DNA from: Deferribacteres bacterium | GTDB lineage: Bacteria; Nitrospirota; Thermodesulfovibrionia; UBA6902 | DNA: 34,561 nucleotides | NCBI GenBank assembly: GCA_013152795.1 | Contig: JAADFS010000192.1 | Location: 1 to 34,561, forward strand | Direction: 5' to 3' | Shown here: piece after piece, positions 1-34,561 of the stretch | Layout of the letters: each line of letters starts with the position of its first letter | Numbering within the stretch: position 1 is the stretch's first letter | Made by a program: the position numbers and the translations under genes | The notes under the pieces: generated by a model | Databases searched by the model: none | Seen by the model: only the letters and a program-made list of their open reading frames with translations | Told to the model about the DNA's origin: nothing

Positions 1-104
1 GGGAACGCCTTCTCAATAAGCAGGCTCCTGAGTCTCGCCCTCGCAGTATAAAGCCCTGCTGTCAGGCCAGCAGGGCCGCCGCCGATAATTACAACATCAT
101 ACAT
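1..104 (-). CDS. trxB: Thioredoxin reductase, N-terminal part (runs off the window edge)
   Basis: Manual translation from ATG at 104: [34 protein letters not shown]. This is the FAD-binding GxGxxG start typical of TrxB, and it lies directly downstream of trxA. Not in the ORF track. Confidence 0.88.
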
Positions 105-121
105 CAGATTATCCGGAACTG

Positions 122-448
122 TTAAAGCAGGGAATCTATCTTGGATTTGAGCTGGGCCTTGGGTACGGCTCCGACTATCTGGTCAGCCACCTTGCCGTCT
201 TTAAAAAACATGAGCGTCGGTATACCCCTGATATTATACCGGCTTGCAAGATCAGGATTCTCATCCGTGTTAACCTTTGCAAACAGCACCCTGCCCTCGT
301 ATTCCTTTGCAAGTTCTTCAACAACAGGAGAGACTATCTTGCACGGCCCGCACCATGTTGCCCAGAAGTCAACCATTACAAGATTCTGCGCCTTAAGAAC
401 CGTCTCCTCAAAATTATCGCTCGTAACACTTGCCACTGTCTCTGACAT
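122..448 (-). CDS. trxA: Thioredoxin
   Basis: 108 aa with [10 protein letters not shown] active site and the IRGIPTL cis-Pro motif; GAGGAGG SD upstream. Confidence 0.97.
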
Positions 449-481
449 TATAAGATCCTCCTCTGCAATAAAAGTTTATAA

Positions 482-511
482 ATTATATTTCTTAAATAAT
501 GTCTTTGTCAA
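482..511 (-). promoter_or_regulatory. Sigma70-type promoter for trxA-trxB
   Basis: Minus strand TTGACA (511-506), 18-nt spacer, TATAAT (487-482): both hexamers match consensus. Confidence 0.75.
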
Positions 512-524
512 TTTCCCGTGTCTC

Positions 525-2540
525 CTAAACCCCTGCTGTCTCCGATTCCTTCAGCCACAGGAGCCTTGAATGGTCGAGGACGGATCTGTTAAGCGCTTCG
601 ATTATATCTGCCGGGCCGGTGTCAAGACCCTGCTTTTCCTCGAACGGCCTGAATACAGGTTCAGCCTCTTCAGGGCCGCCCTTTGTTTTCGGGGTGATAT
701 CTTTTAAAGGCTCCCCGATTGCCTTTGAAAGATTGATAATGATATCACGGTGCTGCTTGGAAACGCCCAGAGGGTCGACAACCTTCCTGACGTCCTTAAC
801 CTTGCCCAGGTAGTTGATTATTGTGCCCTTTGATTCAAGGTATGTTGCGGCCGGCAGCACTATATCGGCCTGTTTTGCAAAATCCGTAAGGTAAGATGTC
901 TGGGCTATGATAAACTTTGCGCCGGGTCTCTTGGAGACAGGGATTTCCCCTACTGCATAAAGCACATCCATGTCACCGGAGATCATCTCCTTGTAGGTCT
1001 TCCCGTCCGCGGGCAGGCCTGCTGCGGCAATGCCCCTTGCATTGGCCTCATACGGCACTGCAACGACCTTGACATCGATCAGCAGCGAGATATTCCTTGA
1101 GGCACTGAAAAGGGACGGGGCGCAGAATATTGCGGGTGACCCCGCACCGGCCAGTATGGCGGCGGCCTTTTCAATATCTTCCGTTACCGCAAGACCTGAG
1201 ACAGCGGCCTCCAGTTCCTTGCCGCCTGTCTTCCCCTTGTCGATCAGGCCCCTTGCTATGTGCGCAAGCGTTGTCGCCTCCTCAGCCTTGATGCTTACTG
1301 TTGCTGCACGGCCTATCCTGATTTCCGCCGAGTTTATGACAATAAGTTTGGCGCCTCTTGAGACCCTCTTTCTTATGCCTGCATCAAGGGCCGGCAGTAC
1401 CCTGCTCCACTGCGAGGGGTCAAGTCCTGCAAGGACGATTGCATCCGTGCCGTCAAGATCAACGGTATCGGAGAGGTTCAGGGAATCGGCATCTGCATAA
1501 AGACTCGCTGTTGTATCCACATTGCCCGTCCGGATTACGTCAGAGGCGAATCTCGAAAGTGCAAGGGCATCCTGGTTGAGTATGCCCGCTGTGCTTATGA
1601 TCCCCGCACCGGCACCTGCCTGCTTTAATCTCTCGGCTGCGGTTTCCAGTGCATCTTTCCATGTGGTCTCCTGCAGCTCGCCGTTGACCCTTTTCATCGG
1701 GACAGTGACCCTTGCGTCCGACGTCACCGCGTCGAATCCGAACCTGCCGGTTGCGCATATGTATCTTTCAGCCGACCCGTCAGCCGCACCAGTGTTTATC
1801 TTTATGATTTCACCGTCTCTTTCACTGGCGATTATATCGCAGCCGCAGCCGCAGGAAAGACAGGCGGATGCGGTCTTCGTATATTCCCACTCCCTGCCCT
1901 TTCTCCACCTGCCGGCTTCAAGGAGGGCATTGACAGGGCATACGTCGATACAGCTCCCGCAGAAAGTGCAGTCGGATTTCTGCAGCGGCCTGTCCATGGC
2001 AGTGACAACCTTTGCACCGACTCCCCTTCCCATGAATTCAAGGACGCTCGTGCCCTGTTCCTTGCACACCCGCACACATCTTCCGCATATGATGCAGTAG
2101 TCAGGGTCTCTCCTGATAAACGGATTTTCCTCATCAACAGGGTATCCGAATTTCTTCCTGCTGAAGCTTGATTCCTTTATTCCAAAGTCATACGCATACT
2201 GCTGCAGAGTGCATGCACCGGCCTTTGTGCAGGTCATGCAGTCAAGCGGATGCATGGAGAGGATAAGGTCTATCACGAATTTCCTTATCTCCTCTAACTT
2301 TTCGGTTCTGGTGTTGACGACCATCCCTTCCTTTACCTTTGTGGTGCAGCCTATCAGCGGGGCCTTCATACCCTCCACCTCAACAAGACACATCCTGCAT
2401 GCGCCTATTCCCCTCATCCCCTTCAGGTAACAGAGGTTCGGAATGTGGATTCCCGCTGTCTCGGCAGCATCAATGAGATTGGTTCCCGCCGGAACACGCA
2501 CTGCCTTGCCATCTATTTTCAGAGTAACTTTTTTTGACAT
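525..2540 (-). CDS. NuoG/HydA-N-terminus-like multi-Fe-S subunit with degenerate molybdopterin-oxidoreductase fold (BfuA-like)
   Basis: N-terminal [2Fe-2S] (LC..GACRMC..C), HxxxCxxCxxxxxC cluster, two ferredoxin-type [4Fe-4S] motifs (CIICGRCVRVC, CTFCGSCIDVCP), CLSCGCGC...C cluster, then a shortened Mo-oxidoreductase-like body (ADIVLPAATYLESKGT). No H-cluster motifs and no C-terminal molybdopterin-dinucleotide-binding domain. Confidence 0.8.
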   Translation of the reverse strand: MSKKVTLKIDGKAVRVPAGTNLIDAAETAGIHIPNLCYLKGMRGIGACRMCLVEVEGMKAPLIGCTTKVKEGMVVNTRTEKLEEIRKFVIDLILSMHPLDCMTCTKAGACTLQQYAYDFGIKESSFSRKKFGYPVDEENPFIRRDPDYCIICGRCVRVCKEQGTSVLEFMGRGVGAKVVTAMDRPLQKSDCTFCGSCIDVCPVNALLEAGRWRKGREWEYTKTASACLSCGCGCDIIASERDGEIIKINTGAADGSAERYICATGRFGFDAVTSDARVTVPMKRVNGELQETTWKDALETAAERLKQAGAGAGIISTAGILNQDALALSRFASDVIRTGNVDTTASLYADADSLNLSDTVDLDGTDAIVLAGLDPSQWSRVLPALDAGIRKRVSRGAKLIVINSAEIRIGRAATVSIKAEEATTLAHIARGLIDKGKTGGKELEAAVSGLAVTEDIEKAAAILAGAGSPAIFCAPSLFSASRNISLLIDVKVVAVPYEANARGIAAAGLPADGKTYKEMISGDMDVLYAVGEIPVSKRPGAKFIIAQTSYLTDFAKQADIVLPAATYLESKGTIINYLGKVKDVRKVVDPLGVSKQHRDIIINLSKAIGEPLKDITPKTKGGPEEAEPVFRPFEEKQGLDTGPADIIEALNRSVLDHSRLLWLKESETAGV

Positions 2541-2630
2541 CTGCTCCTCCTGTCTATCATATCCGGAAACAGGGAGACCCCCGCCGCCGTTTCGAAATTT
2601 ATTTTAAGGGCGTATTGCGATACACCCCTG

Positions 2631-3230
2631 CTATGTTCCAACTGTTTCAGCCTCTTTGACTTTTGCATCAACAACTGCAATAGCCTTTTCCGGACACGCC
2701 GGGACGCATTCGCCGCACTTGACGCATTTGGTCTGCCTGATCTCAAACGGCTGGTACCCGCTGATAAACGCCCGTCTCTTTTCGCCATAGATAGCGCCGT
2801 ATTTGCAGGCCGTCAGGCATTCGCCGCACATGGTGCACTTCGCAGTGATAATCGTGTATTCAATGTAGGCCCCGCATGTCCGCTCCGGACAAATGCCTTC
2901 GACATGCCTGTCGAAGTCTCCTGTATCGAGCCACTGAAGCATAAACCGTGCAGTATCTTTTCCCTTTTTACACATGGAGCCGTCCAGCATATCAGAGGCG
3001 ATCCTTCGGAGTTTGGACAGATCCTCCTCCGCGGCCTTCCCCTCAATCATATTATTCAGAATCACCCTTGCCTCATAGCTCCCCATGGAGCAGGGAAAGC
3101 ACTTGCCGCACATCGGCCCGGCGAGGAATTCCGTCATATAGAAAAGTGCCCTTTCCAAAGGGCATTTCTTTTCATCCGCCGCCTTTTTGATGTCGTCTGT
3201 CTTTATGAGTCTCTTATCTGTCATGGCCAA
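2631..3230 (-). CDS. Stand-alone NuoF C-terminal-like Fe-S protein (NADH_4Fe-4S motif plus 2x[4Fe-4S] ferredoxin)
   Basis: CGKCFPCSMG...SMC (NuoF N3-type cluster), H-x4-C-x4-C, CTMCGECLTAC and CVKCGECVPACP. Confidence 0.8.
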   Translation of the reverse strand: MAMTDKRLIKTDDIKKAADEKKCPLERALFYMTEFLAGPMCGKCFPCSMGSYEARVILNNMIEGKAAEEDLSKLRRIASDMLDGSMCKKGKDTARFMLQWLDTGDFDRHVEGICPERTCGAYIEYTIITAKCTMCGECLTACKYGAIYGEKRRAFISGYQPFEIRQTKCVKCGECVPACPEKAIAVVDAKVKEAETVGT

Positions 3231-3233
3231 ACC

Positions 3234-5573
3234 TCAGTATATCGCCTCTGCCATGTAGATAATCTCCGGCAGGACGTGGGCAACCAGGTCTCTGTAAGTG
3301 ACCATTCCTATGAGCCTGCCCTTTTCAACAATCGGCAGATGGCGTATCTTTTCTTTTGAGACAACCTGGATTGCGGCATTGATCTCTGTTGAAGGTTCAA
3401 ATGTTATGATCTTCGTGGTCATTAAATTCCCGATGGGCTCTGCCTTCAGGTCAACATTCTTGTGGACATAGCGGACTACGTCCCTTTCGGTAAAAATACC
3501 GGCTATTTTCCCTTCTTCGTCAACCACTATCACGTCGCTTATATTCTTCTCAGCCATAAGCCTTACGGCTGCATCCGCAGTCTGGTCCCGGGTAACGGTG
3601 GTCAACTCATCGGGTTTTTTCTTTAAGATATCTCTAAGGACCATTCTCGCCCTCCTGTCTATAAGTTCTATTGTTTCCGTAGGCACCTTGAATTCTTCCT
3701 CAAGTATTACATGCCTCTGTTTCTTTATCATAACGGCATTGATCGGACATGCATTATAACAGGCCATGCACTGTGTGCAGGCATTGCGGTCGATTATATA
3801 TCTCTTTCTCGTCTCGGTAACCGCATTGAACGCGCAGGCCTCTTTGCACAGTCCGCACCTGATGCACGCCGCCTGATCGATGACGAATGCCCCCATGCCG
3901 GTGCATGCCTTTGCACGGCAGTACTTTTCATAGACATGCTCTTCATACTCCTCCCTGAAATACTTGATCGTGCTCAGCACAGGGTTGGGCGCGCTCTGGC
4001 CGAGACCGCAGAGTGAGGCCTTCTGGATGTACTGACCGAGCTCCACGAGCCTGCGGATGTCGCCCTGTTCACCCCTGCCCGATGTGATCCTGTCGAGTAT
4101 CTGGAGCATCTGGTAGGTACCTATTCTGCACGGCGGGCATTTGCCGCAGGATTCGGACTGTGTAAATGAGAGGAAGAACTTGGCCACATCAACCATACAT
4201 GTATCTTCATCCATCACCACCATTCCGCCCGAGCCCATCATGGAGCCCACGGATGCAAGGGAATCAAAGTCTATCGGCAGGTCAAGGTGTTCGGCAGGTA
4301 TACAGCCGCCTGAAGGGCCGCCCGTCTGCACGGCCTTGAACTTCTTATCACCGAGCATACCGCCGCCGATGTCAAATATTATCTCCCTCAGGGTCATGCC
4401 CATGGGTACCTCGACCAAGCCGGTGTTCTTGACCTTGCCGGTAAGTGCAAACACCTTGGTACCGGGTGATGTCTTGGTTCCGATGGACGTGAAGTAGTCG
4501 GAGCCCTTTTCAACGATCACGGGGACGCACGCATAGGTTTCAATGTTGTTGAGATTGCTCGGATAGCCCCACGGGCCGCCCCCTGGTTGTGAAAGCCTCG
4601 GCGGCCTGGGCCTCGGGAAACCCCTCTCACCTTCGATGGAGGCAACAAGGGCCGTGGACTCACCGCATACGAACGCCCCTGCGCCTTCCCTTATATCCAC
4701 TGTAAAACTGAAGTCCGTGCCGAGGATGTTTTTCCCGAGCAGCCCCAGTTCTTCGGCCTGTTTTATTGCTATCCTGAGGTTCTGAACCGCCAGGGGGTAT
4801 TCATGCCTGACATATATAAATCCGTACTGCGCGCCTATTGCATATGCACACAGCGCCATTCCCTCAAGGAGGCTGTGGGGGTCGCCCTCCATAATAGACC
4901 TGTCCATGAATGCGCCCGGGTCGCCTTCGTCACCGTTTGCGATCACAAACTTGATATCCCCCGGCGCCGACTTGGTATGGGCCCATTTCTTGCCTGCAGG
5001 GAATCCTGCGCCGCCCCTTCCCCTGAGATTCGCCCTGTCGACTTCCTGAAGAACCAGATCAGGTGTCATTAAGGCCAGGGCCTTTTCCAGCGCGGCGTAT
5101 CCCCCGACCGCGAGGTAATGATTAATATTGCACGGGTCGATCACCCCGTTGTTTCTCAGGGCGATCCTTATCTGTTTCTTATAAAACGGGATATCCGTCA
5201 TAACGGGTATGGGCTCGCTGAGGATGCCGTCACGGTAAAGGCCCTGCCTGTAGGGCATGTTGCCCAGCATGGAATAGCTCATGATGGAAGATACATTTTC
5301 GGGCCTGGTCCTCTGGTAGAAGATGTTCATGGGTTCCACCTTGAGCACCGGACCTTTCTGGCATATCCCCTGGCAGCCTGTCCTGACTATCTCCACCTCA
5401 ACGCCGCTGTCCGCCGCCTCTTTTTTAAACGCATCTATCACCTTGTGGGCGCCCGTTGCAGTGCATGCAGTTCCACAGCATACCCTCGCCCTGAGGGCGT
5501 CGGGCTTGAATGTGGTATCTTTCAGGCGCTCTCTGAACTCGTAAAGCTCTTTTGGACTGTTAAGTTTCTTCAT
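3234..5573 (-). CDS. NuoF/HydB-like FMN/NAD(P)-binding subunit (BfuB-like) with C-terminal CBS pair
   Basis: N-terminal thioredoxin-like [2Fe-2S] (CCGTAC..CQGIC), LRGRGGAGFP, NGDEGDPGAFMDR, GAGAFVCGESTAL, GGPSGG, SCGKCPPCRIG, SLCGLG, two ferredoxin motifs, then about 130 aa of CBS tandem (IAGIFTERDV, IRHLPIVE, LIGMVTYRDL). Confidence 0.9.
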   Translation of the reverse strand: MKKLNSPKELYEFRERLKDTTFKPDALRARVCCGTACTATGAHKVIDAFKKEAADSGVEVEIVRTGCQGICQKGPVLKVEPMNIFYQRTRPENVSSIMSYSMLGNMPYRQGLYRDGILSEPIPVMTDIPFYKKQIRIALRNNGVIDPCNINHYLAVGGYAALEKALALMTPDLVLQEVDRANLRGRGGAGFPAGKKWAHTKSAPGDIKFVIANGDEGDPGAFMDRSIMEGDPHSLLEGMALCAYAIGAQYGFIYVRHEYPLAVQNLRIAIKQAEELGLLGKNILGTDFSFTVDIREGAGAFVCGESTALVASIEGERGFPRPRPPRLSQPGGGPWGYPSNLNNIETYACVPVIVEKGSDYFTSIGTKTSPGTKVFALTGKVKNTGLVEVPMGMTLREIIFDIGGGMLGDKKFKAVQTGGPSGGCIPAEHLDLPIDFDSLASVGSMMGSGGMVVMDEDTCMVDVAKFFLSFTQSESCGKCPPCRIGTYQMLQILDRITSGRGEQGDIRRLVELGQYIQKASLCGLGQSAPNPVLSTIKYFREEYEEHVYEKYCRAKACTGMGAFVIDQAACIRCGLCKEACAFNAVTETRKRYIIDRNACTQCMACYNACPINAVMIKKQRHVILEEEFKVPTETIELIDRRARMVLRDILKKKPDELTTVTRDQTADAAVRLMAEKNISDVIVVDEEGKIAGIFTERDVVRYVHKNVDLKAEPIGNLMTTKIITFEPSTEINAAIQVVSKEKIRHLPIVEKGRLIGMVTYRDLVAHVLPEIIYMAEAIY

Positions 5574-5607
5574 ATCTTCACCTTAATTAATATTTAATGT
5601 AATTAAG

Positions 5608-6090
5608 CTATCCGTCGCCGCTTTTAATATCCTCGACTATCTCATCAAGCCTTTTCATGTCTATTTCACCGACGATGCTCTCATTGACCGTCGCCACCGG
5701 TGCAAGGCCGCAGCAGCCGATGCATCCCACGGTCTCAAGGGTCATCGCAAGATCAGGCGTTGTCTCTCCTTCATCTATCTTGAACTCATCCTTGATCCTG
5801 TCGAGAACTTTATCCGCCCCCCTTACATGGCAGGCGGTGCCCGTGCAGACGCGTACTATCTTCCTGCCCCGCGGCGTGAAATAGAACTGTTTGTAAAACG
5901 TCGCTGTGCTGTAAACATCTGACAGCGGTATATCCAGCTTTTTAGATAACCTTATCAGGTCTTCCTCCGGCAGATAATTGCGTTCCTTCTGTATCTGCTG
6001 GAAGGCATGTATGAGGATGCCCCTTTTCTTCTGTGTATCGGTCAGAATATCGCCGACATGTCCTATGACTTCATCAACCTTGAGATTCAC
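5608..6090 (-). CDS. NuoE/HydC-like [2Fe-2S] subunit (BfuC-like)
   Basis: VCTGTACHVRG and GCIGCCGLAP motifs, plus ATFY. Start reassigned to GTG at 6090, preceded by GGAGGT; it overlaps the cooS stop. Confidence 0.9.
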   Translation of the reverse strand: MNLKVDEVIGHVGDILTDTQKKRGILIHAFQQIQKERNYLPEEDLIRLSKKLDIPLSDVYSTATFYKQFYFTPRGRKIVRVCTGTACHVRGADKVLDRIKDEFKIDEGETTPDLAMTLETVGCIGCCGLAPVATVNESIVGEIDMKRLDEIVEDIKSGDG

Positions 6091-8086
6091 TGATACCTCC
6101 CACTCCGGCATGGGCTGCGCCGGCTGCTGATCTTTCCAGTTCCCTCCTGGCAGCCATGTCCATAAGGACCCTTTCGGCGCCGAACTTTCCGGGTTCGTAT
6201 TTTCTCAATTTGAGCCTCTCCCTCGCCTTGTCTATGTAGTCAAGTGTCATCGCAAGAATCTTTTCAGGATCCGGCTCGAAATGAAGCGCTCCCATGTAGC
6301 GCTCAAACCATACTTCGGTCATGATCCTTTCAACTTCCTTGCTCGCTCCGACCGGTGACTCCCCGCCCATGATTACGGGAACACCGGATGCCGCGAAATA
6401 TGTACCGATTGCAATGGCCTTCTCGGACATCCACTCCGGAGCGATTCCAACGGCAGGCATTCCGCCGATCTCATCGGACAGGCCCCCTTCATGCGCCATG
6501 GCCGTTGCTATCGTGAGTATCCTCGAGTTGTCTACGCACGCGCCGAGGTGAAGGATGGGCGGGATTCCGATTGCCTCACAGACCTCCCTGAGGCCTGGGC
6601 CGGCATTTTCAAGCGCCATCTCGGGCGTTAAATATCCGGCGGTCCCGCATGCTGCAGAGCCGCAGCCGGTTGAGACGATGAGAACGTCATTTTTTATAAG
6701 CTCGGTTGCAAGGTATTTGTGAATGCTTGTGGCCTGCACCCTCGGGTTGTCGCATCCTACCAGCCCGACCACGCCCCGGATCCTTCCGGCCATGATGGCG
6801 TCATTCAAAGGCCTGAAGGATGCACGCCATTTTCCGCCCTGCATGTATTCGATATACTCATGGGAGAAACCTGCTATCAGCGGCGTCTTGCGGGTGATAT
6901 GGCTTCCCTCGCTTGTCCTGTTCGGGAAATTGTCTATGGCCATTCTTATAATCTTCTCCGCCGTCTCCCTTGCATGGTGCTCGTCGTATTCAACGTGGAC
7001 TGCCCCGGGTATCTTGGCCTTGGGGCTGGTGGTGATGATCTTTGTATGGAATTTCTCCGACAGCTTGGCGATGGCAGGCATGATGCACTGCACATCAACC
7101 GTCATGGCGTCGATCAGACCAGTCATAATACCCAGTTCCTGGTTTGTAAACCCGCCGGCAGTGGGTATCCCGTGCCTCATGAGGACCTCGTTTGCAGTGC
7201 AGCACATGCCGCCGAGATTGATGCCCTTCGCCCCCTTGGATTTTGCGTATTCAATCATCTCCGGCGAGGATGCCACATCAACGATTATCTCGGCAAGGGT
7301 GGGCTCGTGGCCGTGGACGATGAGGTTGACCTCGTCCTCCTTGAATATGCCGAAGCTGGATTCGGCCCTGAGGGGTTTGGGTGTTCCGAAGAGGATGTCC
7401 GTGATGTCCGTGGAGATCATGCAGCCGCCCCAGCCGTCCGCCAGTGCGGTCCTTAATCCCTGTGCCAGCAGGTGATCGGCCTCGTGGTCCACACCCACAC
7501 TTGTCCGGTGCATGGCCTCCACCACCTCCCTGTCTATGCCGCGCGGGGCAATCCCCCATTTCCTCCATCTCTCCTGCGTCTTCTCGGGAGCCCTTTTGTT
7601 GTAATTCAGTTCCCCTGTCTGGCGCCCGAAATCCTCAAGGAATTTAAGGGCGACATCTTTTGCAACATCATTGACAGGCCTGCCCTCGAATTCTATTCCG
7701 AGTATACCGGCAACCTTGTACAGTTTTTTGACGTCGGTTATCTTGAAGTCCTTTGCCGTACCCTCGGCGGCCGCCAGGAGGGTCATGGCCATGTCTCTTG
7801 CGTGATCAGAGTGGGCGGCGGTGCCTGCCGCTATCATCCTTACGAGGTTTCTTGCAGCCACCGTGGCAAGCGATGCGCCGCATACCCCTGCCGCCTTTTC
7901 CTCGGCGTTCCGGCCCACGAGCCTGCACGGGCCCATATGGCATACCCTGCAGCAGGCCCCGGTCTCGCCTATGGGGCACTGCTTCAGTTTCTCCGCACGC
8001 TCAAAGCATGTCTCAAGATGGTGGGACTCACCCCATTCTATTATCTCTTCTGCTGATGTGCTTGCGCTTTTTGTCACTTTATCCAT
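6074..8086 (-). CDS. cooS: Anaerobic Ni-Fe carbon monoxide dehydrogenase catalytic subunit (CooS/AcsA)
   Basis: D/B-cluster Cys (CPIGETGACCRVCHMGPC), AHSDH, and C-cluster ligands GHEP, MCCTANE, DVQC, GCDN, TGCG, GACVDNSR; also WMSEKA. Confidence 0.97.
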   Translation of the reverse strand: MDKVTKSASTSAEEIIEWGESHHLETCFERAEKLKQCPIGETGACCRVCHMGPCRLVGRNAEEKAAGVCGASLATVAARNLVRMIAAGTAAHSDHARDMAMTLLAAAEGTAKDFKITDVKKLYKVAGILGIEFEGRPVNDVAKDVALKFLEDFGRQTGELNYNKRAPEKTQERWRKWGIAPRGIDREVVEAMHRTSVGVDHEADHLLAQGLRTALADGWGGCMISTDITDILFGTPKPLRAESSFGIFKEDEVNLIVHGHEPTLAEIIVDVASSPEMIEYAKSKGAKGINLGGMCCTANEVLMRHGIPTAGGFTNQELGIMTGLIDAMTVDVQCIMPAIAKLSEKFHTKIITTSPKAKIPGAVHVEYDEHHARETAEKIIRMAIDNFPNRTSEGSHITRKTPLIAGFSHEYIEYMQGGKWRASFRPLNDAIMAGRIRGVVGLVGCDNPRVQATSIHKYLATELIKNDVLIVSTGCGSAACGTAGYLTPEMALENAGPGLREVCEAIGIPPILHLGACVDNSRILTIATAMAHEGGLSDEIGGMPAVGIAPEWMSEKAIAIGTYFAASGVPVIMGGESPVGASKEVERIMTEVWFERYMGALHFEPDPEKILAMTLDYIDKARERLKLRKYEPGKFGAERVLMDMAARRELERSAAGAAHAGVGGISESQG

Positions 8087-8160
8087 ATATCCTCCATAAT
8101 TCGTGAATCGTGTCCGGTCGGCGTGTCCGTAAAAATGCTCAACTCAGACGGACAACCTCT

Positions 8161-10359
8161 TTAGAACATCGGTTCCATCTCAAGCGCCGGATGCCCGACA
8201 CTTGCAAGATATTCCAGAAGCTTTTCAGAATCTTCCGCGATAGTCTCATCCGCAATCTTATCCATTAAATCAGGCACCCCCTCTTCCTCGCACCTCTTTT
8301 TGAAATCCTCGGCGATTCTCTCCTTGAGATTCTTTGTCATCCAGACTATTCTCCTGATTCCGCCGTCTGCATAGAGGAACTTGCGGCTTGTAATGAAATT
8401 CACCCCTATCCCCATAAAACCGGGGTTCTGCGTGCCTCCACCGACTGTACCGGCCAGTGTGGAGAATTTCATTCCAACAGGGGTCATGCCTGTATGGCCT
8501 CTCTGCACGAGCATTACCCCGTTGGCCTCAGGGATAATTGCAACGATACACTCAAAACAGCCGCAGGATGTCATGGGATTATCCATGATTGTGTACAGAT
8601 TGAGCGATTCAACCGCACCCGCGGAATTGGCCTTGAGGTATTCATCAACACCGGCCCACCTGCCTGCCTTGGCGTCCAGCACCTCGCCCTTCTTTATGGG
8701 CTGGTTGCCGCCTGTGGGGTCTATCTCGAAGGCGGCCTTTGTGTCCAGCCAGTTGTAAGCGCCGCACAGACCCAGGCGCTCCGGGCTTATAACGCATACG
8801 TGGGACGGCGCGAACGACTGGCACAGGAGGCAGGAGTAATAGGTATCCACTGATTCGTCCGTGAGGCCGGCAAGCCTGTGGTCCCTTTCCTTGTAGACGG
8901 CCCTTGCCTGTTCCTGGAGTTCGAGGACGTCCTTTTCATCGAAATAAAGTGTGACCTGGACCTTATCGACAATCGCCTTGAACCTGTTGTGTGTCATGGT
9001 GTTGTGTATTATGCCGATATGCTCCAGCGTGATGCCGTCCTTGTACGCCTGTTTGCTGATTCTCATCCATACGATGTCGCGTTGTCCCATGTGCCACAGG
9101 CCCTGTGCTTCGTTTATGTTATGATGGAGCTTTCTCTCGATAATGGCCTCAAAGTCCTTCTGCATCTTCCGGCCTGCAACGTCTATGACAATCCCGAGCG
9201 GCATCTGCCCGCCGGCCTTGTATCTCTCTTCTATATCAGTGCCCACAAGCACTACTTTGCCGTCTTCGATCTCATCCATTTCCCTTGTTCTTACCCATTC
9301 AAATGCAGGTGTGCGGTTGCCGCCGAACTCTATGAACATGTCTTCTTTCCTGATCCTCTCGCCCTCGAATGCAGGGCCGTAGGAGACGGGGATAGGCGGT
9401 TTCTCAACCGTTACCTTAAGCCCTCTGACCTCAAAGGCCCTCTGTACGATCTTGCTGTGGTCGAGTTCTTTTTCGACATGCTCGTAGGTGCATACCCCTG
9501 TCGGGTGGATGACCGGGACATCGGTATCGCATATTGCGGGGTATCCCATATTGATGGCTCCGGCACCCGTGGACCACTTGACGTCGTCAAGCTCGCCCAG
9601 GACAAGGGCGAAAGCAAAGACCCTGTCTTTTGTATATTTCAGATGCGCCTTGTAATCCCCGGGCTTGTTGCCGCCGAAGATCAGGGACGCCCTGATGGAC
9701 CAGTCGAGCGCATAGAGTGTATGTTCTGTTTTCGTGCCGAGAGGGACGATATATGTATCCCAGCCGAGCTCGACATTCTTCCTCAGAAGTTGCCTCGTGA
9801 CGCTGTCGCCTCCCGATTCCCCGGAGAGGAATATGAGGATGTTCTTTTCCTGCAGTTCCCTCACGATTTTCACCGCGGTTTCATCATCAGGGGCCGCGCC
9901 GATGATGGCTGCAAAACCCGGCATCCTGCCGTCAACAAGCTGGATGCCCAGGTTTCTCTGAATGGTGTCCGTGATGAAGCCGTTGTATACATAACCTGTT
10001 TCAGGGTCTGTATCCGGCTCAAGCCCCTCAATATATCTCAGGGCCAGTATGATCTCCTCGCAGAAAAGGGTTGCCATGCCCGAATCCAGGGCCTCTCCGA
10101 GATATGGTTTCCAGAGCTTTTCCTCCGGCTCCTCGTGCAGCATCTCCCTTGCCATTTCCAGGGCAACCTTCATGTCGGCAAGTGTCTTGACAGGGAATGC
10201 CGTCATTGCATACACCAGCGGAAGGTAAAAAGCAGTGTCCGGAAACTCAAACACGAAGTCCTTTCCTTTTTCCGCAATCGCCTTATCAAGCATCTCCTCC
10301 GCCGTCCTGAAGAGACTGTGTGAAGCCCTTATTGCAGCAGAGGCAATTATCTTTGACAT
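8161..10359 (-). CDS. acsB: Acetyl-CoA synthase (bacterial-type, 732 aa)
   Basis: FPDTAFYLP N-terminal domain, GPAFEGERIRK, A-cluster ligands CLLCQSFAPSHVC..GLCG and TSCGCFEC. Confidence 0.97.
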   Translation of the reverse strand: MSKIIASAAIRASHSLFRTAEEMLDKAIAEKGKDFVFEFPDTAFYLPLVYAMTAFPVKTLADMKVALEMAREMLHEEPEEKLWKPYLGEALDSGMATLFCEEIILALRYIEGLEPDTDPETGYVYNGFITDTIQRNLGIQLVDGRMPGFAAIIGAAPDDETAVKIVRELQEKNILIFLSGESGGDSVTRQLLRKNVELGWDTYIVPLGTKTEHTLYALDWSIRASLIFGGNKPGDYKAHLKYTKDRVFAFALVLGELDDVKWSTGAGAINMGYPAICDTDVPVIHPTGVCTYEHVEKELDHSKIVQRAFEVRGLKVTVEKPPIPVSYGPAFEGERIRKEDMFIEFGGNRTPAFEWVRTREMDEIEDGKVVLVGTDIEERYKAGGQMPLGIVIDVAGRKMQKDFEAIIERKLHHNINEAQGLWHMGQRDIVWMRISKQAYKDGITLEHIGIIHNTMTHNRFKAIVDKVQVTLYFDEKDVLELQEQARAVYKERDHRLAGLTDESVDTYYSCLLCQSFAPSHVCVISPERLGLCGAYNWLDTKAAFEIDPTGGNQPIKKGEVLDAKAGRWAGVDEYLKANSAGAVESLNLYTIMDNPMTSCGCFECIVAIIPEANGVMLVQRGHTGMTPVGMKFSTLAGTVGGGTQNPGFMGIGVNFITSRKFLYADGGIRRIVWMTKNLKERIAEDFKKRCEEEGVPDLMDKIADETIAEDSEKLLEYLASVGHPALEMEPMF

Positions 10360-10406
10360 TTCAACCTCCTAAACGGTAATTATATGTACGGTAATAAATC
10401 TCCTGC

Positions 10407-10835
10407 CTAATGGCGCTTCCTGCACTTCCGGCATAAGCCGTAAAACTCGATACTGTTGCCGAGCAATTCAAATCCGTGTGTGAGCTCTTCCGGCACGTCC
10501 AGCTTGAAATCCGTGTGCAGATCGAGAATCTTCTTGCACTTAATGCACAAAATATGGTGGTGTTTGGTGGTGTCCGGGTCATATCTTTTCTTGCCGGAAT
10601 CTATCTTGAGCTCCTTCACGCGTTGTTTGTTTTTCAGCGCCTCAAGCGTGTTGTAAACCGTTGCAAAAGACATTGTGGGATAGTGTTTCAGCACCGCCTT
10701 GTAAATGTCTTCGGCAGACGGATGCGACTTGTTGCCCCTCAGAAAATTCAGTATGGCAAGCCGCTGGGGCGTTAATTTAATCTGAAGTCGTCTGAATTCT
10801 TTCATGGTTTTGATTTTTCTTCTGTCATTCCTCAA
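10407..10835 (-). CDS. Fur-family transcriptional regulator, PerR-like (start TTG 10835 or ATG 10805)
   Basis: LTPQRLAIL, HPSAEDIY, SFATVYNTL, HHHILCIKC and C-terminal CRKC structural Zn pairs. Confidence 0.92.
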   Translation of the reverse strand: MRNDRRKIKTMKEFRRLQIKLTPQRLAILNFLRGNKSHPSAEDIYKAVLKHYPTMSFATVYNTLEALKNKQRVKELKIDSGKKRYDPDTTKHHHILCIKCKKILDLHTDFKLDVPEELTHGFELLGNSIEFYGLCRKCRKRH

Positions 10836-10897
10836 CTTCTCCGGGGGTCGTTTTTCCGGCAGGGATTACCGGTGTGCTCCCGCCTCCGGGAATGACA
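10823..10897. repeat. REP-like inverted repeat element in the fur leader
   Basis: TGTCATTCC (10823-10831) and GGAATGACA (10889-10897) are perfect inverted ends; the right arm reads TCCCGCCTCCGGGAATGAC. Confidence 0.5.
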
Positions 10898-10920
10898 CGT
10901 TCTTAAGTACTCAAATTAGT

Positions 10921-10935
10921 TAATAATAATTATTA
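10921..10935. promoter_or_regulatory. Fur/Per-type 7-1-7 operator
   Basis: Perfect TAATAAT-A-ATTATTA palindrome just downstream of the predicted promoter and upstream of the Fur-family gene. Confidence 0.7.
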
Positions 10936-10954
10936 GTTAATAAAACGTCATAAT

Positions 10955-10983
10955 ATCTTACAGATGTCCGCCCCCCCTGTCAA
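10955..10983 (-). promoter_or_regulatory. Sigma70-type promoter for the fur-acsB-cooS unit
   Basis: Minus strand TTGACA (10983-10978), 17-nt spacer, TAAGAT (10960-10955). Confidence 0.7.
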
Positions 10984-11081
10984 ACAGGCTGCACATAAAT
11001 AAACCCTCCAGGGGCGTAAAAATACCGCCCGCGGGCGGGAGGGAGGGCCTGCAGCGTTCAGGCAACATCAGGCCAGAAAAC

Positions 11082-12422
11082 CTATGCACGGTTTTTCAGA
11101 AAAGTCGGAATGGCGTTCGCCTCCCTCGGGCCGACCGTTATCTTCCATCCCTCGAGCTTGTCCTCGAGCGCGCCGCTGAGGATTGCAACCTGACCCGGCA
11201 GGATAAGCTCCTTGTGGCTGATCTGGTTCTCCACCCCGCTTTCCTTTATGAACTGCGCGATCTTTGCGGCCGTGAACTTACCGGCAGCCCAGGCAGTCAG
11301 AACGGAAAGACCCTCGCAGTCCATTACGGCAAGCCGTGCCGGCACCCGGCTGTTTTCAATCTCACCCGATACAATGAAATAGGTGAGCGAGAAATTCGTT
11401 GTAATCATAAGCGGTGAATCCGGACCCGGCTCTCCGATTTCGTAAATCTTCTGCTCCACCTGCATCGGCACCTGCGGGTCGGTGTAGAGATTCTGCCTCA
11501 GCGTGAAGAGCGCGAGATTCTTCCACTTTTCAATACTGCCGAGTATGACTATTGAGGCGTATTTGGCGATTGCCACAGAGGCAATGGATGCCTCGAAAAG
11601 GGGATCATCCCTCAACACGCTGTTTATCACCGGATATCCGAGCGGTTTGAAGTTCTTCTTAAGCGCAGAACGCCTGATCTGCGTATTGTGCTCTATGATC
11701 TCCCTTGCCGTCTTTGCGCCGGAGTCAAGTACGATATCCTCCACGCCGAGCCCCTTGATCTTTTCAGTGAGCACCGAGAGGGCCTCCGGACCCTGCGCGC
11801 ATGCAACAAGGGGAACACCGTGAGCCTTTGCAACAGCGGCCATGGCTTCGGCGTTTCCGTCATCAGCTCCGTAGATCAGCGGCTTTCTCTCTGCAACGGC
11901 CTTTACGGCGGCCTCGGCCGCAGCGACATCCTTGCAGTTCAGTATGATGGCCGCCTCCGGCGCCTTCTCCGCCACAAGCCTTACGGCAGCCTCATATCTG
12001 GCGGCGTCGCCCGAAGCATATTCCACGGATATGGCATCAACCCTCAGTTTCTGCCCCACCCGGTCGATTTCGGAAGAGGCCACTTCGGATGCCTTTTCCG
12101 CAAGTTCGCCGTCGCTTAAGCTGTCTTTAACATTAAGCGCCAGGGCACAGGGATTGATGAACTTCTTCTCATGCCTGAACAGAACGGTCTCTCCGCCCAG
12201 CTTTACAGCCTTTTCCCCGGTGCCGAGCTCGAATGACCTTATGGGCGGCGCCGACGCCTCGCCGAGGGTTTTCTTTGCCTCCTCCGACACATCAGGACAC
12301 GCTGAAAGCTCCACGCCTCCCTGCGCGAGTTTCATTGCAAAGGCCAGACATGTGGGAAATCCGCATTTCTTGCAGTTTGTCTTCGGAAGAAGCTTAAATA
12401 TCTGAATTCCGGTTAATGCCAT
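11082..12422 (-). CDS. acsC: Corrinoid iron-sulfur protein large subunit
   Basis: LPKTNCKKCGFPTCLAFA [4Fe-4S] domain, GGETVLFRHEK, YTDPQVP, TTNFSLTYF, GLSVLTAWAAGKF, GPREA. Confidence 0.97.
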   Translation of the reverse strand: MALTGIQIFKLLPKTNCKKCGFPTCLAFAMKLAQGGVELSACPDVSEEAKKTLGEASAPPIRSFELGTGEKAVKLGGETVLFRHEKKFINPCALALNVKDSLSDGELAEKASEVASSEIDRVGQKLRVDAISVEYASGDAARYEAAVRLVAEKAPEAAIILNCKDVAAAEAAVKAVAERKPLIYGADDGNAEAMAAVAKAHGVPLVACAQGPEALSVLTEKIKGLGVEDIVLDSGAKTAREIIEHNTQIRRSALKKNFKPLGYPVINSVLRDDPLFEASIASVAIAKYASIVILGSIEKWKNLALFTLRQNLYTDPQVPMQVEQKIYEIGEPGPDSPLMITTNFSLTYFIVSGEIENSRVPARLAVMDCEGLSVLTAWAAGKFTAAKIAQFIKESGVENQISHKELILPGQVAILSGALEDKLEGWKITVGPREANAIPTFLKNRA

Positions 12423-12442
12423 TGTTTACCTCCATATTTTGC

Positions 12443-13384
12443 TCAAACCAGTTCACCGATGGTCTTTTCAACGGTCTCTATCGCCGCAGGATGCCTCATG
12501 ATAAGGAGGTTTGTCCCGGCCAGAAGCATCGCCGTTGCGGTAATCGCCTCCCAGGCAATGCCCCTCTCACGGAGCGCCCCCCATTCAGGAACATCCGCTT
12601 CCGGGGCAACGGTCTCCTTTATCTTCCAGACATACATGCCGACATCCCCGAGTATCGGAGGCTGCATGGTCGGATCATTCTGGGCAAGCGCGGCAAGCCG
12701 TATCCTCTCCATCACTGAATAGGTATACTCCAGGCCGTACCCGAGCGCAGAGCACATCGGGTCTGTAATGAGCTTTTCTTTGCTGAAACCCATCTGGGTT
12801 ATCAGGATGTTCAACTGTTTTGCAAGATTGATGTCAAGCTCCGACATTGCTATCAGTTTATGATTATGCGCGAGGGCCGCGGCCACTATGGTTTTGTAAT
12901 TGCCCTCCTGGGCCTTTCCGATTATGCAGTTGTACCCGCTTGCAGCCTCGGCTGCGGCAACCAGCACCGTGGAGTCCTTTTCAATGTGGTTGGAGCCGAG
13001 TATGACAAGGGGCACATCAACAGCCGCCAGCACATCCTTGACGGTCTTGGCGGCATCCTCGGCAGACCTGTCGTCCCTGTCTGGATGGGTGCTCAGAAGC
13101 CTGAGCGCAATGGCCTTTGCATTCAGGACATCCTGGCAGTGTTTGGCCCATGCAACAGGATCGCCGCTTACATCCTTGTATGCCTCTTTTACTGTATCCG
13201 GCCAGTCATCGGGCGGACAGTCCTGAATCTCATAGGCAATCACGGGCTTGTTGGGCTGTTGTCCTTCAAAGGACAGGAACGGAAGGGTGTTTTCACCGCC
13301 TACTGTAACCGCCCTGTCGTCTTTGCCGAAATCAAAGCTTAGGACTTTACCGGTATATGACTCCTTAGGAATAACGTAAGACAT
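12443..13384 (-). CDS. acsD: Corrinoid iron-sulfur protein small subunit
   Basis: VGGENTLPF, DINLAKQLN, LGYGLEYTYSVMERIRLAAL, MRHP motifs. Confidence 0.96.
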   Translation of the reverse strand: MSYVIPKESYTGKVLSFDFGKDDRAVTVGGENTLPFLSFEGQQPNKPVIAYEIQDCPPDDWPDTVKEAYKDVSGDPVAWAKHCQDVLNAKAIALRLLSTHPDRDDRSAEDAAKTVKDVLAAVDVPLVILGSNHIEKDSTVLVAAAEAASGYNCIIGKAQEGNYKTIVAAALAHNHKLIAMSELDINLAKQLNILITQMGFSKEKLITDPMCSALGYGLEYTYSVMERIRLAALAQNDPTMQPPILGDVGMYVWKIKETVAPEADVPEWGALRERGIAWEAITATAMLLAGTNLLIMRHPAAIETVEKTIGELV

Positions 13385-13442
13385 ATTGACCTCCGTAAAA
13401 AGATTTGCTCAGGAAACAGACGCTGCTGCATTGAGCCTTTCA

Positions 13443-14231
13443 TTACATCTCCAGGTACGAGTGCGCATAAAGTGTATTTCCGAGAAAGATGTCCGTTGTC
13501 TTGAGCACATCCATAAGATCTTTGTCAAGAGGGTTCATGATCGCCGCTGAAAGACCCTCGTACATAAGCAGTGTCAGGTATACCCTGTCTATCAGGCTTC
13601 TCATCTCCTTCGGCACGCCGTTTGATACATTACTCAGCCCCACAACCGTTTTCATCGGGGGGTCATTCAGTTCCTGGAACATCTTCACGGCCTTGATGGC
13701 ATGGATGGCCTGATCCTGCATTGTGCAGACCTGGAGAATCAGCGGATCAAGGAAAAGATCTTCCATCGGCACGCCGTATTCAGCGGCCCTGGCCATAATC
13801 TCGGCGGCTATCCCGCATCTTTCCTCCGCGTCGGCAGGCAGGCTGCCCTTTCCGAGGGTCAGGGCGATACACTGCGCATTGTGTTTCGCCGCCATCTCGA
13901 GCATGACAAACCTGTCCGGCTCATTTGACGTGGAGTTGATAAGGGGCCTTCCCCATTCATTGTTATGCACCTGCAGGCCCGCCTCAAGCGCGGCCGCATT
14001 GGTGGTATCCAGGCACAGGGGGGCCTGCACCACCTGCTGTATGCTCTCGACCATCCACTTCATGAGGTCTTCGCCGTTTTCCTCGGCAGGACCTATATTT
14101 ACGTCTATGAAGTGTGCGCCTGCCTTCCACTGGGCTGCGGCAAGCTCCTGGATGGGTTTGGGGTCGCGGGCATTCATCGCCTCCCTGACCTTTTTCGCTA
14201 TAACGCTGATTTTTTCACCTATAATTATCAT
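13443..14231 (-). CDS. acsE: Methyltetrahydrofolate:corrinoid Fe-S protein methyltransferase
   Basis: Pterin-binding TIM barrel (MIIIGEKI, IDVN, LCLDTT, INS, DPL, GLSNVSNG), 262 aa, adjacent to acsD/acsC. Confidence 0.92.
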   Translation of the reverse strand: MIIIGEKISVIAKKVREAMNARDPKPIQELAAAQWKAGAHFIDVNIGPAEENGEDLMKWMVESIQQVVQAPLCLDTTNAAALEAGLQVHNNEWGRPLINSTSNEPDRFVMLEMAAKHNAQCIALTLGKGSLPADAEERCGIAAEIMARAAEYGVPMEDLFLDPLILQVCTMQDQAIHAIKAVKMFQELNDPPMKTVVGLSNVSNGVPKEMRSLIDRVYLTLLMYEGLSAAIMNPLDKDLMDVLKTTDIFLGNTLYAHSYLEM

Positions 14232-14294
14232 TCTTCCGTTCTCCTTAATTGGGTTTTAAATCCTGCAGTTGAGAACTGACAACCTGAAGCAAAG

Positions 14295-14312
14295 TTGTGA
14301 ATTATAACATAA
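14295..14312 (-). promoter_or_regulatory. Extended -10 promoter for acsE overlapped by a weak Rex-like box
   Basis: Minus strand TG-T-TATAAT (14309-14301). The plus strand reads TTGTGAA-TTAT-AACATAA, versus the Rex consensus TTGTGAA-N4-TTCACAA. Confidence 0.4.
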
Positions 14313-14444
14313 GTGGGAAGGAAAATATGTGCAATTATTTGGTAATAAGAATTTTAAATAAGAAGTCAGGGGCGGCACGGCGGTGCCGTTACGGGGGGCG
14401 CAGCGGAGTTGAAGTTTTCCGCCGGTATCAGACATAATATTGCC

Positions 14445-15605
14445 ATGAATCCCACGTTCAGGAAGGTCTATTCGGAAATCCAGGGCGGAATGAAGCTCTC
14501 CAAGTGCCGGAAATGCGGCTGCATGAGGGGAACGCTGGAGAATCTCAGGGCATCCCTGCCCTTGCTGAAAATCAAGGATGCAAAGGAACTTCTCCGGCAT
14601 GTGAATGAATGGCTCGGGCAGCTTGAACCGCTCGAATACCCGTGTTTCGGGTGCAAATACTGCATTCCGCCGGAGGCCATGACCAGGCTCACTGCAAAAT
14701 ACCCGGCCCTTGCATCAGCCAGTCTGTCAGGCTGCGGGATGACGGTGAATAATGATTCCTGGCCGCCTGTGGAAGGCGAGTATACTGTGCTGGACGCATC
14801 AGCTCCGGTGGCCGTCTCCACCCTCTCAAGCGTCAAACTCGAGGAAAAGCTGGCCAGGCTCAGGCCCGAAGGTCTCTGCATAGTCGGCAAGACAGAGACG
14901 GAAAACATCGGAATCGACAAAATAGTGAAAAACGTCACTTCCAATCCCGCCATCACCTCCCTGATCCTGGCGGGAAAAGACACCGAGGGGCACCAGAGCG
15001 GGAAAACTCTCCTGGCACTTTGGGAAAACGGGGTGGACGAAAACATGCGCGTGATCGGTTCAAACGGCAGGCGTCCCATACTCAAGAATGTAACCCGCTC
15101 GGATGTGGAAAAATTCAGAAAACAGATACACATAGAAGACCAGATAGGCTGTGAAAACACCCGGACGTTAGCCAGGAAAATCCGGGAAATGTCCCGGAAG
15201 GCCGCTGCAGCGGCGGGTGCTTCCTCTTGCGGATGCCACGGTGACTGCGGCACACCGGCTGTTGCCGTATCAATGCCCTCCCTGTCCGTTGCAAAGGTCG
15301 GTTCTTCAGAAGTTCCCGTGATTACGGCGAAAAAACACAGAAAATCAGCGGTCAGGCTTGACAGCGCGGGGTATTTCGTGATCCTGCCGTCTGAGAAGGA
15401 TAAATCCATCCTGGTGGAGCACTATTCCTATGACAATAAGCTGCTCAGGAAGATCAAAGGCAAAAACAGCCGGGATATTTATTTTACGATTATCAATAAT
15501 AAATGGGTTACAGAGTTAAGCCATGCGGCATACCTGGGGAAAGAACTCGCAAGGGCTGAATTATCCATCAGGGAAGGATTCAAATTTGTTCAGGACGGGG
15601 CATAG
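14445..15605 (+). CDS. Soluble MtrA-like putative corrinoid protein with N-terminal Cys-rich domain and C-terminal DUF4346-like domain
   Basis: WPPVEGEY..., [43 protein letters not shown] matches the MtrA domain including the cobamide His. C-terminal LDSAGYFVI...[18 protein letters not shown] is DUF4346-like. N-terminal CRKCGC and CFGCKYC. Start taken as ATG 14445. Confidence 0.8.
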
Positions 15606-16363
15606 TGGGAAAGGTAACGGCAGTAGCCAACCAGAAGGGGGGCGTTGGAAAGACTACTTCGGCGATTAATCTGGGCGCATCCCTTGCAGGTGAGGGGAAG
15701 CGTGTCCTGCTCATTGATTCCGACCCCCAGGGCAACTCAACAAGCGGCCTCGGCATTGACAAGGAAAACATCAACGGCAGTCTCTATGACCTGTACACCG
15801 GCGCGAAACGCATAGAAAGGATCATCCGCCGGACAGACGTGGAGCGTCTTGAGATCATATCATCGAATATCGAGCTTATAGGCGCCGAGCTTGAGCTTTC
15901 CTCAAGAGAGGGCAGGGAGACGATTCTGAGGCGCGCCCTTGAGCCGGTCAAATACCGGTATGATTACATCTTTATCGACTGCCCGCCTTCGCTGAGCCTG
16001 CTGACACTGAATGCCCTTGTTGCAGCGGACGGCCTCCTCATTCCCATGCAGTGTGAATATTATGCGCTTGAAGGGATCAGCATGCTTCTGAGAACCTTCA
16101 ATATGGTGAAAAGCTCGCTGAATCCCTCCCTTGAGATAGAAGGGATACTGATCACAATGTTTGACGGGAGGATCACCCTCGCCAACCAGGTGACGGATGA
16201 GTTGAGGAGGCATTTCGGCGACAAGGTCTACAGGACGATCATCCCCAGGAATGTCACCCTTGCCGAGGCCCCGAGCCACGGCAAACCGGTTATAATGTAT
16301 GATATACACTCAAAAGGCGCCCGGAGTTACCTGGAGCTTGCAAAGGAGATAATAGGTCAATGA
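15605..16363 (+). CDS. parA: Chromosome partitioning ATPase ParA/Soj
   Basis: [48 protein letters not shown]. Confidence 0.96.
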
Positions 16364-17196
16364 AGCCCGCACTCGGAAAAGGCCTCTCCGCCCTGATCCC
16401 CGGGACAGGAAAAGGGAAGGCAAAGGAGATACTGGAAATAGACCCGGCGAATATCGTGCCCAACAAATACCAGCCGAGGAGGATATTCAGGGACGAGACC
16501 CTGAATGAACTCGTGGCCTCGATAAAGGAAAAGGGCGTGATCCAGCCTGTAATCGTGAGAAAGACGGACGGCGGCTCATACCAGTTGATTGCAGGCGAGC
16601 GGAGGTGGAGGGCCGCCAGGATGGCGGGGCTGTCCGGTATTCCGGCCATTGTCAAGGAAGCCGCCCCTTCCGAGGTGCTTGAACTCGCACTGATAGAAAA
16701 CATCCAGAGGGAGGACCTCAACCCCCTTGAGGCCGCAGAGGCCTTTCAGAGGCTGATAGACGATTTCAACCTCACCCATGACGACCTGTCCGCAAGGGTC
16801 GGCAAAGACAGGGCCACAGTGACCAATTACCTGAGGATACTGAAACTGCCTGCCGAGATCAAGCAGTGGATCGCCGAAGGCTCCCTGAGCATAGGCCATG
16901 CCAAGGCACTGCTGCGCGTTGACAACCGGCGACTTCAGATCAGCATGGCAAAGAGGATCATACGTGACGGCCTGAGCGTAAGGCAGGCCGAGGCATTAAG
17001 CAAAAAAAGCGCTGTTGTCTCACGGCCCAAACCAGCGGCCAGGGACCCGCAGATTGCCTCCCTTGAGGAAAAGCTCGTGCAGAGCCTCGGTACAAAAGTC
17101 CGCCTGATCCACAAATCGAACAAAAAGGGAAAGATAGAGATAGAGTACTATTCCCTTGAGGAGCTCGACAGGCTCCTTGAAATCCTCATAAACTGA
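16360..17196 (+). CDS. parB: Chromosome partitioning protein ParB/Spo0J
   Basis: [41 protein letters not shown]; ATGA overlap with parA. Confidence 0.96.
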
Positions 17197-17339
17197 AGCC
17201 TCTTTTCTACCCAAAAGAGAGTTGCATCAGCCCCGATTGTGTGTTAACATTTTTATACACACAGAAAGCAATTTCCCATTACTATACCTTGACTAAACCC
17301 CGTTGGAATGCTCTGCCGGACTTTCTGACGGGTAATTTA

Positions 17340-17359
17340 TTTTATTACGTGTAATAAAA
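17340..17359. promoter_or_regulatory. AT-rich 9-2-9 palindrome upstream of the repeat-protein gene (possible operator)
   Basis: TTTTATTAC-GT-GTAATAAAA, about 10 nt upstream of the SD. Confidence 0.4.
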
Positions 17360-17380
17360 ATTACACGGGGGGAGGCTGTT

Positions 17381-19825
17381 ATGAAATCAAGGAATTCATA
17401 TCTGATTCTGGGTGTGCTTATGATCGCCCTGCTGATGCCGTCTTCAGCAGGCGCAGCCTGGCGGACAGGCTGTGTGGATTGTCCGCGTCTTTTTTATCGT
17501 ATAGATATGCGGACGCTGGCGGTGGATTCTTCCGGGAATCCACATATTGTTTACGGTGGAGGGGGCTGGATCGGAGATGGTGTATATTATGCATATTATG
17601 ACGGAGACTCATGGCATATCGAAACAGTGGACGACAGGGGTGGTGGCACTCTCTCCATAGCCATAGACTCCTCGGATAAAGCGCATATCAGCTATGACGG
17701 CAGCGGCGGGTTGAAACATGCAACCAATGCATCCGGCTCGTGGGTGATTGAGACAGTGGACATTGAAGGAGGCGGTCGTCCCTCCATAGCCATAGACTCC
17801 TCGGATAAGATTCATATCAGTTATGGCAGCAGCCCTCTGAAATATGCGACGAATGCATCCGGTTCATGGGTGATTGAGACAGTGGAGGACGTGGGAGCCT
17901 GGTCTAACTCCATAGCGGCAGACTCGTCAGGCAACGTGCATATCACTTATCGTTATTCTACTGCTGATTCAAAAGATTACATCCTCAAATACGCGACGAA
18001 TGCATCCGGCTCATGGGTAACCGAGATTATAGACAGCGACGGAAGGGTAGGTGAGCATCACTCCATAGCTGTCGACTCATCGGATAAAGTGCATATTGCG
18101 TATGATTATTATCTTTATCTGAAATATGCGACGAATGCATCCGGCTCATGGGTAACCGAAATTGTAGACAGCGACGGAAGGGTGGGTGAGAGTAACTCCA
18201 TAGCCGTAGACTCGTCAGACAACGTGCACATCAGTTACGGTGATTATACCAGTTATCCGTATTATCAACTGAAATACGCAACAAATGCCTCAGGTTCATG
18301 GGTCACCGAGATAGTGGACGATAGCGCTGTATTATCGATTTTCTCCAGGACCTCCATAGCCGTAGATTCCTCAGATAATGTGCATATCAGTTACGTCCAT
18401 GACAGTCCTATTCCTACTTATATTTTTCCGAAGTTCTACCTCAGATATGCAACCAATGCATCCGGTTCGTGGGTCACCGAGACAGTGGACAGTGGCAGGA
18501 AAGTCAGCAAGTATAGTTCGGTAGCCATGGATTCAACAGGTAATGCACATATTAGTTATGTCAGCGATGAAGGTCTGATACATATGACCAACAACGTGGG
18601 TTCTTGGATAACCGAGGTTGTGGTCAGTGGGTTGGGAAGCTGGCCCAACTCCATAGCTGTAGACTCGGCAGACAATGTACATATCGGTTATCTCGGTGAT
18701 CAAGGTTTGATACACGTTACAAATGAGCAGGGTTCATGGGCAAGCGAAATTGTGGATACTAATGGAGGCATATCCAACTCCATCGTCATAGACTCCTCGG
18801 ATAAAGTGCATATTAGTTATCTTAGTCATTATGAGGACAAGGCCTATCCAAATGAGTATCTGAAATATGCGACAAATGCATCCGGTTCATGGGTCACTGA
18901 GACCGTATTGGTCGGCGCTGCAGGTGAATACTTTCACAACTCTATAGCCCTGGATTCTTCGGATAAGGTACATATTACTTATCGGGATGCGTACTGGCTG
19001 GTATTGCCAAGTAATATCAACCATGTGACGAATGCATCCGGTTCATGGATCACTGAGGTTGTCGATCGTGATGGAATGGCTCCTTCCATAGCCATAGACT
19101 CCGCAGACAATGTGCATATCAGTTATTTTTATCCTGTTTATTATTCAAGTTACAGATACCTGAAACATGCGACGAATGCATCCGGTTCGTGGGTGAATGA
19201 AGTTGTAGATAACACAGGAAGCCCGTCTTTCATAGCCATAGACTCCGCAGACAATGTGCATATCAGTTATAGCAACGCTCAATCTCTGATGTATATGACA
19301 AATGCATCGGGTTCATGGGTGAGCGAAACGGTGGACAGCGATGCAGGTGAGGTGATCTCCATGGCGATGGATTCAACGGATAAGGTTTACATTGTCTACT
19401 ATGACAGATTTCATTTTGACCTCAAGTATGCAACAAACAAGCCCTTGCCTGACATCTCGGTAACCGACTCGGTCGACCCCGCGGATGACCTCCAGATACC
19501 GTTTGGTGAAGTAAGGGGAGGCAGGTCACCAAGCCGGACAGCAACTGTAACAAATATTGCAGACAGCGGCAGCGAAAACCTTGTGATCAGTGCTGTATAT
19601 CTGACAGGTGCGAATCCGGAACAATTCGAGATATGGAAGGATAATTGTTCTGATACGGCATTAGCATCGTCCGGAAGCTGTACGATACGAGTGGTATTCA
19701 CGCCTGAAGAGGAAGGAGTGTACAGTGCAAGGCTGGGCATAGACAGCAACGACCCCGACACACCTACAGTTTATGTGAAATTAACCGGGACAAGCGTTGC
19801 AAAGCGCAAGCAGGGCCGCAGATAG
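17381..19825 (+). CDS. Secreted 14-repeat beta-propeller protein with C-terminal Ig-like (choice-of-anchor D/ASH-like) domain
   Basis: Signal peptide ending AGA; 14 copies of SIAxDSSDxxHIxY...LKYATNASGSWxxExVD; C-terminal PDISVT..FG.V..VTN..L.I...SCTI.V.F.P..SNDPD; GGAGG SD. Confidence 0.85.
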   Translation: MKSRNSYLILGVLMIALLMPSSAGAAWRTGCVDCPRLFYRIDMRTLAVDSSGNPHIVYGGGGWIGDGVYYAYYDGDSWHIETVDDRGGGTLSIAIDSSDKAHISYDGSGGLKHATNASGSWVIETVDIEGGGRPSIAIDSSDKIHISYGSSPLKYATNASGSWVIETVEDVGAWSNSIAADSSGNVHITYRYSTADSKDYILKYATNASGSWVTEIIDSDGRVGEHHSIAVDSSDKVHIAYDYYLYLKYATNASGSWVTEIVDSDGRVGESNSIAVDSSDNVHISYGDYTSYPYYQLKYATNASGSWVTEIVDDSAVLSIFSRTSIAVDSSDNVHISYVHDSPIPTYIFPKFYLRYATNASGSWVTETVDSGRKVSKYSSVAMDSTGNAHISYVSDEGLIHMTNNVGSWITEVVVSGLGSWPNSIAVDSADNVHIGYLGDQGLIHVTNEQGSWASEIVDTNGGISNSIVIDSSDKVHISYLSHYEDKAYPNEYLKYATNASGSWVTETVLVGAAGEYFHNSIALDSSDKVHITYRDAYWLVLPSNINHVTNASGSWITEVVDRDGMAPSIAIDSADNVHISYFYPVYYSSYRYLKHATNASGSWVNEVVDNTGSPSFIAIDSADNVHISYSNAQSLMYMTNASGSWVSETVDSDAGEVISMAMDSTDKVYIVYYDRFHFDLKYATNKPLPDISVTDSVDPADDLQIPFGEVRGGRSPSRTATVTNIADSGSENLVISAVYLTGANPEQFEIWKDNCSDTALASSGSCTIRVVFTPEEEGVYSARLGIDSNDPDTPTVYVKLTGTSVAKRKQGRR

Positions 19826-19842
19826 CCCTGAGAGAGATCTGC

Positions 19843-19881
19843 GGGGATTGCAAAGCCGGAAGATCCGGCTTTACAATCCCC
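19843..19881. terminator. 18-bp stem hairpin (terminator or REP-like) between the two paralogues
   Basis: GGGGATTGCAAAGCCGGA-AGA-TCCGGCTTTACAATCCCC, one mismatch; only a weak U-tract. Confidence 0.6.
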
Positions 19882-19960
19882 ATTTATAACCGTAAAAAGT
19901 ATTTCTCAGCTTTTTCTTTCCGAGGGGGTAAATATTAATGCAATAAAGGGGGAGGCTGTC

Positions 19961-22377
19961 ATGAAATCAAGAAATTCATATTTGATTCCGGGCGTTCTCA
20001 TAATCGCCCTGCTGTTGCCCTATTCAGCACTTGCCGGCTGGCGGACGGGGTGTGTGGATTGTCCACGTTATTTCGATGGTATGAATTCCAGGTCACTGGC
20101 GCTGGATTCTTCGGGGAATCCCCATATTGTTTATGGAAGTAGAGACGGTGTATATTATGCCTGGTATGACGGAGTTTCCTGGCATACTGAGACAGTGAAC
20201 ATCGATGGAGGCATATTTGCCTCCATAGCCATAGCCATAGACTCGTCAGATAAGGTACATATTATTTATTATGACGGTTATCCAAATAGGGCCCTGAAAT
20301 ACGCCACGAATGCCTCCGGCTCATGGGTGTCTGAAGTTGTGGACAGCGACGGAGGCTGGGCTACCTCCATAGCCATAGACTCATCAGATAAGGTGCATAT
20401 CAGTTATTCCTATTATCGTGGTTATCCGGACTACATCAATGCCCTGAAGTATGCGACGAATGCCTCCGGCTCATGGGTGTCTGAAGTTGTGGACAGCGAC
20501 GGAGGCTGGGCTACCTCCATAGCCATAGACTCATCAGATAAGGTGATATCAGTTATAATGTTAGTTATCCAAATTATGACCTGAAATATGCAACAAATGC
20601 CTCCGGCTCATGGGCGACTGAGATTGTGGACAGCGGTGAGGGCTGGGCTACCTCCATAGCCATAGACTCATCAGATAAGGTGCATATCAGTTATAATGTT
20701 GATTATCCAAATTATGACCTGAAATATGCAACAAACGCCTCAGGCTCATGGGTGTCTGAGATTGTGGACAGCAGAAGCATGTATCCCTCCATAGCCATAG
20801 ACTCATCGGATAAGGCGCATATCAGTTATTATAACCATTCGGATTACGACCTGAAATATGCCACGAATGCCTCCGGCTTATGGGTGACCGAGATTGTGGA
20901 CGATAAAGCAAGTTTAAAAGGAGACAATGGTAACTCCTCCATAGCGGTGGATTCATCAGATAATGTGCATATCAGTTATCTGTTCGCTCATATCGGTTAT
21001 ACGTCTGATTATGAATATGGCTTTACTGACCTCAAGTATGCAGTGAATTCATCCGGTTCATGGGTAATCGAGACAGTAGACAGCGGCAGAAAAGCCAGCG
21101 ATGGTTCAGTAGCAATAGATTCGTCAGATATGCTGCATATCAGTTATGTAACCGATCAGGGTTTGATGTACATGACGAATGCCTCAGGCTCATGGGTGAC
21201 TGAGATTGTGGACAGCGGCGGAAGCTGGGCTCCTTATATAGCCATAGACTCCTCAGATAAGGCGCATATCAGTTATGATAGTTATCCCTTCGAGAGGGGT
21301 GTAAAATATGCCACGAATGCCTCCGGTTCATGGGTAACTGAGATTATGGACAGCAAGAGCAAAGCCGATGTTACTTCCATAGCCATAGACTCATCGGATA
21401 AGGTGCATATTAGTTATTATAGCTATGATCCGGATTACGCCCTGAAATATACAACGAATGCCTCAGGCTTATGGGTGACTGAGATTGTGGACAGCAAAAG
21501 CAAATCTGCGGTTCCTTCTATAGCCATAGACTCCTCAGATAAGGCGCATATTAGTTATAACAGCAATTATCCGGATTTCGACCTGAAATACGCCACGAAT
21601 GCTTCGGGCTCATGGGTGTCTGAGATTGTGGACAGCTATGTGGACATTTTTTCCTCCATAGCCATAGACTCCTCAGATAAGGCACATATTAGTTATAACA
21701 GCAATTATCCGGATTCCAGCCTGAAATACGCCACTAATGCTTCGGGCTCATGGGTGTCTGAGATTGTGGACAGCGACGGAGGCTGGTCTAACTTCATAGC
21801 CATAGACTCCTCAGATAAGGCGCATATTAGTTATATCTCCCGTAGCAGTTTGAAATACGCTACGAATGCCTCCGGCTCATGGGAGGTTGAAACAGTGGTG
21901 AATCAAGGCAGGCCTAACTCCATAGCCATGGATTCATCAGACAATGTTTATATTATTTATTATGATATAGAGCATTATGACCTCAGGTATGCAACCAACA
22001 AGCCCTTACCGGAAATCTCGGCGACCGACTCGGTCGATCCCGCCGGTGACCTCCTGATACCGTTTGGTGAAGTAAGGGGAGGCAGGCCGTCAAGACAGAC
22101 AGCCACTGTAACAAATACCGGAGACGCAGACCTTGTAATCAGCGAGGTATATTTGACAGGCGCGGATCCGGAACAATTCGATATACGAAAGGACACCTGT
22201 TCAAATATGCCTGTAGCGCCCTCCGGAAGCTGCACGATAGATGTGGTATTCACTCCTCAAGAGGCAGGTGTGTACAGTGCAAGGCTGGGCATAGACAGCA
22301 ACGACCTCGACACACCGGAGCTTTATGTAAAGTTAACCGGGACAGGTATTGCAATGCGCATGAAAAGCCGCAAATAG
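19961..22377 (+). pseudogene. Paralogous 14-repeat beta-propeller/Ig-like secreted protein, frameshifted
   Basis: ORFs 19961-20584 and 20626-22377 join if one C is restored between 20545 and 20546 (aaggtg-atatc versus aaggtgcatatc in neighbouring repeats). Signal peptide and C-terminal domain are closely similar to the upstream gene. Could be a sequencing error. Confidence 0.8.
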
Positions 22378-22464
22378 CCCTGAGAGATATATGCAGGGGA
22401 AGGAATCCCCCCTGATGAGGTTGCAACGGATGAGAACAATGGTGAAACGGTTCCTGTTGAGACT

Positions 22465-23365
22465 TCAGTACGGGTATCCCACCGATCTGAAAATCTCCCT
22501 GCACTCTTTCTCCTTTTCAACATCCGGTCTTATGCCGTTCAGTGCGGCGGGCGCATCCTTTCCGAGGGATTGTCTTTTTGCAATCCCCCCTGAATTATAG
22601 GGCAGCAGTTCATAATATGCGCAGCCTGTGTTTTTAATGAAAGAGGCGATACCGGTGAGATTCTCCGCCGTTGCCGTAATACCGGGGACAAGGGGTACTC
22701 TCGGGATGACCTGAATGTCCCGTGCCTGAACCAGGCTCGTGAAATTCTCCAGTATCGCATCATTCACTCTGCCCGTATATTTCTCATGCTCATGCCGGTC
22801 AATAAACTTGATGTCGTAATATATGAGGTCAACATAGGGCAGAATGCCTGTCCTGAATCCGGTGGATCCCGGATGTCTGGATTGCAATGTGAATATTGTT
22901 TTTCTTCAGTTCTTCCATTACCGGCTGAAGGTAACGGGTATAAAGCGCCGGCTCCCCACCTGAGAAAGTCACACCGCCGTTTGAGGTCTCATAAAAGACG
23001 CGGTCTCTCAAGAGTATCTCCACGAGTTCGCCGGCAAGATAATATCCGCCTATCAGCTCCACGGCCCCCGCAGGACAGATGTCCGCGCATCTGCCGCATG
23101 CAGTGCATTGCTCCCTGTTTATCCTCTGCATGTCATGCATACTGACCGCACCTTCGCTGCATACCCTCCGGCAGTCTCCGCACAGTATGCACCTGTCAGG
23201 ATAAAAGGCGACCTCGGCGGCAGGGTCCATGGATTCAGGATTGTGGCACCAGATGCACGAAAGAGGGCATCCCTTGAGAAAAACGGTGGTCCTTATGCCC
23301 GGGCCGTCATCAAGGGCAAAGCGGCGTATATTGAATATCAACGGCTGTTTTTGTTTCCTGCTCAT
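22465..23365 (-). pseudogene. Glycyl-radical enzyme activating protein (radical SAM), frameshifted
   Basis: DGPGIRTTVFLKGCPLSCIWCHNPE, two ferredoxin motifs and GGVTFSGGEP in ORF 22829-23365. The C-terminal half (DLIYYDIK..H..YTG..N..IL.N, RVPLVPG, LLPYN) is in another frame. Break near 22860-22875. Confidence 0.85.
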
Positions 23366-23823
23366 ACACTCCCTGTTGCCATCAACTGGAGACGCTTTGC
23401 CATATAGGCGAATTTGTACAGATAGTTGAGATTGCCGCGGGGCGTTACATCCTGCCTGAGCATTGAGCCGAGGATATCGGGTTTGGGTGAAATGAGATAG
23501 TTCAGGAGCACCCTGCCGTTTCTGAACTCTATCGTGATATCGGGATTATCTATTAATCTCTCGGAGACCCTCATCCTGTTGTCTCTGAAAACCGCTGAAA
23601 CGGTTATGCTCCCGTCCCTGCTCTTGAAGAGATACCTTCCGTTGAATCCCTCTATATTCCGCCTGAAGTCCCCGTAGTTTACAAGGAAGACAAGGCTCAT
23701 GAGTTTTAACAGTGTCTCCAGGAACTCCTCGGCGAACTCGGACTCCATGCACCTGAGCCATTTCTTCATCAGCCATCTGGCCCTGAGTTTCCGGAAAAGT
23801 ATGAAGTTCAGAAAATCTTCCAT
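23362..23823 (-). CDS. SCP2 sterol/lipid-binding-like protein
   Basis: F..NIEGFNGRYLF, F....M.V.....PDITIEF, D....L...V...GNLNYLYKF pattern resembles the SCP2 fold; lies between the GRE and its activase, with an ATGA overlap to the activase. Confidence 0.6.
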   Translation of the reverse strand: MEDFLNFILFRKLRARWLMKKWLRCMESEFAEEFLETLLKLMSLVFLVNYGDFRRNIEGFNGRYLFKSRDGSITVSAVFRDNRMRVSERLIDNPDITIEFRNGRVLLNYLISPKPDILGSMLRQDVTPRGNLNYLYKFAYMAKRLQLMATGSV

Positions 23824-23838
23824 CCATTGCCTCCTTCT

Positions 23839-26319
23839 CTACTCATACGGCAGCATTGATTTATGCGCCTCGGGAAACGGGTTTGCCTTGCCGGTCCTTA
23901 TGTCGTATTCGGTCCTGGTGATGATCTCTTCCTTCATCGCCTCGTTCAGGGCATTGAAGTATGCCGAATATCCCGATACCCTTACGAGAAGCTCCGGATA
24001 TTTATCCGGATTATTCCTGGCATCAAGAAGGGTTTCGTAAGACATGATATTAAACTGCACATGAAGGCCCCCGCTCCTGAAATACGCCTCCACAGCCGAG
24101 GCGAATCTCTCGAGGTCCTCCTCACCTGAAACAGACGGATATTTCAGGTTGAGGGCCTCTCCCATGGGGATGCAGAGACCGTCAAGGCCGCCCACTGTCC
24201 TGAGGCACGCGGCCAGGTCCCGGGCGGCCTGCGATACAGGGGTGATGCCGCTGGCGAATACCTCATAAGCCCTTCTGCCGTTGGGAAGCGCGCCGGAGAG
24301 CTTTCCCTGGCCTGCATGATTGGTCGTTGTCCAGTAAGCCGGCCTGTATTTGCCTCCGCGGTAGTTTGTATGGCCCTGGTAGAAATCATACAGGAAGCGT
24401 ATGAGGTTCTGCGAGTTCTTCACTGCAACAGGGTCTTCAGTGCCGTATTTGGGGGTCCTGTTGACAAGGTATGCATGCAGCTTTTCATGCCCGTTGAAGT
24501 TCGCCTTCAGGGCCTGGATGAGTTCGGCGAATGTGCATTTCCCCTCAATGAAGACCGCCTTCTCTATTGCATTGAGTGAATCAACGGTGTCGGCAAACCC
24601 GATATGGGTCGCGCCCGAGGCATTATACAGCGCGCCTCCGAATATAAGGTCCTTCCCCTTTTCCATAGGCCCCTCGAAAAAGGCCGAAAGCAGGGGCGTG
24701 GGATATATCTCCTGGTGCACGAGGCCGAAGTATTCGTTTAATTCAATGGCCTTGCCCATGAGCCAGGAAGCCTGTTTCTTGAATGCCTCCCAGAACTCTT
24801 CAAAGCTCCTGAACTCCTCGGGGTCGCCGGTCACAGGCCCTATCTGTTCATCACCGACAACGGGTCTTTTGCCGTTGTAGAGGGCCAGCTCAAGCGCCGA
24901 GACAAGATTGAACATGATGGAGCTTGAGGCATCATAGCTCTTGCCGGGGATGCCCATCTCCACGCAGCCGATTATACCGTAGTCCCGCGCATGTTCTGTC
25001 TTCACACCCTGGTTTTCAAGTGTCACAATGTCAACCACGTCATTATGAAATGCCGGCACGGCCCTTGTGTTCACTATAACCTCCGCGACCCTGTCGCGGT
25101 ACTCCCTGGTATTTTTCTCATAATGATACCTCGCGTTCATACTGGGGTCCCTGAGTTTGAGAAGCTCCGTCACCCTGAGTATGATATAGGTCAATTCATT
25201 GACCGCATCTTCACCGTTTTCGTCCACCCCGCCTACCGTAACCGCCGGGACGGTACCCGCTCCGCCCCAGAGTTCTTCAGCGGTCTCGGGCACGAGATTG
25301 GTGTTGTCGTTGAGCTTCAGCCAGAGACAGCTCATTATTTCAACGGCCTCTCTGTCGGTCAGGGTCCCGTTGTCAATATCATTCCTGTAGTATTTATAGA
25401 GCACCTGGTCGAGCCTCCCCGGGCTCATGGCCATATTGATGCTTTCGGCGTGGATGCCCACCTGTATAATCCACAGGGAATTGACGGCCTCGCGGAATGT
25501 GCCCGCAGGTTTTGCAGGCACCCTTGCGCATATTTCGGACATTGTCCGGAAATTCTGTTTCCTGAACGGGTCGTCCGTCTCTGCTGCAAGCTCAGCGGCC
25601 CTTCTGCTCAGGTTCCGTGCGTATGCAATAATTCCCTGAAGCGCTATTTGGACAGCCTGGTAAAACTCAAGCTTCTGTTTGTTTTCACCGGTGATATTCC
25701 CGCTCTCCCGGATATGCCTTTCCCTTGAGGCTGCCTCTTCAATGATGAATTCCAGCCCCCTGTCCAGTGCAACCTCGTATCCGGGAATGGTATGGGATAT
25801 GGTGCCGGCCTTGCCTGCTATGAAAAAGACGAACTTTTCAAAGAGGCCCATGCACTCGGGATTGTTATATTTTTTCCTGGTGTATTCAATAATGTTCCGC
25901 TCCATCCAGTAGGGGTAAATCTCGAAGTTCAGCTCATCGGCATCTTCAGGCGACAGCTTCAGCGGATTCTTCTTCCTGTCACTGATGGTATCCAGCTCGG
26001 GCCATATGGTCATCCCTGTATACTCCGGGTACACGGGTGCACCGAAGGCCTTTGAAGTGGTCGTGCCTGCAAGCAGGTTATCATCGAAAAAGAGCGGTTC
26101 CTTGTTGGAAAGGAAATAATTGACCGCCTTTGCATAACGGATTTCCGCGGGCTCCTCATCAGTGGACATATTCTTCAGATAATGTGTTAAATGCCTCGCG
26201 CGTTCAATACAGACCTCGGGCCTTATTTTGATCTGTGATTCCCTCAGCCTCCTTATCAGGTCCAGGTTGTCAAGCGAATACTCCCTGAGCCGGATATCTT
26301 TTAAACGAATGGACGACAT
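23839..26319 (-). CDS. Glycyl radical enzyme (PFL superfamily, not canonical PflB), substrate unknown
   Basis: 826 aa; SPGRLDQ, TVGGVD..G.DAVNELTY, single-Cys loop IIGCVE, LPNGR, QFNI, Gly loop LLVRVSGYSAYF; AAGGAGG SD. Confidence 0.93.
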   Translation of the reverse strand: MSSIRLKDIRLREYSLDNLDLIRRLRESQIKIRPEVCIERARHLTHYLKNMSTDEEPAEIRYAKAVNYFLSNKEPLFFDDNLLAGTTTSKAFGAPVYPEYTGMTIWPELDTISDRKKNPLKLSPEDADELNFEIYPYWMERNIIEYTRKKYNNPECMGLFEKFVFFIAGKAGTISHTIPGYEVALDRGLEFIIEEAASRERHIRESGNITGENKQKLEFYQAVQIALQGIIAYARNLSRRAAELAAETDDPFRKQNFRTMSEICARVPAKPAGTFREAVNSLWIIQVGIHAESINMAMSPGRLDQVLYKYYRNDIDNGTLTDREAVEIMSCLWLKLNDNTNLVPETAEELWGGAGTVPAVTVGGVDENGEDAVNELTYIILRVTELLKLRDPSMNARYHYEKNTREYRDRVAEVIVNTRAVPAFHNDVVDIVTLENQGVKTEHARDYGIIGCVEMGIPGKSYDASSSIMFNLVSALELALYNGKRPVVGDEQIGPVTGDPEEFRSFEEFWEAFKKQASWLMGKAIELNEYFGLVHQEIYPTPLLSAFFEGPMEKGKDLIFGGALYNASGATHIGFADTVDSLNAIEKAVFIEGKCTFAELIQALKANFNGHEKLHAYLVNRTPKYGTEDPVAVKNSQNLIRFLYDFYQGHTNYRGGKYRPAYWTTTNHAGQGKLSGALPNGRRAYEVFASGITPVSQAARDLAACLRTVGGLDGLCIPMGEALNLKYPSVSGEEDLERFASAVEAYFRSGGLHVQFNIMSYETLLDARNNPDKYPELLVRVSGYSAYFNALNEAMKEEIITRTEYDIRTGKANPFPEAHKSMLPYE

Positions 26320-26388
26320 ACCGCCTCCTTTATGGTTTCCTGACAGTACAAATAATTCTCACATTCCCCCGGCAGATTCCTCTGCCCT

Positions 26389-26405
26389 GTTTATGCAACA
26401 TTAAG
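26389..26405 (+). repeat. Dispersed intergenic motif, copy A
   Basis: GTTTATGCAACATTAAG; adjacent hairpin GGCAGA-TTCC-TCTGCC at 26371-26386. Confidence 0.85.
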
Positions 26406-26412
26406 ATAAAGT

Positions 26413-26820
26413 TTAAATTGGATACAAAGCAACATTGAGTCTGTTGAAATGTTTCCTGTTGAAAGTCACTACACCTTCAGCATTAAGCTTTTTCGACAGG
26501 ACAGAGATATACGCATCTGCAAACTCTACCGGGTGCATTTTGTAAACCTCTAATGACTCTGTAATAATGTCAATATCGGAAACATCAAGTCCGGGAATAC
26601 CCGCGATGCTTAAAAGGCAGTTGTATATTTCACTCTTTTTCATTTCATAAAATGATTTCAATGTCCATGCAAGCTCAAAAAACACGGGCGGTCCCGTCAC
26701 AAGACGTATCTTCCCTTTTTCCGCCCTGTCCAGAAGTTTTTCAACCCTGTCCGCATGTTCAGGTTCGTCGTTGACAAGATAACGGATGAAGACATTTGTA
26801 TCAACAAAGTATTTCTTCAT
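26413..26820 (-). CDS. vapC: PIN-domain toxin (VapC-like)
   Basis: FVDTNVFIRYL, FELAW, FADAYI, VTFNRKHF PIN signature; overlaps the antitoxin stop. Confidence 0.88.
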   Translation of the reverse strand: MKKYFVDTNVFIRYLVNDEPEHADRVEKLLDRAEKGKIRLVTGPPVFFELAWTLKSFYEMKKSEIYNCLLSIAGIPGLDVSDIDIITESLEVYKMHPVEFADAYISVLSKKLNAEGVVTFNRKHFNRLNVALYPI

Positions 26821-27053
26821 TTATCCTTTCCCGTCACATGTTTTGAAACAGCCGCCTGCATTGCCCTGCGGGCAGAACCTTTTTTCGCGGGGATACTGCC
26901 CCTTAACTTTCTGAAAGAGGGAACCGATTTCAAAATAATTTCTCCATCCCTCATAATAATCTCAACCTTGTCTCTGGGTTTTATGTCAAGCTTATTCCTT
27001 ATGTAGGAAGGAAGCGTTATCTGCCCCTTTGATGAAACTGTAGCAAATCCCAT
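26817..27053 (-). CDS. AbrB/MazE/SpoVT-family antitoxin
   Basis: ATVSSKGQITLPSYIRNKLDIKPRDKVEI; AAGGAGG SD; upstream of the PIN gene. Confidence 0.9.
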   Translation of the reverse strand: MGFATVSSKGQITLPSYIRNKLDIKPRDKVEIIMRDGEIILKSVPSFRKLRGSIPAKKGSARRAMQAAVSKHVTGKDK

Positions 27054-27075
27054 CAAATTCCTCCTTTTCCTTTTT

Positions 27076-27100
27076 GCTTTACTATTATATCATGTAAAGC
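27076..27100 (-). promoter_or_regulatory. TA promoter with palindromic operator
   Basis: GCTTTAC-N11-GTAAAGC inverted repeat enclosing an extended -10 (minus strand TG-A-TATAAT). Confidence 0.7.
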
Positions 27101-27137
27101 GGAGCCTCTGTTTATCCGAGTTAATATTAAGGACTTA

Positions 27138-28154
27138 TCACAGGACATGAAGGTTCACGCCCATTTTCCTGAACAGTTTATCAAGATGGCCCATTGCGAA
27201 TCTCTGATGCTCTTTTACCGCTTCCTGGAACCGGAACCAGTCCGTCTTTTCCCTGTTCACTCCATCCCTCCAGTAAAGCCTGTCACGAAGCATTGTAAAC
27301 ATTGAGAGCAATCCGCTGTCGGAATCCCTCAGTCCACGCACTTCGGTTTCTATGGCATCGTTAAACCAGTCGGCTTCGTCAAACTCCCCCAGCCATGGGG
27401 CGATTTCCTTGTAGCGGCTGATGCGCTCTTCGGTATACCACTTGCTGTCGCCGGAAAATGACGGGCCCATGGCCCTGATCAGCCAACTGCGCAAATCATC
27501 CCATCCGGCATTGGCATTTATGTTAATGCCCTGAAGGTAACTGCGGTATTTGCCGTAAATCTTCTCCGCAGCATCAATGTAACGCTCTGTATTGTCAATC
27601 TCGTCATTAACAAGGCGGCAGTCTTCCCACCTGTGGGCAGGCCAGTCTGGATGGTGTTCGGCATCGGCATGGCCGATATCGGGCTTCGGGTCCATCCCTA
27701 TATTGTTGAAGTAGTCATACCAGCCCACGAAGTTCTGATGCGCCCATGTGTCCGCGTAAGCGTGTGTCGCAATGCCTATCCGGTAGAGCCTCGTATCTTC
27801 CGGGGCCCTGAACGCCTCGTCCATCATGCTGCTGGCTGTCTCATTGCCGGGGGTAGTGTTTAACAGATGCATCTTGCCGTCAGTGCGGCAGGCCCTCTCG
27901 TCCGCAGGGTCGCCGGGGACGAAATGAAACACGGGATATATCCTCATCAACTTTCTTTTCGGCTTGAGAATATTCATTGTCTGTGAGATATAGTTTTCAT
28001 ACGGTTTTCCGCCCGAGCGGTCTTCGATCTTGAGGCATACATCGTTTTCATCAACGTACTCCGAGGCCGTTGCAATGGTTTTGGCCTCGGCCTCACTGAA
28101 ACCAGCGGCCCTGGCGATTATCCCCGTCATGTAATAATGAAATTCAGTATCCAT
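27138..28154 (-). CDS. Conserved hypothetical protein (DUF6765-like; His/Asp pattern reminiscent of Zn-dependent phospholipase C/nuclease fold)
   Basis: M...FHYY....AR.AGF, YVD, FHFVP, GIATHAYADTWAHQNF, IGHADA; AAGGAGG SD. Family name is from recall, not a search. Confidence 0.55.
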   Translation of the reverse strand: MDTEFHYYMTGIIARAAGFSEAEAKTIATASEYVDENDVCLKIEDRSGGKPYENYISQTMNILKPKRKLMRIYPVFHFVPGDPADERACRTDGKMHLLNTTPGNETASSMMDEAFRAPEDTRLYRIGIATHAYADTWAHQNFVGWYDYFNNIGMDPKPDIGHADAEHHPDWPAHRWEDCRLVNDEIDNTERYIDAAEKIYGKYRSYLQGININANAGWDDLRSWLIRAMGPSFSGDSKWYTEERISRYKEIAPWLGEFDEADWFNDAIETEVRGLRDSDSGLLSMFTMLRDRLYWRDGVNREKTDWFRFQEAVKEHQRFAMGHLDKLFRKMGVNLHVL

Positions 28155-28212
28155 ACCATTCCCTCCTTTTTATTACTTTGCCTTGCAGTGGCATAAAAAC
28201 ACCGGTGTTCAA

Positions 28213-28305
28213 AGGGTGCAGTTGTCAGGGTGCAGGGTGCAGAAAAAAATACGAAATTTCATTCTGAACCCTGAACTCTGAACCCGTAACTCGCAACTCG
28301 CTCAC
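28213..28305. repeat. Opposed heptamer tandem arrays forming an imperfect hairpin
   Basis: AGGGTGC/AGTTGTC/AGGGTGC/AGGGTGC (28213-28240) facing CTGAACC/CTGAACT/CTGAACC/CGTAACT/CGCAACT (28264-28298). Confidence 0.75.
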
Positions 28306-28328
28306 CCGTTTATGCAACATTAAAGTTA
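28305..28328 (+). repeat. Dispersed intergenic motif, copy B
   Basis: CCCGTTTATGCAACATTAAAGTTA. Confidence 0.85.
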
Positions 28329-28366
28329 AGGTTCAGTGATAAGAGCCCCCTCCTTTGTGTCGGTTA

Positions 28367-30235
28367 TCACCGGTCGGTGTCAAAGCCGATAAACTCCCTG
28401 ACCGCATACCAGTCGTCATCCATCAGCATAAAGTATCCGAAATTTTCATACTTATAGACAGCCGGGTCTTTTGCGGGATCATACGGTATCCCGGGTTTCG
28501 TCGAATAAAGGAGCTGCCCCAGGTACAGGCCGTCGGCTATCCTGACCAGCTCGTCTATGCAGAGGTTGTCCGGGGGCATGGTGTGTAATTCCGGCCACCG
28601 GTAGTTGAACTGCAGCACCTCCCTGCCGCCGTTTTCGGGGTTGATGGATCTGCTGTTGGCTGCAATGAAGTAAAAACTCTTGACATAAATGTCATCGCTT
28701 TTTTCCTTTTCATCCGGATATTCCACAATCATCCCCGTTCTGTCCAGTAGTTCTATAAACGCAGTAACCGGCAGGGAAAGCCCGAGGTCCTTCCTGTATG
28801 TATTGGCCCCGATGATAACGGGATTCATCCCCTCATAATACCGCGCGCTGTCTCCGATATACTTCCTTATCCCGTCTACGGATGAAGGTGTAAAGGTCTT
28901 GCCCGTCCACGGTGAAAACGGCCTGACGGCAGGGTATATGTCATTCAGCACGGTCCTGTCGAACTTTTTCAGGAAACCGCCGTTGTTGAAAGAGACGACA
29001 CCTCCGTGCAGGAAACCGCTGATGCCGCGGGGCGACTCTCCGCATTTAAACACCTCGAGAAGCCTGGCAAAGTACCGTTCCTTGTACCCCGGCCCTTTCT
29101 GTATCCCGTCGTAGATATCCCGCAGGTAATGGAGTATGGTCTCCCTGTCCCCCATATCCTCGGCAATTGCCCTGCACTCGGGAGAATCCCTGAACGTGAA
29201 TGTCCTGAATTTGCCGGAGAGGTCTTGGGACAAACTGTACGCAATTTCGGGAAAGAGCCTGTTCTTTTCACCAAGCCACGTGTCGTCCATGAGAAGGAAA
29301 TACCCGAAATTCCGGTACTTGTAATCCTTTACCGGCACGTCGGGGTCATAATCTTTAAACAGATATTTCAGGGAAGTTGCATAATAGAGCTTCCCGAGGT
29401 AGAGGCCCTTGGATATCTCAACTATTTCATCAATGAGGAGCCTGTTGGGAAAGACATTACCAAGGTTTTTCCAGCGGTAATTCAGGGCCAGCACCTCTTT
29501 TCCAGGATGGGCCGTGTCTACAGACATGGCTTTCCGCGCGAGAAAGAGGCCTCCCCTGGCATGTATCCATGAACGTTGCCTCTTGTCCGCGCCGGGCACT
29601 GCCTCCATATCTATAACGGCAGACAGCACATAGTTTGAAAGATTGTTGACAACTCCATTCTTTTCTTTGCGGAAAGAGTTTATCCCCAGATACACGGTAT
29701 CTCCTCCGGGGACGGCACCGCCGGTGAATTTCTTTACCTTCTCAGGCCCTATCTTCCTAAAATCCTTTCCTGCCCACGGTGATGTATCGGACAGCAGCCT
29801 GCCGTAAAGCACCTGAAGCATGTCAACCTCTCTGCCTATGCCGAGCCTCTGCCGGGTCTTCTCAAGGAAGGTGTAAACATCGGTTCCCGTCTTAAGGCTT
29901 ATGGTGATGCCGTGGTAGAATCCGTCAACTTCCCCGGGTGTCCTGCCGCAGAGGAAGAGCCGGTCGAGCTTGCCGGCGATTTCCCCGTGCGAGGTGCCTT
30001 TATTGAGGATGTCCGTATAGTAGCGCATCAGTTCCAGCGGGTTGTTCCTGCCCTTCATGTCCTTCTGCATTATCTCCATAAACAGGGGGTCTTCCCTGTC
30101 GCACGTATCCGCAAGGGTGAAATCCCGGGACACGCCGGGCCCGGCCGGAATGTCCCCGCCTCCCCGGCCCTCTTTTTTTATGCACGAGTAGAGAAAAAAC
30201 ACTGATAATACCACGCAGATGACTTTTATCCTCAT
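28367..30235 (-). CDS. Putative lipoprotein with two tandem copies of an uncharacterised domain
   Basis: Start moved to ATG 30235 (MRIKVICVVLSVFFLYSC, lipobox-like). Motifs F.CG..P, SPW.GK.F, EVL..NYRW, IDE.V.I..GLYLG and YKY.NFGYF.LMDD.W each occur twice. Confidence 0.7.
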   Translation of the reverse strand: MRIKVICVVLSVFFLYSCIKKEGRGGGDIPAGPGVSRDFTLADTCDREDPLFMEIMQKDMKGRNNPLELMRYYTDILNKGTSHGEIAGKLDRLFLCGRTPGEVDGFYHGITISLKTGTDVYTFLEKTRQRLGIGREVDMLQVLYGRLLSDTSPWAGKDFRKIGPEKVKKFTGGAVPGGDTVYLGINSFRKEKNGVVNNLSNYVLSAVIDMEAVPGADKRQRSWIHARGGLFLARKAMSVDTAHPGKEVLALNYRWKNLGNVFPNRLLIDEIVEISKGLYLGKLYYATSLKYLFKDYDPDVPVKDYKYRNFGYFLLMDDTWLGEKNRLFPEIAYSLSQDLSGKFRTFTFRDSPECRAIAEDMGDRETILHYLRDIYDGIQKGPGYKERYFARLLEVFKCGESPRGISGFLHGGVVSFNNGGFLKKFDRTVLNDIYPAVRPFSPWTGKTFTPSSVDGIRKYIGDSARYYEGMNPVIIGANTYRKDLGLSLPVTAFIELLDRTGMIVEYPDEKEKSDDIYVKSFYFIAANSRSINPENGGREVLQFNYRWPELHTMPPDNLCIDELVRIADGLYLGQLLYSTKPGIPYDPAKDPAVYKYENFGYFMLMDDDWYAVREFIGFDTDR

Positions 30236-30500
30236 TGACAGCCCCTTTCCGTTAAATGTCTTCTGTGTTAACCTTAAATCATTCTCGTCCCCTTGCGGGA
30301 AAGAAATATCCTCTTGGAAATACCTCAAACAGGGACAGTATTACCCCTTTATCTTGCTGAATTATAGTTTATTCACAGCCAAATGATTTGTAAACCTTAC
30401 AGTGGCAAAAAACATCGCCGGCGTGACAGGAGAGCCGAAGGTTTTACCGGAAATTTTCAACCGTTTTTTGTCAAATTTTGTAATTTCACGATTCCGGGTA

Positions 30501-30530
30501 TTGGCATATAAGGTGAAACTTCTGTATAAT
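30501..30530 (+). promoter_or_regulatory. Sigma70-type promoter, probably yielding a leaderless mRNA
   Basis: TTGGCA, 18 nt, TATAAT, then 6 nt to ATG 30537; no SD. Confidence 0.6.
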
Positions 30531-30536
30531 TCAATC

Positions 30537-31010
30537 ATGCTGTCCGAGGATAAAATTCAAATACTGTGCGATAAAATGAAAAAGGAGTTCAAGTTTTTCA
30601 AGAGCTTAAGCGATGAAGAACTCAGGGCCTTTCTCAGTTTCTGTGACAACAGGCAGGTGGATGCGGGACTCAATCTGTGGAGTGAAGGCGATTCAGACAA
30701 TTACGCGGTTTTTATCATTTCAGGGAAAATAGGCATAAAGAAGAAAACAGAGTTCGAGGGAAAATACATGATTGTCGGCACATTCGCCAAAGGCACGGTG
30801 GTGGGTGAGCTTTGCCTGCTCACGGATCAGGTCAGGTCCGTTACGGCCGTAATACTTGAACCCGTTGACATCGTGACCCTCTCCAGCAAGGACTTTGAAA
30901 AGCTTATGGAAAAATATCCCATGCTGGGGCTCAAGCTTCTCAGGCACATCTTCCTCGTGATATCAAAGCGGCTCAACAGGTCTACCGAGCGAATGGCTTC
31001 GATATTTTAA
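30537..31010 (+). CDS. Stand-alone cyclic-nucleotide-binding domain protein (Crp-like sensory domain, no HTH)
   Basis: FFKSLSDEEL, LWSEGD, FIISGKIGI, GTVVGELCLL...RSVTA; ends after the C-helix. Confidence 0.85.
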   Translation: MLSEDKIQILCDKMKKEFKFFKSLSDEELRAFLSFCDNRQVDAGLNLWSEGDSDNYAVFIISGKIGIKKKTEFEGKYMIVGTFAKGTVVGELCLLTDQVRSVTAVILEPVDIVTLSSKDFEKLMEKYPMLGLKLLRHIFLVISKRLNRSTERMASIF

Positions 31011-31037
31011 ACGGTCTTTTATATGCATCATAGCCGT

Positions 31038-31087
31038 TGAACCCGCAACCCGCAACCCTCCTGCCCGTTTATGCAACATTAAGGTTA
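31038..31087 (+). repeat. Heptamer run followed by dispersed motif copy C
   Basis: TGAACCC-GCAACCC-GCAACCC (31038-31058), then CCCGTTTATGCAACATTAAGGTTA (31064-31087). Confidence 0.85.
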
Positions 31088-31097
31088 CCTGTCAAAA

Positions 31098-31127
31098 TTG
31101 ACAAGTCCGTATCGTTAGTGTTAATTT
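31098..31127 (+). promoter_or_regulatory. Possible sigma70 promoter for the 105-aa gene
   Basis: TTGACA (31098-31103) followed 18 nt later by TAATTT, preceded by TG-T; AT-rich downstream. Confidence 0.4.
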
Positions 31128-31167
31128 AGTTATTATTAATATTAATACCCCCCGGAGAGTTCTGGAA

Positions 31168-31485
31168 ATGACAAGAGCAAAGAAAATCGGGATCATTATT
31201 CTCCTTGTCGGAATCTGCCTGCCTACAGCCACGCTTCCCTTTATCACGGAGTTTCATCCCAAACCCGACATATGCCTGACATCAAACTTTTTCGGAAACA
31301 TGGGCAACATGATAGTGGCATTCGGTGCAGAACAAACGGCCGTCTCCGGTAATTCCGGCACAGGAGGCAGCCCTCTGATTGCAATACCCTACAGATATCT
31401 CTTTGCCCTCGGCGTCATACTGACCTGTGTCGGAATAGGAATAATAGTTTTATCCCCCGGTAAGAAGCCTGACCGCAAATCCTGA
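31168..31485 (+). CDS. Small membrane protein with two hydrophobic segments
   Basis: IGIIILLVGICLP and YLFALGVILTCVGIGIIVL; GGAG SD. Confidence 0.7.
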   Translation: MTRAKKIGIIILLVGICLPTATLPFITEFHPKPDICLTSNFFGNMGNMIVAFGAEQTAVSGNSGTGGSPLIAIPYRYLFALGVILTCVGIGIIVLSPGKKPDRKS

Positions 31486-31666
31486 ATCCCCGCAACCTCC
31501 CCGCTTTCCGCGTCTTTTTCCTTTTAACACAAGCCCCTCGAGAAAAATTTTAAAGAACCGCGCCTGTTATGCCGAACAAAAATTAACGCCGGTCGTTTTA
31601 AACCGGAGGGATGACCGGCGCGGATGCTGGATTAAGTTTTCTTGAGAACACTTATTGTGAGAAAAG

Positions 31667-32459
31667 ATGATGCGTTTCTTTGAAAAGCTGGGTGCCGATG
31701 TCCTGTATCAGGTCAACCAGATCGGCAGGATGGGCATATTTCTCTTTTATTCCGCCATCAGCATAGTAATGCCGCCGTACAAGGTATTCCCTGTCGTCAA
31801 GCAGATATACCATATAGGCGCGCGTTCAGTGTTTGTCATTCTATTCACCGGTGTCTTTACCGGCATGGTCCTGGGGCTTCAGGGGTACAACACCCTCAGC
31901 AAGTTCGGTGCAGAGGGGCTCCTGGGGACTGCCGTGGCCCTAAGCCTTATCAGGGAGTTGGGCCCTGTCATGGCGGCGCTTATGGTAACGGGCAGGGCAG
32001 GCTCCGCCATATGCGCCGAGATAGGCATCATGCGCATCTCCGAACAGATCGACGGACGCCCTGGAGTGCATGGCTATTGATCCGCACAAGTATGTCGTAG
32101 CCCCCAAGTTCATAGCGGGAATCGTCTCCCTTCCACTGCTGACCGCTCTTTTTAACGTGATCGGAATCCTGGGGGGATATGTGGTTGGGGTAGGCCTCCT
32201 CGGAATCAATGAAGGGGCATATTTTTCAAGTATGTACAACGACGTGGAGTTCGGAGATATTTATATGGGATTTGTCAAATCCCTCTGCTTCGGGGTTCTG
32301 ATTATATGGATATGCTCTTCAAAGGGGTATTTTGTCCACTTGACAAAAGGCGGGGGGTTTGGAGCCGAAGGCGTAAGCAGTGTCACCACCAATGCGGTGG
32401 TCATGTCATCAGTCTGCATACTGTTATTCGATTATTTCCTGACATCGGTGCTTTTATGA
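31667..32459 (+). pseudogene. mlaE: MlaE lipid-asymmetry ABC permease, frameshifted by a 4-bp duplication
   Basis: RELGPVMAALMVTGRAGSAICAEIGIMRISEQID continues as ALECMAIDP if one GACG of GACGGACG (32051-32058) is removed; the C-terminal half has GAEGVSSVTTNAVV. Confidence 0.88.
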
Positions 32460-33232
32460 GTGAAAAACCGGTTGTACAGCTTATAGACGTAAAAAAATCA
32501 TACGGCTCGCAGCAGGTCTTAAAGGGAGTGAACCTGTCGATAATGGAGGGGAAGACAACCGTTATCGTCGGCGGAAGCGGCCAGGGCAAGAGCCAGATCA
32601 TCAAGCATATCCTCGGCCTGGTCAGGCCTGACAGCGGCAAAGTGCTTGTCTACGGAAAGGACATAAGCAGGGCCGGCAAAAGGGAACTCCGGGCGATCAG
32701 GGCCAATTTCGGCGTCCTCTTTCAGAATGCGGCGCTCTTTGATTCAATGACCGTGTATGACAATGTGGCGCTTCCCCTCAGGGAACGGACAAGGCTGTCC
32801 GAGGCTGAGATAAAAAAAATCGTGGACAGAAACCTGGCGCTTATGGACATCATCGGCAGCGACGACAAGTATCCCGCACAGATCAGCGGCGGCATGAGAA
32901 AAAGGGTCGGTCTCGCGCGTGCGCTCGTGCTGGAACCGCGGATAATCTTTTTTGATGAACCCACGACAGGGCTTGACGTCGCAAAGAGCAACGAGATATA
33001 CCGCGTATTCTTCCGCACACAGACCCAGTTGAAATACACCGCCGTTATCGTCAGCCACGATGTGCCGAAGATATTCAAACTGGCCGATTACGTGGCATTG
33101 CTTCATAACGGCGTTATTCACAGTTGTATTACTCCCGAAGAGTTCCAGCTTTCTGACGACCCCGTGATCAGGGAATTTGTCGAGACCACCATGGGTCAGC
33201 TTTATTCAAGTGAAATGGAGGGTGAATTATGA
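32456..33232 (+). CDS. mlaF: MlaF ABC ATPase
   Basis: Start ATG 32456 overlapping the mlaE stop; GGSGQGKS, LFQNAALFDSMTV, ISGGMRKRVGLARAL, FFDEPTTGLD, VSHD. Confidence 0.92.
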   Translation: MSEKPVVQLIDVKKSYGSQQVLKGVNLSIMEGKTTVIVGGSGQGKSQIIKHILGLVRPDSGKVLVYGKDISRAGKRELRAIRANFGVLFQNAALFDSMTVYDNVALPLRERTRLSEAEIKKIVDRNLALMDIIGSDDKYPAQISGGMRKRVGLARALVLEPRIIFFDEPTTGLDVAKSNEIYRVFFRTQTQLKYTAVIVSHDVPKIFKLADYVALLHNGVIHSCITPEEFQLSDDPVIREFVETTMGQLYSSEMEGEL

Positions 33233-33669
33233 AAAAGATAAACATTGAGACCGCGGTAGGGATTTTTATAATCCTCGGCCTGCTCAGCCTTGGATACCTT
33301 TCTGTGAAACTGGGCGATGTCAGCCTGTTCGGGACGAAACAGTATACGGTAAGGGCCCGCTTTGCGAACGTATCCGGACTGAAGAAGGGAGCCGCCGTAG
33401 AAATTGCAGGGGTCAGGGTGGGAAAGGTCGCGGACATCAGGCTTGAGGACTATGAGGCCGACGTGGAACTTCTGATCGACCCGGATGTAAAACTGCAGGA
33501 GGACGCAATAGCCTCCATAAGGACACAGGGTATAATCGGCGATAAATACATCAAGATCAAGACAGGCGGCGCAGATGAGTATATCGGGGATAACGGGGAG
33601 ATCCTGGAGACCGAATCCGCGATTGAGCTGGAGGAACTCATAAGCAAATATATCTTCGAGAAAGAGTAG
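33229..33669 (+). CDS. mlaD: MlaD MCE-domain protein
   Basis: ETAVGIF TM, F.NVSGLKKGAAVEIAGVRVGKV, ASIRTQGIIGDKYI, LEELISKYIF. Confidence 0.93.
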   Translation: MKKINIETAVGIFIILGLLSLGYLSVKLGDVSLFGTKQYTVRARFANVSGLKKGAAVEIAGVRVGKVADIRLEDYEADVELLIDPDVKLQEDAIASIRTQGIIGDKYIKIKTGGADEYIGDNGEILETESAIELEELISKYIFEKE

Positions 33670-33735
33670 TGCTTAACTCTGCAAGAGCGGAAGGCGATAT
33701 TATTTTAAAGCACTAAAAAACAGAGGAGGCAGATA

Positions 33736-34365
33736 ATGATGAAAAGGACACTGCAAATCATAATTATAACGGCACTGGCCCTGGGTATGTCCGGAATAAG
33801 CGCGGCGGAAAATACACCTATAGAGGCGATAAGATCGACAGTTGACGCCGTCCTTGATATAATGAAAGATAAAGAACTTGCTGCACCCGGCAGGAGAGCG
33901 GAACGGCGGGAGAAGATACGGGCGCTGATCAGGGACCGTTTTGATTTCAGGGAGATGTCGAGACGCTCACTCGCCAGGCACTGGAAGAAACTAAGCCCTG
34001 AAGAGGAAAGAGAGTTCGTAGCCGTTTTTTCCGACTTGCTGGAGTCCTCGTATATAGGGAAAATCGAGGCATACACGGATGAAAAAGTCACCTATGACAA
34101 GGAAACCATCAGGGGCAAGGGTAAATACGGGATAGTCAATACAACAATTGTCACAAAGAATGTCGATATCCCGATTGACTACAAGCTTATTTTCAGGAAC
34201 GGAAAATGGTGGATTTACGATGTCGTCATCGAAGGGGTGAGCTTTATCAGTACCTACAGGAGCCAGTACAACAAGATCATAGTTAAACAATCTTTTGCAA
34301 AACTCCTCGAACGGATGAAGAGCAAGCTGAAAGAAATAAAGGCCATGGAAGCGAAAGAGGCTTAA
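33736..34365 (+). CDS. mlaC: MlaC/Ttg2D periplasmic phospholipid-binding protein
   Basis: Signal peptide, FDFREMSRRSLARHW, WWIYDVVIEGVSFISTYRSQY. Confidence 0.92.
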   Translation: MMKRTLQIIIITALALGMSGISAAENTPIEAIRSTVDAVLDIMKDKELAAPGRRAERREKIRALIRDRFDFREMSRRSLARHWKKLSPEEEREFVAVFSDLLESSYIGKIEAYTDEKVTYDKETIRGKGKYGIVNTTIVTKNVDIPIDYKLIFRNGKWWIYDVVIEGVSFISTYRSQYNKIIVKQSFAKLLERMKSKLKEIKAMEAKEA

Positions 34366-34382
34366 CCTTAATGTTGCATAAA
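34363..34382 (-). repeat. Dispersed intergenic motif, copy D (inverted relative to A-C)
   Basis: TAACCTTAATGTTGCATAAA, the exact reverse complement of 31068-31087; begins at the mlaC stop codon. Confidence 0.85.
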
Positions 34383-34385
34383 TGT

Positions 34386-34550
34386 GGCAAGGGAGGCTGC
34401 CGTAAAACCTTTATAAAGCGATAGGATATTGGAAATAACTCTTTATTGCAGGAAGTAACGGAGAGTGAAGTTGCAAAAGACGTCAAAATGCCGTGCGGAA
34501 TATTTCCTGAAGGTATCGCAGATAAAGCTTTTCCGGCAGCCTCCCTTGCC
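34386..34550. mobile_element. 165-bp element with long terminal inverted repeats (MITE/REPIN-like or structured RNA)
   Basis: 34386-34414 pairs with 34522-34550 (first 17 bp perfect, 27/29 overall); further inner pairings GCGATA/TATCGC and GGAAATA/TATTTCC. Confidence 0.55.
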
Positions 34551-34561
34551 CGCACGCAATG

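What the first reader, a model, noticed from the sequence alone, without database searches (positions are those of the whole stretch)
525..10359. CODH/ACS directly coupled to a hydrogenase-less HydABC/Bfu-type electron-bifurcating module
Seen: acsB-cooS-nuoE-like-nuoF-like-FeS-nuoG-like are co-oriented, and the nuoE-like start (GGAGGT + GTG 6090) lies inside the end of cooS. The NuoF-like protein has the extra N-terminal [2Fe-2S], C-terminal 2x[4Fe-4S], DEGDPGAFM, GGPSG and a C...H-x5-C-x4-C site. Established: these features characterise bifurcating HydB/BfuB subunits rather than respiratory NuoF. Seen: the A-like subunit has no H-cluster and no intact Mo site. Inference: CODH itself is the catalytic input/output, giving a CO/CO2-linked complex that couples ferredoxin and NAD(P)(H). 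Such complexes have been predicted from genomes, but I know of no characterised example with this subunit set.
Basis: partly seen in the sequence, partly recalled or inferred. Interest (0 to 1): 0.85.

Follow-up and report, generated by a model that had tools for sequence, protein, structure and literature searches.

The report
CODH gene tied to electron-bifurcating module
In this sulfate-reducer-like Nitrospirota genome the carbon-monoxide dehydrogenase of the Wood-Ljungdahl pathway sits next to a hydrogenase-type electron-splitting flavoprotein module that has no catalytic site of its own, which suggests an untested enzyme linking CO/CO2 to both NAD(H) and ferredoxin.

Summary
On the minus strand lie acsE-acsD-acsC-fur-acsB-cooS-bfuC-bfuB-FeS-bfuA. 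The bfuC start (GTG 6090) lies 17 nt inside cooS. BfuB carries every sequence hallmark of bifurcating HydB/BfuB subunits: 751 bits to NiFe-HydB against about 361 to NuoF. BfuA keeps 20 Fe-S ligands but has no H-cluster domain, no Cys/Sec-His and no pterin cap. "FeS" is a stand-alone copy of the HydB C-terminal arm.

The link to cooS is conserved. In 80 of 95 class genomes where both genes were listed, they are co-oriented within 6.3 kb. In a second Nitrospirota lineage, cooS left acsB and sits in a self-contained bfuC-bfuB-FeS-bfuA-cooS operon (6 of 6 loci). These BfuB proteins form one clade (SH-aLRT 100).

The genome has its own nuoF-G-H, and no hydrogenase was found.

A "Codh-Bfu" class was already predicted in 2022, for Firmicutes and with a different architecture, and I found no characterised example. 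So this is a new variant of a predicted kind.

Physical association with CooS and bifurcation itself remain inferred. Some relatives have CODH/ACS without the module, and one has NfnAB in its place.

The parts
13443..14231 (-). acsE-like methyltransferase (pterin-binding), first gene of the acs cluster
   Evidence: PF00809 E 1e-20. Orthologues lie upstream of acsD in 10 of the 16 related Nitrospirota loci L007-L022.
12443..13384 (-). acsD (small subunit of the corrinoid Fe-S protein)
   Evidence: PF03599 E 9e-47.
11082..12422 (-). acsC (large subunit of the corrinoid Fe-S protein)
   Evidence: PF03599 E 7e-99 plus PF04060. A terminator-like hairpin lies at 11038-11025 just downstream (it is a consensus match only, and the total count was not above the shuffles).
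10407..10835 (-). Fur-family regulator inserted between acsC and acsB
   Evidence: PF01475 E 7e-30. It is present at this position in only 3 of 16 related loci (L007, L011, L014). Promoter-like sites lie at 10983-10955 and 10951-10923.
8161..10359 (-). acsB (acetyl-CoA synthase subunit)
   Evidence: NF040764 1017 bits against a cut-off of 800; also PF19436, PF03598 and PF18537.
6074..8086 (-). cooS/acsA (Ni-CODH catalytic subunit). Its C-terminal ~45 aa (nt 6077-6214) are a conserved tail that no solved CODH covers.
   Evidence: TIGR01702 592.7 bits against a cut-off of 478. The Cys/His columns C37, C45, C46, C49, C54, C69, H260, C295, C334, C445, C475 and C517 are invariant in 23 sequences. 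Assigning them to the D, B and C clusters is from memory. No PDB CODH aligns beyond about aa 635. The tail is conserved in 21 of 21 Nitrospirota sequences. It is also present in the module-less genomes G003 and G398, whose CooS align through aa 653.
6074..6090 (-). 17-nt overlap of the cooS 3' end with the bfuC start (GTG 6090, preceded by GGAGGT at 6100-6095)
   Evidence: Read directly from the sequence. The same overlap occurs in L013 and L014, and an 11-nt overlap in L007.
5608..6090 (-). bfuC (NuoE/HydC-like, [2Fe-2S] C1 cluster)
   Evidence: PF01257 E 5e-45. The Cx4C...Cx3C cysteines are seen in the translation. The NuoE equivalog NF005722 scores 140.9 against a cut-off of 141.
3234..5573 (-). 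bfuB (HydB-like, 779 aa). Domains in order: N-terminal 2Fe-2S, FMN/NAD(H) site, SLBB, B1 [4Fe-4S], Cys3His site, 2x[4Fe-4S], then a CBS pair.
   Evidence: Pfam domains; motifs in the translation. Best PDB matches are 7t2r_B 751 bits, 8a6t_B 728, 7q4v_B 700 and 8oh5_B 691, against NuoF chains at about 361. It belongs to a clade of 25 rows with SH-aLRT 100.
3237..3656 (-). CBS-pair domain fused to the C-terminus of BfuB (aa ~640-779)
   Evidence: PF00571 E 7e-26, two stretches. A ~170-aa tail is present in 12 of 23 clade members with a complete C-terminus; the other 11 have 16-20 aa. Homologues in the protein database are named 'CBS domain-containing protein'.
2631..3224 (-). FeS subunit (197 aa): a stand-alone paralogue of the HydB/BfuB C-terminal arm (B1-like [4Fe-4S], Cys3His site, 2x[4Fe-4S])
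   Evidence: PF10589 plus Fer4 domains. It aligns to T. maritima HydB residues 465-625 at E 1e-24. Sixteen Cys/His are invariant in 48 sequences. There are 582 homologues of similar length, and all source names in the 120 rows listed are Nitrospir*/Thermodesulfovibrio/Sulfobium. It is found in 286 of 390 class genomes.
525..2540 (-). bfuA (NuoG/FdhA-like, 671 aa): 2Fe-2S, His-ligated 4Fe-4S, 2x4Fe-4S, a Molybdop_Fe4S4 cluster, and a degenerate pterin domain without a cap domain
   Evidence: Pfam. NuoG TIGR01973 scores 343.6 against a cut-off of 470. All 20 cluster ligands are invariant in 14 sequences. The FdsA Cys-His aligns to Tyr-Ala. There is no PF01568 or PF02906 hit.
122..448 (-). Thioredoxin, probably a separate transcription unit and not part of the module
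   Evidence: PF00085 E 9e-37. A 12-of-12 sigma-70 consensus lies at 511-482 between bfuA and trx. No trx hit appeared next to bfuA in any of the 80 loci.

Best explanation
The six genes cooS-bfuC-bfuB-FeS-bfuA, here preceded by acsB, most likely encode one functional unit: a 'Codh-Bfu'-type enzyme.

Proposed composition. The Ni-CODH, which is also the CODH partner of acetyl-CoA synthase, serves as the catalytic third-substrate site of a flavin/Fe-S electron-bifurcating BfuBC core. BfuA has lost any catalytic site and acts as an Fe-S wire. The extra FeS subunit is a copy of the ferredoxin-reducing arm of BfuB. I propose it as the adaptor between BfuA and the CODH B/D clusters, much as NuoI bridges NuoG to the Q-module in complex I.

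Proposed reaction (reversible): 2 CO + 2 H2O + NAD+ + 2 Fd(ox) <-> 2 CO2 + NADH + 2 Fd(red) + 3 H+.

Thermodynamics. CO inside CODH/ACS is held at very low activity. The CO2/CO couple then sits near -400 mV rather than -520 mV, in the same range as H2/H+ in HydABC.

Physiological consequence. In the oxidative direction (acetyl-CoA cleavage in a dsrAB-carrying anaerobe), the enzyme would split CO electrons between NAD+ and ferredoxin. In the reductive direction, NADH could pay for half of the CO2 reduction.

CBS pair. The CBS pair on BfuB would gate the ferredoxin arm in response to an adenosyl ligand.

What is shown and what is inferred. Shown: gene content, motifs, conserved linkage and phylogeny. 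Inferred: physical complex, electron path, stoichiometry, direction and the CBS role.
For: (1) BfuB has all sequence features that the structural papers give for bifurcating B subunits: FMN/NAD site, B1, the Cys3His B2 site, the B3/B4 dicluster arm and the N-terminal B5 domain (features as described in PMC11829005, passages read). It scores 751-628 bits to the full-length B subunits of solved Bfu-family complexes (hydrogenases, Stn/Nfn transhydrogenases; one truncated HydB chain 617) against about 361 to NuoF.

(2) BfuA has no catalytic site, so the module needs an external third-substrate enzyme.

(3) Linkage in related loci. Fourteen of 16 related Nitrospirota loci carry acs..acsB-cooS-bfuC-bfuB, followed by the FeS gene in 13 and by bfuA in 12 (L020 holds a second bfuB copy where FeS would lie and L016 ends inside FeS).

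(4) Linkage across the class. I cross-matched the rows listed: 43 of 51 genomes have cooS and bfuA co-oriented on one contig, 3.0-6.3 kb apart. I cross-matched for a further 44 genomes: 37 have FeS 2.9-5.7 kb downstream of cooS. Together that is 80 of 95.

(5) The linkage survives rearrangement. G040 has bfuB-FeS-bfuA-(2.7 kb)-acsEDCB-cooS. Family f25, in another class, has bfuC-bfuB-FeS-bfuA-cooS in 6 of 6 loci fetched.

(6) In f25, acsB lies on another contig or 360-580 kb away in 5 of 5 genomes. No other Prismane-family gene lies near acsB. The flanks of the operon in L109, the one f25 locus whose flanks I annotated, are unrelated genes, HlyIII and pilMNO. So cooS stayed with bfu rather than with acsB.

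(7) The linked BfuBs form one clade of 25 rows with SH-aLRT 100 and a stem of 0.44.

(8) Family-level co-occurrence. f11 has CooS in 0 of 21 genomes and FeS in 1 of 21. Most other families have both in similar numbers.

(9) Start-stop overlap of cooS and bfuC.

(10) Independent Bfu-CODH/ACS clusters occur in Pirellulales (bfuC-bfuB-short bfuA-cooS-acsB), in an actinomycete and in a Dehalococcoidales MAG.

(11) The genome has its own nuoA-BC-D and nuoF-G-H. No [NiFe] or [FeFe] hydrogenase was found; the MAG is 85% complete.
Against: No physical or expression evidence exists.

Two of 16 loci (L021, L022) have no acs or cooS within 10 kb upstream. A second module copy in G306 (L118) is also unlinked. 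Fourteen of 95 cross-matched genomes have the two genes on different contigs. All 14 are draft assemblies, and at least G294 and G306-C11 break inside the module.

CODH/ACS occurs without the module. In f7, CooS is in 58 of 68 genomes but FeS in 34 of 68. In f16 the figures are 17 and 11 of 19. G398 has nothing redox-related after cooS.

G003 has nfnA-nfnB there. L009 and L016 have nfnAB between cooS and bfuC. NfnAB is a free-standing enzyme that acts on redox pools, so adjacency may mean co-regulated redox balancing rather than docking.

G342 has the module, yet its family f11 has no CooS match at E<=1e-150 in any of 21 genomes.

At standard potentials CO (-520 mV) can reduce ferredoxin directly, so bifurcation is needed only if CO activity is very low. 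That is an assumption.
Confidence: 0.55

Rival explanations
1. The BfuCB-FeS-BfuA module is a free-standing soluble enzyme. It is only co-regulated with the Wood-Ljungdahl genes. It would balance the NADH and ferredoxin pools using a third partner other than CooS. That partner could be a second ferredoxin, flavodoxin or other redox protein that docks on the FeS subunit, or an enzyme encoded elsewhere (Fdh, MetF/Hdr).
For: NfnAB is a free-standing bifurcating transhydrogenase. It occupies the same position after cooS in G003 and lies between cooS and bfuC in L009 and L016. Module copies without nearby cooS exist (L021, L022, L118). The FeS subunit copies the ferredoxin-binding arm of HydB, so it could bind a soluble redox protein. 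Wood-Ljungdahl clusters in other organisms also hold enzymes that are not in complex with CODH (hdr-metVF; PMC6344411 passage).
Against: In family f25 the operon holds cooS as its only catalytic gene, and it lies away from all other acs genes. Linkage is kept through three different gene orders. metF lies on other contigs of this genome. The thioredoxin downstream is not conserved.
Confidence: 0.22
2. It is a non-bifurcating NAD(P)+-reducing CODH. Electrons from CO run through FeS and BfuA to FMN and simply reduce NAD(P)+. This would be functionally like CooS-CooF-FNOR. The extra BfuB clusters would be vestigial or regulatory.
For: CO is a stronger reductant than NADH, so a linear path is thermodynamically easy. 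The same genome already has a cooS-cooF-FAD/NAD oxidoreductase set on contig C46, which shows that NAD-linked CODHs are used here.
Against: All ligands of the B2, B3, B4 and B5 sites are kept in nearly every clade member. According to PMC11829005 (passage read), non-bifurcating homologues lack these sites, and deleting B3/B4 abolishes bifurcation in T. kivui HydABC. A second NAD-linked CODH would be redundant with the C46 set.
Confidence: 0.15
3. The module is a detached NADH-input (N) module of respiratory complex I, a 'Nuo-Bfu'. It would dock by its NuoG-like subunit onto an 11-subunit Nuo complex.
For: BfuA is NuoG-like over its whole length: TIGR01973 343.6 bits, and it aligns to Nqo3 residues 62-608. 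Schut et al. 2022 assign Nitrospirae BfuBs (their clade 39) mainly to Nuo-Bfu (passage read).
Against: This genome has nuoA-nuoBC-nuoD on C83. It also has nuoF (which ends after the N3 domain, without the dicluster arm)-nuoG-nuoH on C205. So complex I has its own N-module. The window module is never next to nuo genes in the loci examined. All three subunits fall below the NuoE/F/G equivalog cut-offs.
Confidence: 0.04

Closest known systems
Codh-Bfu (predicted Type 2 Bfu enzyme; Schut et al. 2022, PMC9304861; 4 sequences, Firmicutes such as Acetohalobium arabaticum and Clostridium cellulovorans; not characterised)
   Same: cooS is encoded in one cluster with bfuA, bfuB and bfuC. CO/CO2 is proposed as the third substrate of a BfuBC bifurcating core. 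The rationale is the same: at very low CO the couple becomes mid-potential (passages read).
   Different: In the Firmicutes clusters the CODH genes sit between bfuB and bfuA, BfuA is short (lacking the A3 and A5 clusters), and two further Fe-S subunits are present. Here cooS lies before bfuC or after bfuA. BfuA is long and NuoG/FdhA-like, with five cluster motifs and a dead pterin domain. The extra subunit is a BfuB C-terminal-arm paralogue. BfuB often carries a CBS pair. The CODH is the ACS-associated one. The host phylum is Nitrospirota. I had no Firmicutes reference sequences, and the paper's supplements were closed, so the two BfuB clades could not be compared directly.
NiFe-HydABCSL of Acetomicrobium mobile (PDB 7t2r/7t30) and FeFe-HydABC (8a6t, 7q4v, 7p5h)
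   Same: These are the best structural relatives of BfuB (751-628 bits over aa 1/30-614). The domain order and cluster motifs are the same. In NiFe-HydABCSL, as here, BfuA is a wire and catalysis sits in added subunits.
   Different: There is no hydrogenase subunit in the window, and none was found in the 85%-complete genome. CooS takes that place. The FeS subunit and the CBS pair are additions.
NAD-dependent formate dehydrogenase FdsABG (R. capsulatus, PDB 6tg9/6tga) and Fdh-Bfu
   Same: BfuA's best PDB match is FdsA (247 bits, aa 5-407), including the Molybdop_Fe4S4 cluster. The same genome has three other BfuB genes beside long NuoG/FdhA-like subunits that carry molybdopterin domains. This suggests that the module descends from an Fdh-type Bfu.
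   Different: The catalytic Cys-His is replaced by Tyr-Ala, part of that loop is deleted, and the cap domain PF01568 is missing.
CooS-CooF-FNOR (CODH with a ferredoxin-like subunit and an FAD/NAD oxidoreductase)
   Same: It also links CO oxidation to pyridine nucleotides through Fe-S subunits. A set of this kind is present on contig C46 of the same genome.
   Different: It uses an unrelated flavoprotein (Pyr_redox_2), with no NuoF/NuoE core and no bifurcation features.
Respiratory complex I N-module (NuoEFG) and the predicted Nuo-Bfu
   Same: The three protein families are homologous, and BfuA has a NuoG-like remnant domain.
   Different: BfuB has extra cluster domains. The module is not in a nuo operon. 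The genome has separate nuoF-G-H genes.

Membership tests
Bfu (HydABC-type) electron-bifurcating family: B subunit | NuoF-type FMN/NAD(H) core with the B1 [4Fe-4S] cluster | tested here: met
   PF01512 E 2e-40, SLBB, PF10589 E 7.5e-34. The CGKCPPC...C motif is present in all 25 clade rows tested.
Bfu (HydABC-type) electron-bifurcating family: B subunit | C-terminal arm with two [4Fe-4S] clusters (B3/B4). PMC11829005 says this arm is required for bifurcation and is absent from non-bifurcating homologues. | tested here: met
   Fer4 domains at aa 564-614. Two CxxCxxCxxxC motifs occur in 23 of 25 clade rows; the two exceptions are a contig-end truncation and a frameshifted copy.
Bfu (HydABC-type) electron-bifurcating family: B subunit | B2 Cys3His (Zn) site and B5 N-terminal thioredoxin-like 2Fe-2S/Zn site | tested here: met
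   H-x5-C-x4-C occurs in 23 of 25 rows. The N-terminal Cx4C...Cx3C occurs in 24 of 25 rows; the exception is N-truncated at a contig end. PF01257 matches aa 28-99. Metal identity cannot be tested.
Bfu (HydABC-type) electron-bifurcating family: B subunit | Closer to solved bifurcating B subunits than to NuoF | tested here: met
   751, 728, 700, 691 and 628 bits against about 361 bits for NuoF chains.
Bfu family: C and A subunits | BfuC with the C1 [2Fe-2S] cluster; BfuA with an N-terminal [2Fe-2S] and [4Fe-4S] chain | tested here: met
   PF01257 E 5e-45. The 20 BfuA ligands are invariant in 14 sequences.
Bfu family | Coupled reduction of NAD+ and ferredoxin by a third substrate | not testable with these tools
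   This needs an anaerobic enzyme assay.
Codh-Bfu as defined by Schut et al. 2022 | cooS in the same gene cluster as bfuABC | tested here: met
Codh-Bfu as defined by Schut et al. 2022 | CODH genes sandwiched between bfuB and bfuA; Type 2 BfuA lacking the A3/A5 clusters; found only in Firmicutes (their clade 49) | tested here: not met
   cooS lies before bfuC or after bfuA. BfuA keeps five cluster motifs, including Molybdop_Fe4S4; mapping these motifs to A3/A5 is my inference. The hosts are Nitrospirota. Clade 49 membership could not be tested because no reference sequences were available and the supplements were closed.
Respiratory complex I N-module (NuoE/F/G) | Scores above the NCBIfam equivalog cut-offs, and a location in a nuo operon | tested here: not met
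   NuoF TIGR01959 452.2 against 558.65. NuoG TIGR01973 343.6 against 470.05. NuoE NF005722 140.9 against 141. nuoF-G-H and nuoA-BC-D lie on other contigs.
Formate dehydrogenase alpha subunit (Mo/W-bisPGD) | Catalytic Sec/Cys-His and the pterin cap domain PF01568 | tested here: not met
   Tyr-Ala at the FdsA Cys-His position. No PF01568 hit. TIGR01591 132 bits against a cut-off of 666.
[FeFe]-hydrogenase HydA | H-cluster domain PF02906 | tested here: not met
   There is no hit in BfuA and none in the whole 85%-complete genome.
Bacterial CODH/ACS (AcsA/CooS plus AcsB) | Equivalog-level matches and conserved cluster ligands | tested here: met
   AcsB NF040764 1017 bits against 800. CooS TIGR01702 592.7 against 478. 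The Cys/His columns are invariant.

The most novel reading that the evidence does not exclude
Across anaerobic Nitrospirota, the CODH of the Wood-Ljungdahl pathway would be the catalytic head of a dedicated flavin/Fe-S bifurcating machine: a CODH(/ACS)-BfuCB-FeS-BfuA supercomplex. CO channelling would keep the CO2/CO couple at mid potential. NADH plus reduced ferredoxin together would then drive CO2 reduction, or CO oxidation would charge both pools. The module would have evolved from a formate-dehydrogenase-type Bfu whose pterin site died. A duplicated HydB arm (FeS) would serve as the docking wire. A CBS adenylate sensor would throttle the ferredoxin branch. This would be a new way to pay for the most reducing step of the oldest carbon-fixation pathway.
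Probability: 0.35. Interest if true: 0.82.

Novelty: new variant of a known kind. Interest (0 to 1): 0.62.

Why it matters
CO2 reduction to CO is the most reducing step of the Wood-Ljungdahl pathway. How non-acetogenic, energy-starved anaerobes supply or dispose of those electrons is poorly understood.

If CooS really is the third-substrate head of a Bfu core, three things follow:
- Half of the electrons for the carbonyl branch could come from NADH, which changes ATP and ferredoxin budgets in models of subsurface Nitrospirota.
- The family of characterised Bfu enzymes would gain a CO-linked member.
- The FeS arm paralogue and the CBS fusion would give natural handles for studying how the ferredoxin branch of Bfu enzymes is wired and gated.

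The unit is widespread. The FeS subunit is in 286 of 390 class genomes, so it is an ecologically relevant target and not a curiosity of one MAG.

Tried and rejected
Complex prediction. I sent CooS (alignment A1, 23 rows) and FeS (alignment A2, 48 rows) to complex prediction. The verdict was 'no answer' (score 0.00, controls not run). This is neither for nor against binding. CooS was sent as a monomer although its D-cluster lies on the dimer axis.

Expression. The look-up of sequencing runs on window:525-10359 listed no RNA holder. The best DNA share was 0.20. I therefore did not use read laying.

CooS tail. I considered the C-terminal tail (aa ~625-670) as a Bfu-docking element. I rejected it as Bfu-specific because the module-less genomes G003 and G398 keep it.

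Thioredoxin as third partner. Rejected: it is not conserved next to bfuA in any of the 80 loci, and a consensus promoter separates it from bfuA.

MetF as partner. metF lies on other contigs.

N-module hypothesis. Rejected; see the rival explanations.

Labelling other BfuB loci. My H-cluster motif regex flagged only 1 locus, so I did not use it. The contexts of non-CODH BfuBs in the tree are therefore unlabelled.

Promoter and terminator scan. Counts were not above the shuffles (12 against 11.9; 19 against 14.0), so single sites are only hints.

Literature. Searches found no characterised CODH-Bfu. They found genome-level mentions only:
- PMC9304861, passages read.
- PMC6344411, one passage: COG1034/1894/1905 in the Wood-Ljungdahl-pathway context of Ni-CODHs.
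- PMC6305446, one passage: nuoEF close to CODH/ACS in NPL-UPA2.
- PMC5736913, PMC7325909 and PMC10203281, passages read: nothing on this cluster.
The supplements of PMC9304861 (Table S1 and the clade figures) were closed. They may show whether this Nitrospirota clade was already counted under their 'Nuo' clade 39 or among the unassigned clades.

Tree. I left out 2 of 94 BfuB rows shorter than 500 aa (an L114 fragment and the split L094 N-part) and added the window's own BfuB, giving 93 rows. I used the quick method with LG+G4. Two long-branch joins were flagged, neither inside the focal clade.

Choice of f25 loci. I picked the six f25 loci from the f25 rows for their long contigs, not at random.

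Full report
**What is in the window**

The window is contig C192 of a 2.77-Mb, 324-contig MAG that is 85% complete. Homologues are named Nitrospirae, Nitrospirota or Thermodesulfovibrionia. The genome has dsrAB.

On the minus strand lie, in order:
- acsE 14231-13443
- acsD 13384-12443
- acsC 12422-11082
- a Fur-family gene 10835-10407
- acsB 10359-8161
- cooS 8086-6074
- a NuoE-like gene (bfuC) 6090-5608
- a NuoF-like gene (bfuB) 5573-3234
- a 197-aa Fe-S gene 3224-2631
- a NuoG-like gene (bfuA) 2540-525
- a thioredoxin gene 448-122

AcsB and CooS pass their NCBIfam equivalog cut-offs: 1017 against 800, and 592.7 against 478.

**The observation**

- GGAGGT lies at 6100-6095, then 4 nt, then GTG at 6090. 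The cooS stop is at 6076-6074, giving a 17-nt overlap.
- The nearest relatives keep this overlap: 17 nt in L013 and L014, 11 nt in L007.
- BfuB has the N-terminal thioredoxin-like 2Fe-2S segment, DEGDPGAFM, GGPSG, CGKCPPC, H-x5-C-x4-C and two CxxCxxCxxxC motifs.
- These motifs are kept in nearly all 25 members of its clade. The exceptions are truncated or frameshifted copies.
It is present in 12 of 23 clade members with a complete C-terminus.

**What the subunits are**

*BfuB.* It scores 751 bits to NiFe-HydB (7t2r), 728 and 700 to FeFe-HydB chains, and 691 to the Stn B subunit. NuoF chains score about 361. PMC11829005 (passages read) states that non-bifurcating homologues lack the B2-B5 sites and that deleting B3/B4 abolishes bifurcation. 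All these sites are present here.

*BfuA.* It keeps 20 invariant Fe-S ligands in a 14-sequence alignment. It has no H-cluster domain and no pterin cap domain. The catalytic Cys-His of FdsA aligns to Tyr-Ala. It is a wire, not an enzyme.

*FeS.* It aligns end to end with the C-terminal arm of T. maritima HydB (residues 465-625, E 1e-24). Sixteen metal ligands are invariant in 48 sequences. It is therefore a stand-alone copy of the B1-like, Cys3His and B3/B4 arm. Its 582 similar-length homologues carry only Nitrospirota-type names.

**Is the link to CODH real?**

Related loci. Among 80 genome loci fetched with BfuB, the 16 Nitrospirota loci (64-82% identity) include 14 with acs..acsB-cooS-bfuC-bfuB, followed by FeS in 13 and bfuA in 12. 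Two of the 16 (L021, L022) have no acs or cooS gene within 10 kb. L009 and L016 carry a 4.3-kb insert between cooS and bfuC holding nfnAB, a CBS protein and DUF3786.

Across the class.
- CooS orthologues occur in 320 of 390 genomes.
- FeS occurs in 286 of 390.
- By hand I cross-matched the coordinates listed. Forty-three of 51 genomes have cooS and bfuA co-oriented on one contig, 3.0-6.3 kb apart. One (G040) has another order. Seven have them on different contigs.
- Searches gave a further 44 genomes: 37 linked and 7 on different contigs.
- Together that is 80 of 95, drawn from at least 13 families.
- At least two of the 'different contig' cases (G294, G306-C11) break inside the module at a contig end.

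**The most telling case**

In family f25, which belongs to another class of the phylum, the order is bfuC-bfuB-FeS-bfuA-cooS in 6 of 6 loci fetched.
- In L109, the one locus whose flanks I annotated, the flanking genes are unrelated: HlyIII and pilMNO.
- acsB lies on another contig or 360-580 kb away in 5 of 5 genomes.
- No other Prismane-family gene lies near acsB.

So cooS moved away from its classical partner gene and stayed with the module.

G040 has a third order: bfuB-FeS-bfuA, then 2.7 kb, then acsEDCB-cooS.

In a 93-row BfuB tree, the Nitrospirota CODH-linked proteins form one clade of 25 rows (SH-aLRT 100, stem 0.44). Bfu genes next to CODH/ACS genes in a Pirellulales, an actinomycete and a Dehalococcoidales MAG fall elsewhere in the tree. 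Those MAGs also use short BfuA forms of 301 and 201 aa. Bfu cores have therefore been recruited to CODH/ACS several times.

**Rivals**

*Detached complex I N-module.* This is unlikely. The genome has nuoA-nuoBC-nuoD on C83. It also has nuoF (without the dicluster arm)-nuoG-nuoH on C205.

*Hydrogenase or formate dehydrogenase partner.*
- No [NiFe] or [FeFe] hydrogenase was found in the 85%-complete MAG.
- The three other BfuB genes each sit beside their own long NuoG/FdhA-like subunit with molybdopterin domains, on C128, C96 and C268.
- The C128 and C268 subunits lack the catalytic Cys-His in alignment A3.

*Free-standing, co-regulated enzyme.* This is the serious rival.
- Many relatives have CODH/ACS without the module: in f7, CooS is in 58 of 68 genomes but FeS in 34 of 68.
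- G003 has nfnA-nfnB directly after cooS.
- Unlinked module copies exist (L021, L022, L118).

*Linear, non-bifurcating NAD-reducing CODH.* This is also possible, but it does not explain why all the bifurcation-specific sites are kept.

**Mechanism proposed (inferred)**

The electron path would run from the CooS C-cluster to the B and D clusters. From there it passes to the three clusters of the FeS subunit, then along the BfuA chain, and finally to [B1-FMN-C1]. Electron pairs would split at that site between NAD+ and, via C1 and B3/B4, ferredoxin. The reaction would be reversible.

At about 1e-5 atm CO and 0.1 atm CO2, the CO2/CO couple is near -400 mV. This is my calculation from the standard value of -520 mV given in PMC9304861, Table 1. 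That value is comparable to H2/H+ in HydABC. Schut et al. use the same argument for their predicted Codh-Bfu.

The CBS pair sits just after the ferredoxin arm. It may gate that arm in response to an adenosyl ligand. This is an inference from the general role of CBS domains, which I recalled.

**Comparison with what is known**

Schut et al. 2022 predicted a Codh-Bfu class: 4 sequences, Firmicutes only, cooS between bfuB and bfuA, and a short Type 2 BfuA. Inoue et al. 2019 noted NuoEFG-type COGs in the Wood-Ljungdahl context of Ni-CODHs. Suzuki et al. 2018 noted nuoEF near CODH/ACS in one MAG. I found no characterised example.

The Nitrospirota unit differs in five ways:
- gene order;
- a long, dead-pterin BfuA;
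- the FeS arm paralogue;
- the frequent CBS fusion;
- the use of the ACS-associated CODH.

It is a new variant of a predicted kind.

**Limits**

- The complex prediction gave no answer.
- No RNA runs were listed.
- The supplements of PMC9304861 were closed.
- The cross-matching of coordinates was done by hand from the rows that the tools listed (at most 150 per call). Genomes whose rows were not listed were not counted.

**Verdict**

Novelty: new variant of a known kind. Interest: 0.62.

Noticed in passing
window 14409-15605 (+): Divergent from acsE lies a 398-aa protein with an MtrA domain (PF04208, E 7e-39) fused to PterinBD-DUF4346. It is a methanogen-type methyltransferase-A-like protein beside a bacterial acs cluster, followed by parA and parB. 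Its role is unknown.
   Followed up: no
window 10407-10835 (-): A Fur-family regulator sits between acsC and acsB. A terminator-like hairpin (11038-11025) and promoter-like sites (10983-10923) lie before it. This suggests that fur-acsB-cooS-bfu is a transcription unit separate from acsEDC. The gene is present at this spot in only 3 of 16 related loci.
   Followed up: partly
window 482-511 (-): A perfect 12-of-12 sigma-70 consensus (TTGACA, 18 nt, TATAAT) lies between the bfuA stop and the thioredoxin gene.
   Followed up: no
window 22829-26319 (-): A glycyl-radical enzyme (826 aa, PFL-like plus Gly_radical) is followed by a 153-aa protein with no Pfam family and by a 178-aa activase-like protein with Fer4 and partial Radical_SAM domains. 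Its substrate is unknown.
   Followed up: no
window 17381-22377 (+): Three consecutive large proteins carry beta-propeller (SBBP/BNR) repeats and HYDIN/ASH-type Ig-like domains. The region has lower GC (0.46) than its surroundings.
   Followed up: no
G000 contigs C268, C128, C96 (loci L094, L092, L093): The genome has three more BfuB genes.
- On C268 BfuB is split into a 427-aa N-part and a 187-aa C-terminal arm. That natural split mirrors the stand-alone FeS subunit.
- The long NuoG/FdhA-like subunits on C128 and C268 also lack the Cys-His of true formate dehydrogenases in alignment A3.
- On C96 the A-like gene is interrupted after 354 aa, possibly by a selenocysteine codon, and a cNMP-binding protein sits between B and A.
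   Followed up: partly
L119 (G003:C13) 6086-8353; L009 6351-8656: NfnA-NfnB genes (DHODB_Fe-S_bind; Fer4_20 plus Pyr_redox_2) lie directly after cooS in a module-less relative. In L009 and L016 they lie, on the opposite strand, between cooS and bfuC, together with a stand-alone CBS protein and DUF3786.
   Followed up: partly
L015, L111, L114: In these three loci the acsB, cooS, bfuB, FeS or bfuA reading frames are broken into several pieces. This may be assembly indel error or decay. I did not look further.
   Followed up: no
G000 contig C46 (L097) 1228-4942: A second, monofunctional CODH set is present: cooS (640 aa, without the C-terminal tail), a CooF-like protein, and an FAD/NAD oxidoreductase with a rubredoxin-reductase C-terminal domain.
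   Followed up: partly

Follow-up and report, generated by a model that had tools for sequence, protein, structure and literature searches.

A CBS domain pair at the end of a HydB/NfnB-type flavin subunit encoded with CODH/ACS in Thermodesulfovibrionia

Why should a flavin subunit resembling HydB carry a pair of CBS (Bateman) domains behind its last ferredoxin domain, next to genes for CODH/ACS? This question is raised by contig JAADFS010000192.1 of a Deferribacteres bacterium (assembly GCA_013152795.1; GTDB Nitrospirota, Thermodesulfovibrionia, UBA6902), which was analyzed over its positions 1 to 34,561, in the following referred to as the window. The initial annotation had suggested that energy charge could directly control electron flow to or from CODH/ACS through this CBS pair.

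Domain layout and gene neighborhood of NuoF-CBS

The gene in question, termed NuoF-CBS here, is a single open reading frame for 779 amino acids on the minus strand (3234–5573). It encodes a Bfu-type B subunit (NuoF/HydB-like) extended by a CBS pair, and positions 3234–3640 correspond to residues 645–779 and the stop codon. Pfam and the match to 7t2r_B place thioredoxin-like [2Fe-2S], FMN/NADH, SLBB and N3-type [4Fe-4S] domains in residues 1–550 (3924–5573), where 2Fe-2S_thioredx (PF01257) covers residues 28–99, Complex1_51K (PF01512, E = 2e-40) 178–351, SLBB 374–423 and NADH_4Fe-4S (PF10589, E = 7.5e-34) 462–546. A 2x[4Fe-4S] ferredoxin or ‘bridge’ domain follows (residues 551–616; 3726–3923), recognized by two Fer4 motifs at 564–614 and by alignment to the C-terminal domain of solved HydB. 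Among 107 orthologues, all cluster cysteines are invariant, i.e., Cys32/37/67/71, Cys476/479/482/522 and the eight cysteines of the ferredoxin domain (570–609), and the hinge candidates His546, Cys552 and Cys557 are found just before the bridge domain. Judged by its sequence, the part comprising residues 1–616 is a flavin subunit of the HydB/NfnB type (Bfu family).

This core is separated from the CBS pair by a linker of 29 residues (617–645; 3639–3725), which is conserved in the orthologue alignment and forms two helices (619–628 and 632–642) in the full-length AF2 model. R640 and M644 are invariant and E626, P631, E636 and R641 are at least 90% conserved in the 107 orthologues; the four blocks of ten residues from 621 to 660, spanning linker and start of CBS1, have mean pLDDT values of 74, 60, 74 and 71. 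CBS1 (residues 646–707; 3453–3638) and CBS2 (714–767; 3273–3434) are supported by Pfam, alignment, AF2 and Foldseek; PF00571 matches in two stretches, the second at 714–767, with E = 7.1e-26 and 90.7 bits against a cutoff of 24. The protein ends in the tail LPE..YMAE..Y (768–779; 3237–3272), in which L768, P769 and E770 are invariant and Y773 and Y779 at least 90% conserved, and which has low pLDDT in the AF2 models. The mean frequency of the top residue is 0.88 in the flavin core, 0.70 in the linker, 0.60 in CBS1, 0.68 in CBS2 and 0.81 in the tail. The arrangement originally read from the sequence, a terminal ferredoxin domain followed by a linker and two CBS repeats, is thus borne out by the reading frame, Pfam, AF2 and Foldseek.

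The surrounding genes are likewise on the minus strand. Upstream of NuoF-CBS reside genes for AcsC, AcsD (corrinoid FeS protein) and an AcsE-like methyltransferase (11082–14231), for the acetyl-CoA synthase AcsB (8161–10359), for a CODH catalytic subunit of the AcsA/CooS type (6074–8086; Prismane, E = 1.6e-159; TIGR01702, 592.7 bits against a cutoff of 478) and for a NuoE/HydC-like [2Fe-2S] subunit of the Bfu C type (5608–6111; PF01257, E = 5e-45, together with NuoE/HoxE models). Downstream follow a 199-aa FeS protein (2631–3230) and a NuoG-like subunit of 671 amino acids (525–2540), assigned to the Bfu A type by Pfam, PDB and TIGR matches; the NuoG-like gene is followed by one for a thioredoxin (122–448; Pfam). 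Pfam and the match to residues 465–625 of 7p5h_B (E = 1.2e-24) identify the 199-aa protein as a homologue of the C-terminal half of HydB, with an N3-type domain and 2x[4Fe-4S] and without the flavin domain. In 17 of 20 loci, the genes for CODH, NuoE and NuoF-CBS directly follow one another, CODH being immediately upstream of the NuoE-like (C) subunit; genes for the 199-aa protein and the NuoG-like subunit come after NuoF-CBS in 19 of the 20. The four-protein module (NuoE, NuoF, 199-aa protein, NuoG-like) accompanies CODH or AcsB in 35 of the 38 operons that were examined and informative. AcsB is also encoded in 45 of the 46 fusion-bearing genomes, while a phylum scan with NuoF-CBS as the query found the fusion missing from 161 of 206 AcsB-positive genomes.

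The NuoG-like partner bears on the reaction of the complex. It matches the NuoG model TIGR01973 over its full length (positions 1–604 of 606) and has a pterin-fold domain that lacks both the Mo-ligand Cys/Sec and the Molydop_binding cap, whereas [FeFe]-hydrogenase models cover just its N-terminal FeS part. No Fe_hyd_lg_C or NiFe hydrogenase domain was detected by Pfam in the 12 minus-strand reading frames between 122 and 14600, i.e., from the thioredoxin to the frame upstream of AcsE. A hydrogenase was therefore rejected, as the operon is devoid of hydrogenase domains and the A-type partner of an H-cluster domain. The trio of NuoE-, NuoF- and NuoG-like proteins also resembles formate dehydrogenase FdsABG (6tg9), and the top PDB match of the NuoG-like subunit is FdsA, aligned with its first 400 residues. 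However, the latter has Tyr-Ala in place of the Cys-His of the FdsA ‘RVCH’ motif, the Cys of which we take to be a Mo ligand, it lacks the cap domain (no PF01568) and scores only 132 bits with TIGR01591 against a cutoff of 666, so that a formate dehydrogenase was rejected as well. With a partner lacking both the Mo/W-ligand Cys/Sec and an H-cluster domain, the complex is neither a hydrogenase nor a formate dehydrogenase. The label HydB given to the flavin subunit at the outset consequently holds for its Bfu-type B subunit core and not for the complex as a hydrogenase.

Fold and possible role of the CBS pair

In the AF2 model of residues 617–779 (mean pLDDT 82.7), two strand-helix-strand-strand-helix units are paired. 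Foldseek aligned the model with the solved CBS pairs 2ef7, 3fhm, 4o9k, 2rc3 and 4fry (E ~1e-13; target-normalized TM 0.81–0.89; rmsd 1.6–2.4 Å over ~125–131 columns). The ribose-binding motif of CBS domains is G-h-h-T/S-x-x-D. Both repeats carry it, as GIFTERD in CBS1 (692–698; G692-x-x-T695-E696-R697-D698) and as GMVTYRD in CBS2 (756–762; G756-x-x-T759-Y-R761-D762), where it is preceded by R744-H745-x-P747. Each of the 107 orthologues has G692, T695, E696, D698, R744, H745, P747, G756 and R761, position 759 is T, S or N in all 107, and D762 is conserved in 106. The pair thus has the hallmarks of a canonical Bateman module and is a predicted binder of an adenosyl ligand. AcuB entries titled with AMP, ADP, ATP and Ap4A and CBSX2 with AMP are among the Foldseek matches; judged from the CBS motifs, AMP/ADP/ATP, NAD(H), SAM, Ap4A and other adenosyl ligands are indistinguishable.

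We consider the best explanation to be that the CBS pair serves as an optional, ligand-dependent regulator of the FeS arm in a CODH/ACS-linked Bfu-type module, and put the chances of this being correct at about even. What follows on the ligand, on dimerization within the enzyme, on control of the arm and on the reaction catalyzed is our inference. NuoF-CBS would supply the B-type flavin subunit to an iron-sulfur flavoprotein module that resembles HydB/NfnB, is linked to NAD(H) and ferredoxin and is encoded together with CODH/ACS in Thermodesulfovibrionia; the NuoE-like subunit, the 199-aa FeS protein and the cofactor-less NuoG-like subunit would be the partners of NuoF-CBS. The CBS pair would be an optional regulatory part, attached by a flexible linker of ~30 residues to the end of the bridge domain, the counterpart of which forms the mobile arm of low potential in solved HydABC. 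Each pair would have one or two canonical sites occupied by a ligand that contains adenosine, with AMP, ADP or ATP as the most likely candidates, and two pairs, one per protomer, would assemble into a head-to-head module, in line with the homodimer predicted for the CBS pair. A ligand-dependent rearrangement of this module may restrain or free the low-potential arm, and control of the arm would in turn tune how electrons are exchanged between the NAD(H)/flavin site and a branch of low potential serving ferredoxin and CODH/ACS. The CO/CO2 couple has a potential near -520 mV, which leaves no obvious need for classical bifurcation involving NAD and ferredoxin. A bolder version, which we put forward only tentatively, is that this may be the first Bfu-family enzyme with its mobile FeS arm under direct allosteric nucleotide control, where a dimeric CBS module, fused or detachable, reads energy charge or the NAD(H) state and gates electrons to CODH/ACS. 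If true, CO2 reduction and acetyl-CoA synthesis would be throttled at the step of electron delivery.

It is conceivable, albeit with a clearly lower probability, that the pair acts allosterically on the arm and senses something other than energy charge, be it NAD(H) as the substrate pool of the enzyme, SAM, Ap4A, a cyclic dinucleotide or ionic strength. The conserved motifs point to a ribose site and to no particular nucleotide, and close folds have been deposited with various ligands: AcuB with Ap4A, MJ0100 with SAM and MTA, and a KpsF-type pair with a ligand; 3fhm, second in the Foldseek ranking, was presumably deposited with NADH and AMP. The invariant R744/H745, together with R697 and R761 by the ribose-binding Asp, would on the other hand suit a phosphorylated ligand better than SAM. 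NAD(H) and the adenylates are nonetheless inseparable on present evidence.

Rather unlikely is a mainly structural function, in which the pair would dimerize the protomers or dock CODH/ACS or another partner without any switching by a ligand. A homodimer of the CBS pair was indeed predicted, with an ipSAE of 0.49 compared with 0.00 for the best of three controls, a contact agreement between runs of at least 55% and a partner pLDDT of at least 74; the ipSAE mark is attained by 20 of 30 proteins solved as one-chain pairs and by 1 of 23 solved single chains, and since dimers of CBS pairs have been solved, the prediction may reflect no more than likeness to these. The conserved tail 768–779, which is retained when the CBS pair is encoded by a separate reading frame, would also fit a protein-protein contact. 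However, the invariant residues concentrate in the ligand-site motifs (TERD, RH and YRD) and not solely in the predicted interface helices, and orthologues in the same operon do without the pair altogether.

Plant CBSX proteins are said to activate thioredoxins, and an analogous action of the CBS pair on the thioredoxin at the end of the operon was considered, with CBSX1 and CBSX2 being among the sequence and fold matches. We regard this as very improbable and rejected it: a thioredoxin follows the operon in only one of 19 related loci with downstream genes, which is the one from the same genus, and CBSX is not among the closest matches.

Fused, split and CBS-less relatives

The fused form was found at 48 full-length places in 46 of 401 sampled Nitrospirota genomes, mostly from the class Thermodesulfovibrionia; one of the genomes with the fusion, G013, is a closed chromosome of 2.37 Mb. 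At 41 of these places the frame is open and free of stops (767–880 aa), five are cut at contig ends and two contain one TAA. Residues 560–779 are matched by 156 proteins (E ≤ 1e-3), with identities down to 48% among the matches listed; of the 120 listed, all contain PF00571, 118 also PF01512, and 113 are 771–785 aa long. There is neither a stop codon nor a frameshift at the fusion junction, which is spanned without gaps by contigs from three other studies (X1, X2, X5). Among the RNA data listed, none covers positions 3000–4200. We thus state with confidence that the fusion is genuine and conserved. That it is an artefact of two separate genes, caused by an assembly error, a lost stop codon or a gene call reading through, has next to no probability: some relatives do have a separate CBS reading frame, starting in G320 just 12 nt after NuoF, and a short representative, P0173, with CBS followed by an NADH_4Fe-4S domain, is probably such a read-through call, but the recurrence of uninterrupted frames across 46 genomes, the gapless contigs and the linker, conserved in fused forms and missing from separate-ORF forms, led us to reject it.

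Fusions were also sought in a library of 1.84 billion representatives clustered at 50% identity. A single full-length fused protein, P0123, was present among the best 150 of 33,416 matches; eight candidates were checked with Pfam, the rest of the best 150 were judged by length and match position, and more distant fusions could rank lower. Within these best 150 matches, independent fusions in other NuoF/HydB lineages were rejected, the remaining matches being judged to be multi-CBS proteins, polyferredoxins or transporters. The assessment as an unusual design proved apt, as this one fused representative is joined by the observation that no solved HydB, NfnB, HoxF or NuoF chain extends past query residue ~617.

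Many close orthologues are devoid of the CBS pair. At all 18 informative loci, which had been chosen for a short NuoF, the same operon contains a CBS-less orthologue that ends right after the ferredoxin domain. The cores of these proteins are 62–82% identical to that of the window, with 77–82% for the six from the window's own family. The core tree requires at least seven gains or losses of the CBS pair, and a single CBS-bearing clade is rejected on it (AU p = 1.7e-9). In three lineages the same CBS subfamily is encoded by a separate reading frame within the operon, at three different positions, and in two further lineages such a frame resides beside a paralogous NuoEFG set. FTERD, RHLPV and the LPE..Y tail are all retained in the separate forms. 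On metagenome contigs, 10 of the 10 best matches to the CBS subfamily are found with genes for NuoF, the 199-aa protein or the NuoG-like protein.

The CBS pair is therefore both dispensable and detachable. Its absence from many close orthologues means that its role is dispensable for the core reaction, and CBS-less orthologues in the same operon together with the repeated changes of state argue for a regulatory rather than a catalytic part; its occurrence in fused, separate or missing form fits an optional one. The separate frames within the operon and the metagenome neighbors in turn indicate a physical partnership with the NuoF module. The initial annotation had held that CBS as a separate gene in close orthologues would speak against the fusion. 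Such genes do occur, in few lineages, and since they are intact, belong to the same subfamily and lie inside the same operon, they point to a real partnership rather than to an artefact.

Comparison with known systems

A full-text search yielded no paper among the matches listed that links a CBS domain with NuoF, HydB, HndC, Bfu or CODH/ACS, and the portions considered of PMC5165239, PMC8671834 and PMC6085454 do not touch upon the CBS fusion. The closest precedent for the gene cluster is ‘Codh-Bfu’ (Schut et al. 2022), which the relevant sections of PMC9304861 describe as predicted from gene clusters combining Bfu-type genes with a Ni-CODH gene, with CO/CO2 proposed as the third substrate. It comprises four sequences, exclusively from Firmicutes (clade 49), and has the Codh genes between BfuB and BfuA. 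A CODH gene is clustered with Bfu-type genes in the window, too, but here the order is CODH-C-B-199aa-A, the genes are located downstream of a full acs operon, and the organism belongs to the Nitrospirota. The term ‘CBS’ does not occur in the main text and one supplement file of PMC9304861.

As to the arm itself, the C-terminal FeS domain of HydB is portrayed in the pertinent passages of PMC9499530 as a ‘bridge’ domain that is mobile and contains a Zn hinge, in agreement with the mobile ferredoxin arm invoked in the initial annotation. According to the same passages, published gating models for HydB are based on movement of this domain, and gating is still debated. A ligand-sensing CBS module on the mobile domain offers a natural experimental handle on HydB-type electron gating, and close orthologues without the pair or with a separate CBS subunit provide matched versions for testing conformational gating. 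The finding also highlights a four-protein NAD(H)/FeS module, which goes along with CODH/ACS across Thermodesulfovibrionia and may explain how the Wood-Ljungdahl pathway is linked to the pyridine nucleotide and ferredoxin pools in these sulfur-cycling autotrophs or acetate oxidizers.

HydB of [FeFe]-HydABC (7p5h, 8a6t, 7q4v), HydB of NiFe-HydABCSL (7t2r) and NfnB of NfnABC (9n5u) align end to end with residues 1–616. They are the best solved relatives (7t2r_B, E = 1.3e-224; 8a6t_B, 7q4v_B, 7p5h_B and 9n5u_B; E from 1e-224 to 1e-187) and share the N-terminal [2Fe-2S] cluster, the FMN/NADH site, the N3-type cluster and the C-terminal 2x[4Fe-4S] domain as well as NuoE- and NuoG-like partners encoded nearby. 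Respiratory NuoF chains, in contrast, align at most over residues ~147–562 and lack the N-terminal [2Fe-2S] and C-terminal 2x[4Fe-4S] domains. Compared with the solved HydB and NfnB chains, which end at ~617, the protein from the window adds linker, CBS pair and tail, its A-type partner is devoid of a hydrogenase, GltD or active pterin site, a 199-aa ‘half-HydB’ protein comes in addition and CODH/ACS is the neighbor. The CBS pair, in turn, has the same fold and motifs as the modules of MJ1225 (3kh5), 4fry, ST2348 (2ef7), Atu1752 (3fhm), AcuB (9s4x), CBSX and IMPDH, and differs from these known CBS-pair modules by its new host enzyme, by a conserved C-terminal tail of its own and by its ties to NuoEFG-like operons.

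Architecture of the fused flavin subunit

The gene for the flavin subunit NuoF-CBS (window 3234..5573, minus strand) is one uninterrupted ORF of 779 codons. Pfam assigns to its product a thioredoxin-like [2Fe-2S] domain (residues 28-99), the NuoF FMN/NADH domain (178-351), SLBB (374-423), an N3-type [4Fe-4S] domain (462-546), two 4Fe-4S ferredoxin motifs (564-614) and two CBS repeats (E = 7.1e-26), the second at 714-767. The initial annotation had placed the CBS pair at 3234-3640, and this is exact, since these positions correspond to residues 645-779 plus the stop codon. The AlphaFold2 model of residues 617-779 (23-row alignment, mean pLDDT 82.7) consists of two strand-helix-strand-strand-helix units. 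With this model, Foldseek retrieved the solved CBS pairs 2ef7, 3fhm, 4o9k, 2rc3 and 4fry (E about 1e-13) as well as AcuB entries titled with AMP, ADP, ATP and Ap4A and CBSX2 with AMP. The closest solved pairs by sequence are 9znf_5, 4fry_A (E = 5e-20), MJ1225 and ST2348.

In a search of solved chains, B (NuoF/HydB-like) subunits of the Bfu family of HydB/NfnB-type flavoprotein complexes align end to end with residues 1-616. They include NiFe-HydB 7t2r_B (E = 1.3e-224), HydB 8a6t_B, 7q4v_B and 7p5h_B, further 8oh5_B, 9bov_B and 9mqx_B, and NfnB 9n5u_B, whereas alignments with respiratory NuoF chains span residues ~147-562 at most. None of the solved matching chains extends beyond query residue ~617. 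The three other NuoF paralogues of the same genome (52-53% identical) also lack a CBS pair and end at query residues 616-631. The cluster cysteines and His546, Cys552 and Cys557 are all invariant in 107 full-length orthologues, and the latter three are aligned with identical residues of 7t2r_B. Furlan et al. (PMC9499530) give three Cys and one His as the hinge metal site of T. maritima HydB, which makes His546, Cys552 and Cys557 candidates for such a site here. They also describe HydB's C-terminal FeS domain as a flexible 'bridge' that takes open and closed positions, and the premise of a mobile C-terminal arm, part of the original proposal, therefore holds.

An acs operon with a Bfu-type module

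All genes of the operon lie on the minus strand, in the order AcsE-like methyltransferase, AcsD, AcsC, Fur-family gene, AcsB, CODH (TIGR01702, 592.7 bits, above the model cutoff), NuoE-like protein, NuoF-CBS, 199-aa FeS protein, 671-aa NuoG-like protein and thioredoxin. The 199-aa FeS protein (window 2631-3230, minus strand) resembles the C-terminal half of HydB, with an N3-type domain and 2x[4Fe-4S] and without flavin domain. It matches residues 465-625 of 7p5h_B (E = 1.2e-24) and shares 29% identity with residues 454-617 of the neighbouring NuoF-CBS; no separate subunit of this type occurs in the solved Bfu complexes among the PDB matches. The NuoG-like subunit (window 525-2540, minus strand) contains a pterin-fold domain and covers positions 1-604 of 606 of the NuoG model TIGR01973, scoring 343.6 bits against a cutoff of 470. 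Its best PDB match is FdsA, NAD-dependent formate dehydrogenase. The Cys-His position of the FdsA 'RVCH' motif, in which the Cys is presumably the Mo ligand, is Tyr-Ala in the window's protein, and a Molydop_binding cap domain is absent according to Pfam. The module therefore has no obvious third catalytic site of its own, and the CODH next door is the sole candidate. No hydrogenase domain was found among the operon ORFs. The initial label 'HydB' fits the fold family and not the enzyme. Taken together, these features make the module look like a Bfu-type C/B/A set (NuoE-, NuoF/HydB- and NuoG-like subunits) with an extra 'half-B' protein, without a recognisable third catalytic site of its own and adjoining CODH/ACS.

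The Fur-family regulator gene (window 10407-10835, minus strand) lies between acsC and acsB; tblastn matches to it at this position were found only in loci of the window's family (L029, L030, L090, L091, L093). Divergent from the operon, a 398-aa protein with MtrA-like and PterinBD-DUF4346 domains (window 14409-15605, plus strand), possibly a corrinoid/pterin methyl-transfer accessory, is followed by ParA and ParB. Window 22829-26319 (minus strand) holds an 826-aa glycyl-radical enzyme (PFL-like and Gly_radical), downstream of which are a 153-aa ORF without Pfam match and a small Fer4/Fer4_12 activase-like protein.

Fused, separate and absent CBS pairs

With residues 560-779 as query, 156 proteins were retrieved at E<=1e-3. 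All 120 matches listed contain PF00571, 118 contain PF01512, and 113 are 771-785 aa long, the remaining seven being shorter, partial entries; the lowest identity across this region among the matches listed is 48%. The records are named Nitrospirae, Nitrospirota or Nitrospiraceae 'CBS domain-containing protein' or NuoF/HndC. In 401 genomes sampled from the phylum, this query finds the fusion in 46, at 48 places with whole-length matches (at least 213 of 220 query residues). Frames are stop-free over 767-880 aa at 41 of these places, cut by contig ends at five and interrupted by one TAA at two. The window's class accounts for 44 of the fusion-bearing genomes and a family of another class (f25) for two. 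Among 40 loci, 15 were named full-length records, from Thermodesulfovibrio sp. and Thermodesulfovibrionia, Thermodesulfovibrionales or Nitrospirae MAGs; the other 25 were ferredoxin-only, of which 24 came from Bacteroidota records and one, in a Tenacibaculum genome, matched the CBS part weakly. In runs of three studies, contigs extend across the junction with 0 gaps and 92-95% likeness. With so many places and genomes, mostly stop-free frames and gapless contigs from three studies, an artefact origin of the fusion is excluded.

Twenty regions around fused genes were compared with the window's proteins, and the order AcsB-CODH-NuoE-NuoF.CBS-199aa-NuoG-like is preserved in 17. Another is truncated by the contig end, G233 has NuoE-NuoF.CBS-NuoF-199aa-NuoG-like-CODH, and a second NuoF.CBS copy in G202 is without operon neighbours. 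Of the 401 genomes, 206 contain AcsB; the fusion-bearing ones do so in 45 of 46 cases, the sole exception being 94% complete.

Many AcsB-positive relatives match with the ferredoxin domain only, in a frame of ~630-660 aa on the AcsB contig. Twenty such places, picked deliberately and hence not a random sample, were surveyed, and 18 were informative. All 18 preserve NuoE-NuoF-199aa-NuoG-like in the window's order, NuoF ending at query residues 617-627 and its core being 62-82% identical to the window's (77-82% in six of the window's own family). The 199-aa gene is directly 3' of NuoF in all 18 and in 19 of the 20 fused loci. No CBS match at E<=1e-6 was present anywhere in the 20 CBS-less loci. 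In G150 (L104, G150:C15), AcsB is directly followed by NuoE and two tandem NuoF copies, with no CODH match in between, in contrast to the 17 remaining CBS-less operons.

A maximum-likelihood tree for core residues 1-616 (20 CBS-bearing and 21 CBS-less rows, one with degenerate CBS and two outgroup paralogues, 44 in all) was obtained by a quick search, with SH-aLRT as the sole support measure and without the N-terminally cut L036. It follows taxonomic families, and CBS-bearing and CBS-less states are interleaved, with at least seven state changes, five of them forced by starred branches. The best tree holding the CBS-bearing rows together was rejected by the AU test (delta lnL 237, p = 1.7e-9), a p-value weakened as a formal test because the group was named after the quick tree had been seen. 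Linker, motifs and tail are common to all fused pairs, and the identities of the pair region to the window rank like those of the core: 64% and 84% in same-family G211, 52-57% and 71-73% in family f7, and 47-53% and 64-69% in family f17. For these reasons a single gain followed by repeated loss would be the simplest reading of the sequences, gain and loss not being separable by the tree.

The initial annotation regarded a separate CBS gene in close orthologues as speaking against the fusion. Such genes exist in a few phylum genomes (42-47% identity, extending to the last query residue; five loci examined), but they speak for a functional tie and do not tell against the fusion. In G320, the CBS ORF begins 12 nt past NuoF (NuoE-NuoF-NuoF-[CBS ORF]-199aa-NuoG-like); in G256 it closes the acs-linked operon, behind the NuoG-like gene, and in G342 it stands between NuoE and NuoF. 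It adjoins a paralogous NuoEFG set (51-52% identical) in G376 and G330, and G392 has an extra CBS ORF directly after the fused form. Separate ORFs have FTERD, RHLPV and the C-terminal LPE..Y.AE..Y tail in common with the fused form and lack the linker. A metagenome scan with their alignment yielded ten loci at >=43% identity, each of them accompanied by NuoF, the NuoG-like gene or the 199-aa protein, in arrangements such as tandem NuoF.CBS, a fused gene with an extra ORF, and NuoF.CBS with both NuoF and an ORF; in the available DNA of the next three loci (36-40% identity), none of the window's operon proteins was seen. A 50%-identity library (1.84 billion representatives) gave 27 matches to region 560-779 at E<=1e-30, with P0123 (779 aa, same Pfam architecture) as the only full-length fused protein and the rest including fragments and one 140-aa stand-alone member. 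Since fused and separate forms recur beside the module genes, a dedicated CBS subfamily accompanies this type of NuoEFG-like module, fused or as its own subunit.

B subunits are duplicated in tandem within the operon in L045 (G199:C36), L115, L117, L118 and L122; of the three copies in G199, one has CBS, another a shortened CBS region (only 32% identical) and the third none. In metagenome contigs, NuoF.CBS is followed by NuoF or by a second NuoF.CBS gene. The 302-aa representative P0173, the second CBS repeat followed by an NADH_4Fe-4S domain, resembles a gene call from the NuoF.CBS end into the 199-aa protein, probably through read-through or frameshift in that contig.

Putative regulation of the FeS arm

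Conservation, as mean top-residue frequency in the orthologue alignment, is 0.88 for the flavin core and the N3 domain, 0.79 for the 2x[4Fe-4S] domain, 0.70 for the linker (617-645), 0.60 for CBS1, 0.68 for CBS2 and 0.81 for the tail (768-779). R640, M644, G692, T695, E696, D698, R744, H745, P747, G756, R761, L768, P769 and E770 are invariant in all 107 orthologues; D762 is kept in 106, and residue 759 is T, S or N throughout. The pair contains two G-h-h-T/S-x-x-D motifs, the ribose-binding signature of nucleotide-binding CBS domains, and the Arg beside each Asp together with the CBS2-strand Arg-His would be suited to binding phosphate. The sequence places a ligand-site-competent CBS pair on the distal end of the FeS domain, the mobile low-potential arm in solved HydABC. 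The pair also appears as a separate ORF beside the FeS domain, and the enzyme is able to dispense with it.

The full-length model (mean pLDDT 86.1) shows the linker as two helices, 619-628 and 632-642; mean pLDDT is 74, 60, 74 and 71 in the blocks of ten over 621-660 (linker and start of CBS1) and drops to 49 in the final nine residues. This fits a tether and a tail that may be ordered only when partner-bound. Two copies of 617-779 are predicted to pair with an ipSAE of 0.49 (0.00 for the best of three controls), a mark reached by 20 of 30 solved homo-pairs and one of 23 solved single chains. Contact agreement between runs was at least 55% and partner pLDDT at least 74. The predicted interface joins CBS1 helices head to head and CBS2 helices (~667-679, 696-709, 738-744 and 760-765, full-length numbering). 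Since solved structures include many dimers of CBS pairs, the result may merely be carried over from them, and the prediction denotes likeness, not binding.

We propose that the CBS pair binds an adenosine-containing ligand, that two pairs build one module, and that its ligand-driven rearrangement would restrain or free the FeS arm and so set how fast or in which direction electrons are exchanged between the NAD(H)/flavin site and the ferredoxin/CODH side. For regulation by an adenylate we see about an even chance. A different ligand such as NAD(H), for which the ribose-binding motifs may serve as well, is rather unlikely to drive this mechanism. A purely structural role, compatible with the predicted dimer, sits poorly with the near-invariant ligand motifs and is improbable.

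Annotation pipelines name both domains for these fused proteins, and the architecture is therefore already in databases. A search of open-access full texts found no paper linking a CBS domain with NuoF, HydB, HndC, Bfu or CODH/ACS. The value of the finding lies mainly in the natural existence of fused, split and absent versions of one module, which are directly comparable. Schut et al. (PMC9304861), whose text and one supplement contain no mention of CBS, proposed 'Codh-Bfu' enzymes with CO as third substrate from four Firmicutes clusters; clusters of the window's type differ from these in phylum, gene order and composition.

Follow-up and report, generated by a model that had tools for sequence, protein, structure and literature searches.

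A glycyl radical enzyme of predicted eliminase type encoded beside an SCP2-fold small protein in a Deferribacteres genome

What does an oxygen-sensitive glycyl radical enzyme (GRE) act upon when the gene behind it encodes a small protein whose modelled shape recalls a lipid carrier? The question is raised by a three-gene operon on the minus strand of a 34,561-nucleotide stretch of DNA from a Deferribacteres bacterium (GCA_013152795.1, JAADFS010000192.1), referred to here as the window, in which a GRE of 826 aa is followed by a 153-aa gene and then by a GRE activase (Table 1). An original prediction, made from the sequence alone, had given the genes in this order, and all parts were found at the coordinates it gave. 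The 153-aa gene starts 15 nt past the GRE stop, is preceded by a purine-rich stretch containing GGAGG, and overlaps the start of the activase by 4 nt. The absence of microcompartment genes and of small Cys-rich subunits had also been claimed. In agreement, the BMC shell domain PF00936 was not found in the window's own genome (85% complete), and the operon comprises only the GRE, the gene for the predicted SCP2-fold protein, which has a single Cys, and the activase.

Table 1. Positions of the operon, its motifs and its upstream neighbours within the window
Feature	Position	Strand	Basis
GRE activase, C-terminal part, different frame	22465..22865	-	TIGR02494
8-base deletion site splitting the activase	22865..22866	.	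run X1 contig, L001, L002, L003
GRE activase, N-terminal part, with CX3CX2C and two-cluster ferredoxin insert	22866..23365	-	TIGR02494, Fer4
153-aa SCP2-fold protein with predicted GRE docking	23362..23823	-	structure model, gene pairing, fusions
Glycyl radical enzyme, 826 aa, PFL2/eliminase type, clade outside curated subfamilies	23839..26319	-	PF02901 + PF01228
Glycyl radical motif R780-V-S-G783-Y784	23968..23982	-	sequence + family alignment
Cys loop G451-C452-V453-E454 (CXE motif)	24958..24969	-	sequence + family alignment
His176, position of glycerol dehydratase His164	25792..25794	-	alignment to 1r8w
DUF6765 protein, 338 aa, possible zinc phosphodiesterase	27138..28154	-	PF20551, E 4.6e-68
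Lipoprotein, ~620 aa, internally duplicated domain	28367..30235	-	sequence, neighbourhood comparison

Residues 22-671 of the GRE match the PFL-like domain (PF02901, E 2.4e-172) and residues 689-789 match Gly_radical (PF01228, E 6e-19). The GCVE Cys loop and the RVSGY motif reported in the original prediction are both present, and adjacent Cys-Cys residues occur nowhere in the protein, as had been stated. C452, V453, E454, His176 and G783 are each kept in 33 of 33 aligned family members. When aligned to glycerol dehydratase (1r8w), the residues Cys452, Glu454 and His176 fall on Cys433, Glu435 and His164, the roles of which are taken from a review (PMC13450708, section 26); His176 also aligns with the His of HypD and of 2f3o. 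The CXE motif together with this His is a feature of eliminases and isomerases (PMC13450708, sections 26 and 30).

The closest solved relative of the GRE is 2f3o, the PFL2/PflD of Archaeoglobus fulgidus (439 bits over residues 33-803 of the window's GRE), followed by glycerol dehydratase 1r8w at 413 bits. 2F3O shares the GCVE loop and the His, located in an ISH motif, yet it is a distant relative, hardly nearer than glycerol dehydratase, and is itself uncharacterised (PMC13450708). Solved eliminases as a whole score 390-440 bits against the GRE, and the benzylsuccinate and methylalkylsuccinate synthases 220-222 bits. Every NCBIfam equivalog or subfamily cut-off lies above the score of the GRE (in bits, PFL2-3 594 vs 678, HypD 473 vs 1100, CutC 446 vs 1050, HpsG 472 vs 1000 and HpfG 422 vs 1000), while the GREs of 32 related loci are 58-93% identical to it. 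Alignment places M296, A297 and V357 at glycerol dehydratase H281, S282 and Y339, and S466, W663 and residue 665 at D447, Y640 and S642, six positions which we take to line the glycerol pocket. At residue 665, 30 of 33 members have Met and the other three, the window's GRE among them, have Thr. These replacements are mostly hydrophobic, and the pocket appears less polar than that of glycerol dehydratase. The GRE was not found to join a characterised class with the specificity residues kept. The new GRE class that had been proposed stands in that all curated HMM cut-offs exceed the scores obtained, but not in mechanism, where the CXE motif and the eliminase His are retained. Because it retains these residues of C-O-cleaving 1,2-eliminases, the GRE is better placed with them in mechanism, as a new clade that has a new subunit architecture.

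The 153-aa protein gave no Pfam or NCBIfam match even at E<=10, SCP2 (PF02036) included, and any likeness of the window's protein to SCP2 is therefore invisible to HMMs. Weak, sub-threshold Pfam SCP2 matches were obtained for 12 of 34 relatives (best E 0.0079). An AlphaFold model of the protein (pLDDT 81, pTM 0.74) corresponds to the SCP2 fold, an alpha/beta arrangement of five strands and flanking helices. Searched against the PDB with Foldseek, this model returned 28 matches at E<=1e-3, and among the matches listed all are SCP2-fold proteins or domains, headed by the SCP2-like domains of alkylsulfatases (2yhe, 9.8e-6), AF1534, UbiJ-SCP2 and SCP2 itself. As modelled, the 153-aa protein is an SCP2-fold protein; the SCP2-like gene of the original prediction is upheld by fold and not by HMM match. 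From the fold alone we infer that the protein may bind lipid. AF1534, which turned up among the fold matches, is an SCP2-like protein of A. fulgidus.

The pairing of the two genes extends well outside the window. Among 80 related loci, 75 have the GRE immediately upstream of the small gene; four of the remaining five are truncated by a contig end and one carries the GRE downstream. The activase is next in order in 72 of the 80. This arrangement of GRE and small gene is far beyond chance. The family of the small protein is large and widespread, with 655 relatives at E<=1e-3 forming 355 clusters at 50% identity, found in MAGs from sediments and the subsurface whose labels include Desulfobacterota, Nitrospirota and Acidobacteriota among other phyla, as well as in MAGs labelled Smithella and Syntrophus. 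Clustering of the neighbourhoods of related loci revealed no BMC shell genes among the conserved GRE neighbours, and no conserved aldehyde-processing gene, a gene that is usual in known dehydratase operons.

Several observations bear on whether the two proteins associate. Of 20 longer database relatives of the small protein, 18 are GRE-SCP2 fusions of ~970-1020 aa with the SCP2 part joined to the C-terminus of the GRE; in the fusion labelled Thiovibrio sp. JS02, residues 2-824 correspond to the GRE (64% identity) and residues 851-983 to the SCP2 protein (55% identity). Among the 75 loci, an in-frame fusion is present in three and separate genes in 70. A model of the complex, built from unpaired alignments, scored 0.88 while the best of three controls scored 0.00; of 157 solved complexes, 116 attain the pass mark for this score, as do 2 of 215 mismatched pairs. 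The runs had at least 80% of contacts in common, with a partner pLDDT of at least 68. On the small protein 15 of 24 residues in the predicted interface are at least 90% conserved, compared to 39 of 129 elsewhere, and on the GRE side the count is 18 of 35 against 320 of 791, which is not clearly above the rest of that protein. Because fusions recur and the complex model passes (0.88 vs 0.00), we read the small protein as a likely docked subunit and not a free carrier. That it should be SCP2-like and conserved beside the GRE is borne out by the fold match, the 75 of 80 loci and the fusions.

Taken together, we consider it fairly probable, short of confident, that the GRE and its 153-aa partner make up a single enzyme, in which the GRE is a catalytic subunit of C-O-cleaving 1,2-eliminase (or isomerase) type and the SCP2-fold protein is an accessory subunit, presumably docked on the N-terminal helical region of the GRE. 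In such an enzyme the activase would put the radical on Gly783, from which it would move to Cys452. The Cys452 thiyl radical would abstract hydrogen from a carbinol carbon of the substrate, Glu454 would deprotonate the hydroxyl of that carbon, and His176 would protonate the leaving group at the adjacent carbon, so that water, an alcohol or a carboxylate is expelled and an aldehyde or ketone is left. An amphiphilic substrate would be gripped by its hydrophobic tail in the SCP2 module, leaving the hydroxylated head free to enter the active site; a tail-holding role is played by the SCP2-like domain of alkylsulfatases, and by UbiJ for ubiquinone intermediates. We infer both what type of reaction is catalysed and that the substrate is a lipid, the latter because a GRE partner shaped like a lipid carrier suggests a fatty substrate.

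Two conserved neighbours missed by the original prediction, a DUF6765 gene and a lipoprotein gene, are located just upstream of the operon in the window. Of the 80 loci, 49 have a DUF6765 homologue within 6 kb and 40 a lipoprotein homologue, and 24 loci have neither within that distance. Among 201 Nitrospirota genomes the small gene was found in 7, DUF6765 in 11 and both in only 3; the link of DUF6765 to the GRE operon is facultative. Across 25 sequences, H6, D35, H77, H131, D135, H139, H162 and D170 of DUF6765 (five His and three Asp) are invariant. When its model was compared with 48,161 chains by VIA, the five best matches all belonged to the zinc phospholipase C/S1-P1 nuclease superfamily, with weak Z scores (1olp 6.3, 1ah7 5.8, 8cqm 5.7, 8qjl 5.2 and 3w52 4.2, the next match being 3.3) in a range, under 8, that can reflect a common helical arrangement. 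Foldseek on the same model gave a best E of 0.88, and PF00882 did not match the protein. Four Smithella loci lack DUF6765 but have, upstream of the GRE, a gene that matches Zn_dep_PLPC weakly, and hhalign between DUF6765 and this phospholipase C-like gene gave E 0.21. These comparisons hint weakly at a phospholipase-like fold. The lipoprotein carries a signal peptide and a lipobox-like Cys, has no Pfam or NCBIfam match, and both of its halves match the same DNA in the related locus L001.

The context of DUF6765 and lipoprotein fits a lipid substrate, and as a recurring pair, one of them possibly phospholipase-like, they offer a concrete and testable pathway idea. The five genes might constitute an oxygen-free route that dismantles glycerol-based membrane lipids by radical chemistry, with the lipoprotein, the phospholipase C-like DUF6765 protein, the GRE, its SCP2 subunit and the activase acting together, although we regard this as a speculative reading with the balance well against it. 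The zinc enzyme would strip the phosphate head group and bare a glycerol hydroxyl, the chains would be held by the SCP2 subunit, and the GRE would take the hydrogen of the carbinol carbon and expel the neighbouring O-alkyl or O-acyl group. If true, ether bonds beyond the reach of hydrolases could be cleaved, and there would be a mechanism by which ether and archaeal lipids are degraded anaerobically in sediments; it would also give a GRE its first lipid substrate and its first non-iron accessory subunit.

Other explanations of the pairing differ in what the small protein does. Classical SCP2 proteins are soluble lipid-transfer proteins and, with separate genes in 70 of 75 loci, the small protein might be a free diffusible carrier shuttling substrate to the GRE instead of a fixed subunit, which is what the original prediction implied in having the substrate "delivered by" it. 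That part of the prediction did not hold up well: in-frame fusions recur (18 of 20 longer relatives, 3 of 75 loci), the complex model passes against its controls, and the predicted interface is the most conserved part of the small protein. We accordingly give a free carrier little credence. A docked protein could still be a structural or regulatory small subunit only, serving solubility or gating and binding no lipid, with a substrate that is small and polar; its gating target would be the glycyl radical domain or the substrate channel, and benzylsuccinate synthase, with its gamma and beta subunits, offers a precedent. Fusion and predicted docking speak to association and not to ligand binding, and the window's small protein lacks an SCP2 HMM match; known GRE small subunits, too, serve solubility and gating rather than substrate carriage (PMC13450708, section 15). 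We nevertheless judge this unlikely, though deserving of weight, as the fold matches listed at E<=1e-3 are all SCP2, the best of them being enzyme-attached domains of alkylsulfatases, enzymes with long alkyl chains as substrates, and the genes conserved nearby encode a lipoprotein and a protein that may be phospholipase-like. Moreover, Met, Ala, Val and Trp replace presumed glycerol-pocket positions in the family.

It is also conceivable, if very improbable, that the GRE resembles X-succinate synthases and adds an alkane, supplied by the SCP2 protein, to fumarate. Of the solved structures, that of A. fulgidus PFL2 (2f3o, 439 bits) comes closest, and whether this protein is a dehydratase or an alkylsuccinate synthase is debated, the latter having been argued for (PMC13450708, section 33); relatives occur in MAGs labelled Smithella and Syntrophus. 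However, every aligned family member keeps the CXE motif and the His found in eliminases and isomerases, and the benzylsuccinate and methylalkylsuccinate synthases reach ~220 bits against 390-440 for eliminases. The operon also lacks a HiPIP-like or rubredoxin-like Cys-rich small subunit, and Cys-rich small subunits are present in all known succinate synthases (PMC13450708).

Compared with known systems, the eliminase-type enzyme with a docked subunit that we favour combines familiar parts. The B12-independent glycerol dehydratase of Clostridium butyricum (PDB 1R8W/1R9D), propanediol dehydratase and HypD are built like the window's GRE, with a PFL-like fold and a glycyl radical domain (1r8w scores 413 bits and HypD 6vxc 397 bits), and these eliminases share the two-cluster activase. 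Unlike these 1,2-eliminases, the window's GRE falls below the curated cut-offs, has the six presumed pocket positions replaced and has gained a predicted SCP2-fold subunit; to our knowledge no characterised GRE eliminase has one. Small subunits that bind the catalytic one are likewise encoded beside the GRE of benzylsuccinate synthase, methylalkylsuccinate synthase and 4-hydroxyphenylacetate decarboxylase, and some GRE small subunits cover the substrate channel of enzymes using hydrophobic substrates (PMC13450708, section 15). The accessory subunits of those three enzymes are Cys-rich HiPIP-/rubredoxin-like iron proteins, whereas that of the window has the modelled SCP2 fold and one Cys. In structure, the small protein is matched best (E 1e-5 to 1e-4) by the C-terminal SCP2-like domain of the alkylsulfatases Pisa1 (2YHE) and SdsA1 (2CFU) and by the SCP2 domain of UbiJ (6H6P). 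Each of these modules is joined to, or cooperates with, an enzyme handling a long hydrophobic chain, and by analogy the small protein most likely works in the same way. Structural alignments give 11-15% identity to these domains with no detectable sequence relation, and the partner enzyme in the window is a radical enzyme where theirs is a metallo-beta-lactamase-fold sulfatase or a ubiquinone pathway enzyme.

The activase, the region of which spans 22465-23365 in two frames, is broken in the window. Its N-terminal half contains the radical SAM CX3CX2C motif (C33, C37 and C40) and a two-cluster insert with Fer4 matches (Pfam), consistent with the activase and ferredoxin insert described originally, and by itself passes TIGR02494 (206 bits vs a cut-off of 174, profile positions 1-165). 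The C-terminal half covers profile positions 171-291 with 74 bits, and the two halves were matched separately in the genome search. A contig of the public run X1 has 8 extra bases behind position 22865, the relatives L001, L002 and L003 have 8 bases at the break which are missing from the window, and adding eight bases at 22865/22866 brings both halves into one frame. A break had been implied by the mention of a "repaired activase", and the activase is indeed in two frames. Because the only GRE activase in this genome carries the 8-base deletion, the GRE system is probably inactive here, unless the deletion is an assembly error. A further frameshift is located in MlaE in the same window, so the activase break may be an assembly fault.

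We found no published description of the GRE-SCP2 pairing, and a 2026 review (PMC13450708) lists no SCP2-type GRE subunit and mentions neither SCP2 nor sterol. Characterised GREs act on small polar molecules or hydrocarbons, and their known helpers are iron proteins (PMC13450708). A helper with a lipid-carrier fold would extend the range of anaerobic radical chemistry to lipids or other amphiphiles as substrates. The natural fusions, including the one whose source label is Thiovibrio sp. JS02, provide single-chain constructs for expression.

The order of glycyl radical enzyme (GRE), 153-aa gene and activase that had been read from the sequence was recovered, tightly packed and on the minus strand. 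Likewise, the Cys loop (G-C452-V-E454) and the motif R-V-S-G783-Y are both present in the GRE, and no adjacent Cys pair occurs within its 826 aa, all in agreement with the original prediction. In the activase, a radical SAM CX3CX2C motif is accompanied by a ferredoxin insert for two clusters, and the N-terminal half by itself scores above the family cut-off. Microcompartment genes had been described as absent, and no shell gene was found in the window's own genome (2.77 Mb, 324 contigs, 85% complete). The three large proteins encoded convergently with the activase gene consist of short, beta-propeller-like repeat units, with choice-of-anchor D / Ig-like domains at the protein ends.

Features of the window and their coordinates
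Feature	Position	Strand	Remarks
Wood-Ljungdahl block	525-14231	-	
Three large repeat proteins	17381-22377	+	beta-propeller-like
GRE activase	22465-23365	-	start shares 4 nt with the stop of the small gene
Small gene, 153 aa	23362-23823	-	begins 15 nt past the GRE stop
GRE, 826 aa	23839-26319	-	PFL-like and glycine radical domains
PIN-domain toxin	26413-26820	-	between DUF6765 and GRE
AbrB/SpoVT-like antitoxin	26817-27056	-	between DUF6765 and GRE
DUF6765 protein	27138-28154		upstream of GRE
CRISPR-DR16 match	28056-28102	+	within the DUF6765 gene
Lipoprotein	28367-30235		internally duplicated domain; upstream of GRE
MlaE permease	31667-32459	+	two frames, break near 32060-32070
MlaF	32306-33232		
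MlaD	33229-33669		
MlaC	33736-34365		

The two halves of the activase lie in different reading frames. A contig from the public sequencing run X1, about 99% identical locally, contains 8 additional bases behind position 22865, and the 8 bases missing from the window at this place are present in three related loci (L001, L002 and L003). With these bases restored the activase halves fall into one frame. A second run, X2, covers 24007-24300 only and carries no information on the activase. In the window's own genome, no further GRE activase scored above the family threshold. MlaE, from the Mla lipid-transport operon (MlaE, MlaF, MlaD, MlaC), is the second frameshifted gene within the window and looks to have been split by a 4-base tandem duplication. 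The breaks in the activase and MlaE are either real small indels of the population or assembly faults.

By curated NCBIfam HMM cut-offs, on which class assignment rests here in place of a tree or similarity network, the GRE sequence places it outside every characterised class, yet the catalytic residues of the eliminases are kept. Scores were 594 bits for the PFL2-3 subfamily model (cut-off 678), 473 for HypD (cut-off 1100), 472 for HpsG (cut-off 1000) and 446 for CutC (cut-off 1050). Among solved structures the GRE matched 2f3o (PFL2 of Archaeoglobus fulgidus, function unknown) with 439 bits, glycerol dehydratase 1r8w with 413, HpyG 8id1 with 407, CutC with 404 and HypD with 397. In alignment, Cys433, Glu435 and His164 of glycerol dehydratase correspond to Cys452, Glu454 and His176 of the GRE. 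Passages of a 2026 review of glycyl radical enzymes give the CXE motif as the mark of GRE eliminases and isomerases, and assign to Glu435 of glycerol dehydratase the deprotonation of the substrate's hydroxyl group and to His164 the protonation of the hydroxyl that leaves (PMC13450708). All 33 aligned family members contain Cys452, Glu454 and His176. The glycerol dehydratase residues H281, S282, Y339, D447, Y640 and S642, which we take to line the glycerol pocket, align with M296, A297, V357, S466, W663 and residue 665 of the GRE, the last being Met in 30 and Thr in 3 of the 33 members. If these assumed positions are right, the pocket of the GRE would be less polar. The earlier proposal of a new GRE class holds in that the enzyme falls under all curated cut-offs, but with its retained eliminase residues it is better described as an eliminase-type clade. 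Within a MAG labelled Nitrospirae, the GRE of one related locus (L077:3493-5940) has one stop codon inside.

The 153-aa protein has no Pfam or NCBIfam match, even at E<=10. Database searching returned 655 relatives at E<=1e-3, the best 120 of the 655 being 59-94% identical, and an exhaustive search gave 355 clusters at 50% identity; as gauged by sequence, the family is large and strongly conserved. A structure model built from 34 sequences (pLDDT 81, pTM 0.74) had 28 Foldseek matches in the PDB at E<=1e-3, and among the matches listed all are SCP2 folds. SCP2-like domains of alkylsulfatases came first, followed by AF1534, UbiJ-SCP2 and the classical sterol carrier proteins. Weak Pfam SCP2 matches were also obtained for 12 of the 34 relatives. 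On the predicted model, the SCP2-like label given to this protein is borne out by the Foldseek result. Two longer database proteins were noted. P0123 (766 aa), whose source MAG is labelled Anaerohalosphaeraceae, has a copy of the SCP2-like domain of this family at its N-terminus, combined with pentapeptide repeats and hydrophobic segments. P0142 (517 aa) looks chimeric, made up of a DUF6765 end, a truncated GRE and the SCP2 part; misassembly or decay of the locus may account for it.

A scan with one genome per species gave 130 relatives, and gene neighbourhoods were compared in the best 80 loci. The gene immediately upstream of the small gene is the GRE in 75 of these 80 loci, so that the expected pairing in relatives was upheld; four of the other five end at a contig edge and one has its GRE downstream. 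An activase is next in order in 72/80. Fusion of the two proteins was also found: among 20 longer relatives in the database, 18 are GRE-SCP2 fusions of ~970-1020 aa with the SCP2 part C-terminal, among them one labelled Thiovibrio sp. JS02 (GRE part 2-824, 64% identity; SCP2 part 851-983, 55% identity). In-frame fusions occur in 3 of the 75 loci.

A complex model of the GRE and the small protein scored 0.88, against 0.00 for the best of three controls. The mark for this score is reached by 116/157 solved complexes and 2/215 mismatched pairs, a calibration that holds only roughly because our own alignments went in. At least 80% of contacts agreed between runs and the partner pLDDT was at least 68. 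No GRE-SCP2 complex is present among the solved structures matching either protein, and the pass is therefore unlikely to reflect a solved complex already known to the predictor. The predicted interface brings the small protein's C-terminal helix region up against GRE residues 103-111, 131-164, 346-350, 487-489 and 670-674. It is more conserved than the remainder on the small protein (15/24 versus 39/129 residues), and not clearly so on the GRE side (18/35 versus 320/791).

From the fusions and this model, we read the small protein as a docked subunit rather than a free carrier. In the mechanism that we consider most likely, Gly783 would carry the radical and Cys452 would take the hydrogen from the carbinol carbon, Glu454 would deprotonate the hydroxyl, and His176 would protonate the leaving group on the adjacent carbon, with the hydrophobic part of the substrate held by the SCP2 subunit. 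From the retained residues, the SCP2 fold, the pairing and the docking, each of them shown or modelled, we infer this reaction and a lipid substrate. That the small protein is purely a structural or gating subunit is unlikely in our estimation. The original prediction had the SCP2-like partner deliver the substrate; as the protein is predicted to be docked it would not be a free carrier, a role we hold to be quite improbable. It is highly improbable that the GRE is a hydrocarbon-adding enzyme; its scores against the solved benzylsuccinate and methylalkylsuccinate synthases are about 220 bits.

We class the GRE as an eliminase-type clade whose accessory subunit is of a new kind. For GRE small subunits, passages of the review name HiPIP-like and rubredoxin-like ones only, in three GREs, and the terms SCP2 and sterol gave no hits in its searched text (PMC13450708). 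Literature searches found no paper on a GRE paired with SCP2 or a sterol carrier protein, and a search for GRE with ether lipid returned no title on the GRE-SCP2 pairing. In a paper on benzene activation, the passages retrieved by term mention glycyl radicals in passing only (PMC13101534).

Homologues of the DUF6765 protein are located within 6 kb in 49/80 loci and those of the lipoprotein in 40/80, with either in 56 and both in 33, placed upstream of the GRE or downstream of the activase. Five His and three Asp are invariant in DUF6765, for which a literature search found no paper. Its model (pLDDT 80.5, pTM 0.87) had no Foldseek match at E<=1e-3. In a VIA all-against-all comparison the top five of 48,161 chains, with Z from 6.3 down to 4.2, all had the fold of zinc phospholipase C or of S1-P1 nuclease, followed by an unrelated match at Z 3.3; this modelled likeness is suggestive only. 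The DUF6765 profile reached at best E 0.14 against PDB sequences, and ESM Atlas returned DUF6765 clusters only, with unnamed clusters only (0.89-0.90) for the lipoprotein, so that the Atlas was uninformative for both. Four Smithella loci without DUF6765 have a gene upstream of the GRE with a weak Zn_dep_PLPC match (E 1.8e-5, just under the cut-off), and being of one lineage they count as one event. The hhalign comparison of DUF6765 with this gene was not significant (E 0.21).

Across 201 Nitrospirota genomes the small gene was found in 7, DUF6765 in 11 and both in 3. Two of the three, G038 and G081, have the pair on one contig, and the third is the window's genome, with the pair on the window's contig. 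Strict linkage of DUF6765 to the small gene was rejected, as 8 of the 201 genomes have DUF6765 without it.

The DUF6765 homologues of loci L014-L073 form two subtypes. Members of one, the window-like subtype, share 39-91% identity with the protein of the window; those of the other share 23-27%, and 13/13 aligned members of the latter have a common short end motif with a Cys near the C-terminus. Both stand in tandem in L034 and L023. An Rfam search of the window and nine loci for a riboswitch that would name the ligand gave CRISPR-DR16 as its sole match (38.7 bits, cut-off 35), on the strand opposite to the DUF6765 coding region; it may be due to chance. Eight of the 80 loci (L020, L028, L032, L033, L055, L056, L062 and L071) have a papain-family (Peptidase_C1) gene no more than 6 kb from the GRE cluster.

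Homologues of the AbrB/PIN toxin-antitoxin pair were found in 0/80 related loci, and the pair therefore appears to have been inserted recently between the cluster genes. Elsewhere the window encodes ParA, ParB and a cyclic-nucleotide-binding regulator. The Wood-Ljungdahl block comprises the CODH/ACS subunits CdhC, two CdhD and a prismane-type CODH, together with a pterin-binding methyltransferase and NADH-dehydrogenase-like and molybdopterin oxidoreductase genes.

Follow-up and report, generated by a model that had tools for sequence, protein, structure and literature searches.

What is the 15-bp sequence TTTATGCAACATTAA that recurs beside the 3' ends of genes in this contig? In the window, meaning the whole 34.5-kb stretch of DNA that was analysed, it has four exact matches, compared with 0.05 expected by chance, and none of 100 shuffled windows reached four. 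The copies, named A to D, are:

26390-26404, + strand: copy A, exact 15-base sequence match
28309-28323, + strand: copy B, exact 15-base sequence match
31068-31082, + strand: copy C, exact 15-base sequence match
34368-34382, - strand: copy D, exact 15-base sequence match

All four positions had been given by a sequence-only reading of this DNA and are confirmed here, together with the 20 bp, TTTATGCAACATTAAGGTTA, common to copies C and D. That reading had also seen no copy in the first 26 kb, and indeed a search allowing up to two mismatches across the window returned nothing beyond the four. The empty region, with 0 left ends where 4.9 are expected, is unremarkable, because across the genome 27 of 113 bins of 10 kb are likewise devoid of them. 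Noting that the copies seemed to delimit accessory gene blocks, the reading offered recombination sites of a cassette system, ends of a non-autonomous element (possibly of IS903 type) or a regulon operator as explanations. Only the second stands, and with a different parent: the motif is very probably the left inverted repeat of a MITE, i.e. of a tiny non-coding mobile DNA of an ordinary kind, and not part of a gene-cassette system.

The limits of this element were apparent when 197 exact copies were aligned: conservation ends abruptly 6 bp outside the motif and extends inward for more than 60 bp. The element is short and without coding capacity. It consists of CC-TTAATGTTGCATAAA, a GC-rich hairpin, variable modules and TTTATGCCACTGTAA-GG, and its terminal inverted repeats, CCTTAATGTTGCATAAA and CCTTACAGTGGCATAAA, are identical at 14 of 17 positions. 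The sizes of 243 adjacent left-to-right pairs of ends show modes at 61 bp and at 208-212 bp, with consensus lengths of 65 and 214 bp and folding energies of -23.9 and -93.5 kcal/mol; to judge from the sequences, the shorter form looks like a 214-bp element from which the middle has been removed. Of 233 elements, 60 have the same 4-mer on either side, as against 18.1 (maximum 28) in shuffles, and position by position the two flanks match on the exact diagonal with z = 5.5, 4.5, 4.8, and 2.5. Even where neither flank is TTAA, the 4-mers are identical in 44 of 150 cases. Insertion is thus accompanied by a 4-bp, A/T-rich target duplication, mostly TTAA (16), TAAA (14), TTTA (7), or ATAA (5), with TTGA and TTAG also present.

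Within the window, five elements of this family and one adjoining gene block were delimited as follows:

26366..26404, - strand: copy A, element without right end (left end 26390-26404, hairpin 26371-26386)
26405..27129, - strand: PIN / MazE-type toxin-antitoxin (TA) block (Pfam PIN and MazE_antitoxin)
28181..28325, - strand: copy B, complete 145-bp element (right end 28181-28197, left end 28309-28323)
30395..30450, - strand: element E, partial, without left end (right end 30395-30411)
31030..31084, - strand: copy C (left end 31068-31082 plus GG; inner boundary approximate)
34362..34561, + strand: copy D, long-form element (left end 34368-34382; matches the 214-bp consensus)

The right end that partners copy B and the fifth, partial element E are additions to the earlier description, in which the copies partitioned blocks of 2-3 kb; the ends pair instead over 61 or about 210 bp. 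Other parts of that description hold. The gene content is as claimed (a PFL-like enzyme, the PIN/MazE pair, DUF6765, a cNMP-binding protein and MlaE/F/D/C), and copies A, B, and D, placed 0-45 bp after a stop codon in the same relative orientation, do follow the PIN gene by 8 bp, a 653-aa ORF by 43 bp and mlaC by 2 bp, all three in that orientation. The different structures reported on the ATAAA side of each copy are also present, namely the hairpin at copy A, heptamer arrays at copies B and C and the 165-bp fold-back at copy D, and they are interchangeable internal modules of one element. An Rfam scan of 26000-34561 gave no match at any element; its sole match was a lone CRISPR-DR16 inside the DUF6765 ORF.

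Comparison with two sister species of the same genus (G001 and G002; the genome of the window is G000) shows how these individual elements have changed. One of the two ends is missing in A, in C and in E. Copy A, with its hairpin GGCAGA..TCTGCC, has lost its outer CC to the TA insertion that begins at 26405, and at the orthologous spot a left end is found in both sisters, as part of a full long-form element in G002. The TA block sits at the TTAA of the left end of copy A, outside the MITE proper, and has ATTAAG at both junctions. A search for it in the sisters gave no match in the 100% complete assembly of G001 and matched no more than 27 bp in G002; among the three genomes of the genus it is, on sequence comparison, an accessory insertion of this genome alone. 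A sequence resembling the left end flanks the TA block on both sides, in a weak alignment. Copy B has opposed heptamer arrays as its interior and is followed directly by TTAA (28326-28329). The corresponding spacer of G002 has no element and measures 47 bp instead of 211 bp, while G001 keeps the right end; the G002 spacer was dropped as a clean empty site, being too diverged to give a clean junction. Element E, which retains remnants of the hairpin and of the GTAAAACC module, extends over the GTG that is predicted to start the cNMP-binding ORF; G001 carries an element of the 61-bp type at this position and lacks the 653-aa gene situated between B and E. In copy C, antisense to the flanking + strand genes, the left end is followed by a run of GTTGCGG-type heptamers and a right end is not recognisable; its ortholog in G001 is just two ends back to back. 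Copy D reads TTAA duplication (34362-34365), CC, left end, hairpin and fold-back, with the TAA stop of mlaC lying within the duplication, and both the contig and the window terminate inside it. In G001 the orthologous element is flanked by TTGA at either side, and the mlaC stop of that species lies in the left copy. Of three DNA runs belonging to a single study, one contains part of the stretch (share 0.28) and the other two next to none of it.

Genome-wide, the left end occurs 202 times exactly, 377 times with at most one mismatch and 521 times with at most two (0, 0, and 4 for a reversed control), and the right end 156, 297, and 415 times (control 0, 0, and 10), dispersed over the whole 324-contig assembly. 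According to crude longest-ORF gene calls, on which all positional statistics given here rest, 408 of the 521 left ends are intergenic, compared with 579 of 5000 random points, and of the 1273 intergenic spacers that measure 40 bp or more, 439 are occupied. Ends are also found at 300 bp or less from a contig end more often than expected (109 of 936, vs 66). The family is confined to one genus, with 377, 338, and 236 copies in its three genomes and 0-8 in 38 other relatives. Sites filled in one species and empty in another were found in both directions: where the flanks could be mapped, a clean empty site exists in the other species for 4 of 25 elements of G001 and for 3 of 19 of G000, and at all seven of these sites the 4-mer is present just once.

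A parent-type IS with the same ends was identified in G001. On contig C48, TTAA is followed by CCTTACAGTGGCATAAA, a 481-aa ORF, TTTTTGCCACATTAAGG and a second TTAA, 1531 bp in all. One end of this IS is identical to the right end of the MITE (17/17) and the other matches the left end at 15 of 17 positions. A match of the motif to the inverted repeat of an IS is what the sequence-only reading had itself named as a refutation. The ORF scores 234 bits against NF033539, 'IS1380 family transposase' (cut-off 180), and 149.6 bits against PF13701, covering model positions 11-432 of 435. One ORF, a length of 1531 bp, 17-bp ends and TTAA on both sides likewise fit the IS1380 family, to which this IS belongs on the basis of its sequence, with the ORF as putative transposase; the IS903/IS5 type suggested earlier does not apply. 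A full IS with MITE-type ends was met as a single instance, in G001. The proteins closest to its transposase are metagenome sequences without an IS name (best 90% identity). G002 also has an IS1380-type gene (contig C299), which was discarded as parent, since similar ends are absent and its DNA does not resemble that of the G001 IS. In the 85% complete G000 assembly, searches for an IS1380-type transposase were negative (PF13701 0 hits, PF01609 0 hits, tblastn empty) and self-BLAST found no multi-copy IS. This gene could have been lost from the assembly, since only contigs of at least 3 kb are retained and homologous transposases are mostly on contigs of about 1.5 kb. Autonomous copies were also sought in G000 among 202 inward-facing pairs of ends 0.7-3.5 kb apart, but these mostly enclose ordinary genes between separate elements; the one candidate pair examined in full (C8) encloses a substrate-binding protein gene.

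From these data, the MITE would be mobilised in trans by a DDE transposase of the IS1380 family that recognises its 17-bp ends, either the G001-type enzyme or a counterpart missing from the G000 assembly. It would insert into A/T-rich tetranucleotides (TTAA, TAAA, TTTA, and similar), which become duplicated. Copies landing within genes would be lost and the survivors would build up in intergenic spacers, often on stop codons, because the targets contain TAA.

The other explanations can be weighed against this evidence. Site-specific recombination sites for accessory cassettes, in the manner of an integron, would account for the TA block that adjoins copy A in this genome alone, for the 653-aa gene absent from G001 and perhaps for the left-end-like sequence on either side of the TA block, and it is true that gene content differs between sister species beside the copies. 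However, some 500 copies across 324 contigs, a partner end 61-210 bp away and not across a gene block, 4-bp duplications and an IS parent all speak against it, and no integrase-like or recombinase domain was found among 11 ORFs scanned in 23.8-34.4 kb. There are just two block differences, which ordinary indels or recombination between dispersed repeats can explain, so that a cassette system is very improbable. An operator, whereby the quasi-palindrome TTWATG-N3-CATWAA would be bound by a transcription factor with a large regulon, is slightly less probable again: a 15-bp, intergenic near-palindrome would suit it, but the non-palindromic centre and asymmetric flanks are conserved too, with conservation that reaches beyond 60 bp on just one side and into a longer element, the copies lie just after stop codons (median 17 bp) and not at promoter distance, they are associated with duplicated target 4-mers, and their number is far above that of any regulon. 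Finally, subterminal hairpins, high copy number and intergenic location are also features of REP/REPIN sequences moved by a RAYT, or of palindromic elements derived from IS200/IS605. Such elements make no target duplication, yet one is present here, and a search of all three genomes from the genus, including the one that is 100% complete, detected no Y1 transposase domain PF01797, whereas control genomes scored. Duplication and PF01797 absence together refute such an origin, which has the lowest probability of all.

A reading that would add to the MITE explanation, and not replace it, concerns transcripts. Paired elements between genes of the same direction are sense in 124 cases and antisense in 7; counting all ends in such spacers gives 230 vs 31 for left ends and 170 vs 15 for right ends, and a 364-kb sample of G001 gives 38 vs 6. 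Spacers with sense copies are short, the medians being 17 bp to the upstream stop and 38 bp to the next start, whereas those with the 7 antisense copies are longer (62 and 129 bp). Among 339 cases, the upstream stop codon falls within the duplication in 56 and within the left end proper (CCT-TAA-TG or CA-TAA-A) in 32, and all three lineage-specific insertions between same-direction genes are sense. As the target is near-palindromic, either orientation is expected, and the 124:7 bias is not explained by transposition alone; it would point to selection on transcripts. It is conceivable, if doubtful, that the element is a MITE by origin that has since been co-opted, or strongly filtered, as an orientation-dependent transcript element of operon spacers and 3' ends, where it could play a role in processing, stability, termination or translational coupling. 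On the other side, orthologous insertions shared between species make the counts non-independent and the gene calls are crude. Termination does not explain the bias, as a crude scan flags terminator-like structures on both strands (107 of 233 sense, 67 of 233 antisense). By eye, the consensus has no evident sigma-70-like promoter, and a sigma-54 or sigma-70 reading of the motif was abandoned for want of consistent -24/-12 or -35/-10 boxes; a scan for promoter-like sites gave 16, vs 11.3 (sd 3.0) in shuffles, which is no excess, with none inside elements. A more elaborate version is rather unlikely: that one strand acts in mRNA, in operon-internal processing, stability or coupling, antisense copies being polar and purged, and that in addition the roughly 500 near-identical copies serve as portable homology for the swapping of accessory blocks, for instance the TA pair at copy A, between strains.

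As a MITE, the element has several known counterparts. Correia elements of Neisseria, ERIC/IRU, BOX, RUP, and Nezha are short and non-coding, are bounded by inverted repeats, produce target duplications and reach hundreds of copies; they are intergenic, co-transcribed with their neighbours and sometimes mosaic. Their ends and parent families differ from those described here, and the present family is unusually marked in its sense bias (about 95%) and in its modular heptamer-array content. Integron attC sites share imperfect inverted repeats beside gene 3' ends in one orientation, but here there is no array and no integrase nearby, and hundreds of dispersed copies come with a target duplication and an IS parent. 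The ends of IS1380-family elements usually begin with CC. Like the members ISEcp1, IS1247, and ISPme1, the G001 IS has a single transposase ORF, as well as the family HMM score, a size of 1.53 kb, inverted repeats that are short and imperfect and a duplication of 4 bp, although it is not a named IS and the window holds non-coding derivatives only. The eukaryotic piggyBac elements likewise have a TTAA-type target duplication of 4 bp and ends that begin with CC; the present family differs from them in its looser target (TTAA, TAAA, TTTA, ATAA, TTGA, and TTAG). Table 2 of PMC3281130 lists IS1247 with 1672 bp, IR 16/13 and DR 5. An outward promoter and the mobilisation of adjacent genes as 'transposable modules', described for the IS1380 family in PMC9330008, are features of the known family, to which the likeness here is at the level of sequence. 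PMC10813416 takes the IS1380 transposases as prokaryotic outgroup for piggyBac. The literature searched for a MITE attributed to IS1380, or for MITEs of Thermodesulfovibrio or Nitrospirota, contained none, and a search for orientation bias of bacterial MITEs found nothing relevant.

What appeared to be a new cassette-acquisition system is replaced by a documented MITE family with its parent IS. For the annotation of Thermodesulfovibrio-like genomes, this family explains assembly breaks near element ends, the likeness among one third of intergenic spacers and ORFs that end in, or start inside, repeat sequence. Mobile-element biology gains a MITE derived from IS1380, the first in the literature searched, that combines a piggyBac-like 4-bp target with a very strong bias towards the sense of transcription.

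By every defining feature tested, the repeated element in the window is a miniature inverted-repeat transposable element (MITE), and the motif of the sequence-only reading, the 15-mer TTTATGCAACATTAA, belongs to its left end. The 15-mer matches exactly at four places (copies A to D), and no fifth match with up to 2 mismatches is found anywhere in the 34.5-kb window. The chance expectation is 0.05, and none of 100 shuffles contained at least four matches. The features concerned are the following:

26390, + strand: copy A of the motif
28309, + strand: copy B
31068, + strand: copy C
34368, - strand: copy D
26405-27129: insertion of a PIN/MazE toxin-antitoxin pair at the TTAA of a MITE end
28205-28300 and 31040-31060: examples of heptamer arrays (GGGTGCA, GTTGCGG and GTTCTGA types)
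30395-30411: right end of a fifth, partial element

The details described around these copies were borne out: C and D are identical over 20 bp, A, B and D follow stop codons in the same relative orientation (at 8, 43 and 2 bp), and a structured sequence lies on the ATAAA side of every copy. Pfam agrees with the gene content proposed, the ORFs around the copies matching a PFL-like glycyl-radical enzyme, PIN and a MazE-type antitoxin, DUF6765, a cNMP-binding protein and MlaE/F/D/C, while ORFs of 653 and 105 aa matched no Pfam family. Rfam gave no match at the elements.

The assembly to which the window belongs as contig C192 comprises 2.77 Mb in 324 contigs and is 85% complete. It holds 202 exact copies of the motif, 377 with at most 1 mismatch (183 forward and 194 reverse; reversed control 0) and 521 with at most 2, counts that may be slightly inflated, since numerous pairs of contigs resemble each other (86-94% identity over 0.5-4 kb), so that the bin may be a mixture of two related populations. 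When 197 exact copies are aligned as TTAATGTTGCATAAA, conservation stops sharply six bases to the left, with the consensus TTAACC, and persists for more than 60 bases to the right. Directly inside the motif, all exact copies inspected carry a GGCAG-loop-CTGCC hairpin, beyond which a conserved second end, ...GGCGATATTTTTATGCCACTGTAAGGTTAA, follows straight away, after a fold-back of about 165 bases, or after heptamer runs of the three types listed. This right end is an imperfect inverted version of the left one; with 0, 1 and 2 mismatches allowed, it has 156, 297 and 415 occurrences (control: 0, 0 and 10). Left and right ends form 243 pairs in the same orientation, with spacing peaks at 61 bp and 208-212 bp (62 elements at 60-69 bp, 80 at 200-219 bp). 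The short consensus, built from 59 copies with a median pairwise identity of 0.78, has 65 bp, and the long one, from 78 copies with a median of 0.82 and a maximum of 0.97, has 214 bp; each is predicted to fold into a single long hairpin (-23.9 and -93.5 kcal/mol, respectively). Judging from sequence, the short form appears to be the long form minus its middle.

Against a baseline of 14% of the genome lying within 300 bp of an end, fold-back arms do so in 147 of 158 and 227 of 256 cases, and heptamer arrays in 115 of 173 and 132 of 267. Because the heptamer arrays keep less strictly to the ends, they are probably a distinct class of intergenic repeat that is often nested in the MITE. They number hundreds of copies genome-wide, about half of them near MITE ends. 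A further repeat, starting GGAAAAAGGCCGTTCTCCGTGTCGG, has 26 copies, 23 of them no more than 300 bp from a MITE end, and sits right after the left-end hairpin (contigs C8, C126, C203, C230 and C279).

The four bases outside the terminal CC and GG are equal on both sides in 60 of 233 elements, compared with 18.1 (maximum 28) for shuffled partners. The positionwise excess lies solely on the diagonal of a direct 4-bp repeat (z = 5.5, 4.5, 4.8 and 2.5), and 44 of the 150 pairs with TTAA on neither side are still equal. The duplicated 4-mers are A/T-rich (TTAA 16, TAAA 14, TTTA 7, ATAA 5, TTAT 4, TGAA 3).

Members of the IS1380 family have ends that begin with CC and make duplications of 4-5 bp, and a transposase was therefore sought. 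The PF13701 and PF01609 profiles have no match in the genome under study and match in both sister-species genomes of the genus, G001 and G002. On contig C48 of G001, an ORF of 481 aa lies between TTAA followed by CCTTACAGTGGCATAAA... and ...TTTTTGCCACATTAAGG followed by TTAA, in an element of 1531 bp, one end of which agrees with the MITE right end at 17 of 17 positions and the other with the left end at 15 of 17. Against NCBIfam NF033539, 'IS1380 family transposase', the ORF reaches 234 bits (cut-off 180), and the parent type belongs to this family. Homologues of the ORF number 5570 at E <=1e-20, the best with 90% identity; many are found on contigs 1.52-1.56 kb long and, where named, are called IS1380 family transposase, which fits a multi-copy IS left by assemblers as a lone short contig. 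As the assembly under study retains only contigs of at least 3 kb, the missing transposase gene is weak evidence of absence. IS1380 members are credited with outward promoters and with the ability to move neighbouring DNA in 'transposable modules' (PMC9330008); IS1247 is listed at 1672 bp, with repeats of 16/13 bp and a duplication of 5 bp (Table 2 of PMC3281130); and IS1380 transposases are used as the outgroup of the TTAA-targeting piggyBac (PMC10813416).

Among the options of the sequence-only reading, that of a non-autonomous element is the one borne out, as a MITE with a target duplication and an IS parent bearing these ends. Were it a REP/REPIN element, a Y1/RAYT transposase would move it; none is found in the genus (three genomes), and REP-type elements are not known to make a target duplication, which is present here. 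A transcription-factor operator, proposed as part of a regulon, does not fit with conservation that is asymmetric and with a position after stop codons. The suggested cassette-like acquisition of genes was likewise set aside, given about 500 dispersed copies, a partner end only 61-210 bp away, the duplications and the IS parent. As for precedents for such a MITE, the titles and abstract starts of the matches listed in open-access full text describe none derived from IS1380; Thermodesulfovibrio with miniature inverted-repeat has no match in the open-access literature, and the matches listed there for MITEs in Nitrospir* concern only arthropod mites.

High copy numbers are confined to the genus, whose three genomes hold 377, 338 and 236 copies of the motif, compared with 0-8 in the 38 other relatives searched. 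Among 34 paired elements from a 364-kb sample of G001, non-random as its contigs were picked for long-form matches, 25 have both flanks on one contig of the genome under study, and 4 of these 25 correspond to clean empty sites with a single 4-mer (e.g. TTGA[element]TTGA vs TTGA). In the reverse direction, 3 of 19 mapped elements have clean empty sites in G001 (e.g. TTAG[element]TTAG vs TTAG). Both lineages have therefore gained, or precisely lost, copies since their split. A size class of about 89 bp is frequent in the G001 sample (L023-L042) and rare in the genome under study; the deletion derivatives that spread are therefore not the same in the two species.

At the spot orthologous to copy A, a left end is present in all three species, as a full long form in G002 and a remnant in G001. 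In the genome under study, the PIN/MazE block (725 bp), which has no counterpart in either sister genome, sits exactly at the TTAA of this left end, with ATTAAG on both sides; a left-end-like sequence recurs within it at 27100-27129. Copy B is not in G002, where the spacer has 47 bp; G001 has the right end of this copy and lacks the 653-aa gene between copy B and the fifth, partial element. At copy C, G001 has two ends back to back. Copy D is orthologous in G001 and flanked on both sides by TTGA, the left one supplying the stop codon of mlaC, and G001 carries an extra insertion between mlaD and mlaC beside a TTAA that is single in the genome under study. The gene blocks earlier seen between motif copies stand insofar as gene content varies beside the elements, but what delimits them is copies of a transposon rather than sites of recombination.

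Three other features of the window were recorded. Rfam CRISPR-DR16 has a single match at 28056-28102 (+), inside the DUF6765 ORF (38.7 bits, gathering score 35, E 1.3e-6), which corresponds to a CCGAGGCC...GGCCTCGG hairpin and is probably a chance hit, as no array surrounds it. MlaE (31667-32459) appears to be divided between overlapping ORFs at 31667-32080 and 32070-32459, of which the former covers only Pfam model positions 1-87 of 212; a sequencing error or a frameshift may be the cause. At 20229-21835, within the + strand ORFs 19961-20584 and 20626-22377, self-BLAST reveals internal tandem repeats (period about 138 bp, 82-84% identity).

Positions relative to genes, based on crude longest-ORF calls (2623 genes, 88% coding), place 408 of 521 left ends in intergenic DNA, compared with 579 of 5000 random points, and 439 of the 1273 spacers of at least 40 bp hold an end. 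Of the 211 paired elements that have a neighbouring gene on either side, 124 are found between genes of the same direction in the sense order (stop, left end, right end, start) vs 7 in reverse, the remainder being in divergent (46) or convergent (34) spacers. The same-direction split is 230 vs 31 for all left ends, 170 vs 15 for all right ends, and 38 vs 6 in the G001 sample. Median distances are 17 bp from the upstream stop to the left end and 38 bp from the right end to the next start. A simple scan for terminator-like structures flags copy A on the antisense strand; genome-wide, it flags 107 of 233 elements on the sense strand and 67 of 233 on the antisense strand. Where the upstream gene faces the left end (n=339), 56 of the stop codons fall in the duplication and 32 within the left end itself (20 at CCT-TAA-TG and 12 at CA-TAA-A). 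It is the bias in orientation, together with the provision of stop codons to neighbouring genes, that makes the elements worth following up.
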